From positions 128,001 to 192,000 of the forward strand of contig CAWDRG010000019.1 in the NCBI GenBank assembly GCA_963804645.1: a stretch of DNA of 64,000 nt. The letters run 5' to 3'. How positions within the stretch are numbered: the stretch's first letter is position 1; each line of letters opens with the position of its first letter. This document shows positions 1-64,000 of the stretch, in pieces. The DNA is from an uncultured Bacillota bacterium (GTDB taxonomy: Bacteria > Sysuimicrobiota > Sysuimicrobiia > Sysuimicrobiales > Segetimicrobiaceae). The position numbers were made by a program, and so were the translations under genes. The notes below the pieces were generated by a model. The model made no database searches, had not been told where the DNA came from, and was given only the letters and a program-made list of their open reading frames with translations.

Positions 1-142
1 GTTTCGGCGCGGCTGCTCGGCCTCGCGCGGAAGGGGCCGGATCGCGGTCGGCTGTGACGCGGACCTGATGGTGCTCGACCGCGACGGCCGCATCGGCCTC
101 ACCGTGGCGCGGGGCGCGATCGCGCATTCGCGAATCGCGTGA
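1..142 (+). CDS. C-terminal end of an amidohydrolase (NagA-like), truncated by the window edge, with an apparent frameshift at G4 (33-36)
   Basis: Frame 1 reads VSARLLGLARKG and frame 2 continues RIAVGCDADLMVLD...IA*. Joined, they give the typical amidohydrolase tail A.LLGL..KG.I..G.DADL. Confidence 0.6.
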   Translation, partial: FRRGCSASRGRGRIAVGCDADLMVLDRDGRIGLTVARGAIAHSRIA

Positions 143-194
143 CGCCGCACGGCAGGGACACCGCGGCCGACGCCGAATCGTCACCCCGGCCCGC

Positions 195-1412
195 ATGGAC
201 ACCCTCGATCGCACCGAGCATGCCACGATCATCCGTAACGCCAACCGGATTGCCGTACGCGATCTCCGCTCCTGCTACAACCCCGACGGGATCGTCGCCG
301 GCCGGCAGCAGTTTAATGCGTACTGGGCCCGCGATGGATTTTGGGCGACGCTGGGGGCGAATGCGCTCGGGGACTATGGGCAGACGCTGACCCAGATCGG
401 ACTGTTTGTCCGGTTTCAGCGGCGGAACGGGTGCATCCCCGTGCGTGTGGAGTTCCTCGGCAAGAACATCGCGGGCTACCGCAAATTGCTGGCGAGGCCG
501 CGCGTGGTCGGGCGGGCAGGTGGGCTCTTCGCGGATCCGATCGACCTTTCGTCGCTCTTTGTGATCGCCGCGGCGCGGTACCTCGAGCAGACCCGTGATC
601 TCGTGTTTGCCGAACGCGTCGAGTCGGCGGTGGACCTCGCGCTTGGGTGGTTGCGCGGTCTGGACCGCAACCGCGACGGCCTGCTCGAGAGCCATTTTCT
701 CGCCGATTGGATGGACTCCATCCTCAAGATCAACCAGCTGCTGACGCTCAACGTGCTGTACTGGGCGGCGCTGCGTGCGGGGGAGGCGATCAAGCGGGCG
801 CTGCGCGCGGAGGAGGCCGCTGACCGTTATGGGGAGCTGGCGGCGCAGACGCACGCGACGCTCCACGCGTTCTTTTGGAACGGCGAGTACTTCGTGGATT
901 GGGTGCACGGTCGCCGACGGGGTGCGTTCGCCTCCGACGGCAACATCTTTGCGATGCTGTTCGGCCTGGCGACGCCGGCGCAGTCGACCCGAATCATGGC
1001 GTTCATCGCCCGGCGGGGACTGCAGCGGGACGCGCCGCTCCGCACCTGCGACCCGGTCTATCCGTGGTGGCGCGTGTTTCCCGCGTACTATCTCGCCGGC
1101 ATTCCCGATTATCACCGGTCGCTGATTTGGCCGTGGCAGGGCACCCTGTTTGCCCTGTGCAAGGCGCAGTTCGGGGACCGGGCGGGAGCGCTGGCCGACC
1201 TTGCCCAACTCGGTGAGTGGTACATCCGCTGGCACTCGGTGAGCGAAGTGTACACCCCCGATGGGCGCCCCCTCGCGCGGCCGTTCTACACGGCGGATGT
1301 CCCGTTCGCATGGAACGCCGGTACGTATGTCTACGTCGTCCACGCGTTGGGGCTCGGCGTCGAGCCGTCCCCGGGACCGGCGCCGGATCCGCGTGCTATG
1401 ATGACCGGGTGA
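195..1412 (+). CDS. (alpha/alpha)6-barrel glycoside hydrolase, amylo-alpha-1,6-glucosidase/GDE-like
   Basis: 405-aa ORF with YWARDG, DWMDS and YH...IWPW motifs and a C-terminal EVY...FAWNAG. Confidence 0.75.
   Translation: MDTLDRTEHATIIRNANRIAVRDLRSCYNPDGIVAGRQQFNAYWARDGFWATLGANALGDYGQTLTQIGLFVRFQRRNGCIPVRVEFLGKNIAGYRKLLARPRVVGRAGGLFADPIDLSSLFVIAAARYLEQTRDLVFAERVESAVDLALGWLRGLDRNRDGLLESHFLADWMDSILKINQLLTLNVLYWAALRAGEAIKRALRAEEAADRYGELAAQTHATLHAFFWNGEYFVDWVHGRRRGAFASDGNIFAMLFGLATPAQSTRIMAFIARRGLQRDAPLRTCDPVYPWWRVFPAYYLAGIPDYHRSLIWPWQGTLFALCKAQFGDRAGALADLAQLGEWYIRWHSVSEVYTPDGRPLARPFYTADVPFAWNAGTYVYVVHALGLGVEPSPGPAPDPRAMMTG
1394..1402 (+). promoter_or_regulatory. Extended -10 element (TG-C-TATGAT), probable leaderless promoter of the TlpA gene
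   Basis: TGCTATGAT lies 6 nt upstream of GTG 1409, with no Shine-Dalgarno in between. Confidence 0.5.
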
Positions 1413-1978
1413 GCGCGCCTGCACAGCGATCCTGGCGTCCGTTCGCGGGCCTGTTGGTTCCGGTCCTGGTGCTGCTCGTGCTGCTCGTGGTTGGGCTGTC
1501 GCGCCATGATCAGAGCCAGGTCGTGAGTGAGGAGCTGGCGCGCGGCGAGACCCCGAGCGCGCCGGTGATCTCAATGCCGGCATTCTCCGGACCCCCGCTG
1601 TCGCTCACGGCGCTGCGGGGACACGCGGTCGTGTTGAATTTTTGGGCGTCGTGGTGCATCCCGTGCCGGGCGGAGGCGCCGCAGCTCGAGTCGGTGTGGC
1701 GCGAGTTTCGTCCGAAGGGGTTGGTCGTCGTCGGAGTCGACACCCAAGACCTGATGACACCGGCACGTACGTTCTTGACCCAATACCGTCTGACGTTCCC
1801 CGCGGTGCGGGACCCCGACGGCGCGGTCGCGCGTCGGTTTGGCGCCACGGGCGTCCCGGAGACGTTCTTTATCAGCGCGGACGGCCGGATCCTCGGGAAG
1901 TTTCCCGGCGAGCAAGAGGACCCGGCCGTCTGGCGATCCGCCGCCTCGGCTCTGCTCGACGGCCGCGCCCCGCAGTAG
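1409..1978 (+). CDS. Membrane-anchored TlpA/ResA family thiol-disulfide oxidoreductase
   Basis: N-terminal hydrophobic helix, VLNFWASWCIPC (CxxC) and GVPETFFI (cis-Pro loop). Start moved to GTG 1409, overlapping the previous stop. Confidence 0.88.
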   Translation: MSAPAQRSWRPFAGLLVPVLVLLVLLVVGLSRHDQSQVVSEELARGETPSAPVISMPAFSGPPLSLTALRGHAVVLNFWASWCIPCRAEAPQLESVWREFRPKGLVVVGVDTQDLMTPARTFLTQYRLTFPAVRDPDGAVARRFGATGVPETFFISADGRILGKFPGEQEDPAVWRSAASALLDGRAPQ

Positions 1979-2023
1979 TAGCTCATCGCAAGGCCAGCCA
2001 TGTCATTCCCGAATAACCTATTG

Positions 2024-2052
2024 TTGACTTTATCACTCGAGAAGTGTAAACT
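2024..2052 (+). promoter_or_regulatory. sigma70-type promoter of the TetR-ECF operon
   Basis: TTGACT-N17-TAAACT in an AT-rich intergenic stretch. Confidence 0.7.
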
Positions 2053-2067
2053 TTAGGATGCTTCGGT

Positions 2068-2088
2068 CCTAGATCATACAGTACTAGG
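2068..2088. promoter_or_regulatory. Candidate TetR operator (inverted repeat)
   Basis: CCTAG-N11-CTAGG between the predicted transcription start and the TetR start codon. Confidence 0.45.
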
Positions 2089-2097
2089 GATGAAATT

Positions 2098-2688
2098 GTG
2101 GCTAGAGATCAGCGTAATAGGGAAAAACTGATCGAAACCGCGACGGCCCTCTTCCATCTACGAGGGTTTCAGCCGACGTCTCTGGATGAGGTGTTCGACC
2201 GTAGCGGGGTCTGCCGCAGTAATTTCTACTACTATTTCCGCAGCAAGGAGGATCTGGGACTCGAGGTCCTCGGCCGGCAGATCGAGGCGTTCGCCGATCG
2301 CGTCATTCGCGGAATCCTGGAGGATACCAGGTTGAGCCCTCGCGAGCGGGTGGCGCGTCTGTTCGAGACGGTGATCAGTGAGATGCGGAACGGGTCGTAC
2401 CGGGGCGGGTGCCCGTTCGGCAACCTGGTCGCCGAGATGTGCGGAGCCCATCCGGAGTTCCGGGCTCGATTGAGCGCATTCTTTGAGCGCTGGCAGGAAG
2501 CGGTGGAACGGTGCTTGGCCGAGGGCGTCGGGCGCGGAGAGTTCCGCGCGGACCTCGACGCCAGGGGTGTGGCGATCGCGCTGGTCGGCGAGATCGAGGG
2601 CGCGGTCCTGTTGGCGAAAGCGCACGGTCATGGGGCCCCCATTGAGGCGGGGGCGCAGGCGATGTTGATGCTACTGGAAAGCAGGTGA
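2098..2688 (+). CDS. TetR/AcrR family regulator (NemR/LmrA-like)
   Basis: N-terminal HTH (GF..TSLDEV...SGV.RSNFYYYFRSKEDL) and GGCPFGNL motif. Confidence 0.9.
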   Translation: MARDQRNREKLIETATALFHLRGFQPTSLDEVFDRSGVCRSNFYYYFRSKEDLGLEVLGRQIEAFADRVIRGILEDTRLSPRERVARLFETVISEMRNGSYRGGCPFGNLVAEMCGAHPEFRARLSAFFERWQEAVERCLAEGVGRGEFRADLDARGVAIALVGEIEGAVLLAKAHGHGAPIEAGAQAMLMLLESR

Positions 2689-2717
2689 GGGGCGTGGAAA
2701 ACTCTACCCGTCGTGTA

Positions 2718-3329
2718 ATGGCGGCACCGGTCGCGCAGGCGGAATCCCTGTCGGTCGAAGCGCTTCGGCGTGCGACCACCGGCGGCTCGGCGTCGACCGA
2801 GGCGATCTTGTTTGAGGAGATGGTCACGTCGCACCTCGATCCGCTCTACCGGACCGCGCTCCGGCTGACCGGACGGCCGCAGGACGCCGAGGATTTGGTG
2901 CAGGAAACCTACCTGCGCGCGTGGCGGTCGCTGCATACGTACCGGCCGGGCACGAATCCGAAGGCGTGGCTGTTCCGGATTCTGCACAACGCGCACATCG
3001 ATCGCTACCGGGTCTCGACGCGGACCGTGCAGACCGTGGATGAGATCGAGGGACAGGACCCGGCGTTCGTCGTGAACGAAACGCCCGAGTCGGTCGTGCT
3101 CTCCGGCGTCATGGATGCGGAGATTCGGCAGGCCCTGATGGATCTGCCCGAGGTGTTTCGGTCCTGCCTGATCCTGGCGGACCTTGAGGGGTTTTCGTAC
3201 CAGGAGATCGCGGACATCCTCGCGATCCCTCGGGGCACGGTGATGAGCCGCTTGTTCCGGGGTCGTCGGGCGATGCGGCGCTCGCTCGCGACCTACGGGC
3301 GCGAGCACGGCTACGTGAAGGTCAACTGA
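2718..3329 (+). CDS. ECF sigma factor (SigH/SigR-like)
   Basis: DAEDLVQETYLRAW, KAWLFRI, EGFSYQEIADIL and GTVMSRLFRGR. An alternative start is GTG 2685. Confidence 0.9.
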   Translation: MAAPVAQAESLSVEALRRATTGGSASTEAILFEEMVTSHLDPLYRTALRLTGRPQDAEDLVQETYLRAWRSLHTYRPGTNPKAWLFRILHNAHIDRYRVSTRTVQTVDEIEGQDPAFVVNETPESVVLSGVMDAEIRQALMDLPEVFRSCLILADLEGFSYQEIADILAIPRGTVMSRLFRGRRAMRRSLATYGREHGYVKVN

Positions 3330-3346
3330 TTCGCGCGGAGATCGCG

Positions 3347-3382
3347 GCACAACGGCCCCGGCGCATGCCGGGGCCGTTGTGC
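3347..3382 (+). terminator. Perfect 16-bp hairpin after the ECF sigma gene
   Basis: GCACAACGGCCCCGGC-GCAT-GCCGGGGCCGTTGTGC; no clear poly-U tail. Confidence 0.65.
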
Positions 3383-3456
3383 GTGTCGGGGCAGGGGGCC
3401 CTCCGGCCGGCGCGAACCTCCACCTGCGCATACGAGCACGGCACGTGGAGGCCCCG

Positions 3457-4059
3457 ATGCCTGGTGATCTGAGCATTCTTGCGGCAAGACGTACGGTTCG
3501 ATTTTACACCCCGGACGCCGTGCCCGATGACGTGGTCCGCGCGCTGTTCGAGGCGGCGAACCTGGCGCCGTCGGCGCACAACGCGCAGGCGGCGCGCTTC
3601 ATCATCATCCGCTCGCCGGAACTGCGTCGGCGCTTGACCGCTCGCATGTCTCGGCGCTGGCGGCGGGATCTCGAGCGCGCGGGCACGAGCGAGGCGGCCA
3701 TTCGCGTGCAGCTCCGGTTTTCTGAGCGCCGGTTCGGGCAGGCCCCGCTGCTGATTCTGGTCGGCTACACGCTGGAGGACATGGACGAGTATCCCGATCG
3801 GGCGCGCCGCGCGGCCGAGGCGACGATGGCGTCGCAGAGCGCGGCGGCCGCGACGCAGAACCTGTTGCTCGCCGCGGCCGCCCACGGGCTCGGGGGCTGC
3901 TGGACGTGCGCGCCGCTGTTCTGTCCGGGAATCGTGCGCCGGGCCCTCGATCTTCCGGCGTCGTTTGTCCCGCAGGCGCTGCTGACGATCGGCTATCCGG
4001 CGCATACCCCGCCCATGCCGCCGCGCAAGCCCATCGATGCGATCGTGAGCGTTCGGTAG
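3457..4059 (+). CDS. Stand-alone nitroreductase resembling the FbiB C-terminal domain (probable dehydro-F420 reductase, FbiE-like)
   Basis: RRTVRFY, APSAHNAQ, W..DL...G, YPD..R..AE and GGCWTCAPLFCP motifs; directly upstream of cofD. GGAGG precedes ATG 3457. Confidence 0.8.
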   Translation: MPGDLSILAARRTVRFYTPDAVPDDVVRALFEAANLAPSAHNAQAARFIIIRSPELRRRLTARMSRRWRRDLERAGTSEAAIRVQLRFSERRFGQAPLLILVGYTLEDMDEYPDRARRAAEATMASQSAAAATQNLLLAAAAHGLGGCWTCAPLFCPGIVRRALDLPASFVPQALLTIGYPAHTPPMPPRKPIDAIVSVR

Positions 4060-4067
4060 GCGCCGCG

Positions 4068-5042
4068 ATGATCACCGTGCTGTGCGGCGGGGTGGGCGGC
4101 GCGAAGCTGGTCGACGGGCTCGCGGCGGTGCTGCCGGATCCGTCGGACCTTACGGTCGTGGTGAACACCGCCGACGACTGCGCGTGTTGGGGGCTGCACG
4201 TCTCGCCCGACGTCGACACGGTGCTGTATACCCTGGCGGGGCTCGCGAGCCGCACGCAGGGGTGGGGCATCGAGGGCGACACGTGGAGCGCGCTCGACAT
4301 GCTCGGACGCTACGGACTGCCCACGTGGTTTCGGATCGGCGACCGGGACCTCGCGATCCATCTGGCCCGCACACAGCGGCTGCGCGAGGGGCGGCGCTTG
4401 ACCGACGTGACGCTCTCCCTCGCGCGGGCGCTCGGGGTGCGGCCCAAGGTGCTGCCGATGTGCGATGAGCCGGTGGCGACGGTGGTCCACACGCCGTTCG
4501 GGCCGGTCCCGTTTCAGGAATACTTCGTGGCGCGTCGCGCCGCCGATCCGGTGGTCGGTCTTGAGTTCACCGGCATCAGCCGTGCCGAGATCACGCCCGA
4601 GGTCGCCCGCGCGGTCCGGGACGCTGCGCTGGTGATCGTGGCGCCAAGCAATCCCCTCGTCAGCATCGGGCCGATCCTCGCCGTCCCCGGCGCGGGCGAC
4701 GCGCTGGTGGAAAGCCGGGCCCTGCGTATGGCCGTCACCCCGCTCGTCGGCGGCCGGGCGATCAAGGGCCCCACCGTGGAGATGCTCGAGGGATTGAAGA
4801 TGCCCGCCGGGCCGTCCGCTGTCGCGGCGCTGTACCGCGAGTTCCTGGACGTGTTTGTGCTGGACGCGCAGGATCGCGCGGAGGCGCCGTCGGTGTCCGC
4901 CGTCGCGGCGCCAGACCGTCCGATCGCGGTCGAGTGCACGGACACGATCATGATGGACGCCGAGGCGCGTCGCCGCCTCGCCCGCGAGGTCCTGGAGATC
5001 GCTCGGCGGCGCGGCGCCGCGGTGCCGGCCCCGCGCGCGTGA
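4068..5042 (+). CDS. cofD: 2-phospho-L-lactate/PEP transferase (CofD/FbiA)
   Basis: GGVGGAKL, VNTADD, GLHVSPDVDTVLYTLAG, WFRIGDRD, FQEYFV and PSNPLVSIGPIL motifs. Confidence 0.93.
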   Translation: MITVLCGGVGGAKLVDGLAAVLPDPSDLTVVVNTADDCACWGLHVSPDVDTVLYTLAGLASRTQGWGIEGDTWSALDMLGRYGLPTWFRIGDRDLAIHLARTQRLREGRRLTDVTLSLARALGVRPKVLPMCDEPVATVVHTPFGPVPFQEYFVARRAADPVVGLEFTGISRAEITPEVARAVRDAALVIVAPSNPLVSIGPILAVPGAGDALVESRALRMAVTPLVGGRAIKGPTVEMLEGLKMPAGPSAVAALYREFLDVFVLDAQDRAEAPSVSAVAAPDRPIAVECTDTIMMDAEARRRLAREVLEIARRRGAAVPAPRA

Positions 5043-5623
5043 GCGTCTACGCGCTTGTTCCCCAGAAGCGCCTCGCCGACGCCAAGAGCCGGCTCGGCGC
5101 CGTGTTGGCGGTCGATGAGCGCGCCGCGCTGTCGCGCAGGCTGCTCGCCCACGTGTGCTACGCGGTGCGGGCGGTCGCCGGTGTCGAAGGGCTGACGATC
5201 GTGACGCCCGACCTCGCGGTCCGCGAGTGGGCGCGCCGCTGGGGCTGCGAGACCGTCGTGGACCCCGAGCGGGGCTTGAACCCGGCGCTGGCGCACGCCC
5301 TGCGCCTGCCGCGGTGTGACGGACGCGACGTGCTGATCCTGGCGGCCGATCTGCCGTGGGTCCGGCCGTCAGACGTCGCGGCGGTCCTCGCGGCCGGGGG
5401 CGCCGGGCGTTTCGTGCTCGCTCCGTCGAAGGACGGGCTCGGCACGGGCGCGCTGCTCATCCCGAGGGGCGCGCGGTTCATCCCCGAGTTCGGGGCGGGG
5501 AGCCGGGCGGCGCACCGGCGGGCGGCCGCGGGGCTCGGTCTCGAGGTGGTCGAGCTCGTGCGGCCCGGGCTGGCGTTCGATCTCGACGGGCCGGAGGATC
5601 TCGCCGCGCTGCACGCCGGATGA
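5039..5623 (+). CDS. cofC: Phospholactate/PEP guanylyltransferase (CofC/FbiD)
   Basis: VPQK.L..AKSRL, GLNPAL, ADLP, FG.GS...H and DLD.PEDL motifs; GTGA overlap with the cofD stop. Confidence 0.88.
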   Translation: MSVYALVPQKRLADAKSRLGAVLAVDERAALSRRLLAHVCYAVRAVAGVEGLTIVTPDLAVREWARRWGCETVVDPERGLNPALAHALRLPRCDGRDVLILAADLPWVRPSDVAAVLAAGGAGRFVLAPSKDGLGTGALLIPRGARFIPEFGAGSRAAHRRAAAGLGLEVVELVRPGLAFDLDGPEDLAALHAG

Positions 5624-5655
5624 CCGGGCGCCCGGGACGCGCGGGCTCGTTCATA

Positions 5656-6693
5656 TCAGAGCCAGGGGTAGCGCGGCTCGCGGTACATGCGGCCGAAATC
5701 CATCGCGTTGGACACCATGAAGCGGAGCAGGTCGACGATGTGGCCGTGGAGCGGGCCCGGCACGCCGTCGGCGCCGACGTCGAGCAGGCCGGAATCCGCG
5801 TTGTTGGCGCCCGCGTTTGTGCACAGGGCGTACGCGCGCGCGTCGATGTCACGGTCGTGAATGATTTCGCGGCGCGACAGGAGCAGCGCGAGCGCCGCCT
5901 CGATGCCGTACGCGCCCCAGTTGGACACCGCGGCCGTGACGAGCAGATCGGTGCCGACCACCGGCACGATCGTGCCCTCGCACGGACAGTTGCACCGCTC
6001 GGCGTGCGGCACGACGCTCAGGATCGTGTCCCGGATCTTCGCGCACCCGAGCTCATTGCCGCCGTCGCCCACGCCGATCGTCAGCAGCCCGCGCTCGCCC
6101 GCGGCTCGAAACAGCGCGTCGATCTTGGCGCAGTGCTCGGTCAGGCGGCGGCCGCCCGCGGAGTGGTACTCCCCGAGCTCGTTCGCGCCGGGCCGCTCGA
6201 TGGCGATCAGGGCGGCGGGCCGCAGCGCGTCGAGCAGTTCCGTCGCCCGGGCCTCCGCGTCCGGCCACCCGAGCGGGAACGGGATCACCGCGGTCGTGGT
6301 CGGGAGGCGCACGGCATCCGCGACGGAGCGCACGGACAGCCCGCTGCCCCGCGCCGCCGCGGTGCAGATCTCGACGTTGCCGGGATCGGTGACGATCACG
6401 GGATGTGCCCGCTTCGCGAGGACGAGCGCGCGCGCCAGGGTGGCGGCGCCGACCGGTCCGTCCTGCTCGCCCGCGAACCAGGGGAAGATCGGCAGGCCGG
6501 TCGCGAGGATCACCACGTCATCGCGCTGCACCGTCTCGAGCAGTCGCGCGGCCGCCTCGAGGCACAGCGGGCCGGATTGCGCGCGTCTGGCAGCCTGATA
6601 CATGGCCCCGATGACGCCCCGGCCGCTGACCTCGGCGTTCACCAACTGGTCGATCCCCTCGCCCATGGCGGTCTGTTCAGGCGTGGGGGGCAC
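5656..6693 (-). CDS. D-glutamate cyclase domain (DUF4392-like) protein
   Basis: TG.P....EQDGP.GA, IAIERPG, IGVGDGGNELG and VSNWGAYG motifs. GTG 6693 has GGAGG upstream; an alternative start is ATG 6666. Confidence 0.8.
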   Translation of the reverse strand: MPPTPEQTAMGEGIDQLVNAEVSGRGVIGAMYQAARRAQSGPLCLEAAARLLETVQRDDVVILATGLPIFPWFAGEQDGPVGAATLARALVLAKRAHPVIVTDPGNVEICTAAARGSGLSVRSVADAVRLPTTTAVIPFPLGWPDAEARATELLDALRPAALIAIERPGANELGEYHSAGGRRLTEHCAKIDALFRAAGERGLLTIGVGDGGNELGCAKIRDTILSVVPHAERCNCPCEGTIVPVVGTDLLVTAAVSNWGAYGIEAALALLLSRREIIHDRDIDARAYALCTNAGANNADSGLLDVGADGVPGPLHGHIVDLLRFMVSNAMDFGRMYREPRYPWL

Positions 6694-6789
6694 GGGGCGG
6701 GTCCTCCGGGGCTTCGGATGTGCCGCCCGCACAACGCGGGGTCCCACCGGGACCCCGCGCATGCCGTCTGGTGCGTTGTCGCGAGCGCG

Positions 6790-7305
6790 TCAGAATTTGA
6801 ACGTCGGCGGGAGCGTCGGCGCCGTCGGCGCCGGCGCGTTCATGCCCGGAGGCGGGGCTCCCGGGAATCCGGGAATCTGGGGGCCGCCGTACGGCTGCAT
6901 GAAGAAGAACTCCGGATTCTGATCGCCCTGCGGCGGCCGGAGCTGATAGAGCCGCCCCTGATAGTAGAAGAGAATCTGGTTGCAATCCTGGCCGCCGCCT
7001 GGCGCGGACTGTCCGGGTCCGACGTTATTCCCCCCGGCGCCCGGGGACTGCGGTCCCGGGCCGAAGCTGTTCCCGTGGTCGGGAGGCGGCGGGACAGGGA
7101 CGAACTCCCGCGGCGGTGTCGGGTTCTCAAATGGCCCTTGCGCCTGGACCGGCCGCACGGCGAGCGGCGCTCCGGTGCGCGCCTCGGAGACCGCGAGCCC
7201 CGCGTGCCAGCCGCCGACCGCTGCGGCGCCTCCAAGCGCGGCCAGGCTCACGCCCGATCCCACGACGATTCCTAGGGCGAGCACCTTCAGGGTCCGACCG
7301 TCCAT
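6790..7305 (-). CDS. Exported Pro/Gly-rich hypothetical protein
   Basis: GGAGG RBS, N-terminal hydrophobic segment and an upstream extended -10 (TGCTACCAT at about 7340-7348). Confidence 0.7.
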   Translation of the reverse strand: MDGRTLKVLALGIVVGSGVSLAALGGAAAVGGWHAGLAVSEARTGAPLAVRPVQAQGPFENPTPPREFVPVPPPPDHGNSFGPGPQSPGAGGNNVGPGQSAPGGGQDCNQILFYYQGRLYQLRPPQGDQNPEFFFMQPYGGPQIPGFPGAPPPGMNAPAPTAPTLPPTFKF

Positions 7306-7613
7306 CGCGGTCCTCCTCGCGAGCGAGCCTCTAACGCCGATGGTAGCACACGCCGAATGGGTTTCCTAGGCGTCCGCGCGGCGGTCGCTCTGTGATGCGC
7401 GTCCGTCCGGCGCCGCGACCACTCGGCGTTCGCCGCTACGCTTCGGGACCCCGGGCGGCGCTCCTTCTTGCACCGCGGCTCGAACTGCGCATCCACCGGC
7501 GGCGCGCGCGTGACGGGCGCGATTCGATGGGGCCGATGTCTCTTCGGTTTGGGAAAAGGGGCACGTTAGAAGTGTGCGAACCACACTTGGGGGGTACGGA
7601 GAGGAGCGGGAGC

Positions 7614-8114
7614 GTGGACAATCGGGAGGTAGAGGCGCTGGCAGCACGGCTGGCGGTGGTGGAGCGTCGATTTCGCACGGCGACGGTAGTGTGGCTCGGG
7701 ATCGTCATCGCGGTGATCGGACTCTCGATTGGCGCGCAGCGGGCGTTCTCGCAGACGCAGGCGGTGCAGACGCGGGAACTGGATATCGTCGACGGGAGCG
7801 GGCGGACCCGCATCGCGCTCGCGTTGAGCACCAACGGCAATCCCGGGATGTGGGTGTACGACGCCAACGGGAAGACGCGAGCCTTCTTTGGCCTCTCGGG
7901 CGCGACGCAGCCGACGCCGACGTTGAGCCTCAGCGACCCGAACGAGCGGACGCGCGCATTCATTGGATTTGGGACGACCGGCGAGTCCACCCCGCAGGTG
8001 GATCTCAGTGATCCCCAAGGCGTGCAGCGCCTGTACATGGGGTGGAACACGGCCGAGAAGCCTTGGTTCTCCGTGTCCGACGAGTCCGGCAAGACCATGT
8101 GGTCCCAGCCGTAG
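7614..8114 (+). CDS. Membrane-anchored hypothetical protein with tandem beta-type repeats
   Basis: GGAG RBS before GTG 7614, short coiled coil, a TM helix, then about 4.5 repeats of D..G..R.......P.L.L. Confidence 0.75.
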   Translation: MDNREVEALAARLAVVERRFRTATVVWLGIVIAVIGLSIGAQRAFSQTQAVQTRELDIVDGSGRTRIALALSTNGNPGMWVYDANGKTRAFFGLSGATQPTPTLSLSDPNERTRAFIGFGTTGESTPQVDLSDPQGVQRLYMGWNTAEKPWFSVSDESGKTMWSQP

Positions 8115-8191
8115 CCGCTCTGCGCTGCGCCCGCGGTCCCGTCAGCGACGAACCGCAGCGCGGGGCCGCGGCGATAGTGCGCACGACGGCG

Positions 8192-10414
8192 CTACGGCGC
8201 GCCGTCGCGGCGCGCGAGCGCGGCCGCCTGCGCCAGGCCTGATCGCGTGAATACCATCACGAGGCTGGGCGTCACGTGCTTCACGGCGCCCGTGGGCAGC
8301 TGCAGCGTGATGGTCATCGAATAGGGGAACAGTGTGCGGGCCGCGTACGGCCCGAACCGCGCGGCGATCGGCTTCAGGTCTTCGGGCGCACCCAAGATGG
8401 CGACGCCAACGTGGCTTCCGGGCACGGGCCCGAGCCAACTGTTTGCGTGCGTCCACACGCCGGAGTCCGGAGCCGGCCCCGGCTCCGTGCATCCCCAGTC
8501 CGGCAGGAGGCCCTCCCGCTGCACGGCGGGGACGCTGATCGGGGCCGTGGCCCCGGGTCCCGCAGTGTACCGCGCGGCGGCGGAGATCAGCGCGGAGAAC
8601 TGGGCGAGGAACCCCTGCTGCCGCATCTCCTCGGGGGTGGGGATCGGCGCAGCGCGGAGCCGCGCGAGCGGCACCTGATAGACGGTCACCCCGCCGGTGT
8701 GGATCGCCGCGGCGTTCAGCGGTGCGAACAGCTCGCTCCAGCGGCCGGGAGTCCCGTCCACCACGACGATCGCGTTCACGCCGGCGTTTGCGAGGAACGC
8801 CTCGAGCTGACGCTTGTGGTCCGGAATGAGCGTCCCGCAGGTTAGTGAATCCGAGATCGGCCACCGGATAAACTCCCAGGCAAACGGCCCCGTGTAGGCG
8901 GCGGCCAGCCGGAAGTACAGCCGCGATTGTGCCTGCCAGAGCAGGGTCTGACTCGCGCCCCCATAGGGGATGACGAGCAGATTGTCGTTCAGCACCACGT
9001 ACTTCCGATACAACCCGTCGGTGATAAACGCCGGTGTCTCGAGGGACGAGATCCAGCGGGCCGGCGGGACGTTCGGGAGCGTCGCGGCGACGGCGGCGAG
9101 CACCAGGGCCCACCTGCCCCACGCGCGGGGCCGCGTCGCGGCCGCCAGCCAGATCGCGGTCGAGACCGCGGCGATCAGGGAGACGTACATCATGAAGCGT
9201 GCCGGCAGCGCCAGCCTGACGAGCGGCAGATGGAGCAGTGCCTGTCCGATCGGCAGGGGGACGTTCGCGCCGGCGATCCGTGCCGACGGGCCCAACGCGG
9301 CGAGGCCGATGAACGCCATCGACAGCAGCAGGAACGCTCCGCTCGCCGTGCGCCACCGCTCCCACGCGAAGAGCGCGAGGACGATGAGCAGCGGGATGCC
9401 CAGGTACGTGCCGGCTTCCGTGACGTTGCCGGAGAACTCGGGGGGCGGTCCACTCAGCAGCCGGCTGCTCAGGCTGACGTCAGTGGGGGTCACGACGTTG
9501 AGCAGATTCGCGGAGTAGTATGTGGGATCCACGCCCGACAGCTGCGGGGAGCCGTGCGCGAACGCGTACGCGAGATAGGGGCTCAAGAGCGCGAGCGCGG
9601 CGAGATACGCGGCGCCGATGAGCCACGCGGTGTTCAGAAGGTGCGGTCGCTTCGCCCGCGGCGCGACGAGCAGGGCGAATGCGATCGCGACCGCCCCGAA
9701 GAGGGTGAGTGTCGCGAACACCTCCGTGGAGGTCAGGAACTGGAGCATGAACAGTCCCGCGAGCGCCGCCGCGAACCACTGGGGTCGGATCTGGTCTTCA
9801 AGACGCAGCACGACGACGTAGACGGTGAGCGGTACCAGGCACGTCACGACGAGGTTCAGGTGTCCGCCGACGAGATGCGCGAGCTCATAGGAAGAAAATC
9901 CGAAGAGATAGCCCGCCGCGAGCGCCGGCCAGAACGCGCCGGTGACGTGCCGGCACAGGAGATACGCCGTCCACGCCGCGAGCGCCGGAGCCAGCAGGAC
10001 AGCGACGTTGTACGCGACGGCCGGGCCGGCCAGCAGCGTCACGGGGGACATGAGCAGGCTCACGCCGGGCACGGACGTACGCCACGCGATGATCATGCCG
10101 GTCGGAGTCCACACCGCATGGGTGATGAGCGGATTGAGCCCGTGCGTGAGGGCGAAGGGCCACCATGCGAGGAACCACATGAACAACACCGCGTCGGTGC
10201 CGAGGCGCCCGACGTACGCGTGGGCCGCGCGCGGGAGCAGCGCAGCGCCGAAGAAGCCTACCGAGAGGAGGAGGTACGCTAGGAACGCGATCGCCGCATC
10301 ACGGGGCGCGCGGCGCCGACGCGCGCGATCGCCTCGGTGTTCGTGTGCCGGGACCATCGAGTCCTCTGCGCGGAGTTGCACGTCGGACGCATCGCTGTCG
10401 TTGCGTGCGGACAT
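8192..10414 (-). CDS. Polytopic membrane protein, probable GT-C fold glycosyltransferase (YfhO-like)
   Basis: More than 10 hydrophobic helices with D...FMW.LAW, AYN, FGFSSY, H.NL, E...YLG and PARF motifs. Confidence 0.7.
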   Translation of the reverse strand: MSARNDSDASDVQLRAEDSMVPAHEHRGDRARRRRAPRDAAIAFLAYLLLSVGFFGAALLPRAAHAYVGRLGTDAVLFMWFLAWWPFALTHGLNPLITHAVWTPTGMIIAWRTSVPGVSLLMSPVTLLAGPAVAYNVAVLLAPALAAWTAYLLCRHVTGAFWPALAAGYLFGFSSYELAHLVGGHLNLVVTCLVPLTVYVVVLRLEDQIRPQWFAAALAGLFMLQFLTSTEVFATLTLFGAVAIAFALLVAPRAKRPHLLNTAWLIGAAYLAALALLSPYLAYAFAHGSPQLSGVDPTYYSANLLNVVTPTDVSLSSRLLSGPPPEFSGNVTEAGTYLGIPLLIVLALFAWERWRTASGAFLLLSMAFIGLAALGPSARIAGANVPLPIGQALLHLPLVRLALPARFMMYVSLIAAVSTAIWLAAATRPRAWGRWALVLAAVAATLPNVPPARWISSLETPAFITDGLYRKYVVLNDNLLVIPYGGASQTLLWQAQSRLYFRLAAAYTGPFAWEFIRWPISDSLTCGTLIPDHKRQLEAFLANAGVNAIVVVDGTPGRWSELFAPLNAAAIHTGGVTVYQVPLARLRAAPIPTPEEMRQQGFLAQFSALISAAARYTAGPGATAPISVPAVQREGLLPDWGCTEPGPAPDSGVWTHANSWLGPVPGSHVGVAILGAPEDLKPIAARFGPYAARTLFPYSMTITLQLPTGAVKHVTPSLVMVFTRSGLAQAAALARRDGAP

Positions 10415-10559
10415 CCTACCCGAGGTTTTCTTCGGACGATGGGCGGACCCTCTTCAGCGCGCGTCTCACACGCCCGGCGGCCGAGATCCCGCTGGAGTAT
10501 AGTCGGACTACGGCGATGCCCAGGGCACCGTCGGGCAACATCGGAGGGACATTGGAGAC

Positions 10560-11129
10560 ATGACGCGGCGATTGATCGTGTTCAATCAGGTATCGCTCGA
10601 CGGCTATTTCGTGGATCGGAACGGCGACATGAGCTGGGCCCACAAGCCGGCGGGCGATGCCGAGTGGGACGCCTTCGTCGCGGGCAATGCGACGGGCGGC
10701 GGCGAGTTGCTGTTTGGCCGGGTGACCTACGAGATGATGGCGGCGTTCTGGCCGAGCGCGCAGGCGATTGCGCGATTGCCGGTGGTGGCCGACGGGATGA
10801 ATCGGGCGCCGAAGGTCGTGTTTTCACGCACCCTGGACCGGGTAGCCTGGAACAATACGAGGCTGGTCAAGGCCGATCTCGCGGCTGAAATCCGCCGGAT
10901 GAAGCACGAACCCGGACCGACTATGGTGATTTTGGGAAGCGGCACGCTCATCTCGCAGCTAGCGCAGGAGGGCCTGATCGACGAGTTCCAGATCGTCGTG
11001 GTTCCCGTCGCGCTCGGCAGCGGACGGACCCTGTTCGACGGTATCACCACGACGCTGAGCTTCACGCTGACGAATACACGGAGATTCCGAAACGGCAATG
11101 TGTTGCTGTACTACGCGCCGACCCCGTGA
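10560..11129 (+). CDS. Dihydrofolate reductase/RibD C-terminal family protein
   Basis: VSLDGY, LLFGRVTYE, PKVVFSRTL, GSGTL...L...GLIDE and PVALGSG motifs. Confidence 0.9.
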   Translation: MTRRLIVFNQVSLDGYFVDRNGDMSWAHKPAGDAEWDAFVAGNATGGGELLFGRVTYEMMAAFWPSAQAIARLPVVADGMNRAPKVVFSRTLDRVAWNNTRLVKADLAAEIRRMKHEPGPTMVILGSGTLISQLAQEGLIDEFQIVVVPVALGSGRTLFDGITTTLSFTLTNTRRFRNGNVLLYYAPTP

Positions 11130-11274
11130 AGTCTGCCGAGCCGTCGCGACCGGTCGGACTACCCGCCGTGCCGTTTCGTTAGATAGGCACGCAGTGCGGA
11201 CTGGCCGCGCGGCGAGGTCCAGTAGTGGTTCCACTGCCCTGAGAGCCTGGCTTATCGCGGACCCGTGACGGAAT

Positions 11275-11350
11275 TGGTGGGCCGTGCAGGACTTGAACCT
11301 GCAACCTTGGGATTAAGAGTCCCCTGCACTGCCAGTTGTGCTAACGGCCC
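11275..11350 (-). tRNA. tRNA-Lys(CTT)
   Basis: Reverse complement folds as a cloverleaf, GGGCCGT...GGGGA-CT-CTT-AA-TCCC...GGTTCAAGTCC...ACGGCCC-A-CCA (76 nt). Extended -10 TGCTAGAAT lies just upstream. Confidence 0.97.
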
Positions 11351-11404
11351 CGCTTCATTCTAGCAGAGGGTGAAGAGAGTGGGAAGGGGAGATCCCTCGC
11401 GGCG

Positions 11405-11433
11405 TTGACGCATGCGGCGGCCGCACGTAGAAT
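11405..11433 (+). promoter_or_regulatory. sigma70-type promoter of tRNA-Leu
   Basis: TTGACG-N17-TAGAAT. Confidence 0.8.
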
Positions 11434-11445
11434 CGAATCACGGCG

Positions 11446-11535
11446 GCGGGCGTGGCGGAATCCGGCAGACGCGCCAGGCTTAGGACCTGGTGGACCGTGA
11501 GGTTCGTGGGGGTTCAAATCCCTCCGCCCGCACCA
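11446..11535 (+). tRNA. tRNA-Leu(TAG)
   Basis: GCGGGCG/CGCCCGC acceptor stem, CCAGG-CT-TAG-GA-CCTGG anticodon arm, long variable arm, GGTTCAAATCC and encoded CCA. Confidence 0.97.
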
Positions 11536-11583
11536 CCGTGCGCCGCATCGGCGGGTGCCGATGCGGTCGGACCGGGGAGGGCG

Positions 11584-11949
11584 ATGATGATCGAGATCGA
11601 CTGGCAGTATCATCGGCGGGGCTGAGCGACATGCGCCAAGGCCCAGGCGTGTCTTGGGCGGCACCGCGCCGTGGCACGGGTGCAGGTCGACGCGACGCGC
11701 CAGGCGATCGTCGGCAACGCGGCGCTGGCGGTGGTGGATGGGATGCACGACCTCTACTCGGTGCGCGCAGGACGGGTGGTGCATGTGGACCTGCGCGGCG
11801 GCAGACCGTCCCGCGCAGACCTGCGGCGGCTGCTGCTCGGTCCCACCGGTCGGCTGCGCGCGCCGACGCTGCGGGTGGGCCGCACGGTCGTCGTCGGCTA
11901 CGACGCGGTGCTGTTCGAGCGCGTGCTTGCCGCGGGTTCCTCGCGCTGA
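11584..11949 (+). CDS. ArsC/Spx-like thioredoxin-fold selenoprotein (UxxC; in-frame TGA at 11623-11625)
   Basis: GGAGG then ATG gives MMIEIDWQYHRRG-U-ATC-AKAQ..., in frame with the ORF containing GPTGRLRAPTLRVG.TVVVGYD. Confidence 0.8.
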
Positions 11950-11965
11950 TACGCCCGTGCGCGCC

Positions 11966-11995
11966 TTGACGCCCGCGCGGCGCCCCGTGTATACT
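11966..11995 (+). promoter_or_regulatory. sigma70-type promoter of tig-clpP-clpX
   Basis: TTGACG-N18-TATACT. Confidence 0.75.
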
Positions 11996-12078
11996 GCGAG
12001 CAGGTCGTGGCCTCGGCGGTGTGCCCGTCGAGGCCTTCGTCCGTCCTTATCCCCCGACGTATGGAGGAGTGGCGGCTC

Positions 12079-13395
12079 ATGAAGGTGGCGGTGCGCACCG
12101 AACCCGGGAGCCGGGCGGTGCTGGAGATCGAGGTTCCGGAGGACGTCGTGGCGCGCGCGATGGACCGGGCGTACGCCGCGCTCGTCCGGCAGGTCAACGT
12201 GCCCGGGTTCCGGCGCGGCAAGGCGCCGCGCGCGATCCTCGAGCGGCACGTCGGGACCGAGGCGATTCGAGAAGAAGCCCTCCGGCGGCTCATCCCCGAG
12301 CAGTACTCCGAGGCGGTGACGCAGTCGGGGATTTCTCCGATCGCCAGCCCGTCGGTGGACATTCAGGAGGCCGAGGACGGGAAGGGGCTGCGGTTGACCG
12401 CGACGGTGGATGTCTACCCGGAGGTCACCGTTCCCGACTACCGCACCCTGCACGTCGACCGCGAGGCGCATCCCGTGACCGACGAGGACGTGGACCGCGC
12501 GTTCGACGACCTGCGGGCCCGCCAGGGCCGCCTGGTCACGGTCGCGGAGCCGGCGCAGCGCGGGGATTTCGTGCTCGTGACGGTCGTGGCCGCGCCCGCC
12601 GGGCTAGAACGGATGCAGGCGGGGAAGGAGTTACTGGTAGAGGTGGGCGGCGGGCTCCTTCCGGCCGAGGTCGAGGCGGCGCTCGAGGGCGCATGCGCCG
12701 GCGAGGAGCGGACGGCACCGGTGGCGTCCGGCGAGGGCGACGTGACGGTGCGCGTCACCGACGTGCGTCGAAAGGAACTGCCCCCTCTGGACGACGAGTT
12801 CGCACGCAAGGTGTCGGATCAAACGACGCTCGCCGCCCTGCGCGACGGGGTGCGCGCCCAGATCAGCCGGGAGCGCGAGGAGCGGGAACTGAGTGCGCTG
12901 CAGGACCGCGTCGTCGACGCGGTGCTGGCGCAGACCACGATGGAGCTGCCGGAGAGTTTGGTGGAGCACGAGATCGAGCACGTCCTGGAAGATGTGAGCG
13001 GGCGACTGCAGTCGCGGGGGATGACGCTCGAGGCGTATCTGCGCAGCGTCAACAAGGACGAGGCGGCGTTTCGTGCTGAGGTGCGGCCGCGCGCGGAGCG
13101 CCGGGTTCGCGTCCGCGTGCTGCTCGAAGCGGTGACCGAGCGCGAGGGGTTGACGGCGAGTGAGGAGGAGATGGCCGACGAGGTCAAGAAACTCGCGGCC
13201 GAACTCCAGCAGGATGTGCCGAACGTTGAGAAGTGGCTGGACGAGGGGGGCCGCCGCGACGGGATGCGGGCGGGTCTGCTCCGCCGCAAGGCGGTGGACA
13301 CCCTCGTCGAGGCCGTAGCGGGTGCGGCGCCGGCGCCGCGGGCCGACGAACCCGCCGCGGAGCCCGCGGCCGCGACGCCTCCGGCCTCAGAGTAG
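12079..13395 (+). CDS. tig: Trigger factor
   Basis: PGFRRGKAP ribosome-binding motif, [11 protein letters not shown], and position upstream of clpP/clpX. GGAGGAG precedes ATG 12079. Confidence 0.93.
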
Positions 13396-13453
13396 CCGCG
13401 GTCGGGACGGATCGACGGCGGATCGGGCGACAGCCAGGGAAGGGAGCACGCGC

Positions 13454-14053
13454 GTGTACTATATGCCGATCGTAGTGGAGCAGACGGCTCGCGGCGAGCG
13501 GGCGTACGATATCTATTCTCGCCTGCTGCGGGAGCGGCTGATCTTTATCGGGGGCGCGATCGAGGACGAGATGGCCAACCTGATCATCGCCCAGATGTTG
13601 TACCTTGACTACGAGGACCCGGAGAAGGAAATCCAATTGTACGTAAACAGCCCCGGGGGCTCGGCGACCGCCGGACTCGCGATCTACGACACGATGCAGT
13701 TCCTGAAGTCGCCGGTGTCCACGATCTGCGTCGGGCTGGCCGCGAGCGCCGGGGCGATCATCCTGGCCGGCGGCACGAAGGGGCGGCGATTTGCGCTGCC
13801 GTATTCCCGGATGATGATCCACCAGCCGTGGGGGGGCGCGCAGGGGTCGGTGTCCGACATTACCATCCAGACAAAGGAATTCCTCGCGATCCGGCAAATC
13901 CTGGATGAGATCCTCGCGTCGCACACGGGGCAACCGCTCGAGCGGGTGCAGAAAGACACCGATCGCAACTTCTGGATGAGCGCGCCGGAAGCGCAGGAGT
14001 ACGGGCTGATCGACGACGTCATTAAGCCGCGGAGTGGGAATCGGCCGCAGTGA
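13454..14053 (+). CDS. clpP: ATP-dependent Clp protease proteolytic subunit
   Basis: [23 protein letters not shown] (Ser), MIHQP (His) and DTDRN (Asp). Confidence 0.97.
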
Positions 14054-14086
14054 CGACGCGAGAGACACGCGGAGAGCCAACCAGCG

Positions 14087-15361
14087 ATGTTTAAGACCGG
14101 GGACGATCGGGACCGCCTCAAGTGCTCGTTCTGTGGGAAGACCCAGGAGCAGGTGCGCAAGCTTGTCGCCGGGCCAGGCGTCTACATCTGTGACGAGTGC
14201 ATCGAGCTCTGCAACGAGATCATCGAGGAAGAACTGGCCGCGGGCCCGCACGGGCACGCGAAGCCGCGCACCGTCCCCAAGCCCCACGAGATCTATCAGA
14301 CCCTCTGCCAGTACGTGATCGGCCAGGAGCACGCGAAGAAAGCGCTGGCCGTCGCGGTCTACAACCATTACAAGCGGATCGGCTCCCACTCGAAGCGGTC
14401 GCCCGAGGTCGAGCTGCAGAAGAGCAACATCATGTTGATCGGCCCGACCGGGTGCGGGAAGACGCTGCTGGCACAAACACTCGCGCGGATCCTGGATGTG
14501 CCGTTCGCGATCGCCGACGCCACGTCGCTCACCGAAGCGGGGTATGTCGGCGAAGACGTCGAGAACATTCTGCTGCGCCTGATTCAGGCGGCCGACTACG
14601 ACGTGAAGCGCGCCGAGCGGGGGATCGTGTACATCGACGAAGTGGACAAGATCGCCCGGAAGTCCGAAAACCCGTCGATCACGCGCGACGTGTCCGGCGA
14701 GGGGGTGCAGCAGGCGCTGCTGAAGATCCTCGAGGGCACCACCGCCAACGTGCCGCCGCAGGGGGGCCGCAAGCACCCCCACCAGGAGTTCATCCAGATC
14801 GATACCACGAATATCCTTTTCGTCTGCGGCGGAGCCTTTGACGGTCTCGACCGGATCATCGAGTCGCGCGTGCGCGTCGCCAGCATCGGGTTCGGGGCGA
14901 AGGTGGAGGCGAAGCGCGAGCACCGCATCGGCGAGCTGCTGGCGCAAGTCATGCCGCAGGATCTGCTGCGGTACGGGCTGATCCCGGAGTTCATCGGCCG
15001 GCTGCCGGTCGTCGTGCCCCTCGAGCCGTTGACCGAATCGGACCTCGTGACGATCCTGGTGGAGCCGCGGAACGCGCTCGTGCGCCAGTATCAGAAGATT
15101 CTCGAGATGGACGGCGCGGAACTGAGCGTCGGCGACGACGCGCTTCGGGCGATCGCGCGTGAGGCGATGACCCGGAACACCGGCGCCCGGGGGCTGCGCA
15201 CGATTATCGAAGAGATCATGCTGAACATCATGTACGAGATCCCGTCGCGGGGAGACGTCAAGCGAGTCATCGTGACGCGGGAGACGGTGGAAAAGCACAC
15301 CGAGCCGCTGCTGCTGACGGCCGGCGATCTCAAGAGAATGCCGAAGGAGAAACCCGCCTGA
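14087..15361 (+). CDS. clpX: Clp protease ATP-binding subunit ClpX
   Basis: CSFC...CDEC zinc finger, [35 protein letters not shown] and IGF loop. Confidence 0.98.
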
Positions 15362-15398
15362 GCGACCCGTGGCGCGCGGAGACGGTGTTCCTTGGATT

Positions 15399-15433
15399 CG
15401 AAGAAGCCTGCGGTGCAGGCTTCTTCGCTTTTT
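15399..15433 (+). terminator. Intrinsic terminator after clpX
   Basis: CGAAGAAGCCTGC-GGT-GCAGGCTTCTTCG followed by CTTTTT. Confidence 0.85.
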
Positions 15434-15637
15434 GGGGTGCCCGGGGCCGGGCGGAACTCCCCGGGGGACGGCGGCGCTCGGAGGGGCAGGAATTAGACCG
15501 TGCCTTCTGAGCGTATATAGATGGAGACAGGAATGGTGAGCGCCCGCTCACGCCCGAACGGTCGATCGGCGCCGGACCCGGCGCCCGGTAGCGAAGCGGC
15601 GTTCTAGGGGAGGCTCCCCCTCCCAAGGAGGTCGTCG

Positions 15638-18085
15638 ATGACTGAAGAGACGCAACACCCGACGCCGGAGCAGCCCGAACAGGCGCCGGCGGAGGCCCCG
15701 GCCGTGTTTCCCGACGTGATGCCGGTGCTGCCGCTGAAGGGCACGGTCGTGCTGCCCTCGATGGTGGTGCCCCTCGGGGTCGGACGCCCGAAGTCGCTGG
15801 CCGCACTGGAGGCCGCTCTGACCGGCGACCGCGTGCTGCTGCTCGTGGCACAGAAGAAGGATGACGAGGAAAACCCGGAGTCGTCCGGGCTGTACGAGAT
15901 CGGGACCGTCTGCCGCATCCTGCAGGTCGGGAAGCAGGCCGACGGGACGGTGCAGGTCGTGGTCGAGGGCGCCGTGCGCGGCGCGATTCTCGAATTCGTG
16001 CAGACCACGCCGTTTTTCCAGGTGCGCGTGGAGACCCGGCCGGATTCGACCGAGAAACCGCTGGAGATCGAAGCGCTGATGCGGGGCGTGACCTCGCAGT
16101 TTGAGCGGTACGCACGGCTGTCGCGGTCGATCCCGCCTGAGGCGTTCATGCTCGTGATGTCCACCGAGGAGCCGGGCCGCCTGGGAGACCTCGTCGCGCA
16201 GCATCTGCAGCTCCGGGTCGAAGAGCGCCAGCGCGCGCTCGCCGCGGCCCCGAAGGACCGGCTGGAGATGCTGAGCGGCATTTTGACCAAGGAGATCAAC
16301 ATCCTCGAGCTGGAGCGGAAGATCCACAACCGCGTGCGCAAGCAGATGGAGAAGAGCCAGCGCGAGTACTTCTTGAAGGAGCAGATGAAGGCGATTCAGC
16401 AGGAGCTCGGCGAGAAGGACGAGCGGACCGCGGAGACGGACGAGTACCGCAAGAAGATCGAGGACGCGGACCTGCCCGAGAAGGTCAAAGAGAAGGCGCT
16501 CGAAGAGCTGGGCCGTCTCGAGAAGATGCCGCCGATGGTCGCCGAGGCGGTCGTGGTGCGCACGTATCTGGATTGGATCCTGGCGCTCCCGTGGAGCATC
16601 CGGACCGAAGATCGGTTGGACACGAAAGAGGCCCGCAAGATCCTCGACCTGGATCACTACGGCCTCGAGAAGGCCAAGGACCGGGTGGTGGAGTACCTGG
16701 CCGTGCGCAAACTGGCGCCGGACTCCAAGGCGCCGATCCTGTGCTTCGTCGGACCGCCCGGGACCGGCAAGACGAGCCTCGGCAAGTCGATCGCGAAGGC
16801 GCTCGGACGCAAGTTCGTGCGCGTGTCGCTCGGCGGCGTGCGGGACGAGGCGGAGATTCGCGGCCACCGGCGGACGTACGTGGGCGCGCTTCCCGGCCGG
16901 ATCGTGCAGGGCATGCGGACGGCGGGGAGCCGCAACCCCGTGTTCATGCTCGATGAGATCGACAAGTTGGGCATGGATTTCCGGGGCGACCCGTCGGCGG
17001 CGCTCCTCGAGGCGCTCGATCCGGAACAGAATGAGGCGTTCAGCGACCACTACCTCGAGCTGCCGATCAATCTGCGCGAGGCGATGTTCATCACCACCGC
17101 CAACATCCTGGACACGGTGCCCCCGGCCCTGCGGGACCGGCTCGAGGTGATCCGGTTCTCCGGCTACATCGAGGAGGAGAAGCACCACATCGCGACCCAG
17201 TTCCTCATTCCGAAGCAGCTGAAGGAGAACGGCCTGCGGGCCGATCAGGTGACGTTTACCGAGGACGCCCTGCGGCTCGTCATCCGGCAGTACACCCGGG
17301 AGGCGGGCGTCCGGAATCTCGAGCGCGAGATCGGCACGATCTGCCGCAAGATCGCGCGCGAGGTGGCCGAGGGCGAGGCGACGGCCGTGAAAGTGACGAC
17401 GCAGAACGTGCACAAGTTCCTCGGGCCCACGAAGTTTCACTACGGGACCGCGGAGAAGGCGGATGAGATCGGGGCCTCGACCGGCCTCGTGTATACCGAG
17501 CAGGGCGGCGACATCATCACCGTCGAGGCGACGCTGCTTCGCGGCGACGGCAAGCTGTCGCTGACCGGGCAGCTGGGAGACGTCATGAAGGAATCCGCCC
17601 AGGCCGCGTTCAGCTACATACGTGCGCGGGCGCGGCGGCTCGGAGCCGACGAGATGTTCGCGTCGCGGTACGACGTGCACGTGCACGTGCCGGCCGGGGC
17701 GGTGCCGAAGGACGGGCCGTCCGCCGGCATCACGATGGCCACGGCGATCGCCTCCGCGCTGACGGGCCGGCCGGTGCACAGCGATATCGCGATGACGGGC
17801 GAGATCACGCTCCGCGGGAAGGTGCTGCCGATCGGCGGCGTCAAGGAGAAAGTCATCGCCGCGCACCGCGCCGGGATCAAGACCGTGATCATGCCGAAAG
17901 AGAATGAGAAGGACCTGCAAGAGATTCCCGGCAACGTCCGGAAGAAGTTGCGGTTCGTGTTCGTGGAAACGATGGATCAGGTCCTCGCCGAGGCGCTGGG
18001 CGAGGCGACGGGGCTGCCGCTCTTGACCCCGCCGACGGAACTGCCGCGGCCGCAGCATCGGCCGCAGCCGCCGATCCAGGCGTAG
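15638..18085 (+). CDS. lon: Lon protease
   Basis: Lon N domain, GPPGTGKTS, LDEIDK, PKDGPSAG (Ser) and IGGVKEK (Lys). Confidence 0.98.
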   Translation: MTEETQHPTPEQPEQAPAEAPAVFPDVMPVLPLKGTVVLPSMVVPLGVGRPKSLAALEAALTGDRVLLLVAQKKDDEENPESSGLYEIGTVCRILQVGKQADGTVQVVVEGAVRGAILEFVQTTPFFQVRVETRPDSTEKPLEIEALMRGVTSQFERYARLSRSIPPEAFMLVMSTEEPGRLGDLVAQHLQLRVEERQRALAAAPKDRLEMLSGILTKEINILELERKIHNRVRKQMEKSQREYFLKEQMKAIQQELGEKDERTAETDEYRKKIEDADLPEKVKEKALEELGRLEKMPPMVAEAVVVRTYLDWILALPWSIRTEDRLDTKEARKILDLDHYGLEKAKDRVVEYLAVRKLAPDSKAPILCFVGPPGTGKTSLGKSIAKALGRKFVRVSLGGVRDEAEIRGHRRTYVGALPGRIVQGMRTAGSRNPVFMLDEIDKLGMDFRGDPSAALLEALDPEQNEAFSDHYLELPINLREAMFITTANILDTVPPALRDRLEVIRFSGYIEEEKHHIATQFLIPKQLKENGLRADQVTFTEDALRLVIRQYTREAGVRNLEREIGTICRKIAREVAEGEATAVKVTTQNVHKFLGPTKFHYGTAEKADEIGASTGLVYTEQGGDIITVEATLLRGDGKLSLTGQLGDVMKESAQAAFSYIRARARRLGADEMFASRYDVHVHVPAGAVPKDGPSAGITMATAIASALTGRPVHSDIAMTGEITLRGKVLPIGGVKEKVIAAHRAGIKTVIMPKENEKDLQEIPGNVRKKLRFVFVETMDQVLAEALGEATGLPLLTPPTELPRPQHRPQPPIQA

Positions 18086-18107
18086 CACGCACGGGTCTGC
18101 GGGAGTG

Positions 18108-18140
18108 ATGGGCGGGCGGCCCCTCGGGCGGCCCGCCCGT
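18108..18140 (+). terminator. GC-rich hairpin after lon
   Basis: GGGCGGGC...GCCCGCCC stem followed by a weak pyrimidine tail. Confidence 0.45.
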
Positions 18141-18206
18141 TGCTTCTGGCGAGGTACATGACGATCGCGGTCGGCGCGCGGGCGGCCTGCGGTGGGAGGG
18201 CGATCG

Positions 18207-19184
18207 GTGGAGCCGGTCATTGACGTACAGGATCTTCGGAAGCGGTTCGGGACCGTGGAGGCCGTCGCCGGCGTGACCTTCGACGTCCAGCCGGGCGAGG
18301 TGTTCGGGTTTCTCGGCCCCAACGGGGCCGGCAAGACCACGACGATCAAGGTACTGGCGACGCTGCTCCGTCCGACGTCGGGACGGGTGACGCTTGCCGG
18401 GTATGACGTGGTGCGGCATCCCACCGAGGTGCGCCAGGCCATCGGGATCGTGTTTCAGGACCCGAGCCTGGACACCCGGCTCACGGCCGAGCTCAATCTG
18501 AGATTTCACGCGATGCTCTACGGCGTACCGTCGGGCGTCGCCGAGCGTCGGATCGACGCGGTGCTGGCGATGGTGGAGCTCGGCGATCGCCGGCGAGCTC
18601 GGGTCAGCACGTTCTCGGGCGGCATGAAGCGGCGCCTCGAGATCGCCCGCGGCCTCCTGCACGCGCCGCGCGTCCTGTTCCTGGACGAGCCGACCGTCGG
18701 CCTGGACCTGCAGACGCGGAAGCGGATCTGGGAGTACGTGCTCGAGCTGCGCCGCCGCGAAGGGGTGACGGTGTTCATGACGACCCACTACATCGAAGAG
18801 TCGGAGCACTGCGACCGCATCGCGATCATCGATCAGGGGCAGATCATCGCCGTTGACACGCCCGACGCGCTGAAGCGGGAGGTGGGCGGGGACGTGATCA
18901 CGATCGGGTCGCCGAACCCGGGCGCGCTGGTGCGGGAGATCCAGGCGCGCTTCGGCGGAGATCCCCGGGTGACCGACGGCCACGTCGTGCTGGAACGCGC
19001 CGGCGGCGCCGAGTTCGTGCCGCGGGTGGCCGAGGCGTTTCCCGGCCTCGTCGCGTCCGTCGCGGTGACGCGCCCGACGCTGGACGACGTCTTCTTGAAG
19101 CTCACCGGCCGCGCGATCCGCCCCGAGTCGGCGTCCGCGGCCGACCAGTTGCGCGCCTCGGCGCGCGTCTGGGGGCGGCGGTAG
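18207..19184 (+). CDS. ABC-2 exporter ATP-binding protein (DrrA-like)
   Basis: GPNGAGKTT, FSGGMKRRLEIA, LFLDEPT and TLDDVFLKLTG. Confidence 0.92.
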   Translation: MEPVIDVQDLRKRFGTVEAVAGVTFDVQPGEVFGFLGPNGAGKTTTIKVLATLLRPTSGRVTLAGYDVVRHPTEVRQAIGIVFQDPSLDTRLTAELNLRFHAMLYGVPSGVAERRIDAVLAMVELGDRRRARVSTFSGGMKRRLEIARGLLHAPRVLFLDEPTVGLDLQTRKRIWEYVLELRRREGVTVFMTTHYIEESEHCDRIAIIDQGQIIAVDTPDALKREVGGDVITIGSPNPGALVREIQARFGGDPRVTDGHVVLERAGGAEFVPRVAEAFPGLVASVAVTRPTLDDVFLKLTGRAIRPESASAADQLRASARVWGRR

Positions 19185-20011
19185 TGGCGGCGCCGTCGGC
19201 GGTGTCCGTGCCCGCCGCGGGCACGCTCGGGCGCGAGGCCCGCGCGGTCTACGCGATCTGGCTCCGCGAGCTGACGCGGTTCGTGACCGAGCCGGCGCGC
19301 ATCGTCGGGGCCCTCGGGCAGCCGGTGATCTACTTGGTCATCATGGGCACCGGATTTGGAGCGACGTTTCGGTCCGCCGCAGTGCCGTCGGGCTTTCAGT
19401 ATCTCGTCTTCATGTTTCCGGGGATTCTCGGGATGACGGTGCTGTTCACGGCCCTGTTCTCGGCGATCTCGATCATCTGGGACCGGGAGTTTGGTTTTCT
19501 CAAAGAAATCCTCGTCGCGCCGGTGGCACGGAGTAGTATCGTGCTCGGCAAGGTCGTCGGCGGCGCGACGGTCGCCACGCTCCAAGGTCTGATCCTGCTG
19601 CTGCTCGCGCCGTTTGTGGGGGTGCACCTCGGGGCGGTCGCCGTGGTGAAAGTCTGCGTGGTGCTGATCCTGGTCGCGTCGGCATTGACGAGCCTCGGCC
19701 TGGCGATTGCGTCACGCATGGCGACGATGGAAGGGTTTCAGGTCATCATGAACTTTCTCGTGGTGCCGATGTGGCTGCTCTCCGGTGCGTTCTTCCCATT
19801 GCGGGGCCTGCCCGTGTGGATGAGCGTGCTGGTCCGGGTAGACCCGCTCACCTACGCTGTCGACGCGCTCCGCGGCGTCGTCTACGGTGGGTCACCGCTT
19901 GCGGCCGCGCTCGTGCTCCATCCGTTTCACGTGGATCTCGTCGTGGTCGTGGCGGTGCTCGTGGCCATGTTCGCGCTGGCGCTCGCGACGTTTCGGTCGC
20001 GCGAAGACTGA
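19184..20011 (+). CDS. ABC-2 type permease (DrrB-like)
   Basis: Six TM helices with DREFGFLKEILVAPV, LSGAFFP and PLTYAVDALR. Confidence 0.92.
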   Translation: MAAPSAVSVPAAGTLGREARAVYAIWLRELTRFVTEPARIVGALGQPVIYLVIMGTGFGATFRSAAVPSGFQYLVFMFPGILGMTVLFTALFSAISIIWDREFGFLKEILVAPVARSSIVLGKVVGGATVATLQGLILLLLAPFVGVHLGAVAVVKVCVVLILVASALTSLGLAIASRMATMEGFQVIMNFLVVPMWLLSGAFFPLRGLPVWMSVLVRVDPLTYAVDALRGVVYGGSPLAAALVLHPFHVDLVVVVAVLVAMFALALATFRSRED

Positions 20012-20142
20012 TCCTCGGCACTGGAGACCGTCCAGGGAATTCGCGTCATCGACGAATCGCCGTCCGCCGGACGGTCGTCGGCATTCGTATTACTAATGTA
20101 ACCCAACGAAACACGTAGGGGGACGCGTGTGATGGCTGCATT

Positions 20143-20361
20143 GTGAACGTGCGGGTCGATGACGCCGTGAAGCGGCAGATTGACGCGCGAGCCAAGGGGC
20201 AGCACCGGACCGCGAGTGATCAGGCGCGGCGCTGTCTGGAATTGGCGATGCTCGCCGAGGACAACCCTGATCTCCCCTTTGGTTTGATCTCCAAGATCGT
20301 CGAGGGATTGGCCGAGTCCGAGGCGAGGCTCGTCGAACCGCTCGATTCGCGGACCGAGTGA
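20143..20361 (+). CDS. ParD-like (RHH) antitoxin
   Basis: VRVDD...A....R....Q......AEDNPDLP pattern; GTGA overlap with the toxin gene. Confidence 0.75.
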   Translation: MNVRVDDAVKRQIDARAKGQHRTASDQARRCLELAMLAEDNPDLPFGLISKIVEGLAESEARLVEPLDSRTE

Positions 20362-20846
20362 CACCGTCGAAAGAGGCGCCGCCGGAAGCGTGGATCGGTG
20401 AGCAGCTCACGCGCGATGGGCGTGATCGTAAATCGCTGAGTCCGGCGGTTCTGCGCGCGCTCAACAAAGTGCAAGCGCAGATCCTCCAGAACCCGACACT
20501 GGAAGACCGGAAGCGCGGTCGGCTCCGGGCCGTGTACGTTGAGAAGTTCACGGCGCAGCACGACCAGCGGCTGGGCGCGTACGTCCTCATTGAGAAGACT
20601 CGCACCGTGCGATTTCTCGCAGTGGGGCAGCACGAGAATTTCTACCGAGACCTGTCGAGATACGTCGGGGTCCAGCCGGGCGTGGTGAGAGAGTCCGCCA
20701 AGAGTTCGTGGGCGCGCACCGGGCGCGGCCGTCGAGGCTCCCAGGAGCGGAGAGTAAGTCGCCGCTCCCCGGCGAGCGCTCGCTTGCGCAGCCGCGCGCG
20801 TCCAGCGTATAATACGCGGCAGATACGCGACGACGGGGAAGAGTAG
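20358..20846 (+). CDS. ParE-like toxin with an atypical C-terminal extension (possibly degenerate)
   Basis: NP....K.G.L...YV.KF and LAVGQHENFYRDL, the motif that normally ends this toxin family. Confidence 0.7.
   Translation: MTPSKEAPPEAWIGEQLTRDGRDRKSLSPAVLRALNKVQAQILQNPTLEDRKRGRLRAVYVEKFTAQHDQRLGAYVLIEKTRTVRFLAVGQHENFYRDLSRYVGVQPGVVRESAKSSWARTGRGRRGSQERRVSRRSPASARLRSRARPAYNTRQIRDDGEE
20784..20813 (+). promoter_or_regulatory. sigma70-type promoter of T-box/valS
   Basis: TTGCGC-N18-TATAAT. Confidence 0.7.
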
Positions 20847-21080
20847 GCCCGGGACGCCGGAAGGCGTCACGCCGGCAGCGAGGGGAGGACGGTGGAAGCT
20901 CCCCGGGCGTCGGGCTGAACGTCGCCCCCGAGCGTCGGGTCGCGGCGCCAGTGCCGTGGACCCGCGGGCGCGCCCGTGACAGCGCGTACGAGCCGGCGGC
21001 TTCCCTCCGGGGGGCGCCGGGAACGAAGGTGGTACCGCGGAGCGCCGCTCCGCCCTTTGGGCGGGCGGCGTTGTTGCTTC
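20826..21080 (+). promoter_or_regulatory. T-box riboswitch, Val specifier
   Basis: Stem I elements (GAAGAGTAG, CAGCGAG, GGTGGAAG), specifier loop GAAC-GTC at 20921-20923, T-box AAGGTGGTACCGCG at 21026-21039, then a terminator hairpin (CGCCGCTCCGCCC/GGGCGGGCGGCG) and TTGTT; lies upstream of valS. Confidence 0.92.
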
Positions 21081-21097
21081 AGGAAGGAGGCGAGGCT

Positions 21098-23809
21098 GTG
21101 GACGCACGGCCGAAGACAGTGGATGCACTGCCGAAGACCTATGATCCGGCCGCGACCGAGGCGCGCTGGTACGCGGAGTGGATGGCCCGGGGATACTTCC
21201 ACGCCGTGCCCGACCCGACCCGGCGCCCGTACACGATCATGATGCCGCTCCCCAACGTGACGGGCGAGCTCCACATGGGCCATGCGCTCAACGACGGGCT
21301 GCAGGACTGCCTGACGCGGTGGAGCCGGATGCGCGGGTACGACGCGCTGTGGCAGCCCGGGACCGATCACGCCGGCATTGCGGTGCACGTGATCATGGAC
21401 CGGCGCCTTGCGAAGCACGGGCAGACGCGCTTCGACCTCGGGCGCGAGCGGTTTCTCGAGGAGACGTGGAAGTGGAAGGAAGAGACCGGCATCAAGATCT
21501 TCGACCAGATGCGGCGCCTCGAGTTCTCGTGCGATTGGGACCGGGCCGTGTTTACGATGGACCCTCAGTACTACGCCGCGGTGCAGGAGTGCTTCATCCG
21601 CCTCTACCAAAAGGGCCTGATCTATAAGGGCAAGCGGATGATCAACTGGTGCGTCAAGGACCAGACCAGCGTGTCCGACCTCGAGGTCGAGTCCGTGACG
21701 GAAGAGAGCACGCTCGTCTACCTCCGGTACCGCGGGGCCGACGGCGGCCCCGGGGTCGTGATCGCGACCCAACGGCCCGAGACGATCCTCGCCGACGTCG
21801 CGGTCGCGGTGCACCCCGAGGACGCGCGGTACCGCGCGCTCGTCGGGACCGACGTGCTGGTGCCGCTCGTCAACCGCCCCGTGCCGGTTATCGCCGACCG
21901 GCGCGTCGAGCGCGGGTTTGGGACCGGCGCGCTGAAGATCACGCCCGGCCACGACCCGCTCGACCACGAGATCGGCGCCGATCACGGGCTGCCGCTGCTC
22001 GTCGGGCTGGACCCGCACGGGCGGATCACCGACCTTGGCGGGCCGCGGTACGAGGGTCTGGATCGGTTCGAGTGCCGGCGCGTCATCATGGACGACCTGC
22101 GGGCGGCCGGGGCGGTGGAGCGCGAGGAGCCGTACACGACCAACATCGGCCGGTGCGACCGGTGCAAGACGATCATCGAGCCGTACGTGTCCGATCAGTG
22201 GTTTTGCCGGATGAAGGAACTGGCCGCGCCGGCGATCGACGCGGTGCACGACGGACGTGTGACGTTTCACCCAGAGCGCTGGACGAAAGTGTACATGGAC
22301 TGGATGGAGAACATTCGCGACTGGAATATCAGCCGGCAGTTGTGGTGGGGCCACCGGATCCCGATCTGGTACTGCCCGTGCGGGGAGCGGGTGGCGAGCG
22401 TGGAGGCGCCCGCCGCCTGTCCGGCGTGCGGCGAACGGACGCTGACCCAGGATCCGGACGTCTTGGACACGTGGTTCAGCTCCGCGCTGTGGCCGATGGC
22501 GACCCTCGGCTGGCCGGCGGACACTGAGGACCTGCGGTATTTCTACCCCACGAGCACCTTGGTGACCGCCCGCGACATCATCTTCCTGTGGGTGGCGCGC
22601 ATGATCATGTTCGGGTTGGAGTTCCGCGGTCACGTGCCGTTCCGCGACGTATACATCAACCCGACCGTGCTGAACATCGAGGGCAAGCGGATGAGCAAGA
22701 GCCTCGGTACGGGGATCGACCCGCTTGAGCTGGTCGACCGGTACGGGGCCGACTCGCTGCGGTTCGCGCTCATCAACCGCTGCACCGGGGAGCAGGACCT
22801 CCGGTTTTCCGAGAAGATGGTTGAGGACACCCGCAACTTCGCCAACAAGATCTGGAACGCGGCGCGGTTTGTGCGGCTGTCGCTCGGCGAGGCCGCCCCG
22901 CGGGAGGGGGACCCGGGCTGGACCAGCGCCGCGGAGGCGCGGAGGCTCACGCTGCCGGATCGCTGGATTCTGAGCCGGTACGCCGCCGCGGCGGCGCTCG
23001 TCACCGCATCGCTCGAGGGGTTCGAGTTTCGCGATGCGTGCGCGGCGCTCTACGGCTTCACGTGGAGCGAGTTCTGCGACTGGTACGTGGAGATGGCGAA
23101 GGAAAACCTGCGGGCCGGCGGCGACGCCGCCCAGGGTACCCGGCGCGTCCTCGCCTGGGTGCTGTCCCAGATGATGATCCTGCTGCACCCGATCATGCCG
23201 GCGCTGACCGAGGAGATCTGGCAGGCCCTGCCCCACTCGGGCGAGACGATCATGCGGGCGCCGTGGCCGGTGCCGGAGGGGGCGGAGGCGCGGGAGGCCT
23301 GGCTCGCGGGCCGCCTGGATGCCGAGGCCGACGAGGCGATGGCCGAGGTGATGGGGCTCGTGCACGCGGTCCGCGGCATGCGGGCCGAACTCGGCCTGAC
23401 GCCGACAGAGCCGGTGCCGCTCGTCCTGGCGTGCCCCGAAGACCGCCGCGGCCGGGTCGAGGCGGCGCGCCGGTACATCGCGCCGCTCGTGCGCGCGTCC
23501 GAGCTGCGTGTCACCCCGCTTGGCGACGCCGCGGCGCGGCCGGCGGGGGCGGTGTCCGCCGTGTGGGGCCCGGTCGAGATCGTGCTGCCCGTCGGATCGC
23601 CCGAGGCGCGTGCGGCCGTCGGCCAGCGGCTGCGCAAGCAGCTGGCGAGCGTTGAGCGGGATCTCGAGCGGCTGGAGGCGCGGCTCAGCAGCGCCGCGTT
23701 CCTCGACAAAGCGCCGGCGGACGTCGTGGACGCCGATCGGACGCGCGTGGGGGATCTGACGGCGCGGCGCCACCTCCTGGCGCGGTACTTGGAGAGCCTC
23801 GGTGCGTAG
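21098..23809 (+). CDS. valS: Valine--tRNA ligase
   Basis: PNVTGELHMGH, DWNISRQLWWGH, DVLDTWFSS, RMSKS and a C-terminal coiled coil. AAGGAGG precedes GTG 21098. Confidence 0.97.
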   Translation: MDARPKTVDALPKTYDPAATEARWYAEWMARGYFHAVPDPTRRPYTIMMPLPNVTGELHMGHALNDGLQDCLTRWSRMRGYDALWQPGTDHAGIAVHVIMDRRLAKHGQTRFDLGRERFLEETWKWKEETGIKIFDQMRRLEFSCDWDRAVFTMDPQYYAAVQECFIRLYQKGLIYKGKRMINWCVKDQTSVSDLEVESVTEESTLVYLRYRGADGGPGVVIATQRPETILADVAVAVHPEDARYRALVGTDVLVPLVNRPVPVIADRRVERGFGTGALKITPGHDPLDHEIGADHGLPLLVGLDPHGRITDLGGPRYEGLDRFECRRVIMDDLRAAGAVEREEPYTTNIGRCDRCKTIIEPYVSDQWFCRMKELAAPAIDAVHDGRVTFHPERWTKVYMDWMENIRDWNISRQLWWGHRIPIWYCPCGERVASVEAPAACPACGERTLTQDPDVLDTWFSSALWPMATLGWPADTEDLRYFYPTSTLVTARDIIFLWVARMIMFGLEFRGHVPFRDVYINPTVLNIEGKRMSKSLGTGIDPLELVDRYGADSLRFALINRCTGEQDLRFSEKMVEDTRNFANKIWNAARFVRLSLGEAAPREGDPGWTSAAEARRLTLPDRWILSRYAAAAALVTASLEGFEFRDACAALYGFTWSEFCDWYVEMAKENLRAGGDAAQGTRRVLAWVLSQMMILLHPIMPALTEEIWQALPHSGETIMRAPWPVPEGAEAREAWLAGRLDAEADEAMAEVMGLVHAVRGMRAELGLTPTEPVPLVLACPEDRRGRVEAARRYIAPLVRASELRVTPLGDAAARPAGAVSAVWGPVEIVLPVGSPEARAAVGQRLRKQLASVERDLERLEARLSSAAFLDKAPADVVDADRTRVGDLTARRHLLARYLESLGA

Positions 23810-23833
23810 CCCGGCGTTGGGGAGGCGGATCCG

Positions 23834-24865
23834 GTGAGCGGACCGCTCATGTCCGACCTCGCGGCGCCTCCCAGCGCGCCGGCCGGTGCGGCGCGCTGGA
23901 TCGGGTATCTCCTGATCGTGTTCGGCGTCGCGATCCTGGTGATCTTTACCCGGACCGTCGATCCCGCGCGGCTCGGCCGTGCGCTGCAGGGCGCCCGGCC
24001 GGATCTGCTCAGCCTCGCGGTCGTGGCGATCGCGGTGCAGATCGTGGCGAAGGCAGTGCGCTGGCGGTACATGGTCGCCCGCTTGTCGGGGACGGTCATC
24101 TCCATGCGGTTCTCGACGCTCTCGATCCTCGCGGGCGTCGCGGCGGGCAGCGTCACCCCGGCGCGCAGCTTTGAGGTCGCCAAGGTGATGATGCTCAAGG
24201 GGTCGTACGGGACCGGGCTCGGGTTGTCGACGTCCGCCATGATCGTCGAGCGGCTGCTCGACGTCGTCTTCCTCGTGGGCGCGTTCCTCGTCGCCGGGAC
24301 CCTGCTCCCGCGGGGCGTGCTCCTGACGAGCGGCGCCCTGGTCGTCCTGATCGTGGCGCTGATCCTGGGGGCGGCCCTGCTCGCGGCCGCGCCCCTCCGC
24401 GTGCGGGCCTGGGCCCGCGCCGTGCTGCGCTGGCTGCCGGCGCCGGCGGGCGCGCGGGAGCGGGCGGTGCGCCTGGCCGACACGCTGTGCGAGAGCATTC
24501 TGGTGTGGCGCCAGGCGCGGACGCTCGGGATGCTCACACTGATGACGGTCGTGATCACGGCGCTCGATCTGACGCGGGTGTGCATCGTGTTCTGGGCGAT
24601 GGGGACCGGGCTGTCGCCGGTGCTCGTGGCGTTCACGTACGCGGGCGGCGCGATCCTGGGCATGGCGCTCTTGGTACCCGGCGGCATCGGCGTGACCGAG
24701 GTATCGCAGCTTGGCCTCATCACGCTGCTCGGCCCGCGGGCGCTCCCGACCGCGCTCGCGGGCGCCGCGGTGCTGCTCGACCGTTCGCTATCGTATTACC
24801 TGCCGACGCTGATCGGGGCCGCGGTCTTGATTGCGTACCATCGCTATCGGCACGCGTTCCGGTGA
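23834..24865 (+). CDS. Lysylphosphatidylglycerol synthase TM domain / flippase-like membrane protein
   Basis: RWR, TPAR..E, ERLLD, PGGIGVTE and LLDR motifs in a polytopic protein. Confidence 0.85.
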   Translation: MSGPLMSDLAAPPSAPAGAARWIGYLLIVFGVAILVIFTRTVDPARLGRALQGARPDLLSLAVVAIAVQIVAKAVRWRYMVARLSGTVISMRFSTLSILAGVAAGSVTPARSFEVAKVMMLKGSYGTGLGLSTSAMIVERLLDVVFLVGAFLVAGTLLPRGVLLTSGALVVLIVALILGAALLAAAPLRVRAWARAVLRWLPAPAGARERAVRLADTLCESILVWRQARTLGMLTLMTVVITALDLTRVCIVFWAMGTGLSPVLVAFTYAGGAILGMALLVPGGIGVTEVSQLGLITLLGPRALPTALAGAAVLLDRSLSYYLPTLIGAAVLIAYHRYRHAFR

Positions 24866-24949
24866 CGGGCGCCGCCCGCGCGGCCGGCGGGCCCAGAGCA
24901 GGAGCCGTGCCGCCGGCGCCGCGAACCTGAAGGGCGTGGAGCGGGCGCG

Positions 24950-25675
24950 ATGAGAGCGGGGCGGATCCTGCTGGCGGGGCTCATCCTGATCGGCCTATTT
25001 GCTGCGGCCGTGGGCGCGGGGTACCTGCTGGGGCAGACGGCGTTCCGCTTGTCGGAGCCGACCGTGCGGCCGCCCGAAGCGCCGCCGAGCCGCTCGGCGG
25101 TCTCCCCGTCGATTCCCTCAGCATCGATCAGCGCGTCGCAGGGCGGTCCCGTCGGTGCGAATCCGTCGGGAGGGGTGCCGCCGGTGTTTCTCACCGGGAG
25201 CGCCCCGACACCACCGGCGCCCGTGCCCGCGCCGGCGGCGTCGGCGCAGTCGGGGTCCGCCCCCCCTGCACCCGCCGGCAACGCGGTGAGCGGCACCTCG
25301 CCGTCGCGCCCGGTACCGCCGCCCGCGGCGCCTGCGGCTCCGACCCCGCCCCCGGCCCCAGCGGTTCCGACCCCGCCCCCGGCGCCGACGTCCGCATCAG
25401 CGCCGCTGCCGTCGCCCGGCAGCTCGGTGAGCGGCACCTCGACGCCGTCCGTCCCGACGGTTCCGACCCGATTCCACGTGCAGGTCGGCGTGTTCGCGTT
25501 GGAGCAAAATGCGGAGGCGCTGGCACTGCGCGTGCGCGCGCGCGGCTACGCGGTCACGGTGACCAGCGGTCCGCCCTTCCACGTCCGCGTCGGCGGGTAC
25601 GTGGATCGGACGACAGCCGAGCAGCTCGCGCAAGACCTGCGCAAGGCCGGGTTCGAATCGTTTCTGACCCCGTAA
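24950..25675 (+). CDS. Membrane-anchored SPOR-domain protein with a Pro-rich linker
   Basis: N-terminal TM helix and C-terminal FHVQVGVF....NA...HVRVG.Y....A. Confidence 0.87.
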   Translation: MRAGRILLAGLILIGLFAAAVGAGYLLGQTAFRLSEPTVRPPEAPPSRSAVSPSIPSASISASQGGPVGANPSGGVPPVFLTGSAPTPPAPVPAPAASAQSGSAPPAPAGNAVSGTSPSRPVPPPAAPAAPTPPPAPAVPTPPPAPTSASAPLPSPGSSVSGTSTPSVPTVPTRFHVQVGVFALEQNAEALALRVRARGYAVTVTSGPPFHVRVGGYVDRTTAEQLAQDLRKAGFESFLTP

Positions 25676-25705
25676 GCGGGGTGATCTCGTGGAAGGGAGC
25701 TGCTG

Positions 25706-26479
25706 ATGGCGTATGAGCATCTGCTCGTGACGATCGAAGAGCCGATCGCGGTGGTCACGCTGAACCGCCCGAAGGTGCTGAACGCGTTGAGTCAAGCCGT
25801 GATGGGGGAGCTGGCCACGGCGCTGGAGGCGTGCGACGGCGATCCCCGCGTGCGGTGCGCGGTACTGTGGGGAGGCCCGCGGGTCTTCGCCGCCGGCGCT
25901 GATATCCGCGAATTTGCGGAGCAGTCTCCGGGCGATATGATCCGCAGCTACCGATTCCTCGAGTGGGAGCGAATCCGCCGCGTCGCGACGCCGGTCATCG
26001 CCGCGGTCTCCGGGTACGCGCTCGGCGGCGGCTGCGAACTGGCGATGGCGTGCGACATCATCATCGCGGCGGAGACCGCGCAGTTCGGGCAGCCCGAGAT
26101 TCAGCTCGGCGTGATGCCCGGTGCCGGGGGCACGCAGCGCCTGACCCGCGCGATCGGGAAGTCCCGCGCCATGGAGATGATTCTCACCGGCCGGTCGATC
26201 TCCGCGCAGGAGGCGCTGGCGGCGGGGTTGGTGGCGCGCGTGGTGCCGGTCGAGCTCTGTCTCGACGAGGCGAAGGCGCTCGCGCGGGAGATCGCGTCCA
26301 GGGCTCCGCTCGCGGTGCGCGCGGCCAAGGAGGCGGTCCTGCAGGCGTTTGAGATTCCGCTCGCCGACGGCGTCCTGTTCGAACGGCGGTGCTTCCACAT
26401 GCTTTTCGGGACCGCGGATGCGGCCGAGGGCATCCACGCGTTCGTGGAGAAGCGGCCCGCGAAGTGGACCGGGCGGTGA
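25706..26479 (+). CDS. paaF: Enoyl-CoA hydratase (PaaF-like)
   Basis: FAAGADI, GYALGGGCELA and FGQPEI.LG.MPGAGGTQRL; paa context. Confidence 0.85.
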   Translation: MAYEHLLVTIEEPIAVVTLNRPKVLNALSQAVMGELATALEACDGDPRVRCAVLWGGPRVFAAGADIREFAEQSPGDMIRSYRFLEWERIRRVATPVIAAVSGYALGGGCELAMACDIIIAAETAQFGQPEIQLGVMPGAGGTQRLTRAIGKSRAMEMILTGRSISAQEALAAGLVARVVPVELCLDEAKALAREIASRAPLAVRAAKEAVLQAFEIPLADGVLFERRCFHMLFGTADAAEGIHAFVEKRPAKWTGR

Positions 26480-27201
26480 CCGCCGTCCGGGCGCGCGATT
26501 CGCTCGCGCGCCTATCCCGCGACGTCGTGGCGTGTACCGCGTGCCCGCGCCTGCGCCGCCACTGCGATGCGGTGGCCGCCCGCGGCAAGCCGGAGTTCGC
26601 CGGATTTCACTACTGGGGCAGGCCGGTGCCCGGGTTTGGCGACGCGCGCGCCGCCCTCGTGATCGTCGGTCTCGCGCCGGCCGCGCATGGGGCCAACCGG
26701 ACGGGGCGCATGTTCACGGGCGACAGTTCCGCGGCGTGGCTCGTGCGGGCGATGCACCGCGCCGGGTTCGCCAATCAACCGACGTCCCTGCACCGGGGCG
26801 ATGGCCTGCGTCTCCGGGGAGCCTATCTGACGGCTCCCGTCCGGTGCGCGCCCCCGGCGAACAAGCCGACGCGGGGCGAGCTCGAGCGATGTCTGCCATA
26901 CCTCGAGCGCGAGGTGCGGCTCCTGCGGGACGTTCGGGTGCTGATGGCGCTCGGCCGGATCGCGTTCGAGGTCTGCCGCCGCCTCCTTCGGGGCTGGGGG
27001 GCCGAGGTGCGGGGCGTGTCGTTCGGACACGGGGCCTGCTATGAATTCGGGCCCGGCCGACCGGCGTTGATCGCAAGCTACCACCCGAGCCGTCAGAACA
27101 CCAATACGGGGAAACTCACCGAGCCGATGTTGGACCAGGTGTTTCGGGCCGCCCGCGGCCTGGTGGATGGCGCGGCGCCGGCGGAGACCGCGGCCGGCTA
27201 G
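26476..27201 (+). CDS. Uracil-DNA glycosylase family 5 (UdgB-like, 4Fe-4S)
   Basis: CTACPRL, GLAPAAHGANRTGRMFTGD, RCAPPANKP and YHPSRQNTNTG. Confidence 0.92.
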   Translation: MTAVRARDSLARLSRDVVACTACPRLRRHCDAVAARGKPEFAGFHYWGRPVPGFGDARAALVIVGLAPAAHGANRTGRMFTGDSSAAWLVRAMHRAGFANQPTSLHRGDGLRLRGAYLTAPVRCAPPANKPTRGELERCLPYLEREVRLLRDVRVLMALGRIAFEVCRRLLRGWGAEVRGVSFGHGACYEFGPGRPALIASYHPSRQNTNTGKLTEPMLDQVFRAARGLVDGAAPAETAAG

Positions 27202-27234
27202 GGCGCGTCGGCGCGGACACGGGAGGGCATCGGA

Positions 27235-28005
27235 ATGACGGGGACGCTGGTCGTGGAGACGCAGGGCGGCGTGCGGGTGGTCACGCTCAACCGCCCGGAC
27301 GTGCTGAACGCGTTCAACGCCGAGATGGGCGGCGCGCTCGCGGACGCGCTCCGCGATGCCGACCGGGACGCGGCGGTGCGCTGCGTGCTGCTCGCGGCGG
27401 CGGGCCGCGGATTCTGCGCGGGGCAGGACCTTCGCGAAGAGCAGGCGGGGTCGCTCGGGGACGTGCTGCGCGCCCGCTACAACCGGATCGTGCTGCTGAT
27501 GCGGACGATGGAGAAGCCCGTCGTGGCGGCGGTCAACGGTGTCGCCGCGGGGGCCGGCTGCAACCTGGCCCTGGCCGCGGACCTGCGCATCGCATCGGAC
27601 CGGGCATCGTTCATCGAGGCGTTCTCCCGCGTCGGGCTGGTCCCGGACTCCGGGGGCACCTGGCTGCTGCCCCGGCTCGTCGGGCTCGCGCGCGCGTTTG
27701 AGATGATGCTGCTCGCCGAGCCGGTGGACGCGGCGACGGCGGAACGCATCGGCTTGGTCAACCGCGTCGTGCCGCACGAGGAGTTGATGCCGCGCGCGCG
27801 CGAGCTGGCGGGCCGTCTCGCCGACGGGCCGACGCGCGCGTACGGGCTGATCAAGCGGGCGGTGGAGCATAATCTGTCGGTGGGGTTCCGAGGCGCGCTC
27901 GAGTACGAGGCGTATCTGCAGGACGTGGCCGGACGCACCGCCGACTACCGTGAAGGCGTGGCCGCATTTCTTGGGAAGCGGGCCCCCGTGTACCGCGGCG
28001 AGTAG
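27235..28005 (+). CDS. paaG: Enoyl-CoA hydratase/isomerase (PaaG-like)
   Basis: [24 protein letters not shown] and [16 protein letters not shown]. Confidence 0.85.
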
Positions 28006-28038
28006 GCCCGCGGCGGGCGGCGAGAGGAGCGTTTGGGA

Positions 28039-29241
28039 ATGCGCGAGGTCGTGATTGTGGATGCGATTCGAACGCCGATCGGGCGGTATGGAGGCGCGCT
28101 GCGCGACGTGCGTCCGGACGATCTGGCGGCGCAGGTCGTGCAGGCGATCATCCAGCGCAACGGGCTCGATCCGCTGGCGGTGGAGGATGTGGTGCTCGGG
28201 TGCACCAACCAGGCGGGCGAGGACAACCGGAACGTCGCCCGGATGGCCGTGCTGATCGCGGGGCTGCCCGACGACGTGCCGGGCCAGACGGTCAACCGCT
28301 TGTGCGGGTCCGGCATGCAGGCGGTCCATACCGCTGCGCACGCGATCGCCTGCGGCAACGGCGATGTGTACATCGTCGGCGGCGTCGAGAGCATGACCCG
28401 CGCGCCGTTCGTGCTCGGGAAGCCCGACGCAGCGTTTCCCCGCGGGGCGCGGCTGCTGCAGGACACGACCCTCGGCTGGCGGTTCCCGAACCCGACCCTG
28501 GAGGCGCGGTTCCCTCTGTACAGCATGGGGGAGACCGCCGAGAACGTCGCGGAGCGGTATGGCATCTCCCGCGCGGAGCAGGATGCGTTCGCGCTCGAGA
28601 GCCAGCAGCGCGCCGCGGCGGCCGTCCGCGACGGCAAGTTTGCCGAGGAGATCGTCTCGGTCACGGCCCCGGGCCGCGGCGGGTCGACGTCGGTCGTGGA
28701 TACTGACGAACATCCGCGGCCGGACACCACCGCGGAGCGCCTCGCGTCGCTCGCGCCGGTGTTTCGGACCGGGGGGAGCGTCACCGCGGGCAACTCCTCC
28801 GGGATCAACGACGGGGCCGCCGCGCTCCTCGTGACATCGAAGGAGTGGGCCGAGCGCGAGGGCCGGCGTCCGCTGGCACGGATCGTCGCGTCGGCGGTCG
28901 CGGGCGTGGACCCGTCCTACATGGGGATCGGGCCGATCCCCGCGACGCGCAAGGCGCTCGCGCGTGCCGGGTGGACGATCGACGAGGTCGACCTCGTCGA
29001 GTTGAACGAAGCGTTTGCCGTGCAGGTCCTCGCGTGTGTCCGTGACCTAGGCATCGACCGCGCGCGCCTCAACCCAAACGGCGGCGCGATCGCGCTCGGG
29101 CACCCGGTGGGCGCGAGCGGCGCCCGCATCCTGGTCACGCTCGTGCGCGAGATGGTCCGGCGGGACGTGCGGCGCGGCTTGGCGACGATGTGCATCGGCG
29201 TCGGCCAGGGCATCGCGACGCTCCTGGAGCGGCCGGCCTGA
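28039..29241 (+). CDS. paaJ: Thiolase (PaaJ/PcaF-like 3-oxoadipyl-CoA thiolase)
   Basis: [32 protein letters not shown] and MCIGVGQG. Confidence 0.88.
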
Positions 29242-29249
29242 GGGCGGCG

Positions 29250-30166
29250 ATGGCCGGGAGCGCCGGGATGCGCGCGCGCTCGATGCTGTTTACGCTGTTC
29301 GGCGACTACGTCCGGCACTACGGCGGCACGATCTGGGTCGGCAGCCTGATCGCACTCATGGCCGAGCTCGGCTTCACCGCGCATGCCGTGCGCGCCGCCG
29401 TGTCGCGGATGGCCCGCCAGGGGTGGCTCGCCCCGACGCGGGTCGGCCGCGCCAGTTACTATGCGCTGACGCCTCGCGGACAGGACCGGATCGCGGAGGC
29501 CGCCGGCCGGATCTTCAAGCTGTATCCCGAGGCGTGGGACCGCCACTGGCGGCTGCTCGTGGTGCCGTCGGGAGGCACCGCCCGGCCGCAGCAGGCGGCG
29601 ATGCGCCGTGAACTCGGCTGGATCGGATTCGCGCGGGTGGGGCCGGGCCAGTACATCACGGCGAACGACGTGCTCGGCCGGCTCGCGTCCGTGGAGGAGC
29701 GCTATGGCCTCGTCGGGCGGATCGAGACGTTCGTGGCCCGCCACGAGGGGGGAGCACGGACGCCGCGCTGGCCGCGCGCTCCTGGGACCTCGGCGCCATC
29801 AACGCCGCCTACGCGGCATTTCTCGCGGCCTGGCGGCCGCGGCTGGATGCGAGCCGCGCCGCGGCCGTCGGGGTGTCAGACGCCGAGGCGTTCTCGGAAA
29901 AGTCGCGTCTCGTGCACGAGTTTCGGAAGTTCCTGTTCGTCGATCCCGGTCTTCCCAAGGAGCTGCTGCCGCCGCGCTGGAGCGGGCTCGACGCCCGCGC
30001 GGTGTTCTCCGCGTACTACCATCTCCTGGCGGAGGGGGCGCTGCGCTGCTTCGAGGCGCATTACCGGCCGGCTCCGGGGCGCGAGGCCGACCTGCCGGAC
30101 GGCCGCCGGGCCGCGCGGCGCGACCCGTTCCGACCTGCGGCGCAGGCCGGCGTCGTGCTCGATTAG
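29250..30166 (+). pseudogene. paaX: PaaX family transcriptional repressor, frameshifted at G6 (29747-29752)
   Basis: N-half reads RSMLFTLFGDY...AVSRM...GW...Y.LT. The C-half, in the -1 frame, reads SWDL..IN..Y..F...LVHEFRKFLFVDPGLP.ELLP..W.G. Confidence 0.85.
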
Positions 30167-31482
30167 CCTCCGGCGGTCGGGACCGCCGGGAGCTCGGTGC
30201 CTTCCTCGAGGTACAGTTCGTCCGTGGTCTCGTCGAACGCGTAGGCTTCCGCGTACCGCCCGAACCCGACGAGGATGTTGAGCTGACGGCGCGCTTCTTC
30301 GAAGCTGAAGTGGCGCTCGAGCGCGTCCAGGAACGTTTCCGCCGACATGCGGTGGCCCTCGTGTTCCGCCAGCTGCTGGACGATCTCGCGCGCCGGCGCG
30401 ATCCGGCTCAGGAGCGCCTTGCGGAAGATCTCCTTCTTGTCCTGCACCGTCGCCTCGGCGAACGCCTTGCCTTGGGGCGTGAGTTCGAGGTCGCCTTCGC
30501 GGGCGGTCGCAAACCCGAGCATCTCGGCCGCTTCGACCGCCGGCAGGAGGTCCTCGACGTCGAACTGCAGCTCCGCGCCGACCTTGGCGAGTTCGGCGCG
30601 GCCGCCCTCGTTCTGGACGAGCTCCACGAGTCCGGTGATCAGGCCGACGGACGCGTACGGCAGCCGCGGGATCAGCGGCTTGGCGTGCTGGAGCCGGCGG
30701 GCCCGGTCGCCCGTGAGCACCTCGTACACGTGCTCGACGGCGCGCTGAAACTCCGGCGAGTGGCGGTCCCGCCAGTGCGGAATCTCCGGCCGGATCTCTT
30801 CGACGATGTGGGCCGGGTTCGCGCTCAAGACGATGATGCGGTCGGCCATGAACACCGCTTCCTCGATGCTGTGGGTCACGATCGCGATGGCGCGCGTCGG
30901 GAAGCGCCTCCCCAGCCAGAGTTCGAGCAGGTCGGTGCGCAGGTTTTCGGCCGTCAGGGCGTCGAGGGCCGAGAAGGGCTCGTCCATGAGCAAAATATCC
31001 GGCTGCACCGCCAGCGCGCGCGCGAAGCCGACCCGCTGCCGCATGCCGCCGGACAATTCTTTTGGAAACGCCGTTTCGAAACCGTCGAGACCGATGAGAT
31101 CGATCATATGAAGCGCGCGCTTCCGCCGCTCCTCGGGCTCCACGCCGATCGCGCTGAGCCCGAGCTCGACGTTGTCGAGCACGGTCAGCCACGGGAAGAG
31201 CGCGAAGGTCTGAAACACCATCGCGACCCCGGGATTGGGTCCGGTCACGGGTTGTCCGCGGTACAATACTTCGCCGCTCGAGGGAGGGATGAGCCCGGCC
31301 AGGACGCGCAGCAGCGTGGATTTCCCGCAGCCCGAGGCTCCGAGGATCGCCAGGACCTCCGCCGCGCGGATCTGGAGGTCGATCTGGTCGAGCACGACGG
31401 TCACCCCGCCGCCGGGGCGCGCGTAGGCGATGGTGATCTGCTTCGCGTCCACGAGCACGGTCGGTGCGCTGGTGATGACCAC
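30163..31482 (-). CDS. NitT/TauT-family ABC ATP-binding protein with a C-terminal AAA-associated domain
   Basis: GASGCGKST, LSGGMRQRVG, MDEPFSALD and C-terminal GRYAE. Confidence 0.92.
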   Translation of the reverse strand: MVITSAPTVLVDAKQITIAYARPGGGVTVVLDQIDLQIRAAEVLAILGASGCGKSTLLRVLAGLIPPSSGEVLYRGQPVTGPNPGVAMVFQTFALFPWLTVLDNVELGLSAIGVEPEERRKRALHMIDLIGLDGFETAFPKELSGGMRQRVGFARALAVQPDILLMDEPFSALDALTAENLRTDLLELWLGRRFPTRAIAIVTHSIEEAVFMADRIIVLSANPAHIVEEIRPEIPHWRDRHSPEFQRAVEHVYEVLTGDRARRLQHAKPLIPRLPYASVGLITGLVELVQNEGGRAELAKVGAELQFDVEDLLPAVEAAEMLGFATAREGDLELTPQGKAFAEATVQDKKEIFRKALLSRIAPAREIVQQLAEHEGHRMSAETFLDALERHFSFEEARRQLNILVGFGRYAEAYAFDETTDELYLEEGTELPAVPTAGG

Positions 31483-31543
31483 GCGTCACGCTCCTCGCAT
31501 GGATCTGGGTTGCCGCCCTTGTCGAGTCGGTGGTTCGGTCGTG

Positions 31544-33274
31544 CTAGAGATGGTAGCGGTCTTCGGCCAGATGCGCGGCCCGCTTCCAGAACAGACGGTT
31601 GATGATGACGACGACGACGGCCATGGTCACCGTGGCCGCCGCGAGCAGCGGGTAGTCGCCCCCGGCCGCGGCCGCCGAGATCAGCGCGCCGAGCCCGATC
31701 GTCTGCAGGACCTTGTTGTCGAAGGTTACGTACTCGGACACGATGGTGGCGTTGAACGCGCCGCCCTGAGCCGTGAGGCCGCCGGTGACGAGATGGGGGA
31801 AAATCCCGGGCAGGATCAGGGTGCGCCAGCGCATCCACCCGCGTATCTTCATGAGAGAGGCGGCCTCCTGCAGGTCGCGGGGCAGGGCGATCGCGCCGGC
31901 GATCGTGTTGAACAGGATGTACCACTGCGTGCCGAGCAGCATCAGCAGGACCGACGCGATCGAGAGACCGCCGCCCAGGCGTACGAGGAGGAGGAGCAGG
32001 ATCGGAAACACGGCGGTCGCGGGAACCGACGCCGCGATCTGCGCCAGCGGTTGGGCCGCGCGCGCGAGCCTCGGGTGCAGGCCGATCGCGACGCCGGCCG
32101 GGACCGTCCACGCGAACGAGATTGCCAGCGCGACGGCGATCCGCAGCACCGACGCTCCCGTGCCTTCCGAGATCTCGAGCCATTTCTCGAGCGGGAGCGC
32201 CCAGACCAGCTGGACGAGGGAGATGAAACCCCACCCCGCCACCGCGAGCGCCGCGAGGCCGAGCAGCCGCAGCAGTCCCGTCTCCACGCCGGAGACGTCT
32301 CGGTTCGCGGGCGCAAGTGCGGCCGGCGCGTGCGCGGGGTGCCGCCGCAAGCGCGCCAGCGCCGTCTGAATCTGGCGAGCGGTCTGCGGCAGCAGCCGGG
32401 ACTGGTTCAAGAGGTCGAGCATCCAGGAGGTCGGCACGTCCTGGCTCTCCGACTGTTCCACCTTAAACCGCTCGCTCCATGCGATCAGCGGCCGCCACAC
32501 CAGCTGATCCAGCGCGACGATGAGAGCGATCAGCGTGCCGAGGCCCCACAGGATCGAAGGGACGTCGCCGTTATTCGCGGCGGCGAAGAGGTAGCTGCCG
32601 AGACCGGGGAGCGTGAAGGACTCCTTCCCGAGCGTGAACGCCTCCGTGGCCATCAGGAAGAACCAGCCGCCGGCCCACGACATCATGCTGTTCCAGACGA
32701 GGCCGATGACGGCGGCGGGCAGGTCGAGCGAGATGAACCGCTGCCACCACGACAGGCGGAAGGCGCGCGCCGCTTCGGTCAGTTCTTCCGGGATGGTCAA
32801 CAGCGAGTGGTAGAAGCTGAACGCCATGTTCCAGACCATGCCCGTGAAGATCAGCAGCACGCTGCCGAATTCGATCCCGATCGAGCTCCCGGGGAACAGC
32901 GCGATCATCGCGAGCAGCACGGCGGGGAGAAACGACAGCACCGGGATCGACTGGAGGATGTCGAGCATCGGCACCAGGATGCGTCCCGCCGCACGGTTGC
33001 GTGCCGCCGCGTACCCGACCACGAGCGTAAACGTGAGCGACAGCAGGTACGCCGCGATCATTCGCAGGAGCGAGAGGAGGGCGTAGCGCGGCAGGGCCGC
33101 GGGATGGAGGTCGATCGTGACCGACGGGGTCGCCCGGACAAACCCCCGGGAGGCGACCGCCAGCAGCAGGTACAGGCCGGCGGCGATCACGGCGAGCAGC
33201 ACCGCGTCGACGGTCCAGCCGCGCTGAGCCTGCAGCAGTTTGGTGTTGGGGTGTCGAAACATCGGTGCGCCCAT
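31544..33274 (-). CDS. NitT/TauT-family ABC permease with two fused permease domains
   Basis: LDILQSIPVL, WNSMMSWAGGWFFL and GTQWYILFN motifs plus two EAA loops. Confidence 0.9.
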   Translation of the reverse strand: MGAPMFRHPNTKLLQAQRGWTVDAVLLAVIAAGLYLLLAVASRGFVRATPSVTIDLHPAALPRYALLSLLRMIAAYLLSLTFTLVVGYAAARNRAAGRILVPMLDILQSIPVLSFLPAVLLAMIALFPGSSIGIEFGSVLLIFTGMVWNMAFSFYHSLLTIPEELTEAARAFRLSWWQRFISLDLPAAVIGLVWNSMMSWAGGWFFLMATEAFTLGKESFTLPGLGSYLFAAANNGDVPSILWGLGTLIALIVALDQLVWRPLIAWSERFKVEQSESQDVPTSWMLDLLNQSRLLPQTARQIQTALARLRRHPAHAPAALAPANRDVSGVETGLLRLLGLAALAVAGWGFISLVQLVWALPLEKWLEISEGTGASVLRIAVALAISFAWTVPAGVAIGLHPRLARAAQPLAQIAASVPATAVFPILLLLLVRLGGGLSIASVLLMLLGTQWYILFNTIAGAIALPRDLQEAASLMKIRGWMRWRTLILPGIFPHLVTGGLTAQGGAFNATIVSEYVTFDNKVLQTIGLGALISAAAAGGDYPLLAAATVTMAVVVVIINRLFWKRAAHLAEDRYHL

Positions 33275-33466
33275 CGTATCCCGGCCGCGGCGACCCCGTC
33301 AATGCAGGCACGGCCGCCGGGGCGACGCGGCGCGACCCGACGCCAAGTGTTCGCCGTCGCTTAACGCAATCCGGCCGGTGATCGGGGCGGGCGCGGGGCG
33401 CCCGCCGACCGATCGCCCGGTGGGGCCGCGGGCACGGAGGGCACGGTGGGACGGTGGGCCGCCGGT

Positions 33467-33496
33467 TTGACACCGCGTCGGGTGGGTCGATATAAT
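33467..33496 (+). promoter_or_regulatory. Consensus sigma70 promoter of secD-secF
   Basis: TTGACA-N18-TATAAT, both hexamers perfect. Confidence 0.88.
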
Positions 33497-33545
33497 GAGC
33501 GATGGTTCGGAAGGCTTTTTTTGTTTGTGCCGGAGGATGGCGCGC

Positions 33546-34928
33546 GTGAAGCTGAGCCACACGGTCCGTTTGTTCATCGTCGTGCTGATCGCGCTGGTGG
33601 CGTGTGGGGTCGCGTTTCAGCCGATCCGCTTTGAGGGCGCGGTTCCGGTCTGGCAGGGGCCGCGGTCCAGCCTGAACCTGGGCCTGGATCTGCAGGGCGG
33701 GAGCCACATCCAGCTCCAGGCGGTGCCGACGGCCCAGACCGCGGTCACCGACGACGCGATGAACGGGGTCCTGAGTGTCATCCGGAACCGCGTCGACCAG
33801 CTCGGCGTATCCGAGCCGAACATCGTGCGGCAGGGCCGGGACCGGATCGTGATCGAGCTGCCCGGCATCAAGGATCCGGCGCGCGCGCTCAACATCATCG
33901 GCAAGACCGCGCTCCTCGAGTTCGTCGACACCGGGAGCGTCTCGCTGCCCGAGAATGCGACGTGGATCAACCCGGACACCGTCCAGGAGCCGCCCACCAA
34001 CACGACGGTCAAGGTGCCGAAGAACGTGCTGCTGACTGGCGCGGATCTCGCGGGGGCGGCCGAGCAGTACGATCCGACCTACGGGACACCGGAGGTCGCG
34101 TTTACGTTCAAGAGCTCTGCCGCGAGGAAGTTTGAGGACTATACCGCCAAGAACATCGGGAAGTACCTCACGATCGTCCTCGACAACAAAGTGATCAGCT
34201 CCCCGGTGATCCAGTCCGCGATCCCCGGGGGCAAGGGCGTCATCAACGGCAGCTTCACGCTGGAGTCGGCGAGCGAGCTGGCGGTGCTGCTGCGGGCCGG
34301 CGCGCTGCCGATCCCGGTCAAGGTCGTTGAGAACCAGACGATCGGGCCGCTGCTCGGCAAAGATTCGATCGACCGCAGCGTGCGCGCCGGCGAAGTCGCG
34401 ATGGTGATGGTCGCGCTTTTCATGTTCCTCTACTATCGGTTCTCCGGCTTCCTGGCCGACATCGCGCTCGTCGTGTACACGCTGATCGTCTTCGCGCTGA
34501 TGACGGGCATCGGGGCGGCCCTGAGCCTCCCCGGGATCGCCGGCTTCATTCTGTCGCTCGGCGTCGCGGTCGACGCGAACGTGATCATTTTCGAGAAGGT
34601 CAAGGAAGAGCTGCGCGCGCAGAAGAGCCTCCGGGCGTCGGTGGCGGCCGGATGGAGCCGGGCGATCGTGACGATCCTCGACTCCAACGCGACGACGCTG
34701 ATCGGGGCGTTCGTGCTGCTGTGGCTCGGCACCGGACCGGTGCGCGGGTTCGCGGTGACCCTGATCCTCGGCATCCTGACCAGCATCTTCACGGCGATCG
34801 TTGTGACCCGCGTGTTCGTCGACGTCGCCCTCGATACGCCGACGGGATCCCGGTGGATCCAGCATCTCGGGGATCTGCCGCACAAGACGCCGGCGACCGC
34901 CCCGGGCACTGCCGGGGCGGGGGAGTAG
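33546..34928 (+). CDS. secD: Protein translocase subunit SecD
   Basis: LGLDLQGG, RVDQLGVSEP, LRAGALP, AVDANVIIFE and ILDSNATT. GTG 33546 chosen from GGAGG spacing. Confidence 0.96.
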   Translation: MKLSHTVRLFIVVLIALVACGVAFQPIRFEGAVPVWQGPRSSLNLGLDLQGGSHIQLQAVPTAQTAVTDDAMNGVLSVIRNRVDQLGVSEPNIVRQGRDRIVIELPGIKDPARALNIIGKTALLEFVDTGSVSLPENATWINPDTVQEPPTNTTVKVPKNVLLTGADLAGAAEQYDPTYGTPEVAFTFKSSAARKFEDYTAKNIGKYLTIVLDNKVISSPVIQSAIPGGKGVINGSFTLESASELAVLLRAGALPIPVKVVENQTIGPLLGKDSIDRSVRAGEVAMVMVALFMFLYYRFSGFLADIALVVYTLIVFALMTGIGAALSLPGIAGFILSLGVAVDANVIIFEKVKEELRAQKSLRASVAAGWSRAIVTILDSNATTLIGAFVLLWLGTGPVRGFAVTLILGILTSIFTAIVVTRVFVDVALDTPTGSRWIQHLGDLPHKTPATAPGTAGAGE

Positions 34929-34932
34929 GCGC

Positions 34933-35997
34933 GTGGACAAGACGTTCAATCTGATCAAGCACCGGCGCTGGTACTACGCGCTGTCGCTGGCCGTGATCCT
35001 CCCCGGGCTGTTCGCGCTGTACTTCCACCACGTGCACGATCACCACGCGCTCAACTGGGGCGTGGACTTCACCGGCGGCGACTCGATCGAGCTCCAGATC
35101 ACCGATCCGTTCACGACGGGCGACGTGCGGCAGGTGCTGCAGGGGTTCGGCCTCGGCGACGCGGTCATCCAGACGTCCGGGCAGAACAACCTGTTCATCC
35201 GTACGCGGCTGCTGACGCAGGACCAGACCAATCAGATCATCGCGGCGATGAAGAACAAGTTCCCCCATTCCGAGATGCTGCAGGAGGACACGGTCGGGCC
35301 CGAGATCGGGGCCGAGCTGCAGAGCAAGGCGATCATGGGGGTCGTGGTCGGCCTCATCCTCCAGGTGATCTTCATCTCCGTGCGGTTCCGGTCGATCCGC
35401 TTCGCGATCGCGGCGGACGTCGCCCTGCTGCACGACCTGCTCGTGGTCATCGGGGCGTTCGCGATCACGCAGATCGAGGTCGACAGCTCGTTCCTGGCCG
35501 TCCTGCTGACGGTCGCCGGCTACTCGATCAACGACACGATCGTGATCTTCGACCGCATCCGCGAGAACCTCAACATGCGGACGCGGGAGCCGTTCGAGCC
35601 CCTCGTCAACCGCAGCGTCCTCGAGGCATTGGTACGGTCGATCAACACCGCCATGACCGCGGTGCTGGCGATCGGGGCCGTCTACCTGTTCGGCGGGGAG
35701 ACGATTCGGCCGGTCGCGTTCGGACTGATGGTCTCGATCATCACCGGCGGGTATTCCTCGATCTTCAACGCGAGCCCGATCCTGGTCGACTGGTACAACT
35801 GGGACGAGCGGCGCAAGGCGCGGACCGCGGGCACCGGCGCGGGCGCGCGTCCCGTGCGCGCCGCCAGCGCGCCCGAGCCGGCGCTGCCGTCAGGTGACGG
35901 GGCCGCGCGCGGCGACGGCGGGATGGTGCCCGTGCTGAACGCGCCGGTGCGGTCCGGGGCGAGTCGCCGCCGGCGCGGCGGGCGGCGGAGGCGGTAG
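34933..35997 (+). CDS. secF: Protein translocase subunit SecF
   Basis: GVDFTGG, VGPEIG.EL, LLHD and GYSINDTIVIFDRIRE. Confidence 0.96.
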   Translation: MDKTFNLIKHRRWYYALSLAVILPGLFALYFHHVHDHHALNWGVDFTGGDSIELQITDPFTTGDVRQVLQGFGLGDAVIQTSGQNNLFIRTRLLTQDQTNQIIAAMKNKFPHSEMLQEDTVGPEIGAELQSKAIMGVVVGLILQVIFISVRFRSIRFAIAADVALLHDLLVVIGAFAITQIEVDSSFLAVLLTVAGYSINDTIVIFDRIRENLNMRTREPFEPLVNRSVLEALVRSINTAMTAVLAIGAVYLFGGETIRPVAFGLMVSIITGGYSSIFNASPILVDWYNWDERRKARTAGTGAGARPVRAASAPEPALPSGDGAARGDGGMVPVLNAPVRSGASRRRRGGRRRR

Positions 35998-36005
35998 CCG
36001 GCCGA

Positions 36006-36314
36006 ATGCGGTTCGGGGTCGTGGTCCTGTTGCTCGTCCTCGTCGTCGTGGCGGCGTTTACCGCGAGCAATCTGGGCAGCACCACCCTGTTGTTCTGGCG
36101 GTGGCCCGTGCTCGTCGCACCGCTGTCGTACATCGTGGTGGGCGCGGCTGTGCTCGGGGCGCTGTTGGTGCTGCTCGTGTCCTGGCCGCGCCACCGGCAC
36201 CTGGGGGCGCGGATCCGCGAGCTCGAGGGGCGGTTGCGGATCCTTGAGGCGCCGCCGCGCGAGTCTCCCGCGACGTTCGGAGCGCGGTCGGACGAGACGC
36301 GCCGCTTCCCCTAG
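36006..36314 (+). CDS. LapA (DUF1049) family small membrane protein
   Basis: TM-F...N....LF.W....PL-TM-coiled-coil layout. Confidence 0.7.
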   Translation: MRFGVVVLLLVLVVVAAFTASNLGSTTLLFWRWPVLVAPLSYIVVGAAVLGALLVLLVSWPRHRHLGARIRELEGRLRILEAPPRESPATFGARSDETRRFP

Positions 36315-36359
36315 CCCGTTCCCTCCTCCGCGCGGCGCCGGCCGCGGCACGCCGGCCGG

Positions 36360-37154
36360 CTACATCAGGGCGACAAGGAACAGGAATCCGCACACTCCGA
36401 ACACTTTGATGGACACCACGTACAGCGTTGTAAACCCCACAAGGACGATCGCGGTCGCGAACATCCACGAGGACCGATCGAGGACCGGTGGTGTTGCCGC
36501 GCGTGTCCGCGGGGCGGTTCGCGGGGCCGCCGCGGGGGACTGCACCTGCTGGTAGGCGCGGATGATGCTCCGCAGCTTGGCCGCGGCGCGCTCCTGCGCG
36601 GCGGGATCCGCCGCGAACCGGTCGGGATGCCACTGCTTGACGAGCCGGCGGTAGGCGGCCTTGACCTCCGACCGGGGCGTCCCAGGTGAGAGATTCAGCA
36701 CCCGGTAGCTCGCGGCCACGCTCTCGGCGATCACCGGGCGCTTCTCGACGGGTGTCTCCTCCGCTGGCGTCCACGAGTTCCACGCGTTCCACAGTGGATC
36801 GAACCGCGGGCGCGTCTCACGGGTCATCTCACGATACCAATCCGCGCAGAACAGGATGAGGGGGAGGGCCCCGGCCACGTACCAAAAGCCCTCCGGCAGC
36901 CGGCTCGCGACGGCGGCCTGGGCCGCCAGCGCCAGCGCGAGCACCACGATGCTCGCGCCGATCCACGCCATCGTCGGCCGGACGCCCTCGGCGAGGGCGC
37001 GGGACACGGCGACGATCAGCCGCCATCCCGGCTTCAGCCCCTTCCGCAGCAGGAGGGGGACCTGCTCCAGCTCCCGGAACGGTGATCGGGAGGCGATCAT
37101 GGTGCCGGCACCCTCGATCCTCGGATCCCCACTCGCATGGAACCGATCTTCCAT
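36360..37154 (-). CDS. Membrane-bound J-domain protein
   Basis: Y.VL.L...EVKAAYRRLVKQWHPDRF...I.RAY flanked by hydrophobic segments. Start is uncertain (37154 or 37100). Confidence 0.75.
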   Translation of the reverse strand: MEDRFHASGDPRIEGAGTMIASRSPFRELEQVPLLLRKGLKPGWRLIVAVSRALAEGVRPTMAWIGASIVVLALALAAQAAVASRLPEGFWYVAGALPLILFCADWYREMTRETRPRFDPLWNAWNSWTPAEETPVEKRPVIAESVAASYRVLNLSPGTPRSEVKAAYRRLVKQWHPDRFAADPAAQERAAAKLRSIIRAYQQVQSPAAAPRTAPRTRAATPPVLDRSSWMFATAIVLVGFTTLYVVSIKVFGVCGFLFLVALM

Positions 37155-37272
37155 CGCGGCGCGCCAGCTCCTTCCTGGTGGCGGGCGTCCGGGCCGGCCG
37201 CCGGCTGCGCCGGACGGTCCGGTGCGGCCGGGGAACGCGCCGCGCGCTCCCGGCACGTTATAATTGAGCGTG

Positions 37273-40200
37273 ATGGCCGTGCTCGAGAGACCTACGTGGG
37301 TGGTGGCGCCGTCCGACCCGGAGGCGCAGGCGCTGGCGCTCGCACTCGACGTTCCCCTGGCGGTCGCCGGGGTGCTGCGCCGCCGGGGTGCGACCACCCT
37401 CGAGGCCGCCCGGATCTTTCTGCACCCGTCGCTTGACGATCTCGCCGACCCCTCGGAGATTCCCGGCATGCCAGACGCGGTGGCGCGGCTCGCCCGCGCG
37501 CTCGACGCCGGGGAGCGCATCGCGGTGCACGGCGACTACGACGCGGATGGGATTACCGCGACGGCGATGCTGGTGCGCGCGCTGCGCGCGCTCGGCGCGG
37601 ACCCGCTCTGGTACCTGCCCCACCGCGTGCACGACGGGTACGGGCTCGGGGTGCGGGCGGTCGAGGGGCTGGCCGCGCGCGGGGCGCGCGTGCTCGTCGC
37701 GGTGGACTGCGGCATCACCGCGTTTGATGCGGTGTCGCGGGCCCGCGCGCTCGGCCTCGACGTCGTCGTCGTCGATCACCACACGCCCTCGTCCGAACTG
37801 CCGTCCGCTGTGGTCGTCGCCCCGGTCGGCGCCGCGGACGGCGCCGATCCGTGCGCGGCGGGGCTCGCGTTTTCTCTCGTGTGGGCGCTGCGGCGCCACC
37901 TCGGACGCACCCCGGCGGTGCCCGCCGACCTGGTCGCGCTCGCGGCCCTCGGCACCGTCACGGATGTTGTCCCGCTGCTCGGCGACAACCGCCGCCTCGT
38001 CGCCGCGGGCCTCGCCCAGCTGCGCGGCAGCCCGATCGCCGGGCTGCGGGCGCTGGTGGACGAGTCGACGGGAGAAGGCCCCGTCGAGGCGTGGCACCTC
38101 GGCTGGCAGCTCGGGCCGCGCCTCAACTCGGCCGGCCGCCTCGGCGATCCTTCACCGGCCCTGCACCTCCTCCTGACGGACGATCCGGTCGAAGCCCGGG
38201 ACCTCGCCCGCACGCTCAGCGACCTCAACCGCGAGCGGCAGACCGTGCTGGAGGCCGTGCTCGCGGAAGCGGCCGAGCAGGCGGCGGAGACCCCCGACGC
38301 GCCGGCGCTGGTGGTGGCTGGGGAGGCGTGGCATCCGGGCGTCGTTGGCCTGGTTGCGAGCCGCCTTGTCGAGCTGTACCGGCGTCCCGCGATCGCCGTG
38401 GCCCTGGCCGAGGGCGCCGGCCGCGGCTCGGCGCGGAGCGTCGAGGGGTTCAATCTGGTGGACGCGCTCGCGGCGTGCGGGCAGCACCTGACCGGTTTCG
38501 GCGGCCACGCGATGGCGGCGGGGCTGTCGATTGACGCGCAGGCGATCCCGGAGTTTCGCCGGGCCTTTCAGGCCGTGGCGGCCGCCGCGGTGCCGCCCTC
38601 GGCCGCCCGGCTTCACGTGGACGCGGAGCTTACCCTCGCCGAGGTGACCGTGCCGCTCGTCGCGGCGCTGGACCGGCTGGCGCCGTTCGGCGCGGGCAAT
38701 CCCCAGCCCGTGTTCGCGGTCCGGGGCGTGCGCGCGGTGACCCGGCGCCTCGTCGGCGGCGGCGTCCATCTCCGGATGGGCGTCACGGACGGCACGGTAT
38801 TCATGGAGACGATCGGATTTGCGATGGCGGGGTGGGGCGAGGTGCTGACCTTCACCGACGCCCTCGTCGATCTCGCATTCGTGCCCGAGTTCGATCGGTA
38901 CGAGGCCGGACGCGTCCGGCTCCGGCTGCGCGCGTTGGAGACACCGGGCGTGGACCCGCAGGCGCTGCTGGCCGACACCGGTTTGTTGGTCGACCGGTTG
39001 TTCCACCACGCGGACGAGTACGTCGCGGACGACCGCGACGCGCGCGGCGACGCGGCGGAGTTCTACACGAAAGTCGCCGGGGTGACGTTCGACGACCGCC
39101 AGGCGGTGCTCGCCACGCTGCGCGACGGCGACGCGCTCGTCCTGCGGCGCGAGCCCGCGAACACGCACGATCCGCACGCGGTGCGCGTGACGGCGGGGGA
39201 CGGCCGGATGGTGGGCTACTTGAGCGCGCGGCTCGCGGGGCGCGTCGCCCCGGCGATGGACGCCGGAGGGCGGTATCGCGCGACCGTCTCTCGGGTTACC
39301 GGCGGCGGAGATCGCACGCTCGGCCTCAACATCTTCGTCGAGCGCGCGGACGATGAGCCGGCGCGCCTCGGTGCCGCGGCGCGGGCAGCGTGGCGTGCGC
39401 TGGATCAGGACGGCGTCGCCGCGCGGCTGCCGATCTACGTCAACGGCGGACGGACGCTGCGGCCCGCGCTCGCGGAGGCGCTCGCGGAGGCCCGCCGTGG
39501 AGGGTCGCCCGTGCTGAGCCTGCCGCCCGCACGCGGGTGGGCTGCGGCGCTCGCCGGGGCCGCCGCCCAGGCGTCGACGGGAGACCGGGGCGCGCTCGTG
39601 ATCTGTCCGACGTGGCCGGACGTCGCGCACCGCACCGAGCAGCTGCGCGACCGGCTGGCGGCGATCGGCTTCCGCGTCGTGCCGGTGCACGGCATGATGG
39701 GCGTGGGTGAGCGGGACCACGCCGCGGCGGCGCTGCGGGCGGGGGACGCGGACGTGGTCGTCGCGAGCCTCGAGGCGGTGTGTGATGGGACGCTCGTGGG
39801 GCCATGGTCTGCCCGGGCGGGCATGATCGTGCTGGACGGCCTCTCCGCCGCGGATGCCGCGCTGCTGCCCGCGGACACGGCTGCGCGGCCGAGCTTCGCG
39901 GTCGCGGAGGCCGCGGAGGCGGCGGCGCTGGCGCGCGCGCGGCGTGGGGTGGTGCTGCTGCGGGACGATCCGCCGCGGCCGCTGATCCGGATCGACGACC
40001 GGCGGAACTCCGCGGGCCTGGACGCCGTGTTGGAGGAAGTGGCTCAGGCAGGCGAGAAAACCGTCGTTTATACTGCGACGGCCGACGCATGTGTGCGCGC
40101 GGCGGTGCGGCTTCGAGATCGTGCCGGCTCGCTCCGAGTCGGCTATCTGCATGCGGGGCTGCCGGCCCGGCTTCGGCAGGTCGTGGCGGGAGCGTTCCAG

Positions 40201-40770
40201 GAGGGACGGCTCGGGATGCTGGTGACGACGGCGCTGGACGAGGAGGCCCTGCCGGCGGATCTGCGCCGGGCGGTGCTGGCGTCGTTCCCGGCGGACCGGC
40301 GGGCGCTGTTCGCGGCCTGCGGCACCGTGGGGCTCGACCGGCGTCCGTCGACCGTTACGCTCGCGTTTGGCGCGGAGGACGGCGCGGCGCGCCGCCGCGA
40401 GATGGAAGGGCGCGCGCCCAGCCGGGACCTGCTGGTGCAGCTCTACCGCGCGCTCAAGGCGTGGCGGGGGGAGCTGCCGTTCCCGTGGCCGGACGACGAA
40501 ACCTGGACGCGCGTGCGGGCCGCGGCGCCGGGCGCGACGGTACCGTCCGTGGACGCGGCGTGCGCGATCTTCGAGGAAGTCGGGCTGGCGGCGCGGGAGG
40601 GCACCGCGGGCGGGTGGCAGGTGCGCCTCGTCCCGGCCGATGGGCGGCGGGACCTGCGCGCCTCGCTGCGGTTTCGCGAGGGCGTGCGGGAGCGGGACGC
40701 GTTCGAGGCATGCGCGGGGTGGGTCGAGCGCGCGCCGGCCGCGGAGATCCAGCGGGCGGTGTCGTCGTGA
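37273..40770 (+). CDS. recJ: ssDNA exonuclease RecJ fused to HIRAN and degenerate SF2 helicase domains
   Basis: GDYDADG, DCG, DHH, PRLNSAGRL, RGSARS, GGHAMAAG and PFGAGNP, followed by about 600 extra residues. Confidence 0.93.
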   Translation: MAVLERPTWVVAPSDPEAQALALALDVPLAVAGVLRRRGATTLEAARIFLHPSLDDLADPSEIPGMPDAVARLARALDAGERIAVHGDYDADGITATAMLVRALRALGADPLWYLPHRVHDGYGLGVRAVEGLAARGARVLVAVDCGITAFDAVSRARALGLDVVVVDHHTPSSELPSAVVVAPVGAADGADPCAAGLAFSLVWALRRHLGRTPAVPADLVALAALGTVTDVVPLLGDNRRLVAAGLAQLRGSPIAGLRALVDESTGEGPVEAWHLGWQLGPRLNSAGRLGDPSPALHLLLTDDPVEARDLARTLSDLNRERQTVLEAVLAEAAEQAAETPDAPALVVAGEAWHPGVVGLVASRLVELYRRPAIAVALAEGAGRGSARSVEGFNLVDALAACGQHLTGFGGHAMAAGLSIDAQAIPEFRRAFQAVAAAAVPPSAARLHVDAELTLAEVTVPLVAALDRLAPFGAGNPQPVFAVRGVRAVTRRLVGGGVHLRMGVTDGTVFMETIGFAMAGWGEVLTFTDALVDLAFVPEFDRYEAGRVRLRLRALETPGVDPQALLADTGLLVDRLFHHADEYVADDRDARGDAAEFYTKVAGVTFDDRQAVLATLRDGDALVLRREPANTHDPHAVRVTAGDGRMVGYLSARLAGRVAPAMDAGGRYRATVSRVTGGGDRTLGLNIFVERADDEPARLGAAARAAWRALDQDGVAARLPIYVNGGRTLRPALAEALAEARRGGSPVLSLPPARGWAAALAGAAAQASTGDRGALVICPTWPDVAHRTEQLRDRLAAIGFRVVPVHGMMGVGERDHAAAALRAGDADVVVASLEAVCDGTLVGPWSARAGMIVLDGLSAADAALLPADTAARPSFAVAEAAEAAALARARRGVVLLRDDPPRPLIRIDDRRNSAGLDAVLEEVAQAGEKTVVYTATADACVRAAVRLRDRAGSLRVGYLHAGLPARLRQVVAGAFQEGRLGMLVTTALDEEALPADLRRAVLASFPADRRALFAACGTVGLDRRPSTVTLAFGAEDGAARRREMEGRAPSRDLLVQLYRALKAWRGELPFPWPDDETWTRVRAAAPGATVPSVDAACAIFEEVGLAAREGTAGGWQVRLVPADGRRDLRASLRFREGVRERDAFEACAGWVERAPAAEIQRAVSS

Positions 40771-40789
40771 CGCCGCATCAGGAGAGGCG

Positions 40790-43060
40790 ATGAGCGTCGA
40801 GCAGCCGGGCGGAGTCAAGCCGGGAAAGGCCGCGGAGATGGTCGGCGGCGCGATGAAGCGGCTGCACCTGGTGCGCCCAAGCGCCGAGGCGCCGCTCGCG
40901 CCGGAGGCCGGCGCCCTGCTCGAGCACGTCCGCGAGCTGATCCCCACCGCCGATCGGGACCTGATTCGCCGCGCGTATCTGTTTGCCGAGGAGGCGCACG
41001 CGGGACAGACGCGCGCGTCCGGCGAGCCGTACGTCAACCACAGCGTCGCGGTCGCCGACGTCCTGGTCGGGCTGCGCCTCGACGCGGCGACGATCGCGGC
41101 CGCGCTGCTGCACGACGTCCCGGAGGACACGTCGCACACGATCGACGAGGTCCGCGACAAGTTTGGTGCCGAGATCGCGGGGCTGGTCGACGGGGTGACG
41201 AAGCTCGGCCGCATCGAATGGAAGTCCCGGGAGGAGCGCCAGGCGGAGAACCTCCGGAAGATGTTCCTCGCGATGGCGAGCGATATCCGGATCATCCTGA
41301 TCAAGCTCGCCGACCGCGTGCACAACATGCGGACGATCGAAGCGCTCCCCGAGTGGAAGCAGAAGCGCACGGCCCGCGAGACCCTCGAGATCTACGCCCC
41401 CCTGACCGAGCGGCTCGGCATCGGCAGCATCAAGCGCGAACTCGAGGACCTGTCGTTTCGCGTGCTGGAGCCGGCGGCGTACCAGGAGATCGCCGGGGAG
41501 ATCGAGCGCGACAACCAGGAGCAGCAGGCGCTGCTGGCGCGGGCCGCCGACGCCCTCCACGCCGAACTGAACCGGTCCGGCATCAAGGTCGACCGTGGGG
41601 CGATCACCGGGCGTCCGAAGCACGTCTACAGCATCTATCAGAAGATGCAGCGCCCGAAGTACCAGGGCCAGGGCGTCGGACGCATCTACGACCGGCTGGC
41701 GGTGCGCGTCATCGTCAACGACGTTGGGGAGTGCTACCAGGCGTTTGGGATCGTGCACGCGCTGTGGAAGCCAATCCCCGGCGAGGTCGACGACTACATC
41801 GCGAACCCGAAGACGAGTGGCTACCAGTCGCTGCACACCGCGGTGCTCTACGAGGGGCAGCCGCTCGAGATTCAGATTCGAACCCAGCCCATGCACCGGG
41901 TCGCCGAGCACGGGATCGCCGCCCACTGGCGCTACAAGGAGGGCGGTCCGAAGACCGAGGCCGCGTTCGAGCAGAAGCTGTCGTGGCTGCGCCAGCTCCT
42001 GGAGTGGCACCAGGAGGTGCAGGACGCGCGGGAGTTCATGCACTCGGTCAAGATCGATCTGTTCCAGAACGAGGTCTTCGTGTTTACGCCGAAGGGCGAC
42101 ATCGTCGACCTGCCGGCCGGCGCGACGCCGGTGGACTTCGCGTTTCGGATCCACACCGACGTCGGCTACCACACGACCGGGGCGCGCGTGAACGGGCGGC
42201 TCGTGCCGCTCAGCCACGTGCTGCATTCGGGGGACATCGTCGAGGTCCAGACGAGCAAGCAGAGCGCCGGCCCGAGCCGCGACTGGGTCGCGTTCGTCCA
42301 GACCAGCAACGCGCGGACGAAGATCCGGCAGTGGTTCAAGCGGGAGCGGCGGGACGAGAACATCACGCGCGGCAAGGAGTTGCTCGAACGGGAGCTGCGG
42401 CGCGGCGGCAGCGTTGCGGCGTTCATGAAGCCGGAGCGACTGCGGGAGATCGCGCCGCGGTTCGGCCTCCCGAACGAGGACGAGCTGTACGCGGCGCTCG
42501 GCAACGGCGACGTCTCGCTGCTGCAGGTCGTGCAGGGCCTCCGCGGCGAGCCGGCCGCGGCGGAGCCCGAGCCCGTCCCGCCGCCGACGACGCCGGCGCC
42601 GCCGTCGGCGGCCCGGGGCATCCACGTCCGCGGCGTTGAAAATGTCCTGATGCGGCTCGGCCGGTGCTGCAGCCCGCTGCCGGGCGACCGCGTCGTGGGC
42701 TACATCACCCGGGGCCGGGGCGTCAGCATCCACCGCGCGGACTGTCCGAACATCCAGTTCCTGCGCGCCCAGCCCGAGCGCATGCTCGACGTCGAGTGGG
42801 ACGCGTCGCCGGACGGCACGTATCAGGTCGAACTGGAGGTCGAGGCGCTCGACCGCGTCGGGATGCTTAAGGACATCCTCGCGGCGATCAGCGAGACCAA
42901 GACCAACCTCGTGTCGCTCAACGCGCGCGTACGGAAGGACAAGGTCGCCGTGATCGACATCATCGCCGACATCGCGAACGTGGCGCAGTTGACGGGATTG
43001 ATGCACCGCATCGGACGGGTGAAAGACGTCTACAACGTCGAACGCGTCGTGCCGCACTGA
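40790..43060 (+). CDS. rel: Long RelA/SpoT homolog, (p)ppGpp synthetase/hydrolase
   Basis: HAGQ.R.SGEPY, LLHDVPEDT, KLADRVHNMRT, YQSLHT, TGS domain, CC.P.PGD and ACT domain. Confidence 0.97.
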   Translation: MSVEQPGGVKPGKAAEMVGGAMKRLHLVRPSAEAPLAPEAGALLEHVRELIPTADRDLIRRAYLFAEEAHAGQTRASGEPYVNHSVAVADVLVGLRLDAATIAAALLHDVPEDTSHTIDEVRDKFGAEIAGLVDGVTKLGRIEWKSREERQAENLRKMFLAMASDIRIILIKLADRVHNMRTIEALPEWKQKRTARETLEIYAPLTERLGIGSIKRELEDLSFRVLEPAAYQEIAGEIERDNQEQQALLARAADALHAELNRSGIKVDRGAITGRPKHVYSIYQKMQRPKYQGQGVGRIYDRLAVRVIVNDVGECYQAFGIVHALWKPIPGEVDDYIANPKTSGYQSLHTAVLYEGQPLEIQIRTQPMHRVAEHGIAAHWRYKEGGPKTEAAFEQKLSWLRQLLEWHQEVQDAREFMHSVKIDLFQNEVFVFTPKGDIVDLPAGATPVDFAFRIHTDVGYHTTGARVNGRLVPLSHVLHSGDIVEVQTSKQSAGPSRDWVAFVQTSNARTKIRQWFKRERRDENITRGKELLERELRRGGSVAAFMKPERLREIAPRFGLPNEDELYAALGNGDVSLLQVVQGLRGEPAAAEPEPVPPPTTPAPPSAARGIHVRGVENVLMRLGRCCSPLPGDRVVGYITRGRGVSIHRADCPNIQFLRAQPERMLDVEWDASPDGTYQVELEVEALDRVGMLKDILAAISETKTNLVSLNARVRKDKVAVIDIIADIANVAQLTGLMHRIGRVKDVYNVERVVPH

Positions 43061-43100
43061 CGCGCGGCGCGGCACACACGACCAACTAAGGGGGACCACG

Positions 43101-44303
43101 ATGATCCGAACGGCCTCGCGGGTGTCGCTGTTTACCGAATCGGTGATCCGGGAGATGACGCGCCTCGCGATGGAGCACGACGCCGTCAATTTGGCCCAGG
43201 GGTTTCCAGACTTTCCGGCCCCCGCCGAGCTGCTGGAGGCGGCCTCCCGTGCGCTCAGGGAAGGGTACAACCAGTACGCGATCACGTGGGGCTCGCCGAA
43301 CCTGCGTCAGGCGATCGCGGAGAAGGTCCGGTGGTTCAATGGCATCGAGGCCGACCCGGAGAAGAACATCACCGTGACCTGCGGGGCGACCGAGGCGATG
43401 ATCGCGACGCTGCTCGCGACCGTGGACCCCGGCGACGAGGTGATCGTGTTCGAGCCGTTCTACGAGAACTACGGGGTGGACACGCTCATGTCCGGCGCGG
43501 TGCCGCGGTACATCCCGCTGCGCCTCGAGCCGGGGTTTCCGTTCGACGCGGACGCGCTGCGGGACGCGGTCGGGCCGCGGACGAAGGCGATCATCGTGAC
43601 GACCCCGCACAATCCCACCGGGAAGGTGTTCACGCGGGCGGAGCTCGAGCTGATCGCCGACCTCTGCCGGCGCCACAACCTGCTCGCGGTCACGGACGAG
43701 GTCTATGAGCACATCATCTACGACGGGTGCGAGCATCTGAGCATTGCCTCGCTGCCGGGTATGGCCGAGCGCACGGTGACCGTGAACAGCTCGTCCAAGA
43801 GCTACGGCGTGACCGGCTGGCGTGTCGGGTGGACGATCGCCCCCGCGGAGATCGCGAACGGCATTCGCAAGGTCCATGACTTCCTGACCGTCGGGGCGGC
43901 CGCGCCCCTGCAGGAAGCGGTGGCGACCGCGCTGCGCTTTTCCCGCGCCTACTACACGGAACTCGGGGCGATGTATCAGCAGAAGCGCAACACGCTCCTC
44001 GAGATGCTGCGCACCGCCGGCTTCAAGTGTGTCACCCCGTCCGGGGCGTACTATATTATGTGCGATATCACCCCGTTCGGCTTCGCGAACGACGTGGAGT
44101 TTACCACCCACATGATCGAGCACGTCGGGGTGGCCCCGGTGCCCGGGTCGTCGTTCTACAGCGAGCCCGCTGACGGCCGGCGCTACGTGCGGTTCGCATT
44201 TCCGAAGCGCGACGAAACGTTTGCCGAGGTCCGCACCCGGCTCGCGCGGCTGCGGGTCTCGCCGCGCGCCGGCACCACGTCGGGCCGCCCGCCCGCCCGA
44301 TGA
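43101..44303 (+). CDS. PLP-dependent aminotransferase class I/II
   Basis: NLAQGFPDF, PHNPTGK, DEVYEH and SKSYGVTGWRVG. Confidence 0.92.
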   Translation: MIRTASRVSLFTESVIREMTRLAMEHDAVNLAQGFPDFPAPAELLEAASRALREGYNQYAITWGSPNLRQAIAEKVRWFNGIEADPEKNITVTCGATEAMIATLLATVDPGDEVIVFEPFYENYGVDTLMSGAVPRYIPLRLEPGFPFDADALRDAVGPRTKAIIVTTPHNPTGKVFTRAELELIADLCRRHNLLAVTDEVYEHIIYDGCEHLSIASLPGMAERTVTVNSSSKSYGVTGWRVGWTIAPAEIANGIRKVHDFLTVGAAAPLQEAVATALRFSRAYYTELGAMYQQKRNTLLEMLRTAGFKCVTPSGAYYIMCDITPFGFANDVEFTTHMIEHVGVAPVPGSSFYSEPADGRRYVRFAFPKRDETFAEVRTRLARLRVSPRAGTTSGRPPAR

Positions 44304-45475
44304 GCGTCCCGGTCCGGCCCGACGTGCGGGCGGAGGTCCGGTCCTGGGAATCCTACCGGGCCGAGTTCCCGGTGTTCCAGCGGGCGACGTACTTCAACAC
44401 CTGCTCCCTCGGTGCGCTCGGGACCCGGGTCCGGCGGGCGGTGACCCAGTTCTTGGAGTTGTGGGACGAACGCGGGGCGTCGGCCTGGTACGGTCCGTGG
44501 GGGCAGGAGCTCGATGCGCTGCGCGCCTCGGTGGCGCGCCTCTTCGGCGCGGAGGAGTCCGAGATCGCGCTCGCGCCGTCCGTCAGCGGGGCGCTCGCGG
44601 CCGTCGCGAGCTGCTTCGACTACCGGCAGCGCCCGCGCATCGTGGTTGCGGAGATCGATTTCCCCACGATCGCCTACCAGTGGCTGGCGCGCGCGGCGGA
44701 GGGCGCGGAAGTCGTGTTCGTGCGCAGTCCGGACGGGCTGGGCGTCCCCCTCGAGGCGTTCGAGGCGGCGATCGACGAGCGGACCCAGCTCGTCGCCACG
44801 TCGCACGTCTTTTTTCAGAGCGGCGTCGTGCAGGATCTCGGGGCGCTCGCGCGCCTCGCCCACGCGCGGGGTGCGCATCTCTTGGTGGACGCGTACCAGG
44901 GCGCGGGCCAGGTGCCGATCGACGTGCACGCCGTCGGCGCGGACTTTGTGATCGCCGGGGGCCTCAAGTGGCTGCTCGGCGGTCCGGGGATCGCCTACCT
45001 CTACGCCCGCGGGGACCTCGTGCCCGGGCTGCGCCCGGCGGTGTCCGGCTGGTTTGCGCACCGCCGCCAGTTCGCGTTCGATACCACGCACTTCGAGTTG
45101 GCCGACGGCGCGCGGCGGCTGGAATCCGGGACGCCGTCGGTCGCGGCCGTCTACGCCGCCCGGGCCGGGCTCGAGTACGTGCACGAGATCGGCGTCGAGC
45201 GGATCCGCACGCGCCAAGTCGAGCTGGTCACGGCCCTCGCCGACGGGCTCGCGGCGTCGGGGCTACGTCCCCGCGTGCGCGGAAGGGCCCAGGACCACGC
45301 CGGGATTGTGACGGTCCCGGTCCCGGACCCGCCGGCCGCGGTCGCGGCGCTCGCGCGGGACGGCATCATCATCGACTCGCGGCCCGGCGTCATCCGGCTT
45401 TCCCCGTACTTCTATAACACGACCGAGGATATCGACCGGACGCTGGCCGCCCTGCGGCGCCACCTCCGGCCGTAG
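44300..45475 (+). CDS. PLP-dependent class V enzyme (kynureninase-like)
   Basis: SHV.F.SG, DAYQGAG, KWLLGGPG, GWFAH, ESGTP and RLSPYFYN. Confidence 0.8.
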   Translation: MSVPVRPDVRAEVRSWESYRAEFPVFQRATYFNTCSLGALGTRVRRAVTQFLELWDERGASAWYGPWGQELDALRASVARLFGAEESEIALAPSVSGALAAVASCFDYRQRPRIVVAEIDFPTIAYQWLARAAEGAEVVFVRSPDGLGVPLEAFEAAIDERTQLVATSHVFFQSGVVQDLGALARLAHARGAHLLVDAYQGAGQVPIDVHAVGADFVIAGGLKWLLGGPGIAYLYARGDLVPGLRPAVSGWFAHRRQFAFDTTHFELADGARRLESGTPSVAAVYAARAGLEYVHEIGVERIRTRQVELVTALADGLAASGLRPRVRGRAQDHAGIVTVPVPDPPAAVAALARDGIIIDSRPGVIRLSPYFYNTTEDIDRTLAALRRHLRP

Positions 45476-45604
45476 CGTCGACAGGGCCGAACTCGGAGCC
45501 GGGTGGCGCTTCCGGGGCCCGCGTTGCGTTTGCCGCGGGCGCGGTTCTCTTGGTACGCTCTAGCCGGTCCAGTGCCTCGATTCGTCGGAGGTGTCGGCGC
45601 CGCG

Positions 45605-46081
45605 ATGCGGGCCCTCGTGCAGCGCGTTCGCCGTGCCGCGGTCTATCTCGTCGATGAGGCCGGCGGTGGGGAGCCCGCGGCCGCGCCGCTCGGGCGGGTG
45701 GACGGCGGTCTCGTGGTGTTGCTCGGCGTGCGGCTCGGCGACGCCCCGCAGGACGCCGACGCGCTGGCCGACCGGGTCGTCGGGCTGCGCATCTTCGCGG
45801 ATGACGCCGGGCGGATGAACCGGTCGATTCAGGATGTGGGAGGCGCGGTGCTGAGCATTCCCCAGTTCACGCTGTACGCGGACACTGCGCGGGGACGGCG
45901 GCCGAGCTTCACCGACGCGGCGCCCCCGGAGATCGCGGAGCCGCTGTACCGTCGGTTCAACGCGCGGATCGCGTCCGCCGGGGTGCCGGTCGTGCCCGGG
46001 CGCTTTCGCGCGCACATGGTCGTCGAGATCCACAACGACGGCCCGGTGACGGTCCTGCTTGAGGCGCCGGGACCGCCATGA
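45605..46081 (+). CDS. dtd: D-aminoacyl-tRNA deacylase
   Basis: MRALVQRV, LRIF.D..G.MN.S, QFTL and NDGPVT. Confidence 0.95.
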   Translation: MRALVQRVRRAAVYLVDEAGGGEPAAAPLGRVDGGLVVLLGVRLGDAPQDADALADRVVGLRIFADDAGRMNRSIQDVGGAVLSIPQFTLYADTARGRRPSFTDAAPPEIAEPLYRRFNARIASAGVPVVPGRFRAHMVVEIHNDGPVTVLLEAPGPP

Positions 46082-46716
46082 GCGGGCAGCCCGGATTCTG
46101 GGAGCTCGTGGTGGCGGGGATCGCGGTCGGCGGGACGGCGGTGTGGGGCGTGGCGGCGGCCGCCCGCGTCGGTCTGCTCCGCATGCTGCTGGACGTGTTC
46201 CCCCCATCGACGTGGGACACGGTGACGTGGGGGCTGATTCCGCTCGTTCTGCTGGTGCCGCCGCTCCTGCAGGGCGGGGTGCTCGCCTGGCTCTCTGGCC
46301 GCCGGCCAAGGCCGGTCTGGCGGGCGGTCGTCGGCAGCGTGCTCGGGACGCTCGTGGCCATGGCCGTGTTTGGCGCCACGCTGCTGGTCGGGCTGCATCA
46401 CCTGCCGCCCCGCACGCTCGCGGTGGTGGTCAAAACGGCCCCCGACGTGCTGATCATTCTCTTCATCCTGCTGATCGTCGCGGGATGGCTGCTGGTGATT
46501 GCGCGCGCGGCCCGGCGGGCCGACCTGGGCCGCGTCGCCGTCCTGGCGGTGGCGGTCGCGGTGGCGGTCGCGTGGCAGCGCGACCACGGCCAGATCGTGG
46601 CGCTGAGCTACGTGCTCGACCGGCCGGAGGCGAACGGATTCTTCGCGTCGGTCGCGGTCGGCGGAGCGCTCGGCACCGTGTGGGCGGTCCGGCGGGTGCG
46701 CGGGGAGGCGGTGTAG
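46078..46716 (+). CDS. Hypothetical polytopic membrane protein
   Basis: About six hydrophobic helices; ATGA-coupled to dtd and ends 3 nt before hisS. Confidence 0.7.
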   Translation: MSGQPGFWELVVAGIAVGGTAVWGVAAAARVGLLRMLLDVFPPSTWDTVTWGLIPLVLLVPPLLQGGVLAWLSGRRPRPVWRAVVGSVLGTLVAMAVFGATLLVGLHHLPPRTLAVVVKTAPDVLIILFILLIVAGWLLVIARAARRADLGRVAVLAVAVAVAVAWQRDHGQIVALSYVLDRPEANGFFASVAVGGALGTVWAVRRVRGEAV

Positions 46717-46719
46717 GGC

Positions 46720-48045
46720 GTGGAGATCAAAGCGCCGCGCGGCATGCAGGACATCCTGCCCGGGGAGACGGCCCGGTGGCAGCATCTCGAGCGCGTCCTG
46801 CGGGACCTCGTGCGCCGGTATGGCTACCGTGAGATCCGCACGCCGGTCGTGGAGCATACCGAGGTGTTCCAGCGGGGCATCGGCGAGGGGACCGACATCG
46901 TCGACAAGGAGATGTACACGTTTCGCGACCGCGCCGACCGCAGTCTGTCGCTTCGGGCGGAGGGGACGGCGCCGGTCATGCGCGCCTTCCTGGAGCACAA
47001 CATTGGGGCGGCCGGACTGCCGGTCCGGGTGTACTACATCTGTCCGATCTTCCGGTACGATCGGCCGCAGGCCGGCCGGTACCGGCAGCACACGCAGTTC
47101 GGGGCCGAGGTGATCGGCAGCCCGGACCCCGCCGCGGACGCGGAGGTCCTCGGCCTCGCCGTGCGGACCCTCGAGACCCTCGGCCTGACCGACGTCGAGC
47201 TGCACCTCAACAGCGTCGGGGACGAGGTGTGCCGTCCCCGGTACCTCGAAGCGCTGCGGGACTACTACCGCCCGTACCTCGGGGAGATGTGCGACGACTG
47301 CCGGCGCCGCTTCGAGATCGCGCCGCTTCGCCTCCTCGACTGCAAGCGCGACCACGACCGGCGTCTCGCGGAAGGCGCTCCGCGGATGCTGGATTACCTC
47401 TGCGACGCGTGCAAGGAACACTTCGAGGGCGTGCAGGCGTATTTCCGGGCGATGGGGGTCTCCTACCGAATCGACCCGGGCATCGTCCGAGGCTTGGACT
47501 ACTATACGCGGACCGCGGCGGAGGTGTTCTCGGGCAAGCTCGGCGCGCAGAGCGCGATGTTCGGGGGCGGGCGGTACGACGGCCTCGCCGCGCAGCTCGG
47601 CGGCAAGCCGGTCCCGGGGGTCGGCTTCGGCATGGGACTGGAGCGGGTGCTGCGGGTCCTCGAGCAGGAGCACATCGCGCTGCCGGGCGAGCCGCCGCCG
47701 GACCTCTTTATCGCGGCGGCGGACGATGTGGGGGCCCGCGATCTGCACACGGCGGCCACTGCGATGGCCGACCGCCTCCGGCGGGCCGGCCTCAGCGTGG
47801 AGGTCGACGTGATGGGGCGCAGCCTCAACGCCCAGATGCGGCAGGCGAACCGCGTGGGCGCGCGGTTCGCGCTGATCCTCGAGGGCGACCGGCTGCGGCT
47901 GCGCGAGATGGCCACGGGGCAGGAGGCGGACCTCACCTCCGAGCCCGGGGACGCGGCGGCGCTGGCGCACGCGGACGCGCCGGTCCTGGTGCGGCTCACG
48001 CAGGCGGTGGCGGCGCGGGTGGGGTCTCGAAAGGAGCACGCATGA
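46720..48045 (+). CDS. hisS: Histidine--tRNA ligase
   Basis: RG.QD, KEMY.F, LRAEGTA, FRYDRPQAGRYRQ, RGLDYY and GGGRYDGL. Confidence 0.97.
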   Translation: MEIKAPRGMQDILPGETARWQHLERVLRDLVRRYGYREIRTPVVEHTEVFQRGIGEGTDIVDKEMYTFRDRADRSLSLRAEGTAPVMRAFLEHNIGAAGLPVRVYYICPIFRYDRPQAGRYRQHTQFGAEVIGSPDPAADAEVLGLAVRTLETLGLTDVELHLNSVGDEVCRPRYLEALRDYYRPYLGEMCDDCRRRFEIAPLRLLDCKRDHDRRLAEGAPRMLDYLCDACKEHFEGVQAYFRAMGVSYRIDPGIVRGLDYYTRTAAEVFSGKLGAQSAMFGGGRYDGLAAQLGGKPVPGVGFGMGLERVLRVLEQEHIALPGEPPPDLFIAAADDVGARDLHTAATAMADRLRRAGLSVEVDVMGRSLNAQMRQANRVGARFALILEGDRLRLREMATGQEADLTSEPGDAAALAHADAPVLVRLTQAVAARVGSRKEHA

Positions 48046-49838
48046 GCAGCGACCTGGGTACGTGGCGGCGCACGCACGACAACGGCAGTCTCCGGGCGGG
48101 CGACGTCGGCGCCGCGGTGACCCTGATGGGCTGGGTGCACAACCGGCGCGACCTCGGGGGGTTGATCTTCATCGACCTGCGGGACCGCGCCGGGATCACG
48201 CAGGTAGTCTGCAACCCGCAGGAGGCGGAGGCGCCGGCGCTCGCCGCCGCGCAGGTGCGCAACGAGTATGTGATCGCGGTGTCGGGCGTGGTCGCCGCGC
48301 GCCCCGCCGGGACGGACAACGCCAAGCTGCCGACCGGACAGATCGAAGTCCGCGCGCGCGAGCTGCGCGTCCTCAACGCCGCCGAGACGCCGCCGTTTCC
48401 GATCGCGGACGCGATCGAGGTGGACGAGGCGGTGCGCCTCAAGTACCGCTACCTCGATCTCAGACGGCCGGCGATGTATGACCACCTCGCGCTGCGGCAC
48501 CGCGCCGCGAAGGCGTTCCGGGATTTTCTCTCCTCGGACGGGTTCCTCGAGGTCGAGACCCCAATGCTGATCAAGGGCACGCCCGAGGGGGCGCGCGATT
48601 TCCTGGTCCCGAGCCGCGTCCAGCCGGGGAAGTTCTTCGTGCTGCCGCAGTCGCCGCAGCTGTTCAAGCAGATCCTGATGGTCGCCGGGGTCGAGCGGTA
48701 CTTCCAGATCGTGCGGTGCTTCCGCGATGAGGACCTCCGGGCCGACCGCCAGCCCGAGTTCACGCAGATCGACATCGAATGCGCGTTCGTCGGCCGCGAT
48801 GACGTGCTGGCGCTCGGGGAGCGCATGATGGAGGCGGTCCTCCGCGACACGGTCGGCCGAGGGGTCTCGCTCCCGCTGCCCCGTCTGACCTACGCCGACG
48901 CGATGGACCGCTACGGCAGCGACAAGCCGGATCTCCGGTTCGGCATGGAGATCGTCGACTGCACGGAGGCCGTCGGGAGCACCGGGTTCCGCACGTTCGA
49001 CGCGGTGGTCTCGGGCGGCGGCGCGGTCCGCGGCCTCCGCGTCCCGGGGGCGTCGGGCTACAGCCGCCGGGAGATACAGGAACTGGAAGCGCTCGCCACC
49101 GCCGCCGGGGCGGCCGGCCTCCTGCCGGTGCACCTGGAAGACGGGGGGAAGGTGCGCGGCCCGCTCGCCAAGTTCCTGTCTTCCGCGGCCACGGCCGCGC
49201 TGGCGGCGCGCTTCGGCGCCGCTCCGGGAGATCTGCTGCTGCTCGTGGCCGGGCCCGCGCGCGAGGCGAGTACGGTGCTCGGTCGGCTCCGCCTCGATCT
49301 CGTGCGTCTGCGCCCCGATCTGCACGCGCGGGTGGGATACGATCCGGACCGGCTCGCGATGCTGTGGGTCGTCGACTTTCCGCTGTTTGAGCGGAGCTCG
49401 GACGGGGCGGTGACCGCCGTGCACCATCCGTTCACATCCCCGCTCGACGCGGATCTCCCGCGGCTCGACGCCGACCCGCTCGGCGTCCGCGCGAATGCGT
49501 ACGACCTGGTGCTGAATGGGGTCGAGCTCGGCGGGGGCAGCATCCGGATCCACCGCCGGGAACTGCAGGAGCGCATCTTCTCGATCCTCGGCATCTCCCC
49601 GGAGGTGGGCCGAGAGCGATTCGGCTTCTTGCTCGACGCCTTTCGCTACGGCGCGCCCCCGCACGGCGGCATTGCGCTTGGGTTCGACCGGTTCGTGATG
49701 CTGCTCGCGGGCGAGGAGTCGATTCGCGAGGTGATCGCGTTTCCGAAGACCGCGAGCGCGACTGATCTCATGACCGGCGCCCCCGCCGAGGTGGAGCCCT
49801 CGCAGCTCGAAGAGGCCCACATCCAGATTCGGTTGTAA
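48042..49838 (+). CDS. aspS: Aspartate--tRNA ligase
   Basis: RRDLGGLIFIDLRD, PEGARDF, LPQSPQLFKQ, FRDEDLRADRQPEF and PPHGGIALG.DR. Confidence 0.97.
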   Translation: MSSDLGTWRRTHDNGSLRAGDVGAAVTLMGWVHNRRDLGGLIFIDLRDRAGITQVVCNPQEAEAPALAAAQVRNEYVIAVSGVVAARPAGTDNAKLPTGQIEVRARELRVLNAAETPPFPIADAIEVDEAVRLKYRYLDLRRPAMYDHLALRHRAAKAFRDFLSSDGFLEVETPMLIKGTPEGARDFLVPSRVQPGKFFVLPQSPQLFKQILMVAGVERYFQIVRCFRDEDLRADRQPEFTQIDIECAFVGRDDVLALGERMMEAVLRDTVGRGVSLPLPRLTYADAMDRYGSDKPDLRFGMEIVDCTEAVGSTGFRTFDAVVSGGGAVRGLRVPGASGYSRREIQELEALATAAGAAGLLPVHLEDGGKVRGPLAKFLSSAATAALAARFGAAPGDLLLLVAGPAREASTVLGRLRLDLVRLRPDLHARVGYDPDRLAMLWVVDFPLFERSSDGAVTAVHHPFTSPLDADLPRLDADPLGVRANAYDLVLNGVELGGGSIRIHRRELQERIFSILGISPEVGRERFGFLLDAFRYGAPPHGGIALGFDRFVMLLAGEESIREVIAFPKTASATDLMTGAPAEVEPSQLEEAHIQIRL

Positions 49839-49877
49839 GCGGGGCGTCGAAGCCCGACCACCGGGAGGCGTCGGCTA

Positions 49878-50299
49878 GTGCAACACGAGCGCGTCCCGCT
49901 CGTCGATCCAGACCGGTGCCTTCACTTGGCAAGAACATGCAGCGTGTTCCCGATCGACTGTTCGCGCTGCACGGCGGCGCAGCGGGGGTGCGCGACGACG
50001 CGCGGTTGAAGTCGGCGCTGGCCCGGCCGCATCAGCTCGGCGCCTACGCCGAACATCATGACATCATTGACCTGGCCACCGTCTATACCGCTGGGATCGT
50101 GCGTAACCACCCATTCGTGGATGGCAACAAACGCACCGGATTTATGCTCGGCATTCTGTTTCTCGAGCTCAATGGCTACGCCGTCACCGCCAGCGAGGAA
50201 GACGCGGCGCGAGCGGTCATGGAGCTGGCGTCGGGGCGTCTCGATGATTCAGGCTACTGCGCGTTTCTTCGCGCGAACGCAGCACGGGCGAAGCGGTAG
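49878..50299 (+). pseudogene. Death-on-curing (Doc/Fic) toxin gene disrupted by inversion of its first 16 codons, with an antitoxin 3' remnant
   Basis: The + strand from 49952 reads DRLFALHGG..GVRD...L.SALARP...HPFVDGNKRT. The - strand 49925-49878 reads MKAPVWIDERDALVLH, preceded by NTLHVLAK*. Confidence 0.85.
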
Positions 50300-50546
50300 C
50301 GTTGGTTGCGCGACGTGACGGCGTCTGGCTCCGCCTCGGCGCGTCCCTCGTGGGCGTGACAATTCTGGCCGTGCCAGGGCGTTCGCTGTGTGGCCGGTTT
50401 GACCGGTCGGATTGAAGGGCGGCACACCACGATGCTATGATGGGAAAGTGTCGCGCCGCAGAGCCGTTGTAAGGCGGTGCGGCGCGACGGTACGTGCCGC
50501 TACGAAGGGAGGAGAGCGCGGGCGAGGGTGGCCCGAGCACCGGACG

Positions 50547-51827
50547 ATGCAGACGCGCAGCCCGGCTGACTCCTCGGTTCGTCCGCAGGACGATCCGTGG
50601 GACATGGCGCTCCGGCAGTTCGCTCACGCCGCGGATCGACTCTCCCTCAAGCGCGGGATCCGGGAGTACCTCGCCCGGCCCCACCGCGAGTTCACCGTGT
50701 GCTTTCCCGTCAGCATGGACGACGGGTCGGTGCAGATGTTCACCGGCTACCGGACCCTGCATAACGGCGTGCTCGGCCCCGCAAAGGGCGGGCTCCGCTA
50801 CAGTCCGCAGGTGCGCGTCAGCGAGGTGCGCGCGCTCGCGATGTGGATGACCTGGAAATGCGCGCTGAACCACCTGCCGTACGGCGGCGCGAAGGGCGGC
50901 GTCAGGTGCGATCCTCAGACGCTGTCGGCCGGGGAGTTGGAGCGCCTGACGCGGCGCTACGCGACCGAGATCAGCGTGGTGATCGGGCCCCACCAAGACA
51001 TTCCGGCGCCGGACGTGGGGACCAACGCCCAGGTCATGGCCTGGTTCATGGACACCTACAGCATGCACCGCGGCTACTCGATTCCGACCGTGGTCACCGG
51101 CAAGCCGGTGGTCATCGGCGGCTCGGCCGGCCGGCTGGAGGCGACGGGGCGGGGCGTGATGATCGCGGCGCGCGAAGCGGCGCGGTTCCGCGGTCTGCCG
51201 TTCGAAGGCGCCCGCGTCGTCGTACAGGGCAGCGGCAACGTGGGCGGCGTGGCGGCGCACCTGCTGCACGCCGCGGGGTGCACGGTGGTCGGGCTGAGCG
51301 ACGTACGCGGCGGCATCCATGCGCCCGAGGGATTCGATCCCGACGCGGCACTCCGGTACGCGCGCGACACTGGGGGCCTCGCCGGGTTTCCCGGGACCGA
51401 CTCGGTGTCGAATTCGGAGCTGCTGGAGCTGCCGTGCGACCTGCTCGTCCCGGCCGCGATCGAAGGGCAGATCACCTCGTCGAACGCCGACCGGATTCAG
51501 GCCCAGGTGATCGTGGAGGGCGCGAACGGCCCGACTACGCCGGACGCCGACGATATTCTCGAGCGCCGCGGGGTGCTGGTCGTGCCCGATATCCTCGCCA
51601 ACGCCGGCGGCGTGATCGTGTCGTACTTCGAGTGGGTGCAGGATCTCCAGTCCTACTTTTGGAGCGAGGACGAGATCAACGCGAACCTCGAGCGCCTCAT
51701 GGTGCGGAGCTTCGACGCGGTGACGCACTTCGCGGCGGAGCAGGGCGTGTCGCTGCGCACCGGCGCCCTCATCTTCGCGGTGAAGCGCGTCGCCGACGCG
51801 CTGATGATCCGCGGCATCTATCCCTAG
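50547..51827 (+). CDS. Glu/Leu/Phe/Val dehydrogenase (probable glutamate dehydrogenase)
   Basis: GPAKGGLRY, MTWKCA, GGAKGG, DIPAPDVGT, EATGRG, VEGANGP and NAGGVIVSYFEW. Extended -10 TGCTATGAT at about 50433-50441. Confidence 0.93.
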   Translation: MQTRSPADSSVRPQDDPWDMALRQFAHAADRLSLKRGIREYLARPHREFTVCFPVSMDDGSVQMFTGYRTLHNGVLGPAKGGLRYSPQVRVSEVRALAMWMTWKCALNHLPYGGAKGGVRCDPQTLSAGELERLTRRYATEISVVIGPHQDIPAPDVGTNAQVMAWFMDTYSMHRGYSIPTVVTGKPVVIGGSAGRLEATGRGVMIAAREAARFRGLPFEGARVVVQGSGNVGGVAAHLLHAAGCTVVGLSDVRGGIHAPEGFDPDAALRYARDTGGLAGFPGTDSVSNSELLELPCDLLVPAAIEGQITSSNADRIQAQVIVEGANGPTTPDADDILERRGVLVVPDILANAGGVIVSYFEWVQDLQSYFWSEDEINANLERLMVRSFDAVTHFAAEQGVSLRTGALIFAVKRVADALMIRGIYP

Positions 51828-51860
51828 GACCGGCCGGCCCGGCCGCGCCGGGAGCCTTGC

Positions 51861-51889
51861 TTGACACGGTCCGGGGGCGGGCGCATCAT
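51861..51889 (+). promoter_or_regulatory. sigma70-type promoter, probably leaderless, of rarA
   Basis: TTGACA-N17-CATCAT ending 6 nt before GTG 51896. Confidence 0.6.
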
Positions 51890-51895
51890 GGATGT

Positions 51896-53230
51896 GTGGA
51901 TCTGTTCACGCCGCCCGACGCGCCCGGGCGCGACCGCGGGGCCCCGCTGGCGGCGCGCATGCGCCCCCGCACGCTCGATGAGGTCGTCGGCCAGTCGCAC
52001 CTGCTCGGTCCCGATCGGCTGCTGCGGCGTGCGATCGAGACCGACACCCTGACCTCCGCGATCCTCTTCGGGCCGCCCGGCACGGGCAAGACGTCCTTGG
52101 CGCACGTCGTCGCGCAGGCCACGCGCGCGTACTTCGAGCCGGTGAACGCCGTCACGACCGGCGTCGCGGAAATTCGGCGGCTGATCGAGGAGGCGCGCGA
52201 CCGGCGGCGGTTTCATCAGGTGCCCACGATCCTGTTCGTGGACGAGATCCACCGCCTGAACAAGGCGCAGCAGGACGTGCTGCTGCCGCATGTGGAGGAC
52301 GGAACCGTGGTGCTGATTGGGGCCACCACTGGGAACCCGTTTCACGACGTCACGCCCACGCTCGTGTCGCGGTCGCGCCTGTTCGCGCTCGAACCGCTCA
52401 CCGCCGACGAGCTCGTCACGATTCTGCGCCGCGCGCTCGACGAGCCGCGCGGCCTCGGCGGACAGGGCGTGAGCGCGGAGGACGATGCGCTGGGCCACAT
52501 CGCCCGCATCGCCAACGGGGATGCGCGCGTCGCCCTCGGCGTGCTCGAACTGGCCGCGGCGACCGCCGCGGCGGGGCCGGACGGGGCTCGCGTGGTGACG
52601 CGCGACGCCGCCGAGCAGGCCGGGAAGCAGGTCCTGCTCTACGGCCGCGACGGCGACCAGCATTTCGACATGATCTCCGCGTTCATCAAGAGCATGCGGG
52701 GCTCCGATCCGGACGCGGCGGTGTACTGGCTCGCGCGGATGCTCGCCGGGGGCGAGGATCCGCGGTACCTCGCGCGGCGCATGGTCGTGCACGCCGCCGA
52801 GGACGTGGGCCTCGCGGATCCGCAGGCGCTGGTCGTCGCGGTCGCCGCGGCCCACGCGGTGGAACTTGTCGGGCTGCCCGAGGCGCGGATCCCGATGGCC
52901 GAGGCCGCGATCTACATCGCCACGGCCCCGAAGAGCAACGCGACGGTCCGGGCGATCTCCGACGCCGCGGGCGACGTGGCGCGCGAGGAGGCCCAGCCTG
53001 TGCCGCGTCCGCTGCGGGACGCGTCGGCCGCGGGATCGCGGCGGCTCGGGCACGGCGAGGGCTATGAGTATCCCCACGATCATCCGGGGGGCTTCGTGGC
53101 CCAGCAGTACGTCCCTGACAACGTCAAGAATCGGGTATATTATGAGCCCACGGCGTCGGGGTTCGAGGCGGAAGTGGCCCGCCGGCTCCGGGCGTGGTGG
53201 GCGGGGATCAAGCGCTACCGAGGCGGCTAG
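51896..53230 (+). CDS. rarA: Replication-associated recombination protein A (RarA/MgsA)
   Basis: PLAARMRPRTL, GPPGTGKT, DEIHR.NK.QQD, ISAFIKSMRGSDPDAA and EDVGLADP. Confidence 0.95.
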   Translation: MDLFTPPDAPGRDRGAPLAARMRPRTLDEVVGQSHLLGPDRLLRRAIETDTLTSAILFGPPGTGKTSLAHVVAQATRAYFEPVNAVTTGVAEIRRLIEEARDRRRFHQVPTILFVDEIHRLNKAQQDVLLPHVEDGTVVLIGATTGNPFHDVTPTLVSRSRLFALEPLTADELVTILRRALDEPRGLGGQGVSAEDDALGHIARIANGDARVALGVLELAAATAAAGPDGARVVTRDAAEQAGKQVLLYGRDGDQHFDMISAFIKSMRGSDPDAAVYWLARMLAGGEDPRYLARRMVVHAAEDVGLADPQALVVAVAAAHAVELVGLPEARIPMAEAAIYIATAPKSNATVRAISDAAGDVAREEAQPVPRPLRDASAAGSRRLGHGEGYEYPHDHPGGFVAQQYVPDNVKNRVYYEPTASGFEAEVARRLRAWWAGIKRYRGG

Positions 53231-53260
53231 CGCCGCGGGCCGGGACAGCGGGAGGTGCGT

Positions 53261-54361
53261 ATGGCTCGGGTGGCCGTCGCGATGAGCGGCGGGGTGGACA
53301 GCGCGGTCGCGGCCGCGCTGCTCGTCGACGAGGGGCACGAGGTCGTTGGGTTCACGATGAACCTGTGGCCGGCGTGGGTGCCCCAGACCGAGGGCGGCGC
53401 GGGATGCTGTGGCGTGGGCGCGATCGACGACGCGCGCGCGGCGGCGCGGACCCTCGGGATCCCGCATTACGTCCTGAACCTCCGCGACGCGTTTGAGCGC
53501 GAGGTGATCGGCTACTTCACGGGCGAGTACGCGCGCGGACGCACCCCGAACCCGTGCATCGCGTGCAACCGCGCGATCAAGTTTCGGCTGCTCTTGGATC
53601 GCGTGCTCGGCCTCGAAATGGACCTGCTCGCGACGGGGCACTACGCGCGCGTGCTTCACGGCGCCGACGGGCGTCACCGGCTCCTGCGTGCGGTCGACCG
53701 GCGGAAGGATCAATCGTACGTGCTGGCGAGCCTGGATCAAGCGCAGCTCGGCCGCGTCCGCTTCCCGGTCGGCGCGTACACGAAGCCCGAGATCCGCGAG
53801 ATCGCGAGGGCGCACCGCCTCGGCGTGGCGGAGAAGCCCGACAGCCAGGAGATCTGCTTCGTGCCGAGCGGGGACTACGGGGATGTGGTGGCCCGCTTGG
53901 AGCCCGCGGCGGTGCGGCCCGGGCCGATCTACGATCTCGCGGGGGACCGCGTCGGAGACCACCGCGGCGTGGGCCGCTACACCGTCGGGCAGCGGCGGGG
54001 GCTCGGGCTGCCCGGCAGCGTGCCGCGGTACGTGGTGTCGATCGACGCCGAGCGGAACGCGCTCGTCGTGGGCGACGCCGCCGACGTCCGGTGCGAAGAA
54101 CTGTGGGCCGCCGACGTGAACTGGATCGGCGTCCCCGCGCTCGACGGCGAGCGCGACGTGACGGTGCGGGTCCGCCACGCCGGAGCCGACGTGCCGGCGA
54201 CGATCTCGGACGGCCCCGAGGGCCGCGTCCGCGTCCGGTTCGCCGCGGCGCCGCGCGCGGCGGCGCCCGGGCAGGCGATCGTCTTTTATGCGGGGGACGT
54301 CGTGTTGGGAGGCGGGGTGATCGATGGGGTAAAGTACGGGGGGAGGGACGTGCATGCCTAG
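53261..54361 (+). CDS. mnmA: tRNA 2-thiouridylase MnmA
   Basis: AMSGGVDS, CC, TPNPCIACN, ATGHYAR, KDQSY, DSQEICF, YTVGQRRGL and PGQ. Confidence 0.97.
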   Translation: MARVAVAMSGGVDSAVAAALLVDEGHEVVGFTMNLWPAWVPQTEGGAGCCGVGAIDDARAAARTLGIPHYVLNLRDAFEREVIGYFTGEYARGRTPNPCIACNRAIKFRLLLDRVLGLEMDLLATGHYARVLHGADGRHRLLRAVDRRKDQSYVLASLDQAQLGRVRFPVGAYTKPEIREIARAHRLGVAEKPDSQEICFVPSGDYGDVVARLEPAAVRPGPIYDLAGDRVGDHRGVGRYTVGQRRGLGLPGSVPRYVVSIDAERNALVVGDAADVRCEELWAADVNWIGVPALDGERDVTVRVRHAGADVPATISDGPEGRVRVRFAAAPRAAAPGQAIVFYAGDVVLGGGVIDGVKYGGRDVHA

Positions 54362-54782
54362 CGGCGGGGTCGCGGAGATGAGCCTGGCCGTGATCGCGGT
54401 GGCGGTCGTGGTTGCGGTGATCTTCTTGGTGCCCGCCTTGATTGAGGTCCGGCGGGCCGCCGCGCGCGCCTCGCGGACGATCGAAACCGTGGACGCCGCG
54501 CTGCCGAGCCTGCTCACCGAGTTGACCGAGGCGGTCGGCACGATGAGTCGGACGGCCGACACCGTGGGCAGCCTGGCCGCGTCGGTGGAGCGATTGGACC
54601 GGCTGTCCGCGGCCGCGGTGCGGACCGCCGGAGCCCTGGTGGGGGTGATGGGGATGATGGGACAGACCACCCGCGGCGTGATGATGCCGTCTCTCGCCAA
54701 CGTGGTCGGCGTGCTGTCGGCCGTGCGGGAGGGCATCGAGTGGGTGCGACCGAGACGCGACAAGAGGAGGGACGGAACATGA
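54354..54782 (+). CDS. DUF948/YtxG-like membrane-anchored coiled-coil protein
   Basis: N-terminal TM helix followed by a heptad-like helical body; directly upstream of the YtxH-like gene. Confidence 0.65.
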   Translation: MPSGGVAEMSLAVIAVAVVVAVIFLVPALIEVRRAAARASRTIETVDAALPSLLTELTEAVGTMSRTADTVGSLAASVERLDRLSAAAVRTAGALVGVMGMMGQTTRGVMMPSLANVVGVLSAVREGIEWVRPRRDKRRDGT

Positions 54783-55132
54783 GCGAGCGACGGGATTTCG
54801 CGGGTGGACTGCTGCTGGGGGTACTGGTGGGGGCGGCGCTCGGCGTGCTGTTCGCGCCGGCGGCCGGCAACGAGACGCGGGAGCGGCTGCGGCGCGAGGG
54901 CGAGCAGCTGCGGGACCGGGCGCGGGAGCAGGCCGAGCGCGTCACCGAGCAGGCGCGCCGGAAGGCGGACGAGGTGGCGTCGCGCGTGCGGTCGACCGCG
55001 GGCGACGTGCTCGAGCGCGGCCGATCGGCGATTGAGGAGCGCGCCGAGCGGTTGCGCGACGCGTACCAGGCGGGGCGGGACTCCGCGTTTGGGCGGGAAG
55101 GGGGAGAGCGTCGGGACGACGACGCCGACTGA
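54779..55132 (+). CDS. YtxH domain protein
   Basis: F..GLLLG.LVGAALG.LFAP..G.ETR..L motif plus a charged helical tail. Confidence 0.88.
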   Translation: MSERRDFAGGLLLGVLVGAALGVLFAPAAGNETRERLRREGEQLRDRAREQAERVTEQARRKADEVASRVRSTAGDVLERGRSAIEERAERLRDAYQAGRDSAFGREGGERRDDDAD

Positions 55133-55133
55133 G

Positions 55134-55562
55134 ATGGCGGGAGCGACTCGGGTGGGGGCGACAGAGCGCGTTGACGTCACGATTCCCAAGCGCCCGGAGT
55201 TTGTGAGCGTCGCTCGGCTGACCGCGGCGGCGGTCGCCGGGCGCCAGGGGTTCGCGTTCGACGAGATCGAGGATCTCAAGATCGCGGTGAGCGAGGCGTG
55301 CACGTTGCTGATCCGGGCCGCGACTGACACGAGCGCGCCCCTGCGCATCGCCTTCGTGCTGCGCGGGGACGAGCTGGCGGTGTCTGTGGAGACCCGGGAG
55401 CCGGGCGTAGTGTTTGAGGCGGCGCCGGCCGACGACGCGGCGATGGACGAAGGGCAGCTCGGCATGTTCTTGCTGCGGTGTCTGGTCGACGAGGTCGAGG
55501 TGGCCCAGGACCCCACGGTGGGAACGGCCACGCTGCGGCTCGTGAAGCGCCGCGGGGTGTAA
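55134..55562 (+). CDS. rsbW: RsbW-like anti-sigma factor with degenerate kinase motifs
   Basis: P..PEFV..ARL, DEIEDLKIAVSEACT and LG.FL...LVDEV; directly upstream of a SigB-family sigma factor. Confidence 0.82.
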   Translation: MAGATRVGATERVDVTIPKRPEFVSVARLTAAAVAGRQGFAFDEIEDLKIAVSEACTLLIRAATDTSAPLRIAFVLRGDELAVSVETREPGVVFEAAPADDAAMDEGQLGMFLLRCLVDEVEVAQDPTVGTATLRLVKRRGV

Positions 55563-55566
55563 GGCG

Positions 55567-56355
55567 ATGGCGCCGCGCGGGCCCGCTCGTCCGCTGCCCT
55601 CGAAGGCCGAGGTGTGGGACCTATTCGATCGCTATGTGGCCACCCGCGACACGCGGGTGCGGGATGAACTGGTACGCGCCCATGAGAATCTCGCGATCTA
55701 CCTCGCGCGGAAGTTCGGCGACCGCGGCGAGCCGCTCGAGGACGTCATCCAGGTCGCGCAAATCGGCCTGCTGAAGGCGATCGCCCGGTACGAGCCGTCG
55801 CGGGGCATTGAGTTTACCACGTACGCCACGCCGACGATCGTCGGGGAGATCAAGCGCCACTTCCGCGACAAGCTGTGGGCGATTCGCGTGCCGCGGCGCC
55901 TGCGGGAGTTGAACTACACGCTGATGCGCGCGGTCGAGGGGCTGTCGCAGACGCTGGGGCGGTCGCCGACGATCCCCGAGGTGGCGGAAGCCACCGGGGT
56001 CGGGTTCGACGACGTGCTCGAGGCGATGGAAGTCGGGAAGGCGTACAGCCTCGTGTCCCTGGACGCGGAAGCGTCGGAGGGCGAGGACGACCACGGGGCG
56101 CCGTTCGGGGAGTCCGTCGGCGCCCACGATCCGGAGTTTGAGACCCTGGAAGACCGGGCCACCCTGGACTGGGCCCTCAGCCGCCTTCCGGAGCGCTCGC
56201 AGGAAGTCGTGCGGCTGCGGTTTTACGAGGATCTCTCGCAGGCCGAGATCGCCCGGCGCCTCGGCATCTCGCAGATGCACGTGTCCCGGGTGCTGCGCCA
56301 GTCGCTCCTGCGGCTTCGGGCTCTGGTCGCGGGCCGCGCGACGTCATCGACCTGA
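55567..56355 (+). CDS. sigB: SigB/SigF/SigG family RNA polymerase sigma factor
   Basis: GLLKAI.RY.P.RG.EF.TYA.PTI.GEIKRHFRD, VPRRL.E and SQ.EIA..LGISQMHVSR. Confidence 0.9.
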   Translation: MAPRGPARPLPSKAEVWDLFDRYVATRDTRVRDELVRAHENLAIYLARKFGDRGEPLEDVIQVAQIGLLKAIARYEPSRGIEFTTYATPTIVGEIKRHFRDKLWAIRVPRRLRELNYTLMRAVEGLSQTLGRSPTIPEVAEATGVGFDDVLEAMEVGKAYSLVSLDAEASEGEDDHGAPFGESVGAHDPEFETLEDRATLDWALSRLPERSQEVVRLRFYEDLSQAEIARRLGISQMHVSRVLRQSLLRLRALVAGRATSST

Positions 56356-57692
56356 GCGGCGCGCCGGGCCCGCGCGCGCCCACCCTGGCCGCCGCCTCCC
56401 GGATCGTCGCCCGCCTGCGCGGCGCCGGGTTCGAGGCGTACCTCGCGGGCGGCTGCGTGCGGGACATGCTCCTCGGCCGTGCCCCGGCGGACTACGACAT
56501 CGCGACCGGCGCAACGCCCCCCGAGGTCACCGCGCTGTTTCCCGAGACCGTCCAGGTCGGTGCGGCGTTCGGGGTGGTCCAGGTGCTCGCCGGCGGCGCG
56601 GCGTACGAGGTCGCGACGTTTCGGTCGGAGGGCCCGTATCTCGACCGGCGCCACCCCTCATCGGTGCACTACGCCACGGTGCGCGACGACGCCCAGCGCC
56701 GCGACTTCACGATCAACGGGCTGTTCTGGGATCCCGAGACCCACGCGGTGCTGGACTTCGTCGGCGGGCAGGCGGATCTGGCGGCGCGGGTGGTGCGCAC
56801 GATCGGCGATCCGTCGGCGCGGTTCGCCGAGGACGCGCTGCGGATGCTGCGGGCGGTGCGGCAGGCCGCCGAGCTGGGGTATGCGATCGCGCCGGACACG
56901 AGCGAGGCGATCCGGCGCATGGCCGCCGGGCTCGAGGCCGTCAGCGCCGAGCGGGTGCGCGACGAACTCGTGCGGATCGTGACCGGGCCGGATCCGGCGC
57001 GCGGGCTCGTCCTGCTGCGCGAGACGGGACTCCTCGAGATTGTGCTGCCCGAGGTCGCGGCGGAATTCGGCGTGCCGCAGCCCGCGGAGTTTCACCCGGA
57101 AGGCGACGTGTTCGAGCACACCCGCCTCGTGCTGAAGAGCCTGCGGGCGCCCACGGTCGCGCTCGCCATGGCGGCGCTGCTCCACGACGTCGGGAAGCCG
57201 TCGACGCTCGTGCACGCCGACCGCATCCGGTTCAACGGGCACGACGAGGTCGGTGCCGAGCTCGCCCGGGAGGTGATGACGCGCCTCAGGTTCCCCCGCC
57301 GGGAGATCGACCGGGTGACCGCGCTCGTCCGCCAGCACATGATTTTCAAGGACGTGCCCCGGATGCGTGAGGCGCGCCTCCGGCGTTTGCTCGACGAGCC
57401 GGAGTTTCCCGAGCTGGTGGAGCTGCACCGTGCCGACTGCGCGGCGAGCCACGGGGATCTGTCGACGTACGAGTGGGTGCGGGCCAGGCAGGCGGAGATC
57501 GCCGCCCATCCGCCGGCCCCGCGGTACGTCACGGGGGACAACCTGCTCGCGCTCGGCGTGCCGCCGGGCCCGCGGATCGGTGAGATCCTCCGGGCGGTCG
57601 ACGACGCGCGGCTCGAGGGACGCGTCCGGACGCCGGAGGAGGCGATCGCGCTGGCGCGCACGCTGGCGGCCGACACGCCCGGAGACGGGTAG
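56352..57692 (+). CDS. cca: CCA tRNA nucleotidyltransferase (class II, HD domain), probable CTG start
   Basis: EAYLAGGCVRD, DYDIAT, EVATFR, RRDFTIN, EDALRMLRA.R and LLHDVGKP. The conserved N-terminus extends upstream of the first canonical start (56457). Confidence 0.9.
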   Translation: MSGAPGPRAPTLAAASRIVARLRGAGFEAYLAGGCVRDMLLGRAPADYDIATGATPPEVTALFPETVQVGAAFGVVQVLAGGAAYEVATFRSEGPYLDRRHPSSVHYATVRDDAQRRDFTINGLFWDPETHAVLDFVGGQADLAARVVRTIGDPSARFAEDALRMLRAVRQAAELGYAIAPDTSEAIRRMAAGLEAVSAERVRDELVRIVTGPDPARGLVLLRETGLLEIVLPEVAAEFGVPQPAEFHPEGDVFEHTRLVLKSLRAPTVALAMAALLHDVGKPSTLVHADRIRFNGHDEVGAELAREVMTRLRFPRREIDRVTALVRQHMIFKDVPRMREARLRRLLDEPEFPELVELHRADCAASHGDLSTYEWVRARQAEIAAHPPAPRYVTGDNLLALGVPPGPRIGEILRAVDDARLEGRVRTPEEAIALARTLAADTPGDG

Positions 57693-57777
57693 CGCCGGCG
57701 CATGCCGGAGGAGATGCGGCGCGCCTGGTCGAACTGACGTACGTTCGGGCACGGCCCCGAACGCGGAGGGCATCGGA

Positions 57778-58611
57778 CTGCAAGCACGATCGCGCACGAC
57801 GACGCGTGTCATCGCCCTCGTCAACCAGAAGGGCGGATGCGGCAAGACGACGACCGCGGTGAACCTGGCCGCGTGCCTCGCCGTCAACAAGCGTCGGGTG
57901 CTGCTGGTCGACTTCGATCCCCAGGCGAACGCGACTGTCAGCCTCGGGGTGGATCCCGGAGAGTTGTCGCGGACGGTGTACCAGGTGATCGTCGCGGATC
58001 CGGGGGAGGACGGCGAAGGCGTCGAGCTGGCCAGCGTCATCACGCCTTCCAGCATCGAGCACCTCGACCTCGTGCCGTCGTCGATCGATCTGGCCGCCGC
58101 CGAGCTCGAGCTGTCGGCCCGCATCGGCCGGGAGAACACGCTCCGCAAGAAGCTCGCCCCGGTGCGGGATCAGTACGACTACGTCCTGATCGACACGCCG
58201 CCGTCGCTCGGCCTCCTGACCCTTAACGCCCTCGTGGCGTGCGATGAGGTCATCATTCCGATCCAGACCCACTACTACGCGCTGCTCGGAATGCGGCAGC
58301 TGCTGCGCACGATCAAGGTCGTGCGCGAGGAGGTCGGACACGAGATCGAGATCGCCGGGGTCGTGCCGACGATGTACGACGCCCGGACGAGCATCAGCAA
58401 GGAGATCCTCGAGGGCATCAAGGACTACTTCGGCGATCGGATGTTCAAGAGCGCGATTCACCAGAATATCAAGCTGGTGGAGTCCAGCATGGTGGGCGTG
58501 CCAGTGTTTGTCCACGACTCTTCCTCACGCGGCGCCCAGGAGTACATGGCGCTCGCGAAGGAGGTGATGGCCCTTGAGCAAGCGCCGCGACGCGCTCCGG
58601 CGGGGCATTAG
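57778..58611 (+). CDS. ParA/Soj family ATPase (orphan), probable CTG start
   Basis: NQKGGCGKTT deviant Walker A, DFDPQANAT, IDTPPSLG and TMYDAR. GGAGG lies 8 nt before in-frame CTG 57778. Confidence 0.92.
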   Translation: MQARSRTTTRVIALVNQKGGCGKTTTAVNLAACLAVNKRRVLLVDFDPQANATVSLGVDPGELSRTVYQVIVADPGEDGEGVELASVITPSSIEHLDLVPSSIDLAAAELELSARIGRENTLRKKLAPVRDQYDYVLIDTPPSLGLLTLNALVACDEVIIPIQTHYYALLGMRQLLRTIKVVREEVGHEIEIAGVVPTMYDARTSISKEILEGIKDYFGDRMFKSAIHQNIKLVESSMVGVPVFVHDSSSRGAQEYMALAKEVMALEQAPRRAPAGH

Positions 58612-59410
58612 GTCCCTGATTCACGACACCTCCCGCGAGCTCGCGGACCTGGACAGCCGCGAGACGCCGCGCGGGGGTGCCGACGAGCACGGCACGGCCG
58701 CGCCGATCGACGACGCGACGGCCGAGCGCGACGCCCGGCCGTCGGCGGATGCCGTGCCGGGTCCGTTCGGGGAGGACGTCGGCGGGCCCTCAATCGACGC
58801 CGAAAGCGACGGGCTCCTGAACGCGGAAGTCATGGCGGTCGAGGTGCGCGAGATCAGCCGCGGACCGGCGACCCAGCCCGCCCGTGAGCCGCGAGAGACG
58901 GCTGACCCCGAGCGGCACGTCGCGGAGCCGGCGGAGGTGGCGGCGGCCGAACCCGTCGAGGCGGCCCCACAGGCCGATGGGCCGGCCGCGCCTGTGCAGG
59001 AGGCGCTCACGATCGCGCCCCCGGTCCCTGGCGCGGCACCCGAGCAGCCCGTGACGCTCGGCCTCGAGGGGATGGCCGAGGCGGCGCCGGCCGGCGAGCA
59101 GGACACCGGGGCGCCGTCCCGCAAGCGCCCGACGCGCGCCGCGTCCAAGAAGGCGGCGAAGCGGGCGGGTGCGCGCCAGGCGGTCCGCATGCCGGCCGGC
59201 GAGGCGCTGGATGGGGTCGACCCGGCGCAGGCGCAGTCTCGGCGGGGTGTATGCGTGGCCTATTTCGTGGACCACGCGTGCTGGCACGTGACGAACGCCT
59301 ACTGCAACACGGCGCTGCATGTCTGCGTCATGCGCGACTGCCCCGTGTACCATCTCCACCGGGACGCCCTCGAGAAGCGGTTCGCCGGCAAATACAAGCA
59401 CTTTTGGTGA
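58574..59410 (+). CDS. Hypothetical ParA partner: basic N-terminal peptide, disordered linker and Cys/His-rich C-terminal domain
   Basis: GGAGG then TTG start overlapping the parA 3' end; MSKRRDALRRGIRSLI...C-x8-C-x7-C-x6-C-x4-CPVY. Confidence 0.78.
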   Translation: MSKRRDALRRGIRSLIHDTSRELADLDSRETPRGGADEHGTAAPIDDATAERDARPSADAVPGPFGEDVGGPSIDAESDGLLNAEVMAVEVREISRGPATQPAREPRETADPERHVAEPAEVAAAEPVEAAPQADGPAAPVQEALTIAPPVPGAAPEQPVTLGLEGMAEAAPAGEQDTGAPSRKRPTRAASKKAAKRAGARQAVRMPAGEALDGVDPAQAQSRRGVCVAYFVDHACWHVTNAYCNTALHVCVMRDCPVYHLHRDALEKRFAGKYKHFW

Positions 59411-59417
59411 TCGGCGC

Positions 59418-60080
59418 TTATCCGGAGAGGTCGAGCTCCAGGAGTTCGCGGAGGTGCTGGACCGTCCGCCAGGGCGTGACCCCGCGCTGGCGCAGTTCCT
59501 CGGCGGGCCGGCGGTACGCGATGAAGCGCGCGCCGGCGTCCGCCGCCGCGGCCCCGTCGATCCATGAGTCGCCGATCACGTAGGCGCGCTCGCCGGCACT
59601 CCCGAGACGCCGGAGCACCTCGCGCACGCCGTCGCCGGCCGGTTTGAGCGTGCTGACGTCGCCGCGGGCCACGAGCGTCTGTGCGTACTCCAGGAGGCGC
59701 GTCGCGCGCAGCGCCTCGAGGGCGGCGGCGCGGCTGTTGTTCGTGAGGATCGCGACCGGGTGCCCGCGCGCGCCGAGCGCACGCAGCACCGCGGGGGCGT
59801 CGTCGAGCACGTCGACCTCGACGAGCCCGGCGCGCTCATACGCGTCGATGATCCGCCACATCTCCTCGGCCGTCGCCGTGCCGTGCGCGCGGTCGTGGTC
59901 CGTCCCGCACGTCACGAGCTCGGGGATCGCGCGGCGCGTTAGGGCCTCGTCGGTCGCGTCCGTCGCGCCCGCGCTCCGCAGCAGGGCGATTAGGGCCCGG
60001 CGGATCGCCAAGAAGTCGATCCGCGACCCGATCAAGGTGTTGTCCATGTCGAAGATCAGCGCCGAGGCGGTCGGCATCAT
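59418..60080 (-). CDS. HAD-superfamily hydrolase (phosphoglycolate phosphatase-like)
   Basis: IFDMDNTL, LTNN, KP and IGDSWID motifs. TACAAT (60087-60092) lies 6 nt before ATG 60080. Confidence 0.9.
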   Translation of the reverse strand: MMPTASALIFDMDNTLIGSRIDFLAIRRALIALLRSAGATDATDEALTRRAIPELVTCGTDHDRAHGTATAEEMWRIIDAYERAGLVEVDVLDDAPAVLRALGARGHPVAILTNNSRAAALEALRATRLLEYAQTLVARGDVSTLKPAGDGVREVLRRLGSAGERAYVIGDSWIDGAAAADAGARFIAYRRPAEELRQRGVTPWRTVQHLRELLELDLSG

Positions 60081-60183
60081 ACGGGGATTGTACGATGCCG
60101 TCGCGCGGCGCCGCAACGGTGTGCCGCGCCACGCGTCGACGGGCGGCGGAGGAGACGCGCCCCCGGCCGGCGTACCCCGCGGC

Positions 60184-60708
60184 ATGACCGTCCGGCGCAC
60201 GCTCGCGCTGGCGCTCGCGGGCGCCGTCCTCGCGACGGCGTGCGCCGGTGGACCCCAAGCGGCGCGCCCGCAGGGCGGGGCGCCTGTTCCGTCATCCCGG
60301 GTCGGGCTCAGCACCGACACCGCGTTTGTGACCGTGGTGCGCGCGACCGCGGTGGGCAGCACGTCGGCGCGCCTCGGGACACGGGAGGGGGCGTCCGTCC
60401 TCGAGGCGGCGTGGCGCCTGATCGGGACGGCCCCGTCGGTGGCCCCCGAGCCGGGCGGGCCGCGCTTCCTCGTGAATTTACGCCTCAACGCGTCGCTCGT
60501 GGACGTGTCGATCTGGGACCCGCAGACGCTGGTGATCGCCGGACGCAGATTCGCGAACGTGTCCGGCATCGTCATCCCGCTGACCGGGAGCTGGGAGGGG
60601 CGCGTGTTCATTGTGCGAGAAGGAGTGGTGGACGTGTCCCCGGCGCTCGCGCCCGCCGACGTGGCGAGCTTCGAGACGGCGGTGGAGGCGGCCGGTGGCC
60701 ATTCATGA
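60184..60708 (+). CDS. Hypothetical lipoprotein
   Basis: Signal peptide MTVRRTLALALAGAVLATA-C (lipobox); ends shortly before asnS. Confidence 0.65.
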   Translation: MTVRRTLALALAGAVLATACAGGPQAARPQGGAPVPSSRVGLSTDTAFVTVVRATAVGSTSARLGTREGASVLEAAWRLIGTAPSVAPEPGGPRFLVNLRLNASLVDVSIWDPQTLVIAGRRFANVSGIVIPLTGSWEGRVFIVREGVVDVSPALAPADVASFETAVEAAGGHS

Positions 60709-60726
60709 GGGTGAGGTGACGACCGG

Positions 60727-62019
60727 ATGACGGCGACGACGATCGAACGCATCGGGGAGCATGCCGGGGAAGAGGTCGAGATCCGGGGCTGGCTCTATCA
60801 CCTGCGCAGCAGCGGTGCGCTGCACTTCCTGCTGGTCCGCGACGGCACCGGGATCGTGCAGGCCGTCGCGGTGCGGGCGGAGCTCCCGCCCGAGGTGTTC
60901 GCGGCGGCGGGCGATCTCACCCAGGAGTCCGCGGTCGTGATCGCCGGCCTCGCCCGGGAAGACCGCCGGGCGCCGGGGGGATATGAAGTGGCGCTCCGGC
61001 GCCTCGAGGTGGTGCAGCGGGCCGAGCCGTATCCGATCACGCCCAAGGAGCACGGCGTCGAGTTCCTGATGGACCACCGGCACCTGTGGCTCAGGAGTCA
61101 GCGGCAGTGGGCGATCATGCGCGTTCGGGCGGAGGTCGAGCGGGCGATGTGCGACTATCTCGACGACCTCGGCTACCTCCGGATGGACACGCCGATCCTG
61201 ACCCCGTCCGCGTGCGAGGGGACCTCAAACCTGTTCGAGACCCCGTACTTCGAGCGCCAGGCGTACCTCACGCAGAGCGGCCAGCTGTACAACGAGGCGA
61301 CCGCCATGGCGTTCGGACGGGTCTACTGCTTCGGCCCGACGTTTCGCGCCGAGAAGTCCAAGACCCGGCGGCATCTCACGGAGTTCTGGATGCTCGAGCC
61401 GGAAGCGGCCTTTCTCGATCTCGACGGGTATATGGACCTGGCGGAGGGCTTGGTCGTCGCGGTCGTGCGCCGTGTGCTCGAGCGGCGGCGGCGGGAGCTC
61501 GTGCTGCTGGAGCGCGACCTCGCGCCCCTCGAGCGCGTCGCGTCGCCGTTCCCGCGGATCACCTACGACGACGCGGTCGAGCGCCTGCGGGCGCAGGGCG
61601 CCGCGGTCGCGTGGGGCGACGACTTCGGCGGCGACGAGGAGACGGTGCTGAGCCGGCAGTTCGACCGTCCGGTGTTCGTCCACCGGTATCCGGCTCAGTG
61701 CAAGGCGTTCTACATGCAGCCGGATCCGGCCCGCCCGGAGGTGGTGCTCGGCGCGGATCTCCTGGCCCCCGAGGGGTACGGCGAGATCGTCGGCGGCGGC
61801 GAGCGCATCCATGACCTCGCGCTGATGGAGCGGCGCCTCGATGAGATGAAGCTGCCGCGCGCGGAGTACGCGTGGTACGTGGATCTGCGTCGGTTCGGGT
61901 CCGTGCCCCACAGCGGATTCGGCATCGGGATCGAACGGACCGTGGCGTGGGTGTGCGGCCTGGAGCACGTGCGGGAGACCATTCCGTTCCCGCGGCTGAT
62001 CAACCGCCTGTATCCGTGA
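60727..62019 (+). CDS. asnS: Asparagine--tRNA ligase
   Basis: [42 protein letters not shown] and PHSGFG.GIER. Confidence 0.95.
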
Positions 62020-62026
62020 TGCGCCG

Positions 62027-62728
62027 CTACGGCGCCGGCTGGACCTCTCCCGATCCGGTGATGTGCTGGATGATCTCGCGGGGCTGCCCGACGTAGCTGA
62101 CCTGGCCGGTGCCGGAGATGGTCGCCGTGAGCTGATCGCGCGCGTCGACCGCGACCTGGCCCACCCCCGCGATCACGACGTCGACGAGATCGGCCGGGAG
62201 CCGACGCGCATCGACGTCGGCGACGCCCGTGACTTCGATCGTCAGATGGCGGACCGCGCCCGAGAGCGTGGCGCGCCCCGCGCCCGCGAACCGCGCCGTG
62301 AACGCGTCGCCGGAGATCTGCGAGGCCGCGAGCGTCCCGGTGCCGGTCGCCGAGAGGTCCGCGAGCCGCCAGGTGAAGATGTCGAGGCGGGGCGGCCGCG
62401 AGGGCTGCAGGGTGGTGCCGCGCTGCGTACCGATCGAGAGCGTGTCCTTCGTGATCGAGGTTTCAATGTAGGGGAGGAGGCTGGCATCGGTGTACAGGGT
62501 CACGTCGGGGGTCGACCCGGCCAGTACCTGGACATCGTATGCGCCACCCACGTGCAGTTCGGTGAAGTAGGGCATCGCGCGCGCCTCGGCGACGATGCCG
62601 CCCGCTCCGGCGACGATCGCGGGGGACGTGGCGCACCCCCCGGCGACGAGCCCGAGCGCGGCGACCGCGGTCGCGGTCCAGCGCCGGAGCCGGTCTGGGC
62701 GTCGCGCCGGTGCCGTGAGACGGCTCAT
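62027..62728 (-). CDS. GIN-domain (DUF2807) lipoprotein
   Basis: Lipobox VAGG-C, repeated G.G beta-helix units and C-terminal ISGTG.V.Y.G.P....ITGSG.V. Confidence 0.85.
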   Translation of the reverse strand: MSRLTAPARRPDRLRRWTATAVAALGLVAGGCATSPAIVAGAGGIVAEARAMPYFTELHVGGAYDVQVLAGSTPDVTLYTDASLLPYIETSITKDTLSIGTQRGTTLQPSRPPRLDIFTWRLADLSATGTGTLAASQISGDAFTARFAGAGRATLSGAVRHLTIEVTGVADVDARRLPADLVDVVIAGVGQVAVDARDQLTATISGTGQVSYVGQPREIIQHITGSGEVQPAP

Positions 62729-62784
62729 CGTGCCTCCCCCTCGGTCGCTGTTGCGGACTCGATTCGCCGCGGCCGTCCGCGGCC

Positions 62785-63501
62785 CTACGAGTAGAACTCG
62801 GGCGCTTTCTTGAGCTTCTTCCATTCCTCCGCATCGTGGCCGTAGATGATGAGGCTCACATGCTCGCGGGCGGCGAGGTCCACGAGTTTGCGCGTACTCG
62901 CGCGCACGCCGTCCTCGTCGAGGTCGTACGGGCCGATCGGGCGGGTCTCCGGCGTGTGGTCCCGCAGGGCCTGGGGCATCGCGTCGATCGCGAGCAGCAC
63001 GGGGCCGGTCTCTGGCAGGCGCACCAGCACCGATTGATGCCCGGGGACGTGGCCGCTCGTTTCGATCAGCTCGATGCCCGGCAGCAGCGTGGTATCGCCG
63101 TGGATCAGATTGTAGCGCAGCTGCGGGTTGCCCCACTGGTCCCGCGTCCCGGCGAACCGGGGGTGGCCGCCGCGCGCCGCCTGGTACTGCCGGCGCTGCG
63201 CGACGATCTCCGATGCGGTGAAGGCTCCGAGCGAGCCCGCGTGGTCCCCATCGAAATGCGTCGCGATGACGTACTTGATGTCAGCGGGAGGCACACCGAG
63301 GCGCATCAGCTGGCTGAGGACGAGGTCCTCCTTGTTGACGATGAAGCCTTTGTGATCGGGACGGTGGCTGGTCTCCACCATCTTGGGGCCGAACCCGGTG
63401 TCCACGAGGACGTTCGTCCCGTCGTCCGTGCGAATGAGATACCCCGGCGCCGGCGCTCCCGTGGTTGGGTTGAAGGCGAGCTGCATGACGTAGAGCTTCA
63501 T
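62785..63501 (-). CDS. Metallo-beta-lactamase fold protein, N-acyl homoserine lactonase family
   Basis: YLI...NVLVDTG, THFDGDHAG, GHVPGHQS, IDA and GHD. Confidence 0.87.
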   Translation of the reverse strand: MKLYVMQLAFNPTTGAPAPGYLIRTDDGTNVLVDTGFGPKMVETSHRPDHKGFIVNKEDLVLSQLMRLGVPPADIKYVIATHFDGDHAGSLGAFTASEIVAQRRQYQAARGGHPRFAGTRDQWGNPQLRYNLIHGDTTLLPGIELIETSGHVPGHQSVLVRLPETGPVLLAIDAMPQALRDHTPETRPIGPYDLDEDGVRASTRKLVDLAAREHVSLIIYGHDAEEWKKLKKAPEFYS

Positions 63502-63667
63502 CGGTGGTCCCCCCGTCGTATGCTAGATGCCGCGGCGTCCCGTGCCGCGTTTTGCAGGCATGCAATCGAGCCGGGCAGCGCCGTGCCGCCCAACTCCACT
63601 CGGCGTATCTTCCACGCGGCGCCGCCGACACCTTGCGTTGACGCTAATATCATGTGCCCCAGATCAC

Positions 63668-63693
63668 GTCTACCCGGTCGTCGAGACGGGTAT
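63668..63693 (+). promoter_or_regulatory. Candidate SigB/SigF-type promoter
   Basis: GTCTA-N15-GGGTAT, one mismatch from the GTTTA-N15-GGGTAT type consensus. Confidence 0.4.
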
Positions 63694-63757
63694 AACGATT
63701 CTTGATAGCTGGTTGAGACCGATCCGCAGCCGTGTCAGCCAAAGTCGAACCGGGAGG

Positions 63758-64000
63758 ATGACGGCGGTGCTGTCACCAGGCGGGCCGGGAAAGATCGTCG
63801 GCTTTCTCGATCGACTGGCCGGGGAGTTCACGGCCGTCGTCAACCTGTCCGACTTCCTCCAGTGGATCGTGAGCGTGTTGGGCGAGGATCTGGGCTACGA
63901 CTCGTGTGCCGCGGCGCTGGTGAACGACCGCGACCCCGACGTGATGGTGGTGGGGGCCGCGTCAGGATTACTGCTCGGTCTGCTGGGCACCACGATCTCT
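63758..64000 (+). CDS. N-terminal part of a GAF-domain signalling protein, truncated by the window edge
   Basis: Open frame after GGAGG reads ...L.D.L..IV..L...LGYD.CA.ALV......V.AASG, a typical GAF start. Confidence 0.6.
   Translation, partial: MTAVLSPGGPGKIVGFLDRLAGEFTAVVNLSDFLQWIVSVLGEDLGYDSCAAALVNDRDPDVMVVGAASGLLLGLLGTTIS

Follow-up and report, generated by a model that had tools for sequence, protein, structure and literature searches.

ArsC-like selenoproteins have been part of the literature since 2005-2008 (PMC1794560, PMC2398784). Selenoproteins from Desulfotalea and Desulfuromonas are tabulated in PMC1794560 as 'ArsC-like' or 'distant ArsC homolog'. The GOS study describes an 'Arsenate reductase 2' with a UxxC motif, represented by 42 sequences, as well as an 'Arsenate reductase (ArsC) 1' with a UxxS motif, which is assigned to pfam03960 (PMC2398784). 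An 'Arsenate reductase-like protein' with a UxxC motif appears under COG1393 in a 2022 review (PMC9312934). In a 2026 review the NCBIfam family NF041106 is given the same name and the same motif, with citation of the GOS study (PMC13188914).

The gene at positions 11584-11949 of the window, the whole 64-kb stretch of DNA that was analysed, is very probably a genuine selenocysteine (Sec)-encoding member of this group, and its sequence predicts a cytosolic, thioredoxin-fold protein of 121 aa belonging to the ArsC/Spx/YffB superfamily. An earlier, sequence-only reading of the same DNA had presented the gene as a hidden selenoprotein. As a claim of novelty this was overstated, as the family is catalogued in PMC13188914; with the family, the UxxC motif and a curated model already in existence, the gene opens no new biology.

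The Gene and Its Reading Frame

The gene is read on the plus strand and comprises the following elements, among them an internal TGA codon and a hairpin that lies within the coding sequence.

11576-11580, plus strand: Shine-Dalgarno-like GGAGG, read directly, inside GGGGAGGG (11574-11581)
11584-11949, plus strand: predicted coding sequence of the ArsC-family selenoprotein, 121 codons including Sec14, then the TGA stop at 11947-11949 (from translation)
11584-11586, plus strand: start codon ATG; use of the alternative ATG at 11587-11589 would give 120 aa
11623-11625, plus strand: in-frame TGA, U14, first position of U-x-x-C
11632-11634, plus strand: TGC, Cys17, second (resolving) position of U-x-x-C
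11641-11659, plus strand: SECIS-type hairpin within the gene, stem of 7 bp 11641-11647/11653-11659, loop 11648-11652
11671-11949, plus strand: 92-aa ORF as given by ordinary gene calling, covering only the last three quarters of the gene

The GGAGG is spaced 3 nt from the ATG at 11584 and 6 nt from that at 11587. Thirteen sense codons precede the TGA at 11623-11625, beyond which the frame is open to 11947-11949 and contains the entire 92-aa ORF, as the sequence-only reading had proposed. The read-through peptide of 121 aa, with the motif U14-A-T-C17, agrees with the peptide given in that reading, and direct inspection places the GGAGG, the ATG at 11584, the in-frame TGA, the U-x-x-C motif and the hairpin 15 nt after the TGA at the coordinates it had reported.

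Family Membership and the Sec Column in Relatives

The read-through protein matches NF041106, 'ArsC family (seleno)protein', with 110.3 bits (E = 6.5e-32), passing the curated cutoff of 85 bits and bearing out the proposed ArsC-like assignment. The match extends over residues 5-109, on profile positions 1-105 of 107, and spans the TGA. From sequence, the gene is thus a supported member of the catalogued NF041106 subfamily. Searched by itself, the window protein has no match in Pfam at E <= 1 and only a weak one among PDB sequences, to Spx (E = 0.29).

A scan of species-representative genomes returned at least 599 matching stretches and at least 578 confirmed relatives, from which the best 80 loci (numbered with the prefix L) were kept. 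These come mostly from MAGs of Methylomirabilota/Rokubacteria, Planctomycetota, Acidobacteriota and Gemmatimonadota. In the column of the window TGA, 74 of these best 80 of at least 578 relatives carry TGA and 6 carry TGC (the Cys forms L015, L032, L033, L039, L042 and L069), with TAA or TAG in none of the 80; because the loci were chosen by their likeness to a Sec-form query, the 74:6 ratio is biased and is not descriptive of the family as a whole. Locus L036 has TGA at the Sec column by direct reading. The true stops of the same genes are a mixture of TGA, TAG and TAA, and in nearly all loci the start codon is found 12-13 codons 5' of the Sec column. The pairing of TGA with Cys codons that had been suggested as a check on the sequence-only reading is therefore found at the exact column.

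Protein alignment was restricted to 57 sequences, the window member and 56 loci with less than 80% mutual identity, drawn from those 76 loci for which a start could be assigned. L005, L031 and L069, in which there is no start within 11-15 codons, fall outside that set, and L036 is also absent from it. The window member is divergent, with 38-52% identity to its 56 aligned relatives. PF03960, the Pfam ArsC model, matches 54 of the 57 members at E <= 0.01, and the window member is not among them. With U read as C, columns U/C14 and C17 are invariant in this alignment, as are W7, Y9 and R11, while D6 and G13 are near-invariant. The invariance of W7, Y9, R11, U/C14 and C17 indicates that the codons ahead of the TGA are under selection at the protein level.

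Predicted Fold

In redox proteins of the CxxC type the nucleophilic Cys is positioned at the N-terminus of helix 1 of the thioredoxin fold. The AlphaFold2 model of the read-through protein, made with the 57-sequence alignment (pLDDT 94.5, pTM 0.87), places Sec14 between strand 1 and the N-terminus of helix 1, with Cys17 one helical turn later. The modelled elements are a strand (residues 3-10), a helix (15-26), a strand (29-36), a helix (44-51), a beta-hairpin (56-69), a helix (77-84), two further strands (95-98 and 101-104) and a C-terminal helix (108-119). This order matches a strand-helix unit whose helix carries the redox motif at its N-terminus, followed by an inserted subdomain and a strand-strand-helix unit.

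Comparison of the 57-sequence profile with PDB sequences gave Spx (1z3e) at E = 1e-7 and the ArsC-family chains 2m46, 3gkx, 1rw1 and 2kok, down to 1.7e-4. In the profile alignment U/C-x-x-C falls on the CxxC of Spx, and an invariant LRAP falls on LRRP. A Foldseek search of the model against the PDB returned YffB (1rw1) first, with TM scores of 0.54/0.57, and then Spx at about 0.51, the top scores spanning 0.50-0.57 with modest E-values (8.2e-3 at best, ranging to 6e-2). The beta-hairpin between core strands 2 and 3 is superposed only partly by the best-matched structures. As modelled, the protein shares the ArsC/Spx/YffB superfamily fold and has a somewhat different middle segment.

Representation in Protein Databases

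A search for protein homologs yielded 173 proteins, 120 of them listed (with the prefix P), and three groups are apparent among those listed. Proteins of the first group, of about 102 aa, begin exactly one codon past the Sec column, at an ATG right after the TGA, and those of the second group, of 74-92 aa, begin further in. The third group consists of P0010 alone, 115 aa long, which has W in the Sec column and is extended at its N-terminus by a conserved stretch. The lengths of the fragments fit gene callers that halt at the in-frame TGA. The gene of the window is itself stored as P0003, a protein of 92 aa with a query coverage of 76%, and this fragment is its sole database representation, in keeping with the earlier statement that the gene had been missed by standard gene callers. 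In the model, the 92-aa fragment is devoid of strand 1, the U-x-x-C centre and helix 1, so that the public entry has no active site. Correct annotation would restore a redox-active selenoprotein and would mark the organism as a probable user of selenium.

The Hairpin as a Probable SECIS Element

The hairpin that starts 15 nt past the TGA has a stem of 7 bp, one of them G-U, and a 5-nt loop with G at position 2 followed by U. Published constraints on bacterial SECIS elements are quoted in PMC13188914 (legend of its Fig. 2), and the values for the window compare with them as follows.

Apical loop: allowed 3-9 nt; window 5 nt
Upper stem: allowed 4-16 bp; window 7 bp
G within the first two loop positions: required; window G at position 2, then U
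UGA-to-loop spacing: allowed 16-37 nt; window 22 nt
Minimum free energy (MFE): limit <= -7.5 kcal/mol; window -11.2 kcal/mol

The window hairpin satisfies all of the constraints quoted in that review.

Folding of the window sequence by itself (73 nt, 11618-11690) gave z = 0.08, with 107 of 200 shuffles folding equally well or better, and an MFE structure that differs from the hairpin described here. Being indistinguishable from shuffles and predicting another structure, the single-sequence fold was dropped as evidence in either direction.

Comparison across relatives was made on an ungapped alignment of the 55 nt counted from the TGA, covering 74 TGA forms (73 loci and the window) with 73 distinct sequences. 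Each of the 74 retains five or more of the seven stem pairs, with GU as the second and third loop nucleotides. None of the 73 distinct sequences breaks any of the five inner pairs, and over these sequences pairing in the helix 19-25/31-37 (alignment positions) amounts to 86.7%. No variation is seen in pairs 22-34 and 25-31, the only change in pairs 23-33 and 24-32 is to G-U, and pair 21-35 is GC in 69 forms, GU in 1 and CG in 3 (the window, L020 and L073), the CG representing a two-sided change. When the pairing partners were slid, pairing over the whole tested structure fell from 71% to 19-49%, and the observed covariation score was attained by none of 500 shuffles. RNAalifold finds the hairpin independently and adds a closing pair, 26-30, which is AU in 41 forms, GC in 29 and broken in 4, including the window (n = 74). 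Since this pair ties the second base of a Glu/Gly codon to the synonymous third base of the Phe codon that follows, its covariation goes beyond what protein coding would account for. In the six Cys forms 2-4 of the 7 pairs are present and the hairpin is absent.

The window hairpin is itself a variant. The broken pair 26-30 leaves it with a 5-nt loop, whose sequence is unique among the 74 hairpins, and there are extra G-C pairs at the base of its stem. Its energy of -11.2 kcal/mol lies within the family range (-6.1 to -14.2, median -9.0), and energies for the Cys forms are -0.2 to -7.7 kcal/mol. The sequence-only reading had described the 7-bp stem as extendable by GCC/GGC. The stem itself is conserved and covarying in the TGA forms and missing from the Cys forms. 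The extension (11635-11637 with 11660-11662) is present in the window but pairs in just 34.2% of cells across the 73 distinct sequences, and was rejected as part of the conserved stem. It is the comparison among relatives, that is, the TGA/TGC column, the inner pairs kept in 73 of 73 sequences and the covariation at pair 26-30, that lifts the signal of TGA and hairpin above chance.

The match to NF041106, the Sec/Cys pairing and a conserved, covarying hairpin that the Cys forms do not have all support the reading of the TGA as a site of Sec recoding. The TGA at 11623-11625 would then not be a stop, and the hairpin at 11641-11659 would act as a bacterial SECIS, recruiting SelB with Sec-tRNA(Sec) to the ribosome so that Sec would be inserted as residue 14. 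Judging from fold and motif, the protein most likely cycles between selenol/thiol and selenenylsulfide states as a small oxidoreductase. That Sec is actually inserted in this organism is what we infer here, as are the redox chemistry and the structure of the transcript; arsenate reduction is not implied, 'ArsC' being a family label only.

Genomic Context and Transcription

The gene lies between a tRNA gene and the gene for trigger factor, in the following surroundings.

11405-11433, plus strand: promoter-like site with 10/12 consensus matches, upstream of the tRNA-Leu gene
11446-11535, plus strand: tRNA-Leu (anticodon TAG), upstream neighbour, detected by ARAGORN and by Rfam RF00005 (55.8 bits)
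11541-11569, plus strand: GC-rich spacer hairpin, perfect 10-bp core 11543-11552/11557-11566, no T-run after it
11966-11995: promoter-like site before tig
12007-13395: trigger factor (tig) ORF, downstream, TIGR00115 at 329 bits

No promoter-like site was detected between the tRNA-Leu gene and the selenoprotein gene, and no terminator-like site was found. Because the sole plus-strand promoter-like site ahead of the gene lies upstream of the tRNA, co-transcription with tRNA-Leu, which had been raised in the sequence-only reading, is plausible and, from the sequence, possible.

The spacer hairpin at 11541-11569 has a folding energy of -31.1 kcal/mol and z = -2.01, with 9 of 200 shuffles folding as well, and may be a candidate processing or attenuation element. 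A strong GC hairpin in this position, between tRNA-Leu and the gene, counts against simple co-transcription.

The window as a whole is 64 kb of housekeeping genes, including cofC, cofD, tig, clpP, clpX, lon, valS, secD, secF, recJ, relA/spoT, hisS and aspS. Across the 43 loci with sufficient flanking sequence (the 86 nearest ORFs of 231 listed; Pfam, E <= 1e-10) no conserved neighbour is common, and neighbour families recur only within closely related genomes. With no recurring neighbour family the gene appears to travel alone, and its context is uninformative as to function. No ars genes were found in the window ORFs scanned, nor among the nearest neighbours at the 43 loci.

Selenocysteine Machinery and Other Readings of the TGA

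No match to selA, selB or selD was found with NCBIfam models among 52 ORFs of the 64-kb window. These 52 are what a GC3 filter retained of 65 window ORFs, and most of the 13 that it removed are overlapping or antisense ORFs; the gene's own 92-aa ORF was outside that scan and had already been covered by the separate scan with NF041106. Neither ARAGORN nor Rfam identified a tRNA-Sec in the 64 kb, where tRNA-Lys and tRNA-Leu were the only tRNAs detected. The absence of sel genes from 64 kb of housekeeping genes says little on the genome as a whole. Among the relatives, L059, a Ca. Methylomirabilis MAG, carries a tRNA-Sec some 1.8 kb downstream of its gene of the TGA form, and Rfam confirms this tRNA at 71.4 bits (gathering score 47). 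An ARAGORN call of tRNA-SeC at L035 was unconfirmed by Rfam and sits inside a 563-aa ORF, and was set aside. The ORFs near the tRNA-Sec of L059 and near the L035 call gave no match to a sel gene.

The absence of sel genes and tRNA-Sec from the window, together with the unique loop and the broken pair 26-30 of its hairpin, would also be expected if the gene were a relic, a member of a true selenoprotein family in an organism that has lost its Sec machinery. The TGA would then terminate translation, leaving the locus silent or producing a 13-residue peptide. This is improbable, although it is the best surviving of the alternatives. Several features argue against decay: the Shine-Dalgarno-like site, the N-terminal codons, Cys17 and all of the frame beyond it are intact, the hairpin has a better energy than the median of the family, and the two-sided GC-to-CG change at pair 21-35 preserves pairing. 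The closest relatives (P0004-P0007, 72-82% identity) are likewise stored as truncated ORFs of 89 aa, which suggests, indirectly and by way of stored proteins, that the TGA has been kept across the clade.

Were this an ordinary ArsC-like gene of the Cys type, altered by a nonsense mutation or misread in sequencing or assembly, the change of a single base would be enough, TGA being one base from the TGC carried by 6 of the 80 relatives. Such an origin is very unlikely given that 74 of the 80, which represent many phyla, likewise have TGA in this column and that the window carries the SECIS-type hairpin missing in the Cys forms. Equally slight is the probability that UGA is read here as a standard amino acid (Trp, Cys or Gly), through a reassigned code or through suppression independent of a SECIS. 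P0010 is stored with W at the Sec column, but this most likely reflects a gene call made under another code. Of the 39 family-matched genes in the window, 19 end in TGA as their normal stop, with profile matches that reach or nearly reach the profile ends, which indicates that the code of the window is the standard one and not reassigned; moreover, Sec is marked by just such a position-specific hairpin and by pairing with Cys and no other residue. It is just as hard to credit that two products are made, a leader peptide ending at the TGA and a 92-aa protein from its own GTG at 11671, with the hairpin between them serving a regulatory role such as attenuation, since the model needs residues 3-26 (strand 1, redox motif and helix 1) for its thioredoxin-like sheet, the NF041106 and Spx alignments cross the TGA, and the Cys forms have the same region in one uninterrupted ORF.

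Lineage and Significance

On the reading of the gene as a selenoprotein gene, it may come from a lineage in which the use of Sec has so far not been discussed. A term search for 'selen' found no occurrence in the main text of the paper on the phylum Sysuimicrobiota (PMC11604079), and none of the literature matches listed combined 'Sysuimicrobiota' with 'selenocysteine'. The lineage is assigned tentatively from ClpX of the window, whose best informatively named relative, at 87% identity, is 'Bacillati bacterium ANGP1'; an older form of that name, 'Terrabacteria group bacterium ANGP1', corresponds in the NCBI taxonomy to Ca. Segetimicrobium genomatis of the phylum Ca. Sysuimicrobiota. If the source is Ca. 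Sysuimicrobiota (CSP1-3)-like, the gene could be the first concrete sign that this phylum decodes UGA as Sec, by way of a lineage-specific SECIS variant, a suggestion offered tentatively and more doubtful than not. Were it true, the variant, with its 5-nt loop and strengthened lower stem, would hint at a SelB with slightly different loop recognition. Among the sampled relatives the excess of Sec over Cys forms (74 to 6) suggests that the chemistry may depend unusually strongly on selenium, and the very high share of Sec forms in this sample makes the protein a reasonable candidate for biochemical study.

Comparison with Known Systems

Several described systems resemble the gene at the level of the superfamily. 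The UxxS 'Arsenate reductase 1' and the ArsC-like proteins of Desulfotalea and Desulfuromonas are, as described in the literature cited above, selenoproteins of the same superfamily with Sec first in an N-terminal redox motif. They differ from the window protein in having UxxS rather than UxxC, or their subfamily is unstated, the comparison being one of descriptions only.

Spx, the redox-sensing transcription regulator of Firmicutes (1z3e, 6ghb), is the best profile match of the family among solved structures, and its CxxC and LRRP motifs align with the U/C-x-x-C and LRAP of the family. Identity is only about 21%, however, and the match supports a common superfamily, not an Spx function. Spx proteins are, to our knowledge, Cys proteins. 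The YffB/ArsC-family proteins (1rw1, 3gkx, 2kok, 2m46; PF03960) include the top structural match, 1rw1, and PF03960 recognizes nearly all of the aligned family members, but the window protein itself falls short of a PF03960 match even at E <= 1.

Within NF041106 the window gene stands somewhat apart. Its SECIS-type hairpin has a 5-nt loop, whereas in the family a covarying pair closes a loop of 3 nt. The lower stem is also stronger, by the equivalent of three extra residues, and the protein ends in a 5-residue C-terminal tail. Its source is probably Ca. Sysuimicrobiota-like, while the relatives (best 80 of at least 578) are mostly Methylomirabilota/Rokubacteria, Planctomycetota and Acidobacteriota. 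In its U-x-x-C motif, its length, its N-terminal and LRAP motifs, the pairing of Sec with Cys at the same column and the predicted in-frame SECIS, the gene is like the other members of the family.

Truncated database entries of family members

Many relatives of the selenoprotein carry an ATG as the codon directly after the Sec TGA. Among the protein matches listed these include P0008, P0009, P0011 to P0057 and others, and among the DNA loci of relatives (the best 80 of 578) they are L003 to L007, L018, L025 to L027, L029, L040, L049, L050 and L070. Gene callers restart at this post-TGA ATG, so that the protein is stored as a 102-aa product lacking both strand 1, the first strand of the predicted fold, and Sec. 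The homolog P0019 is such a 102-aa entry, yet its NCBI name is 'ArsC family (seleno)protein'. The full conserved N-terminus is present in P0010 (115 aa, JGI), with W at the Sec column, the alignment position of the in-frame TGA; judging from its protein sequence, this residue probably stems from translation under a code in which TGA specifies Trp.

tRNA-Sec calls at loci of relatives

In one relative, locus L059 from a Ca. Methylomirabilis MAG, the family member is followed approximately 1.8 kb further downstream by a tRNA-Sec gene. The ORFs surrounding this tRNA gave zero NCBIfam matches at E <= 1e-8.

L059 9186-9276, tRNA-Sec gene (Rfam RF01852, 71.4 bits)

A second candidate, an ARAGORN tRNA-SeC call at L035 3474-3558, was unconfirmed by Rfam, sits within a 563-aa ORF and is likely a false call.

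Region upstream of the selenoprotein gene

The two tRNA genes in this region diverge, with one promoter-like site facing each direction, and a GC-rich hairpin is predicted by folding between tRNA-Leu and the selenoprotein gene.

Within 11275-11535, minus strand, tRNA-Lys (CTT)
Within 11275-11535, plus strand, tRNA-Leu (TAG)
11385-11357, minus strand, promoter-like site
11405-11433, plus strand, promoter-like site
11541-11569, GC-rich hairpin

The hairpin (-31.1 kcal/mol, z = -2.0) comprises a 10-bp core free of mismatches and a 4-nt loop, and is devoid of a T-run. It could serve as a tRNA 3' processing signal, a terminator lacking a U-tract, or an attenuator.

Other genes in the window

1217-1975, ResA/DsbE-like thiol-disulfide oxidoreductase
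3379-5620, coenzyme F420 biosynthesis cluster (family matches)
29873-30163, 97-aa ORF with a partial PaaX match (family profile)
38155-41370, 47505-49820 and 51827-55531, minus strand, examples of very long antisense ORFs

The ResA/DsbE-like protein is not a selenoprotein. Its redox motif is of the ordinary Cys type (W-C-x-x-C), and the 'WAxxUGC' ResA-like selenoprotein model matches it weakly, scoring 63 bits where the cutoff is 300. The very long antisense ORFs (772-1235 aa) lie opposite real genes and gave no family match; they are shadow ORFs produced by the G+C content of 70%. The F420 cluster comprises cofD, cofC and an FbiB C-terminal-like nitroreductase. The 97-aa ORF matches the PaaX regulator profile only towards the C-terminal end, over positions 196-260 out of 279, and paa-type enoyl-CoA hydratase and thiolase genes adjoin it; this ORF may represent a truncated or frameshifted paaX, or one whose start was miscalled.

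Follow-up and report, generated by a model that had tools for sequence, protein, structure and literature searches.

The cargoes that ParA/MinD ATPases position range from chromosomes and plasmids to divisomes, carboxysomes, flagella and chemotaxis arrays; which of them is moved is set by a partner protein, and many of these ATPases remain 'orphans' (PMC10241942). The locus described here raises the question of which protein a second, ParB-less ParA of an uncultured soil bacterium (phylum CSP1-3/Sysuimicrobiota) works with, and what the two might move. The gene, parA2, runs into a gene for a cysteine-rich protein (hereafter the partner), and both lie in the window, that is, the whole stretch of 64,000 nucleotides that was analysed (Table 1). 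We propose that the two genes probably form a dedicated ParA-partner pair, a second positioning module without ParB. This reading is built on their linkage, on their conservation and on the match between a peptide motif and its pocket.

Table 1. Features of the parA2-partner locus, in positions of the window.
Feature	Position	Strand	Basis
parA2, second, Soj-type ParA ATPase, 277 aa	57778..58611	+	translation, AAA_31, nearest solved structure
parA2 Shine-Dalgarno GGAGGG	57765..57770	+	read from sequence; 7 nt before CTG 57778
5-Cys partner gene, 278 aa, TTG start	58574..59410	+	ORF, conservation
partner Shine-Dalgarno AAGGAGGTG, within parA2 coding sequence	58558..58566	+	read from sequence; 8 nt before TTG
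overlap of parA2 3' end and partner 5' end, 38 nt, translational coupling	58574..58611	+	sequence
partner conserved N-terminal peptide, residues 1-30, pI 10.5	58574..58663	+	alignment, composition
ParB-like ParA-binding motif of partner, L8-x-R10-x-I12-x-x-L15-I16	58595..58621	+	alignment; predicted from sequence
partner acidic Ala/Pro/Glu-rich hypervariable linker, residues 31-180	58664..59113	+	alignment, composition
partner basic patch, residues 181-206, 10 K+R, no D/E	59114..59191	+	composition
partner C-terminal 5-Cys/His domain, residues 223-278, invariant final Trp	59240..59407	+	alignment, AF2

Profile and structure matches place ParA2 among the ParA/Soj-type ATPases of the ParA/MinD family. 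It matches Pfam AAA_31 with E 1.4e-62 and 211.2 bits (cut-off 27) and CbiA with 84.4 bits (cut-off 25.4), and its nearest solved relative is 8ray_B (E 7.3e-64), with 1wcv and 6iub as other close structures. Its KGGCGKTT motif includes the signature lysine and conforms to the deviant Walker A pattern KGGxGK[ST], and K18, G19-G20, K23-T24, D45/D47 and D139 of the Walker A, A' and B motifs are invariant in 22/22 aligned sequences. Scores stayed under the cut-offs of the NCBIfam ParA_partition equivalog NF041546 (121.6 bits, cut-off 180 bits) and of MinD TIGR01968 (55.2 bits for the protein, 54.1 bits when the genome was searched, cut-off 212.9). The start codon is CTG 57778, and no ATG, GTG or TTG occurs near the N-terminus. 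The CTG stands at the same position in 10 close loci, with unchanged spacing from the GGAGG, and distant orthologs have an ATG.

The parA2 pair is a second system beside the normal chromosome-partition genes. A canonical gidB-parA-parB cluster lies on contig C9, separate from the parA2 contig, and its ParA is 45% identical to ParA2. The ParB encoded there, adjoining the canonical ParA and gidB, is the only ParB_N match in this 96.8%-complete genome.

The partner ORF represents a real gene family, and its conservation pattern rules out a spurious high-GC ORF. Across 46 aligned proteins a hypervariable linker separates an N-terminal stretch of 30 residues from a C-terminal one of 56, both near-invariant, and family lengths range from 133-aa open frames up to 369 aa. 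In 16 of the 17 resolved loci the two genes overlap by exactly 38 nt, and the Shine-Dalgarno sequence is internal; locus L014 has a 29-nt gap instead. The loci compared for this overlap keep a AGGAGGTGAT-like sequence 5' of the partner start, and the protein begins (M/L)SKRRDALRRGIRSLI. Residues 31-180 hold 30 D+E, 8 K+R, 33 A and 21 P (pI 4.1), and the basic patch that follows is present in long family forms and missing from short ones. The C-terminal domain reads C227-x8-C236-W-x6-C244-x6-C251-x4-C256-PVY plus 6 His; all five Cys are invariant, as are two His, and the last residue, W278, is invariant in alignments of 46 and of 26 sequences. Pfam and NCBIfam searches returned no family match for the partner at E <= 0.1, ParB_N and HTH included; the same genome's own ParB, as positive control, was recovered with ParB_N at 8.9e-34 and HTH_ParB at 2.2e-34. 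These results bear out a preliminary description of the locus. It had read there an 'orphan' Soj-like ParA with intact KGGCGKTT (translation, AAA_31 match, sole ParB_N match on contig C9), overlapped by a 278-aa ORF. To this ORF it had assigned an N-peptide, an acidic Ala/Pro/Glu linker, a basic patch and a 5-Cys/His end (composition and sequence), and neither a ParB GERRxRA box nor an HTH (profile searches).

The two genes travel together. In 25 of 26 related loci the gene immediately 5' of the partner, in the same orientation, encodes a ParA ortholog (65-88% identity); the 26th (L012) is truncated by the end of its contig. The partner C-terminal domain is found, in single copy, in 89/94 phylum genomes (87/92 without the unpublished genomes G017 and G025, which the larger count takes in), in 53 of 54 high-quality genomes and in all 31 genera. 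By these counts the pair is single-copy and near-universal in CSP1-3/Sysuimicrobiota, at a chromosomal locus that is syntenic across the phylum. Neighbours across loci are mnmA, ytxH, cca and asnS, with no dcw/fts linkage. In the window, Pfam identifies an anti-sigma-type kinase (HATPase_c_2), a sigma-70 r2/r3/r4 factor and cca 5' of parA2 on the same strand. The co-directional position 3' of rsbW-sigB-cca noted earlier therefore stands for this window but not as a general link, as only 11 of the 26 loci carry the sigma gene. Expression of the stretch receives weak support from short contigs of four RNA libraries of one study, which fall on parA2, the junction and the linker; one of them spans the parA2/partner junction (58504-58661) with no differences. 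These contigs span parts of the stretch only, and gaps in their coverage carry no meaning. A scan for promoters and terminators at the locus gave nothing useful.

The N-terminal peptide of the partner resembles the one by which ParB contacts ParA. Among 44 sequences, L8 is kept in 44, R10 in 43, I/V/L12 in 44, L15 in 43 and I/L16 in 44, and the spacing is that of L11, R13, L15, L18 and I19 in M. xanthus ParB and of LGRGLGALI in the same genome's own ParB. The conservation and the spacing agree with the earlier proposal of an N-peptide like that of ParB-type ParA activators. For M. xanthus, 10.1101/2025.03.14.642875 reports that every hydrophobic residue of the motif is required for ParA binding, and that strong ParA stimulation requires paired peptides on a dimeric partner. 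The M. xanthus pocket residues V116, L150, L152, L155, L187 and L192 correspond to L110, L144, L146, L149, V181 and V186 of ParA2, in a mapping taken from the 8ray_B sequence alignment, anchored at D60 = D47 and based on sequence only. ParA2 thus appears to keep a hydrophobic ParB-binding pocket that matches the partner peptide.

The first 12 partner codons overlap with the last 12 codons of parA2, and conservation of residues 1-12 (including L8, R10 and I12) could come in part from dual coding; residues 13-30, outside the overlap, are conserved too. A search with residues 1-40 gave 15 matches, all 15 from the partner family, and no other cargo domain was found joined to this peptide within the search window of 152-487 aa. 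A complex prediction with the ParA2 dimer, ATP, Mg and partner residues 1-40 scored 0.00 (mark 0.32), which is evidence neither way.

The C-terminal domain has relatives of its own. It aligns with an unnamed CWEV...CPVY group (P0088, P0089, P0091 and P0092) at an hhalign probability of 98.1% (E 8.7e-14, 54 columns), sharing the pattern C-x-AY-x5-CW-x-V-x4-C-x6-C-x4-CPVY, and C236, W237, C251, C256 and P257 are invariant even in these distant relatives. P0092 as a query recovered only itself and one close relative. Members of the group carry tandem copies or a further CW motif at the N-terminus, whereas the partner domain has one CW motif; they also lack the ParB-like peptide and do not adjoin ParA, while the partner has both. 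No ParA was found near the distant relatives in 10 loci (4 of those <3 kb). The co-occurrence of the Cys domain with parA, put forward as a check in the preliminary description, thus holds within the partner family and fails among distant relatives. Since the latter are unlinked to ParA, the domain is best viewed as an independent recruited module that is not ParA-specific. Two CWEV...CPVY proteins approached the NCBIfam 'two-CW domain' NF045718 below threshold (E 0.03 and 0.12). The partner domain did not match this model (cut-off 35 bits) at E <= 1, nor did the locus in the genome search, and no paper on the two-CW domain was found.

A first AF2 model, built for the last 75 residues of the protein with 26 close sequences, had a pLDDT of 55.6 and was set aside as poor. 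A second, from a 44-row alignment including distant relatives, reached 81.5 and predicts short helices with fair confidence. For the domain, Foldseek against the PDB gave no match at E <= 10, and VIA-align against 48,161 chains reached Z 2.3 at best. When PDB sequences were searched by profile, one chance match appeared (E 0.35), and the ESM Atlas gave scores of 0.82 only, one of them from the family's own cluster. Null fold searches are no proof of a new fold.

How does the pair compare with known systems? With chromosomal ParABS (M. xanthus, PDB 8RAY) it shares a Soj-type ATPase with signature lysine and hydrophobic pocket, and the N-terminal L-x-R-x-L-x-x-L-I ParA-binding motif of ParB. However, the partner has no ParB_N CTPase domain, HTH or ParB C-terminal dimerisation domain, and no parS-like site was found near parA2 (57500-59600). 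McdA-McdB, as portrayed in PMC7182216 and PMC10241942, likewise joins a ParA-type ATPase to a partner that is for the most part disordered and whose sequence is poorly conserved. The present partner resembles McdB in its charged N-terminus and in its patterned acidic and basic blocks. McdB also has an invariant Trp among its last four residues (PMC7182216), as the partner has in W278. In contrast, McdB has a Gln-rich region where the partner has its Ala/Pro/Glu-rich linker and a folded 5-Cys domain instead, type 1 McdA lacks the signature lysine (PMC7182216) that ParA2 keeps, and McdAB belongs to a carboxysome/BMC setting.

Type Ib ParF-ParG of TP228 offers a third likeness, a small ParA and a small partner from tightly coupled genes; the flexible, arginine-containing N-terminal tail of ParG activates the ATPase, according to work cited in 10.1101/2025.03.14.642875. 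ParF-ParG is plasmid-borne, unlike the chromosomal, single-copy parA2 locus. ParG is a ribbon-helix-helix DNA binder, whereas the partner domain is modelled as all-helical, Cys-rich and without known fold. More generally, partners of ParA/MinD ATPases have a charged, disordered N-terminus and use the remainder of the protein for cargo (PMC10241942 and PMC11407121).

Our proposal for binding, stimulation, metal and cargo is as follows. ParA2 would dimerise with ATP and probably bind nucleoid DNA non-specifically. The partner peptide would dock in the hydrophobic pocket at the dimer edge and stimulate ATP hydrolysis, with a flexible linker of very variable length joining it to the small folded C-terminal domain. 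This domain is most likely a metal binder, with Zn favoured over Fe-S, and may either attach the partner to its cargo or make it multivalent. The preliminary description is partly supported: linkage, distribution and the N-peptide speak for its new ParA-adaptor pair, and a Zn or Fe-S domain that selects the cargo or makes positioning redox-sensitive is a hypothetical part of it. The partner does lie outside characterised partner families (no match in Pfam, NCBIfam, the PDB profile search or the literature), and no description of a ParA2/5-Cys pair was found in print. For the partner family itself, we encountered none of the outcomes named beforehand as speaking against the pair, namely a Cys domain unlinked to parA, an N-peptide that is not conserved or does not stimulate ParA, or a match to a known partner family.

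The pair might instead be a second DNA-partition system, with the partner as a new centromere-binding protein like the small type Ib ParG; we regard this as rather unlikely. On this reading the Cys domain, assisted by the basic patch, would recognise a specific site on the chromosome, and the surrounding region would be segregated or organised by ParA2. The layout is that of small plasmid-type partition operons, in which a small ParA without N-terminal HTH is followed by an overlapping gene for a small partner whose N-tail is flexible and basic. The patch at 181-206 is strongly basic and Lys/Ala/Arg-rich, the Cys domain has a pI of 9.0, and ParA2 has the basic K232 at the M. xanthus R238 position and keeps R203, two positions that presumably serve DNA binding. 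However, short forms of hot-spring lineages lack the patch, and 57500-59600 shows no centromere-like iterated or palindromic repeats beyond chance at 72% G+C. No HTH, RHH or other DNA-binding family was matched, although the short helices of the AF2 model and the null fold searches are still compatible with DNA binding. The domain's distant relatives occur in unrelated contexts, as small proteins of stand-alone or tandem type, and a complete canonical parAB is already in the genome.

About as improbable, in our view, is a division-site or nucleoid-occlusion regulator of the MipZ/PomXYZ kind, which would place or inhibit FtsZ in a Min-less phylum. MinC, MinD and DivIVA are not found over cut-off in this genome, nor is MinC in any of 94 phylum genomes (0/94), and the genome has no Noc, since the canonical ParB is the sole protein with ParB_N. 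FtsZ is present, and the pair has the universality expected of a division function. Yet this argument is built purely on absences, the neighbours mnmA, ytxH, cca and asnS are not division genes of the dcw/fts kind, and no resemblance to MipZ partners, PomX or PomY is seen. Neither Min nor a ParA substitute for it is present in many bacteria.

A metal-cluster handling pair, with ParA2 acting like the CooC, Mrp/NBP35 and NifH ATPases and the Cys-rich protein as carrier or target, is very improbable: Cys21 in the Walker A loop (KGGCGKTT) of 21/21 ParA2 orthologs, where canonical ParA has Val, and the five invariant Cys of the partner domain would suit it, but ParA2 is nearest to the chromosomal ParA/Soj structures 8ray, 1wcv and 6iub, retains the ParB-binding pocket, matches Mrp/NifH-type families weakly and over the P-loop only, and has no CxxC or CxC, the motifs of Mrp/NifH-type maturation ATPases.

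If parA2 and its partner are a dedicated positioning pair, the cargo must be phylum-universal too, because the pair is single-copy and near-universal. Microcompartments or carboxysomes were rejected as cargo for want of a BMC shell gene in the genome, chemotaxis arrays for want of CheW, and encapsulin because its gene, present in this genome, occurs in only 6/94 phylum genomes. Our leading guess, a tentative one, is a nucleoid-linked or division-site process, since Min, DivIVA and Noc-type proteins are missing. A bolder version, which we hold to be quite unlikely, is a phylum-specific, Min- and Noc-independent division-site or nucleoid system that acts by way of a domain sensing metal or redox, with a fold so far missing from the PDB; if true, the redox or metal state of the cell would gate positioning.

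The pair is near-universal in a whole uncultured phylum that is widespread in soils and hot springs and for which chemoautotrophic enrichments have been described (PMC11604079). The partner appears to copy the ParB docking peptide and joins it to a cysteine domain that our literature search did not find in any described partner. The pair would offer a clean test of the 'luggage-tag' idea, with the same peptide and a different cargo domain, and gives a first functional context for the uncharacterised CW/CPVY cysteine domain. It could lead to a new cargo, or to a hitherto unseen way of placing the division site in Min-less bacteria.

The second ParA gene of the genome, the Soj-type parA2, overlaps the gene of a 278-aa protein with a 5-Cys domain, which we call the partner (see table). 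ParA2 matches Pfam AAA_31 (E 1.4e-62) and CbiA (E 8.3e-24). The assembly (5.3 Mb, 22 contigs, 96.8% complete) holds a single ParB_N match, on contig C9, adjoined by gidB and by a ParA with 45% identity to ParA2. This gidB-parA-parB cluster is the classic origin-type locus, and its ParB has the N-terminus MTRRGLGRGLGALI.

Features of parA2 and its partner in the window
Feature	Position	Strand	Description
parA2	57778-58611	+	277-aa ParA with KGGCGKTT
Partner gene	58574-59410	+	278 aa; TTG start 8 nt past AAGGAGGTG; 38-nt overlap with parA2
N-peptide	partner residues 1-30		basic, pI 10.5
Linker	partner residues 31-180		acidic, Ala/Pro/Glu-rich, pI 4.1
Basic patch	partner residues 181-206		10 K+R, zero acidic residues
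C-terminal block			C227-x8-C236-W-x6-C244-x6-C251-x4-C256-PVY, 6 His, last residue Trp

The composition given for the partner in the preliminary description (basic N-peptide, acidic Ala/Pro/Glu-rich stretch, basic patch and Cys/His C-terminus) was borne out. The protein matched no Pfam or NCBIfam family, and the 45 relatives returned by a protein search carry no Pfam domain and are named only 'hypothetical protein' in any source. In the alignment of 46 sequences (180 to 367 aa), residues 223-278 are near-invariant, as are residues 1-30, which upholds the conservation of the proposed ParA-binding N-peptide, and the linker cannot be aligned. Within the linker, at residues about 78-92 (58805-58850), a short hydrophobic-alternating motif recurs in variants such as AEVMAVEVRE, RPILRLVRDP, VRYLRPE and VEWIVGPD (P0006, P0010, P0074, P0080, L015, L017, L018, L021), a possible second motif for interaction.

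Scanning species-representative genomes gave 26 partner loci, with record titles naming Sysuimicrobiota (CSP1-3) genera, 'Bacillota', 'Armatimonadota' or 'bacterium'. At 25 of these loci tblastn placed a ParA2 ortholog of 65-88% identity immediately before the partner gene and in the same orientation; the exception, L012, is at a contig end that begins 40 nt before the match. The N-peptide was seen in all 25 loci that reach the partner N-terminus. The C-terminal domain is present in 89/94 genomes of the phylum (87/92 without the unpublished G017 and G025), 53/54 high-quality genomes and 31/31 genera, at one copy per genome save one additional weak match, and completeness is 65-94% for the five genomes that lack it. 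Its profile gave 62 matches at E <= 0.001 among 1.84 billion representative proteins, and in the 53 strongest the domain lies at the C-terminus or at most 9 residues from it. The partner is thus a genuine and conserved family, linked to ParA2.

The two genes are also closely coupled. Of the 17 loci resolved by script, 16 have an overlap of exactly 38 nt and L014 has a 29-nt gap instead; the script's pattern left 8 loci unresolved. The partner's first 12 codons and the last 12 of ParA2 are therefore dual-coded across the phylum. No ATG, GTG or TTG is present near the ParA2 N-terminus, and the gene appears to start with CTG at 57778, 7 nt past GGAGGG (57765-57780 region). Ten close loci (the window, L002-L008, L011 and L013) share a same-position CTG after GGAGG, the codon preceding it differs among them, and orthologs from more distant families of the phylum start with ATG; CTG appears to be the conserved start in the window's closer relatives. 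The partner starts with TTG in the same close loci. Two weak start codons in coupled genes may keep the ratio of the two proteins low and fixed. In one study, four RNA libraries from peat, in which DNA carry-over is possible, contain short contigs on parA2 (58211-58426), across the junction without differences (58504-58661) and over the linker (58716-58878 and 58975-59111).

The pair is preceded, in the same orientation, by DUF948, YtxH, an HATPase_c_2 anti-sigma-type kinase, a sigma-70-family factor and cca, and it is followed by a convergent HAD hydrolase and asnS. Across loci the order is mnmA-ytxH-(kinase-sigma)-cca-parA2-partner-(HAD)-asnS, with cca upstream in 23/26 and asnS downstream in 17/26. 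The position downstream of rsbW-sigB-cca holds for the window and not as a general link: a sigma gene was found in only 11/26 loci, so the rsbW-sigB association is local to closer relatives. Insertions separate cca from parA2 (about 2 kb; L018, L021, L022, L024) or the partner from HAD (at least 3 kb; L006, L009), but none splits the pair. A 1235-aa open frame antisense to mnmA, DUF948, YtxH and the kinase gene (51824-55531, -) is probably no gene but an artefact of high G+C. G+C of the window is about 70%.

In Myxococcus xanthus ParB, residues L11, L15, L18 and I19 are each needed for ParA binding, and R13 is required to stimulate the ATPase (10.1101/2025.03.14.642875). Partner residues L8, R10, I12, L15 and I16 have the same spacing, and among 44 sequences with an N-terminus they are conserved in 44 (L8), 43 (R10), 44 (I/V/L12), 43 (L15) and 44 (I/L16). 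In a phmmer alignment of ParA2 with 8ray_B, anchored by D60 of M. xanthus at D47 of ParA2, the six M. xanthus pocket residues map to L110, L144, L146, L149, V181 and V186, and R238 maps to K232. Dual coding may contribute to how well residues 1-12 are conserved, but the conserved residues 13-30 lie outside the overlap, so it is insufficient to explain the whole peptide. As judged from these alignments, the N-peptide is a putative copy of the ParB motif for which ParA2 keeps the matching pocket, and the predicted docking mechanism is well supported. Several positions that are invariant among ParA2 orthologs, such as Cys21 in KGGCGKTT and IQTHYYALLGM, differ from canonical ParA, which would fit a partner specificity of their own.

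A first model of the 5-Cys domain, built on 26 close sequences, was of poor quality (pLDDT 55.6). Four weak profile matches (P0088, P0089, P0091, P0092) share the pattern CWEI...C-x-AY-x5-CWEV-x4-C-x6-C-x4-CPVY, and profile-profile comparison related the domain to this CWEV/CPVY group (probability 98.1%, E 8.7e-14, 54 columns). In the joint 44-row alignment C236, W237, C251, C256, P257 and E267 are invariant, and C227, C244, V258, Y259 and H262 are present in at least 90% of rows. AF2 on this alignment gave a small domain of short helices (pLDDT 81.5, pTM 0.65), for which neither Foldseek nor VIA-align (best Z 2.3) returned a solved relative; such an absent match to a model does not establish a new fold. 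The NCBIfam 'two-CW domain', on which we found no paper, matched distant relatives only below threshold and the window's domain not at all.

The supposed linkage of Cys-domain homologs to parA stands for the partner family and fails for the distant relatives, with no ParA-like ORF within 3.5 kb at any of 10 metagenome loci, four of them shorter than 3 kb. Genes near these relatives include riboflavin genes, cheW-MCP-cheA, superoxide dismutase and multihaem cytochromes, DUF5714 and CobW. In L031/L032 (5001-5246) a stand-alone 81-82-aa CW/CPVY protein lies between ribH of a riboflavin operon and chemotaxis genes (two cheW, MCP, cheA), and in L034 (1567-1815) another precedes superoxide dismutase and a multihaem cytochrome. 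Such neighbours hint at a sensing role in other lineages. In our reading, an independent and probably metal-binding module was recruited here to form the cargo end of a ParA partner. The distant relatives have two extra Cys at positions of conserved His in the partner family, and zinc is weakly predicted over Fe-S.

The pair's cargo has to be just as universal as the pair itself. The window's own genome has an FtsZ gene; BMC shell, CheW, MinC, DivIVA, MinD over cut-off and a Noc-type second ParB were not found in it, nor was MinC over cut-off in any of the 94 phylum genomes. The genome encodes a family-1 encapsulin outside the window (Linocin_M18, E 2.5e-99; G000:C21:27052-27804), but encapsulin is ruled out as cargo by its presence in only 6/94 phylum genomes, mostly of the window's own genus. 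Microcompartments and chemotaxis arrays are ruled out by the absence of shell genes and CheW from the genome. The candidates left are the nucleoid or chromosome, the division machinery, or something else; no centromere-like repeats were found flanking the operon.

The docking step would be like that of ParA-ParB. In overall architecture the partner resembles McdB of McdA-McdB (PMC7182216) in its charged N-terminus, disordered and poorly conserved body and invariant terminal Trp. The pair belongs to neither family. Literature searches returned no description of a ParA partner that carries a cysteine domain, and a term search of the CSP1-3 paper (PMC11604079) gave 0 mentions of ParA, cell division, MinD, FtsZ, sporulation or cell shape. 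ParA2 and its partner are a real, conserved and undescribed ParA-partner pair.
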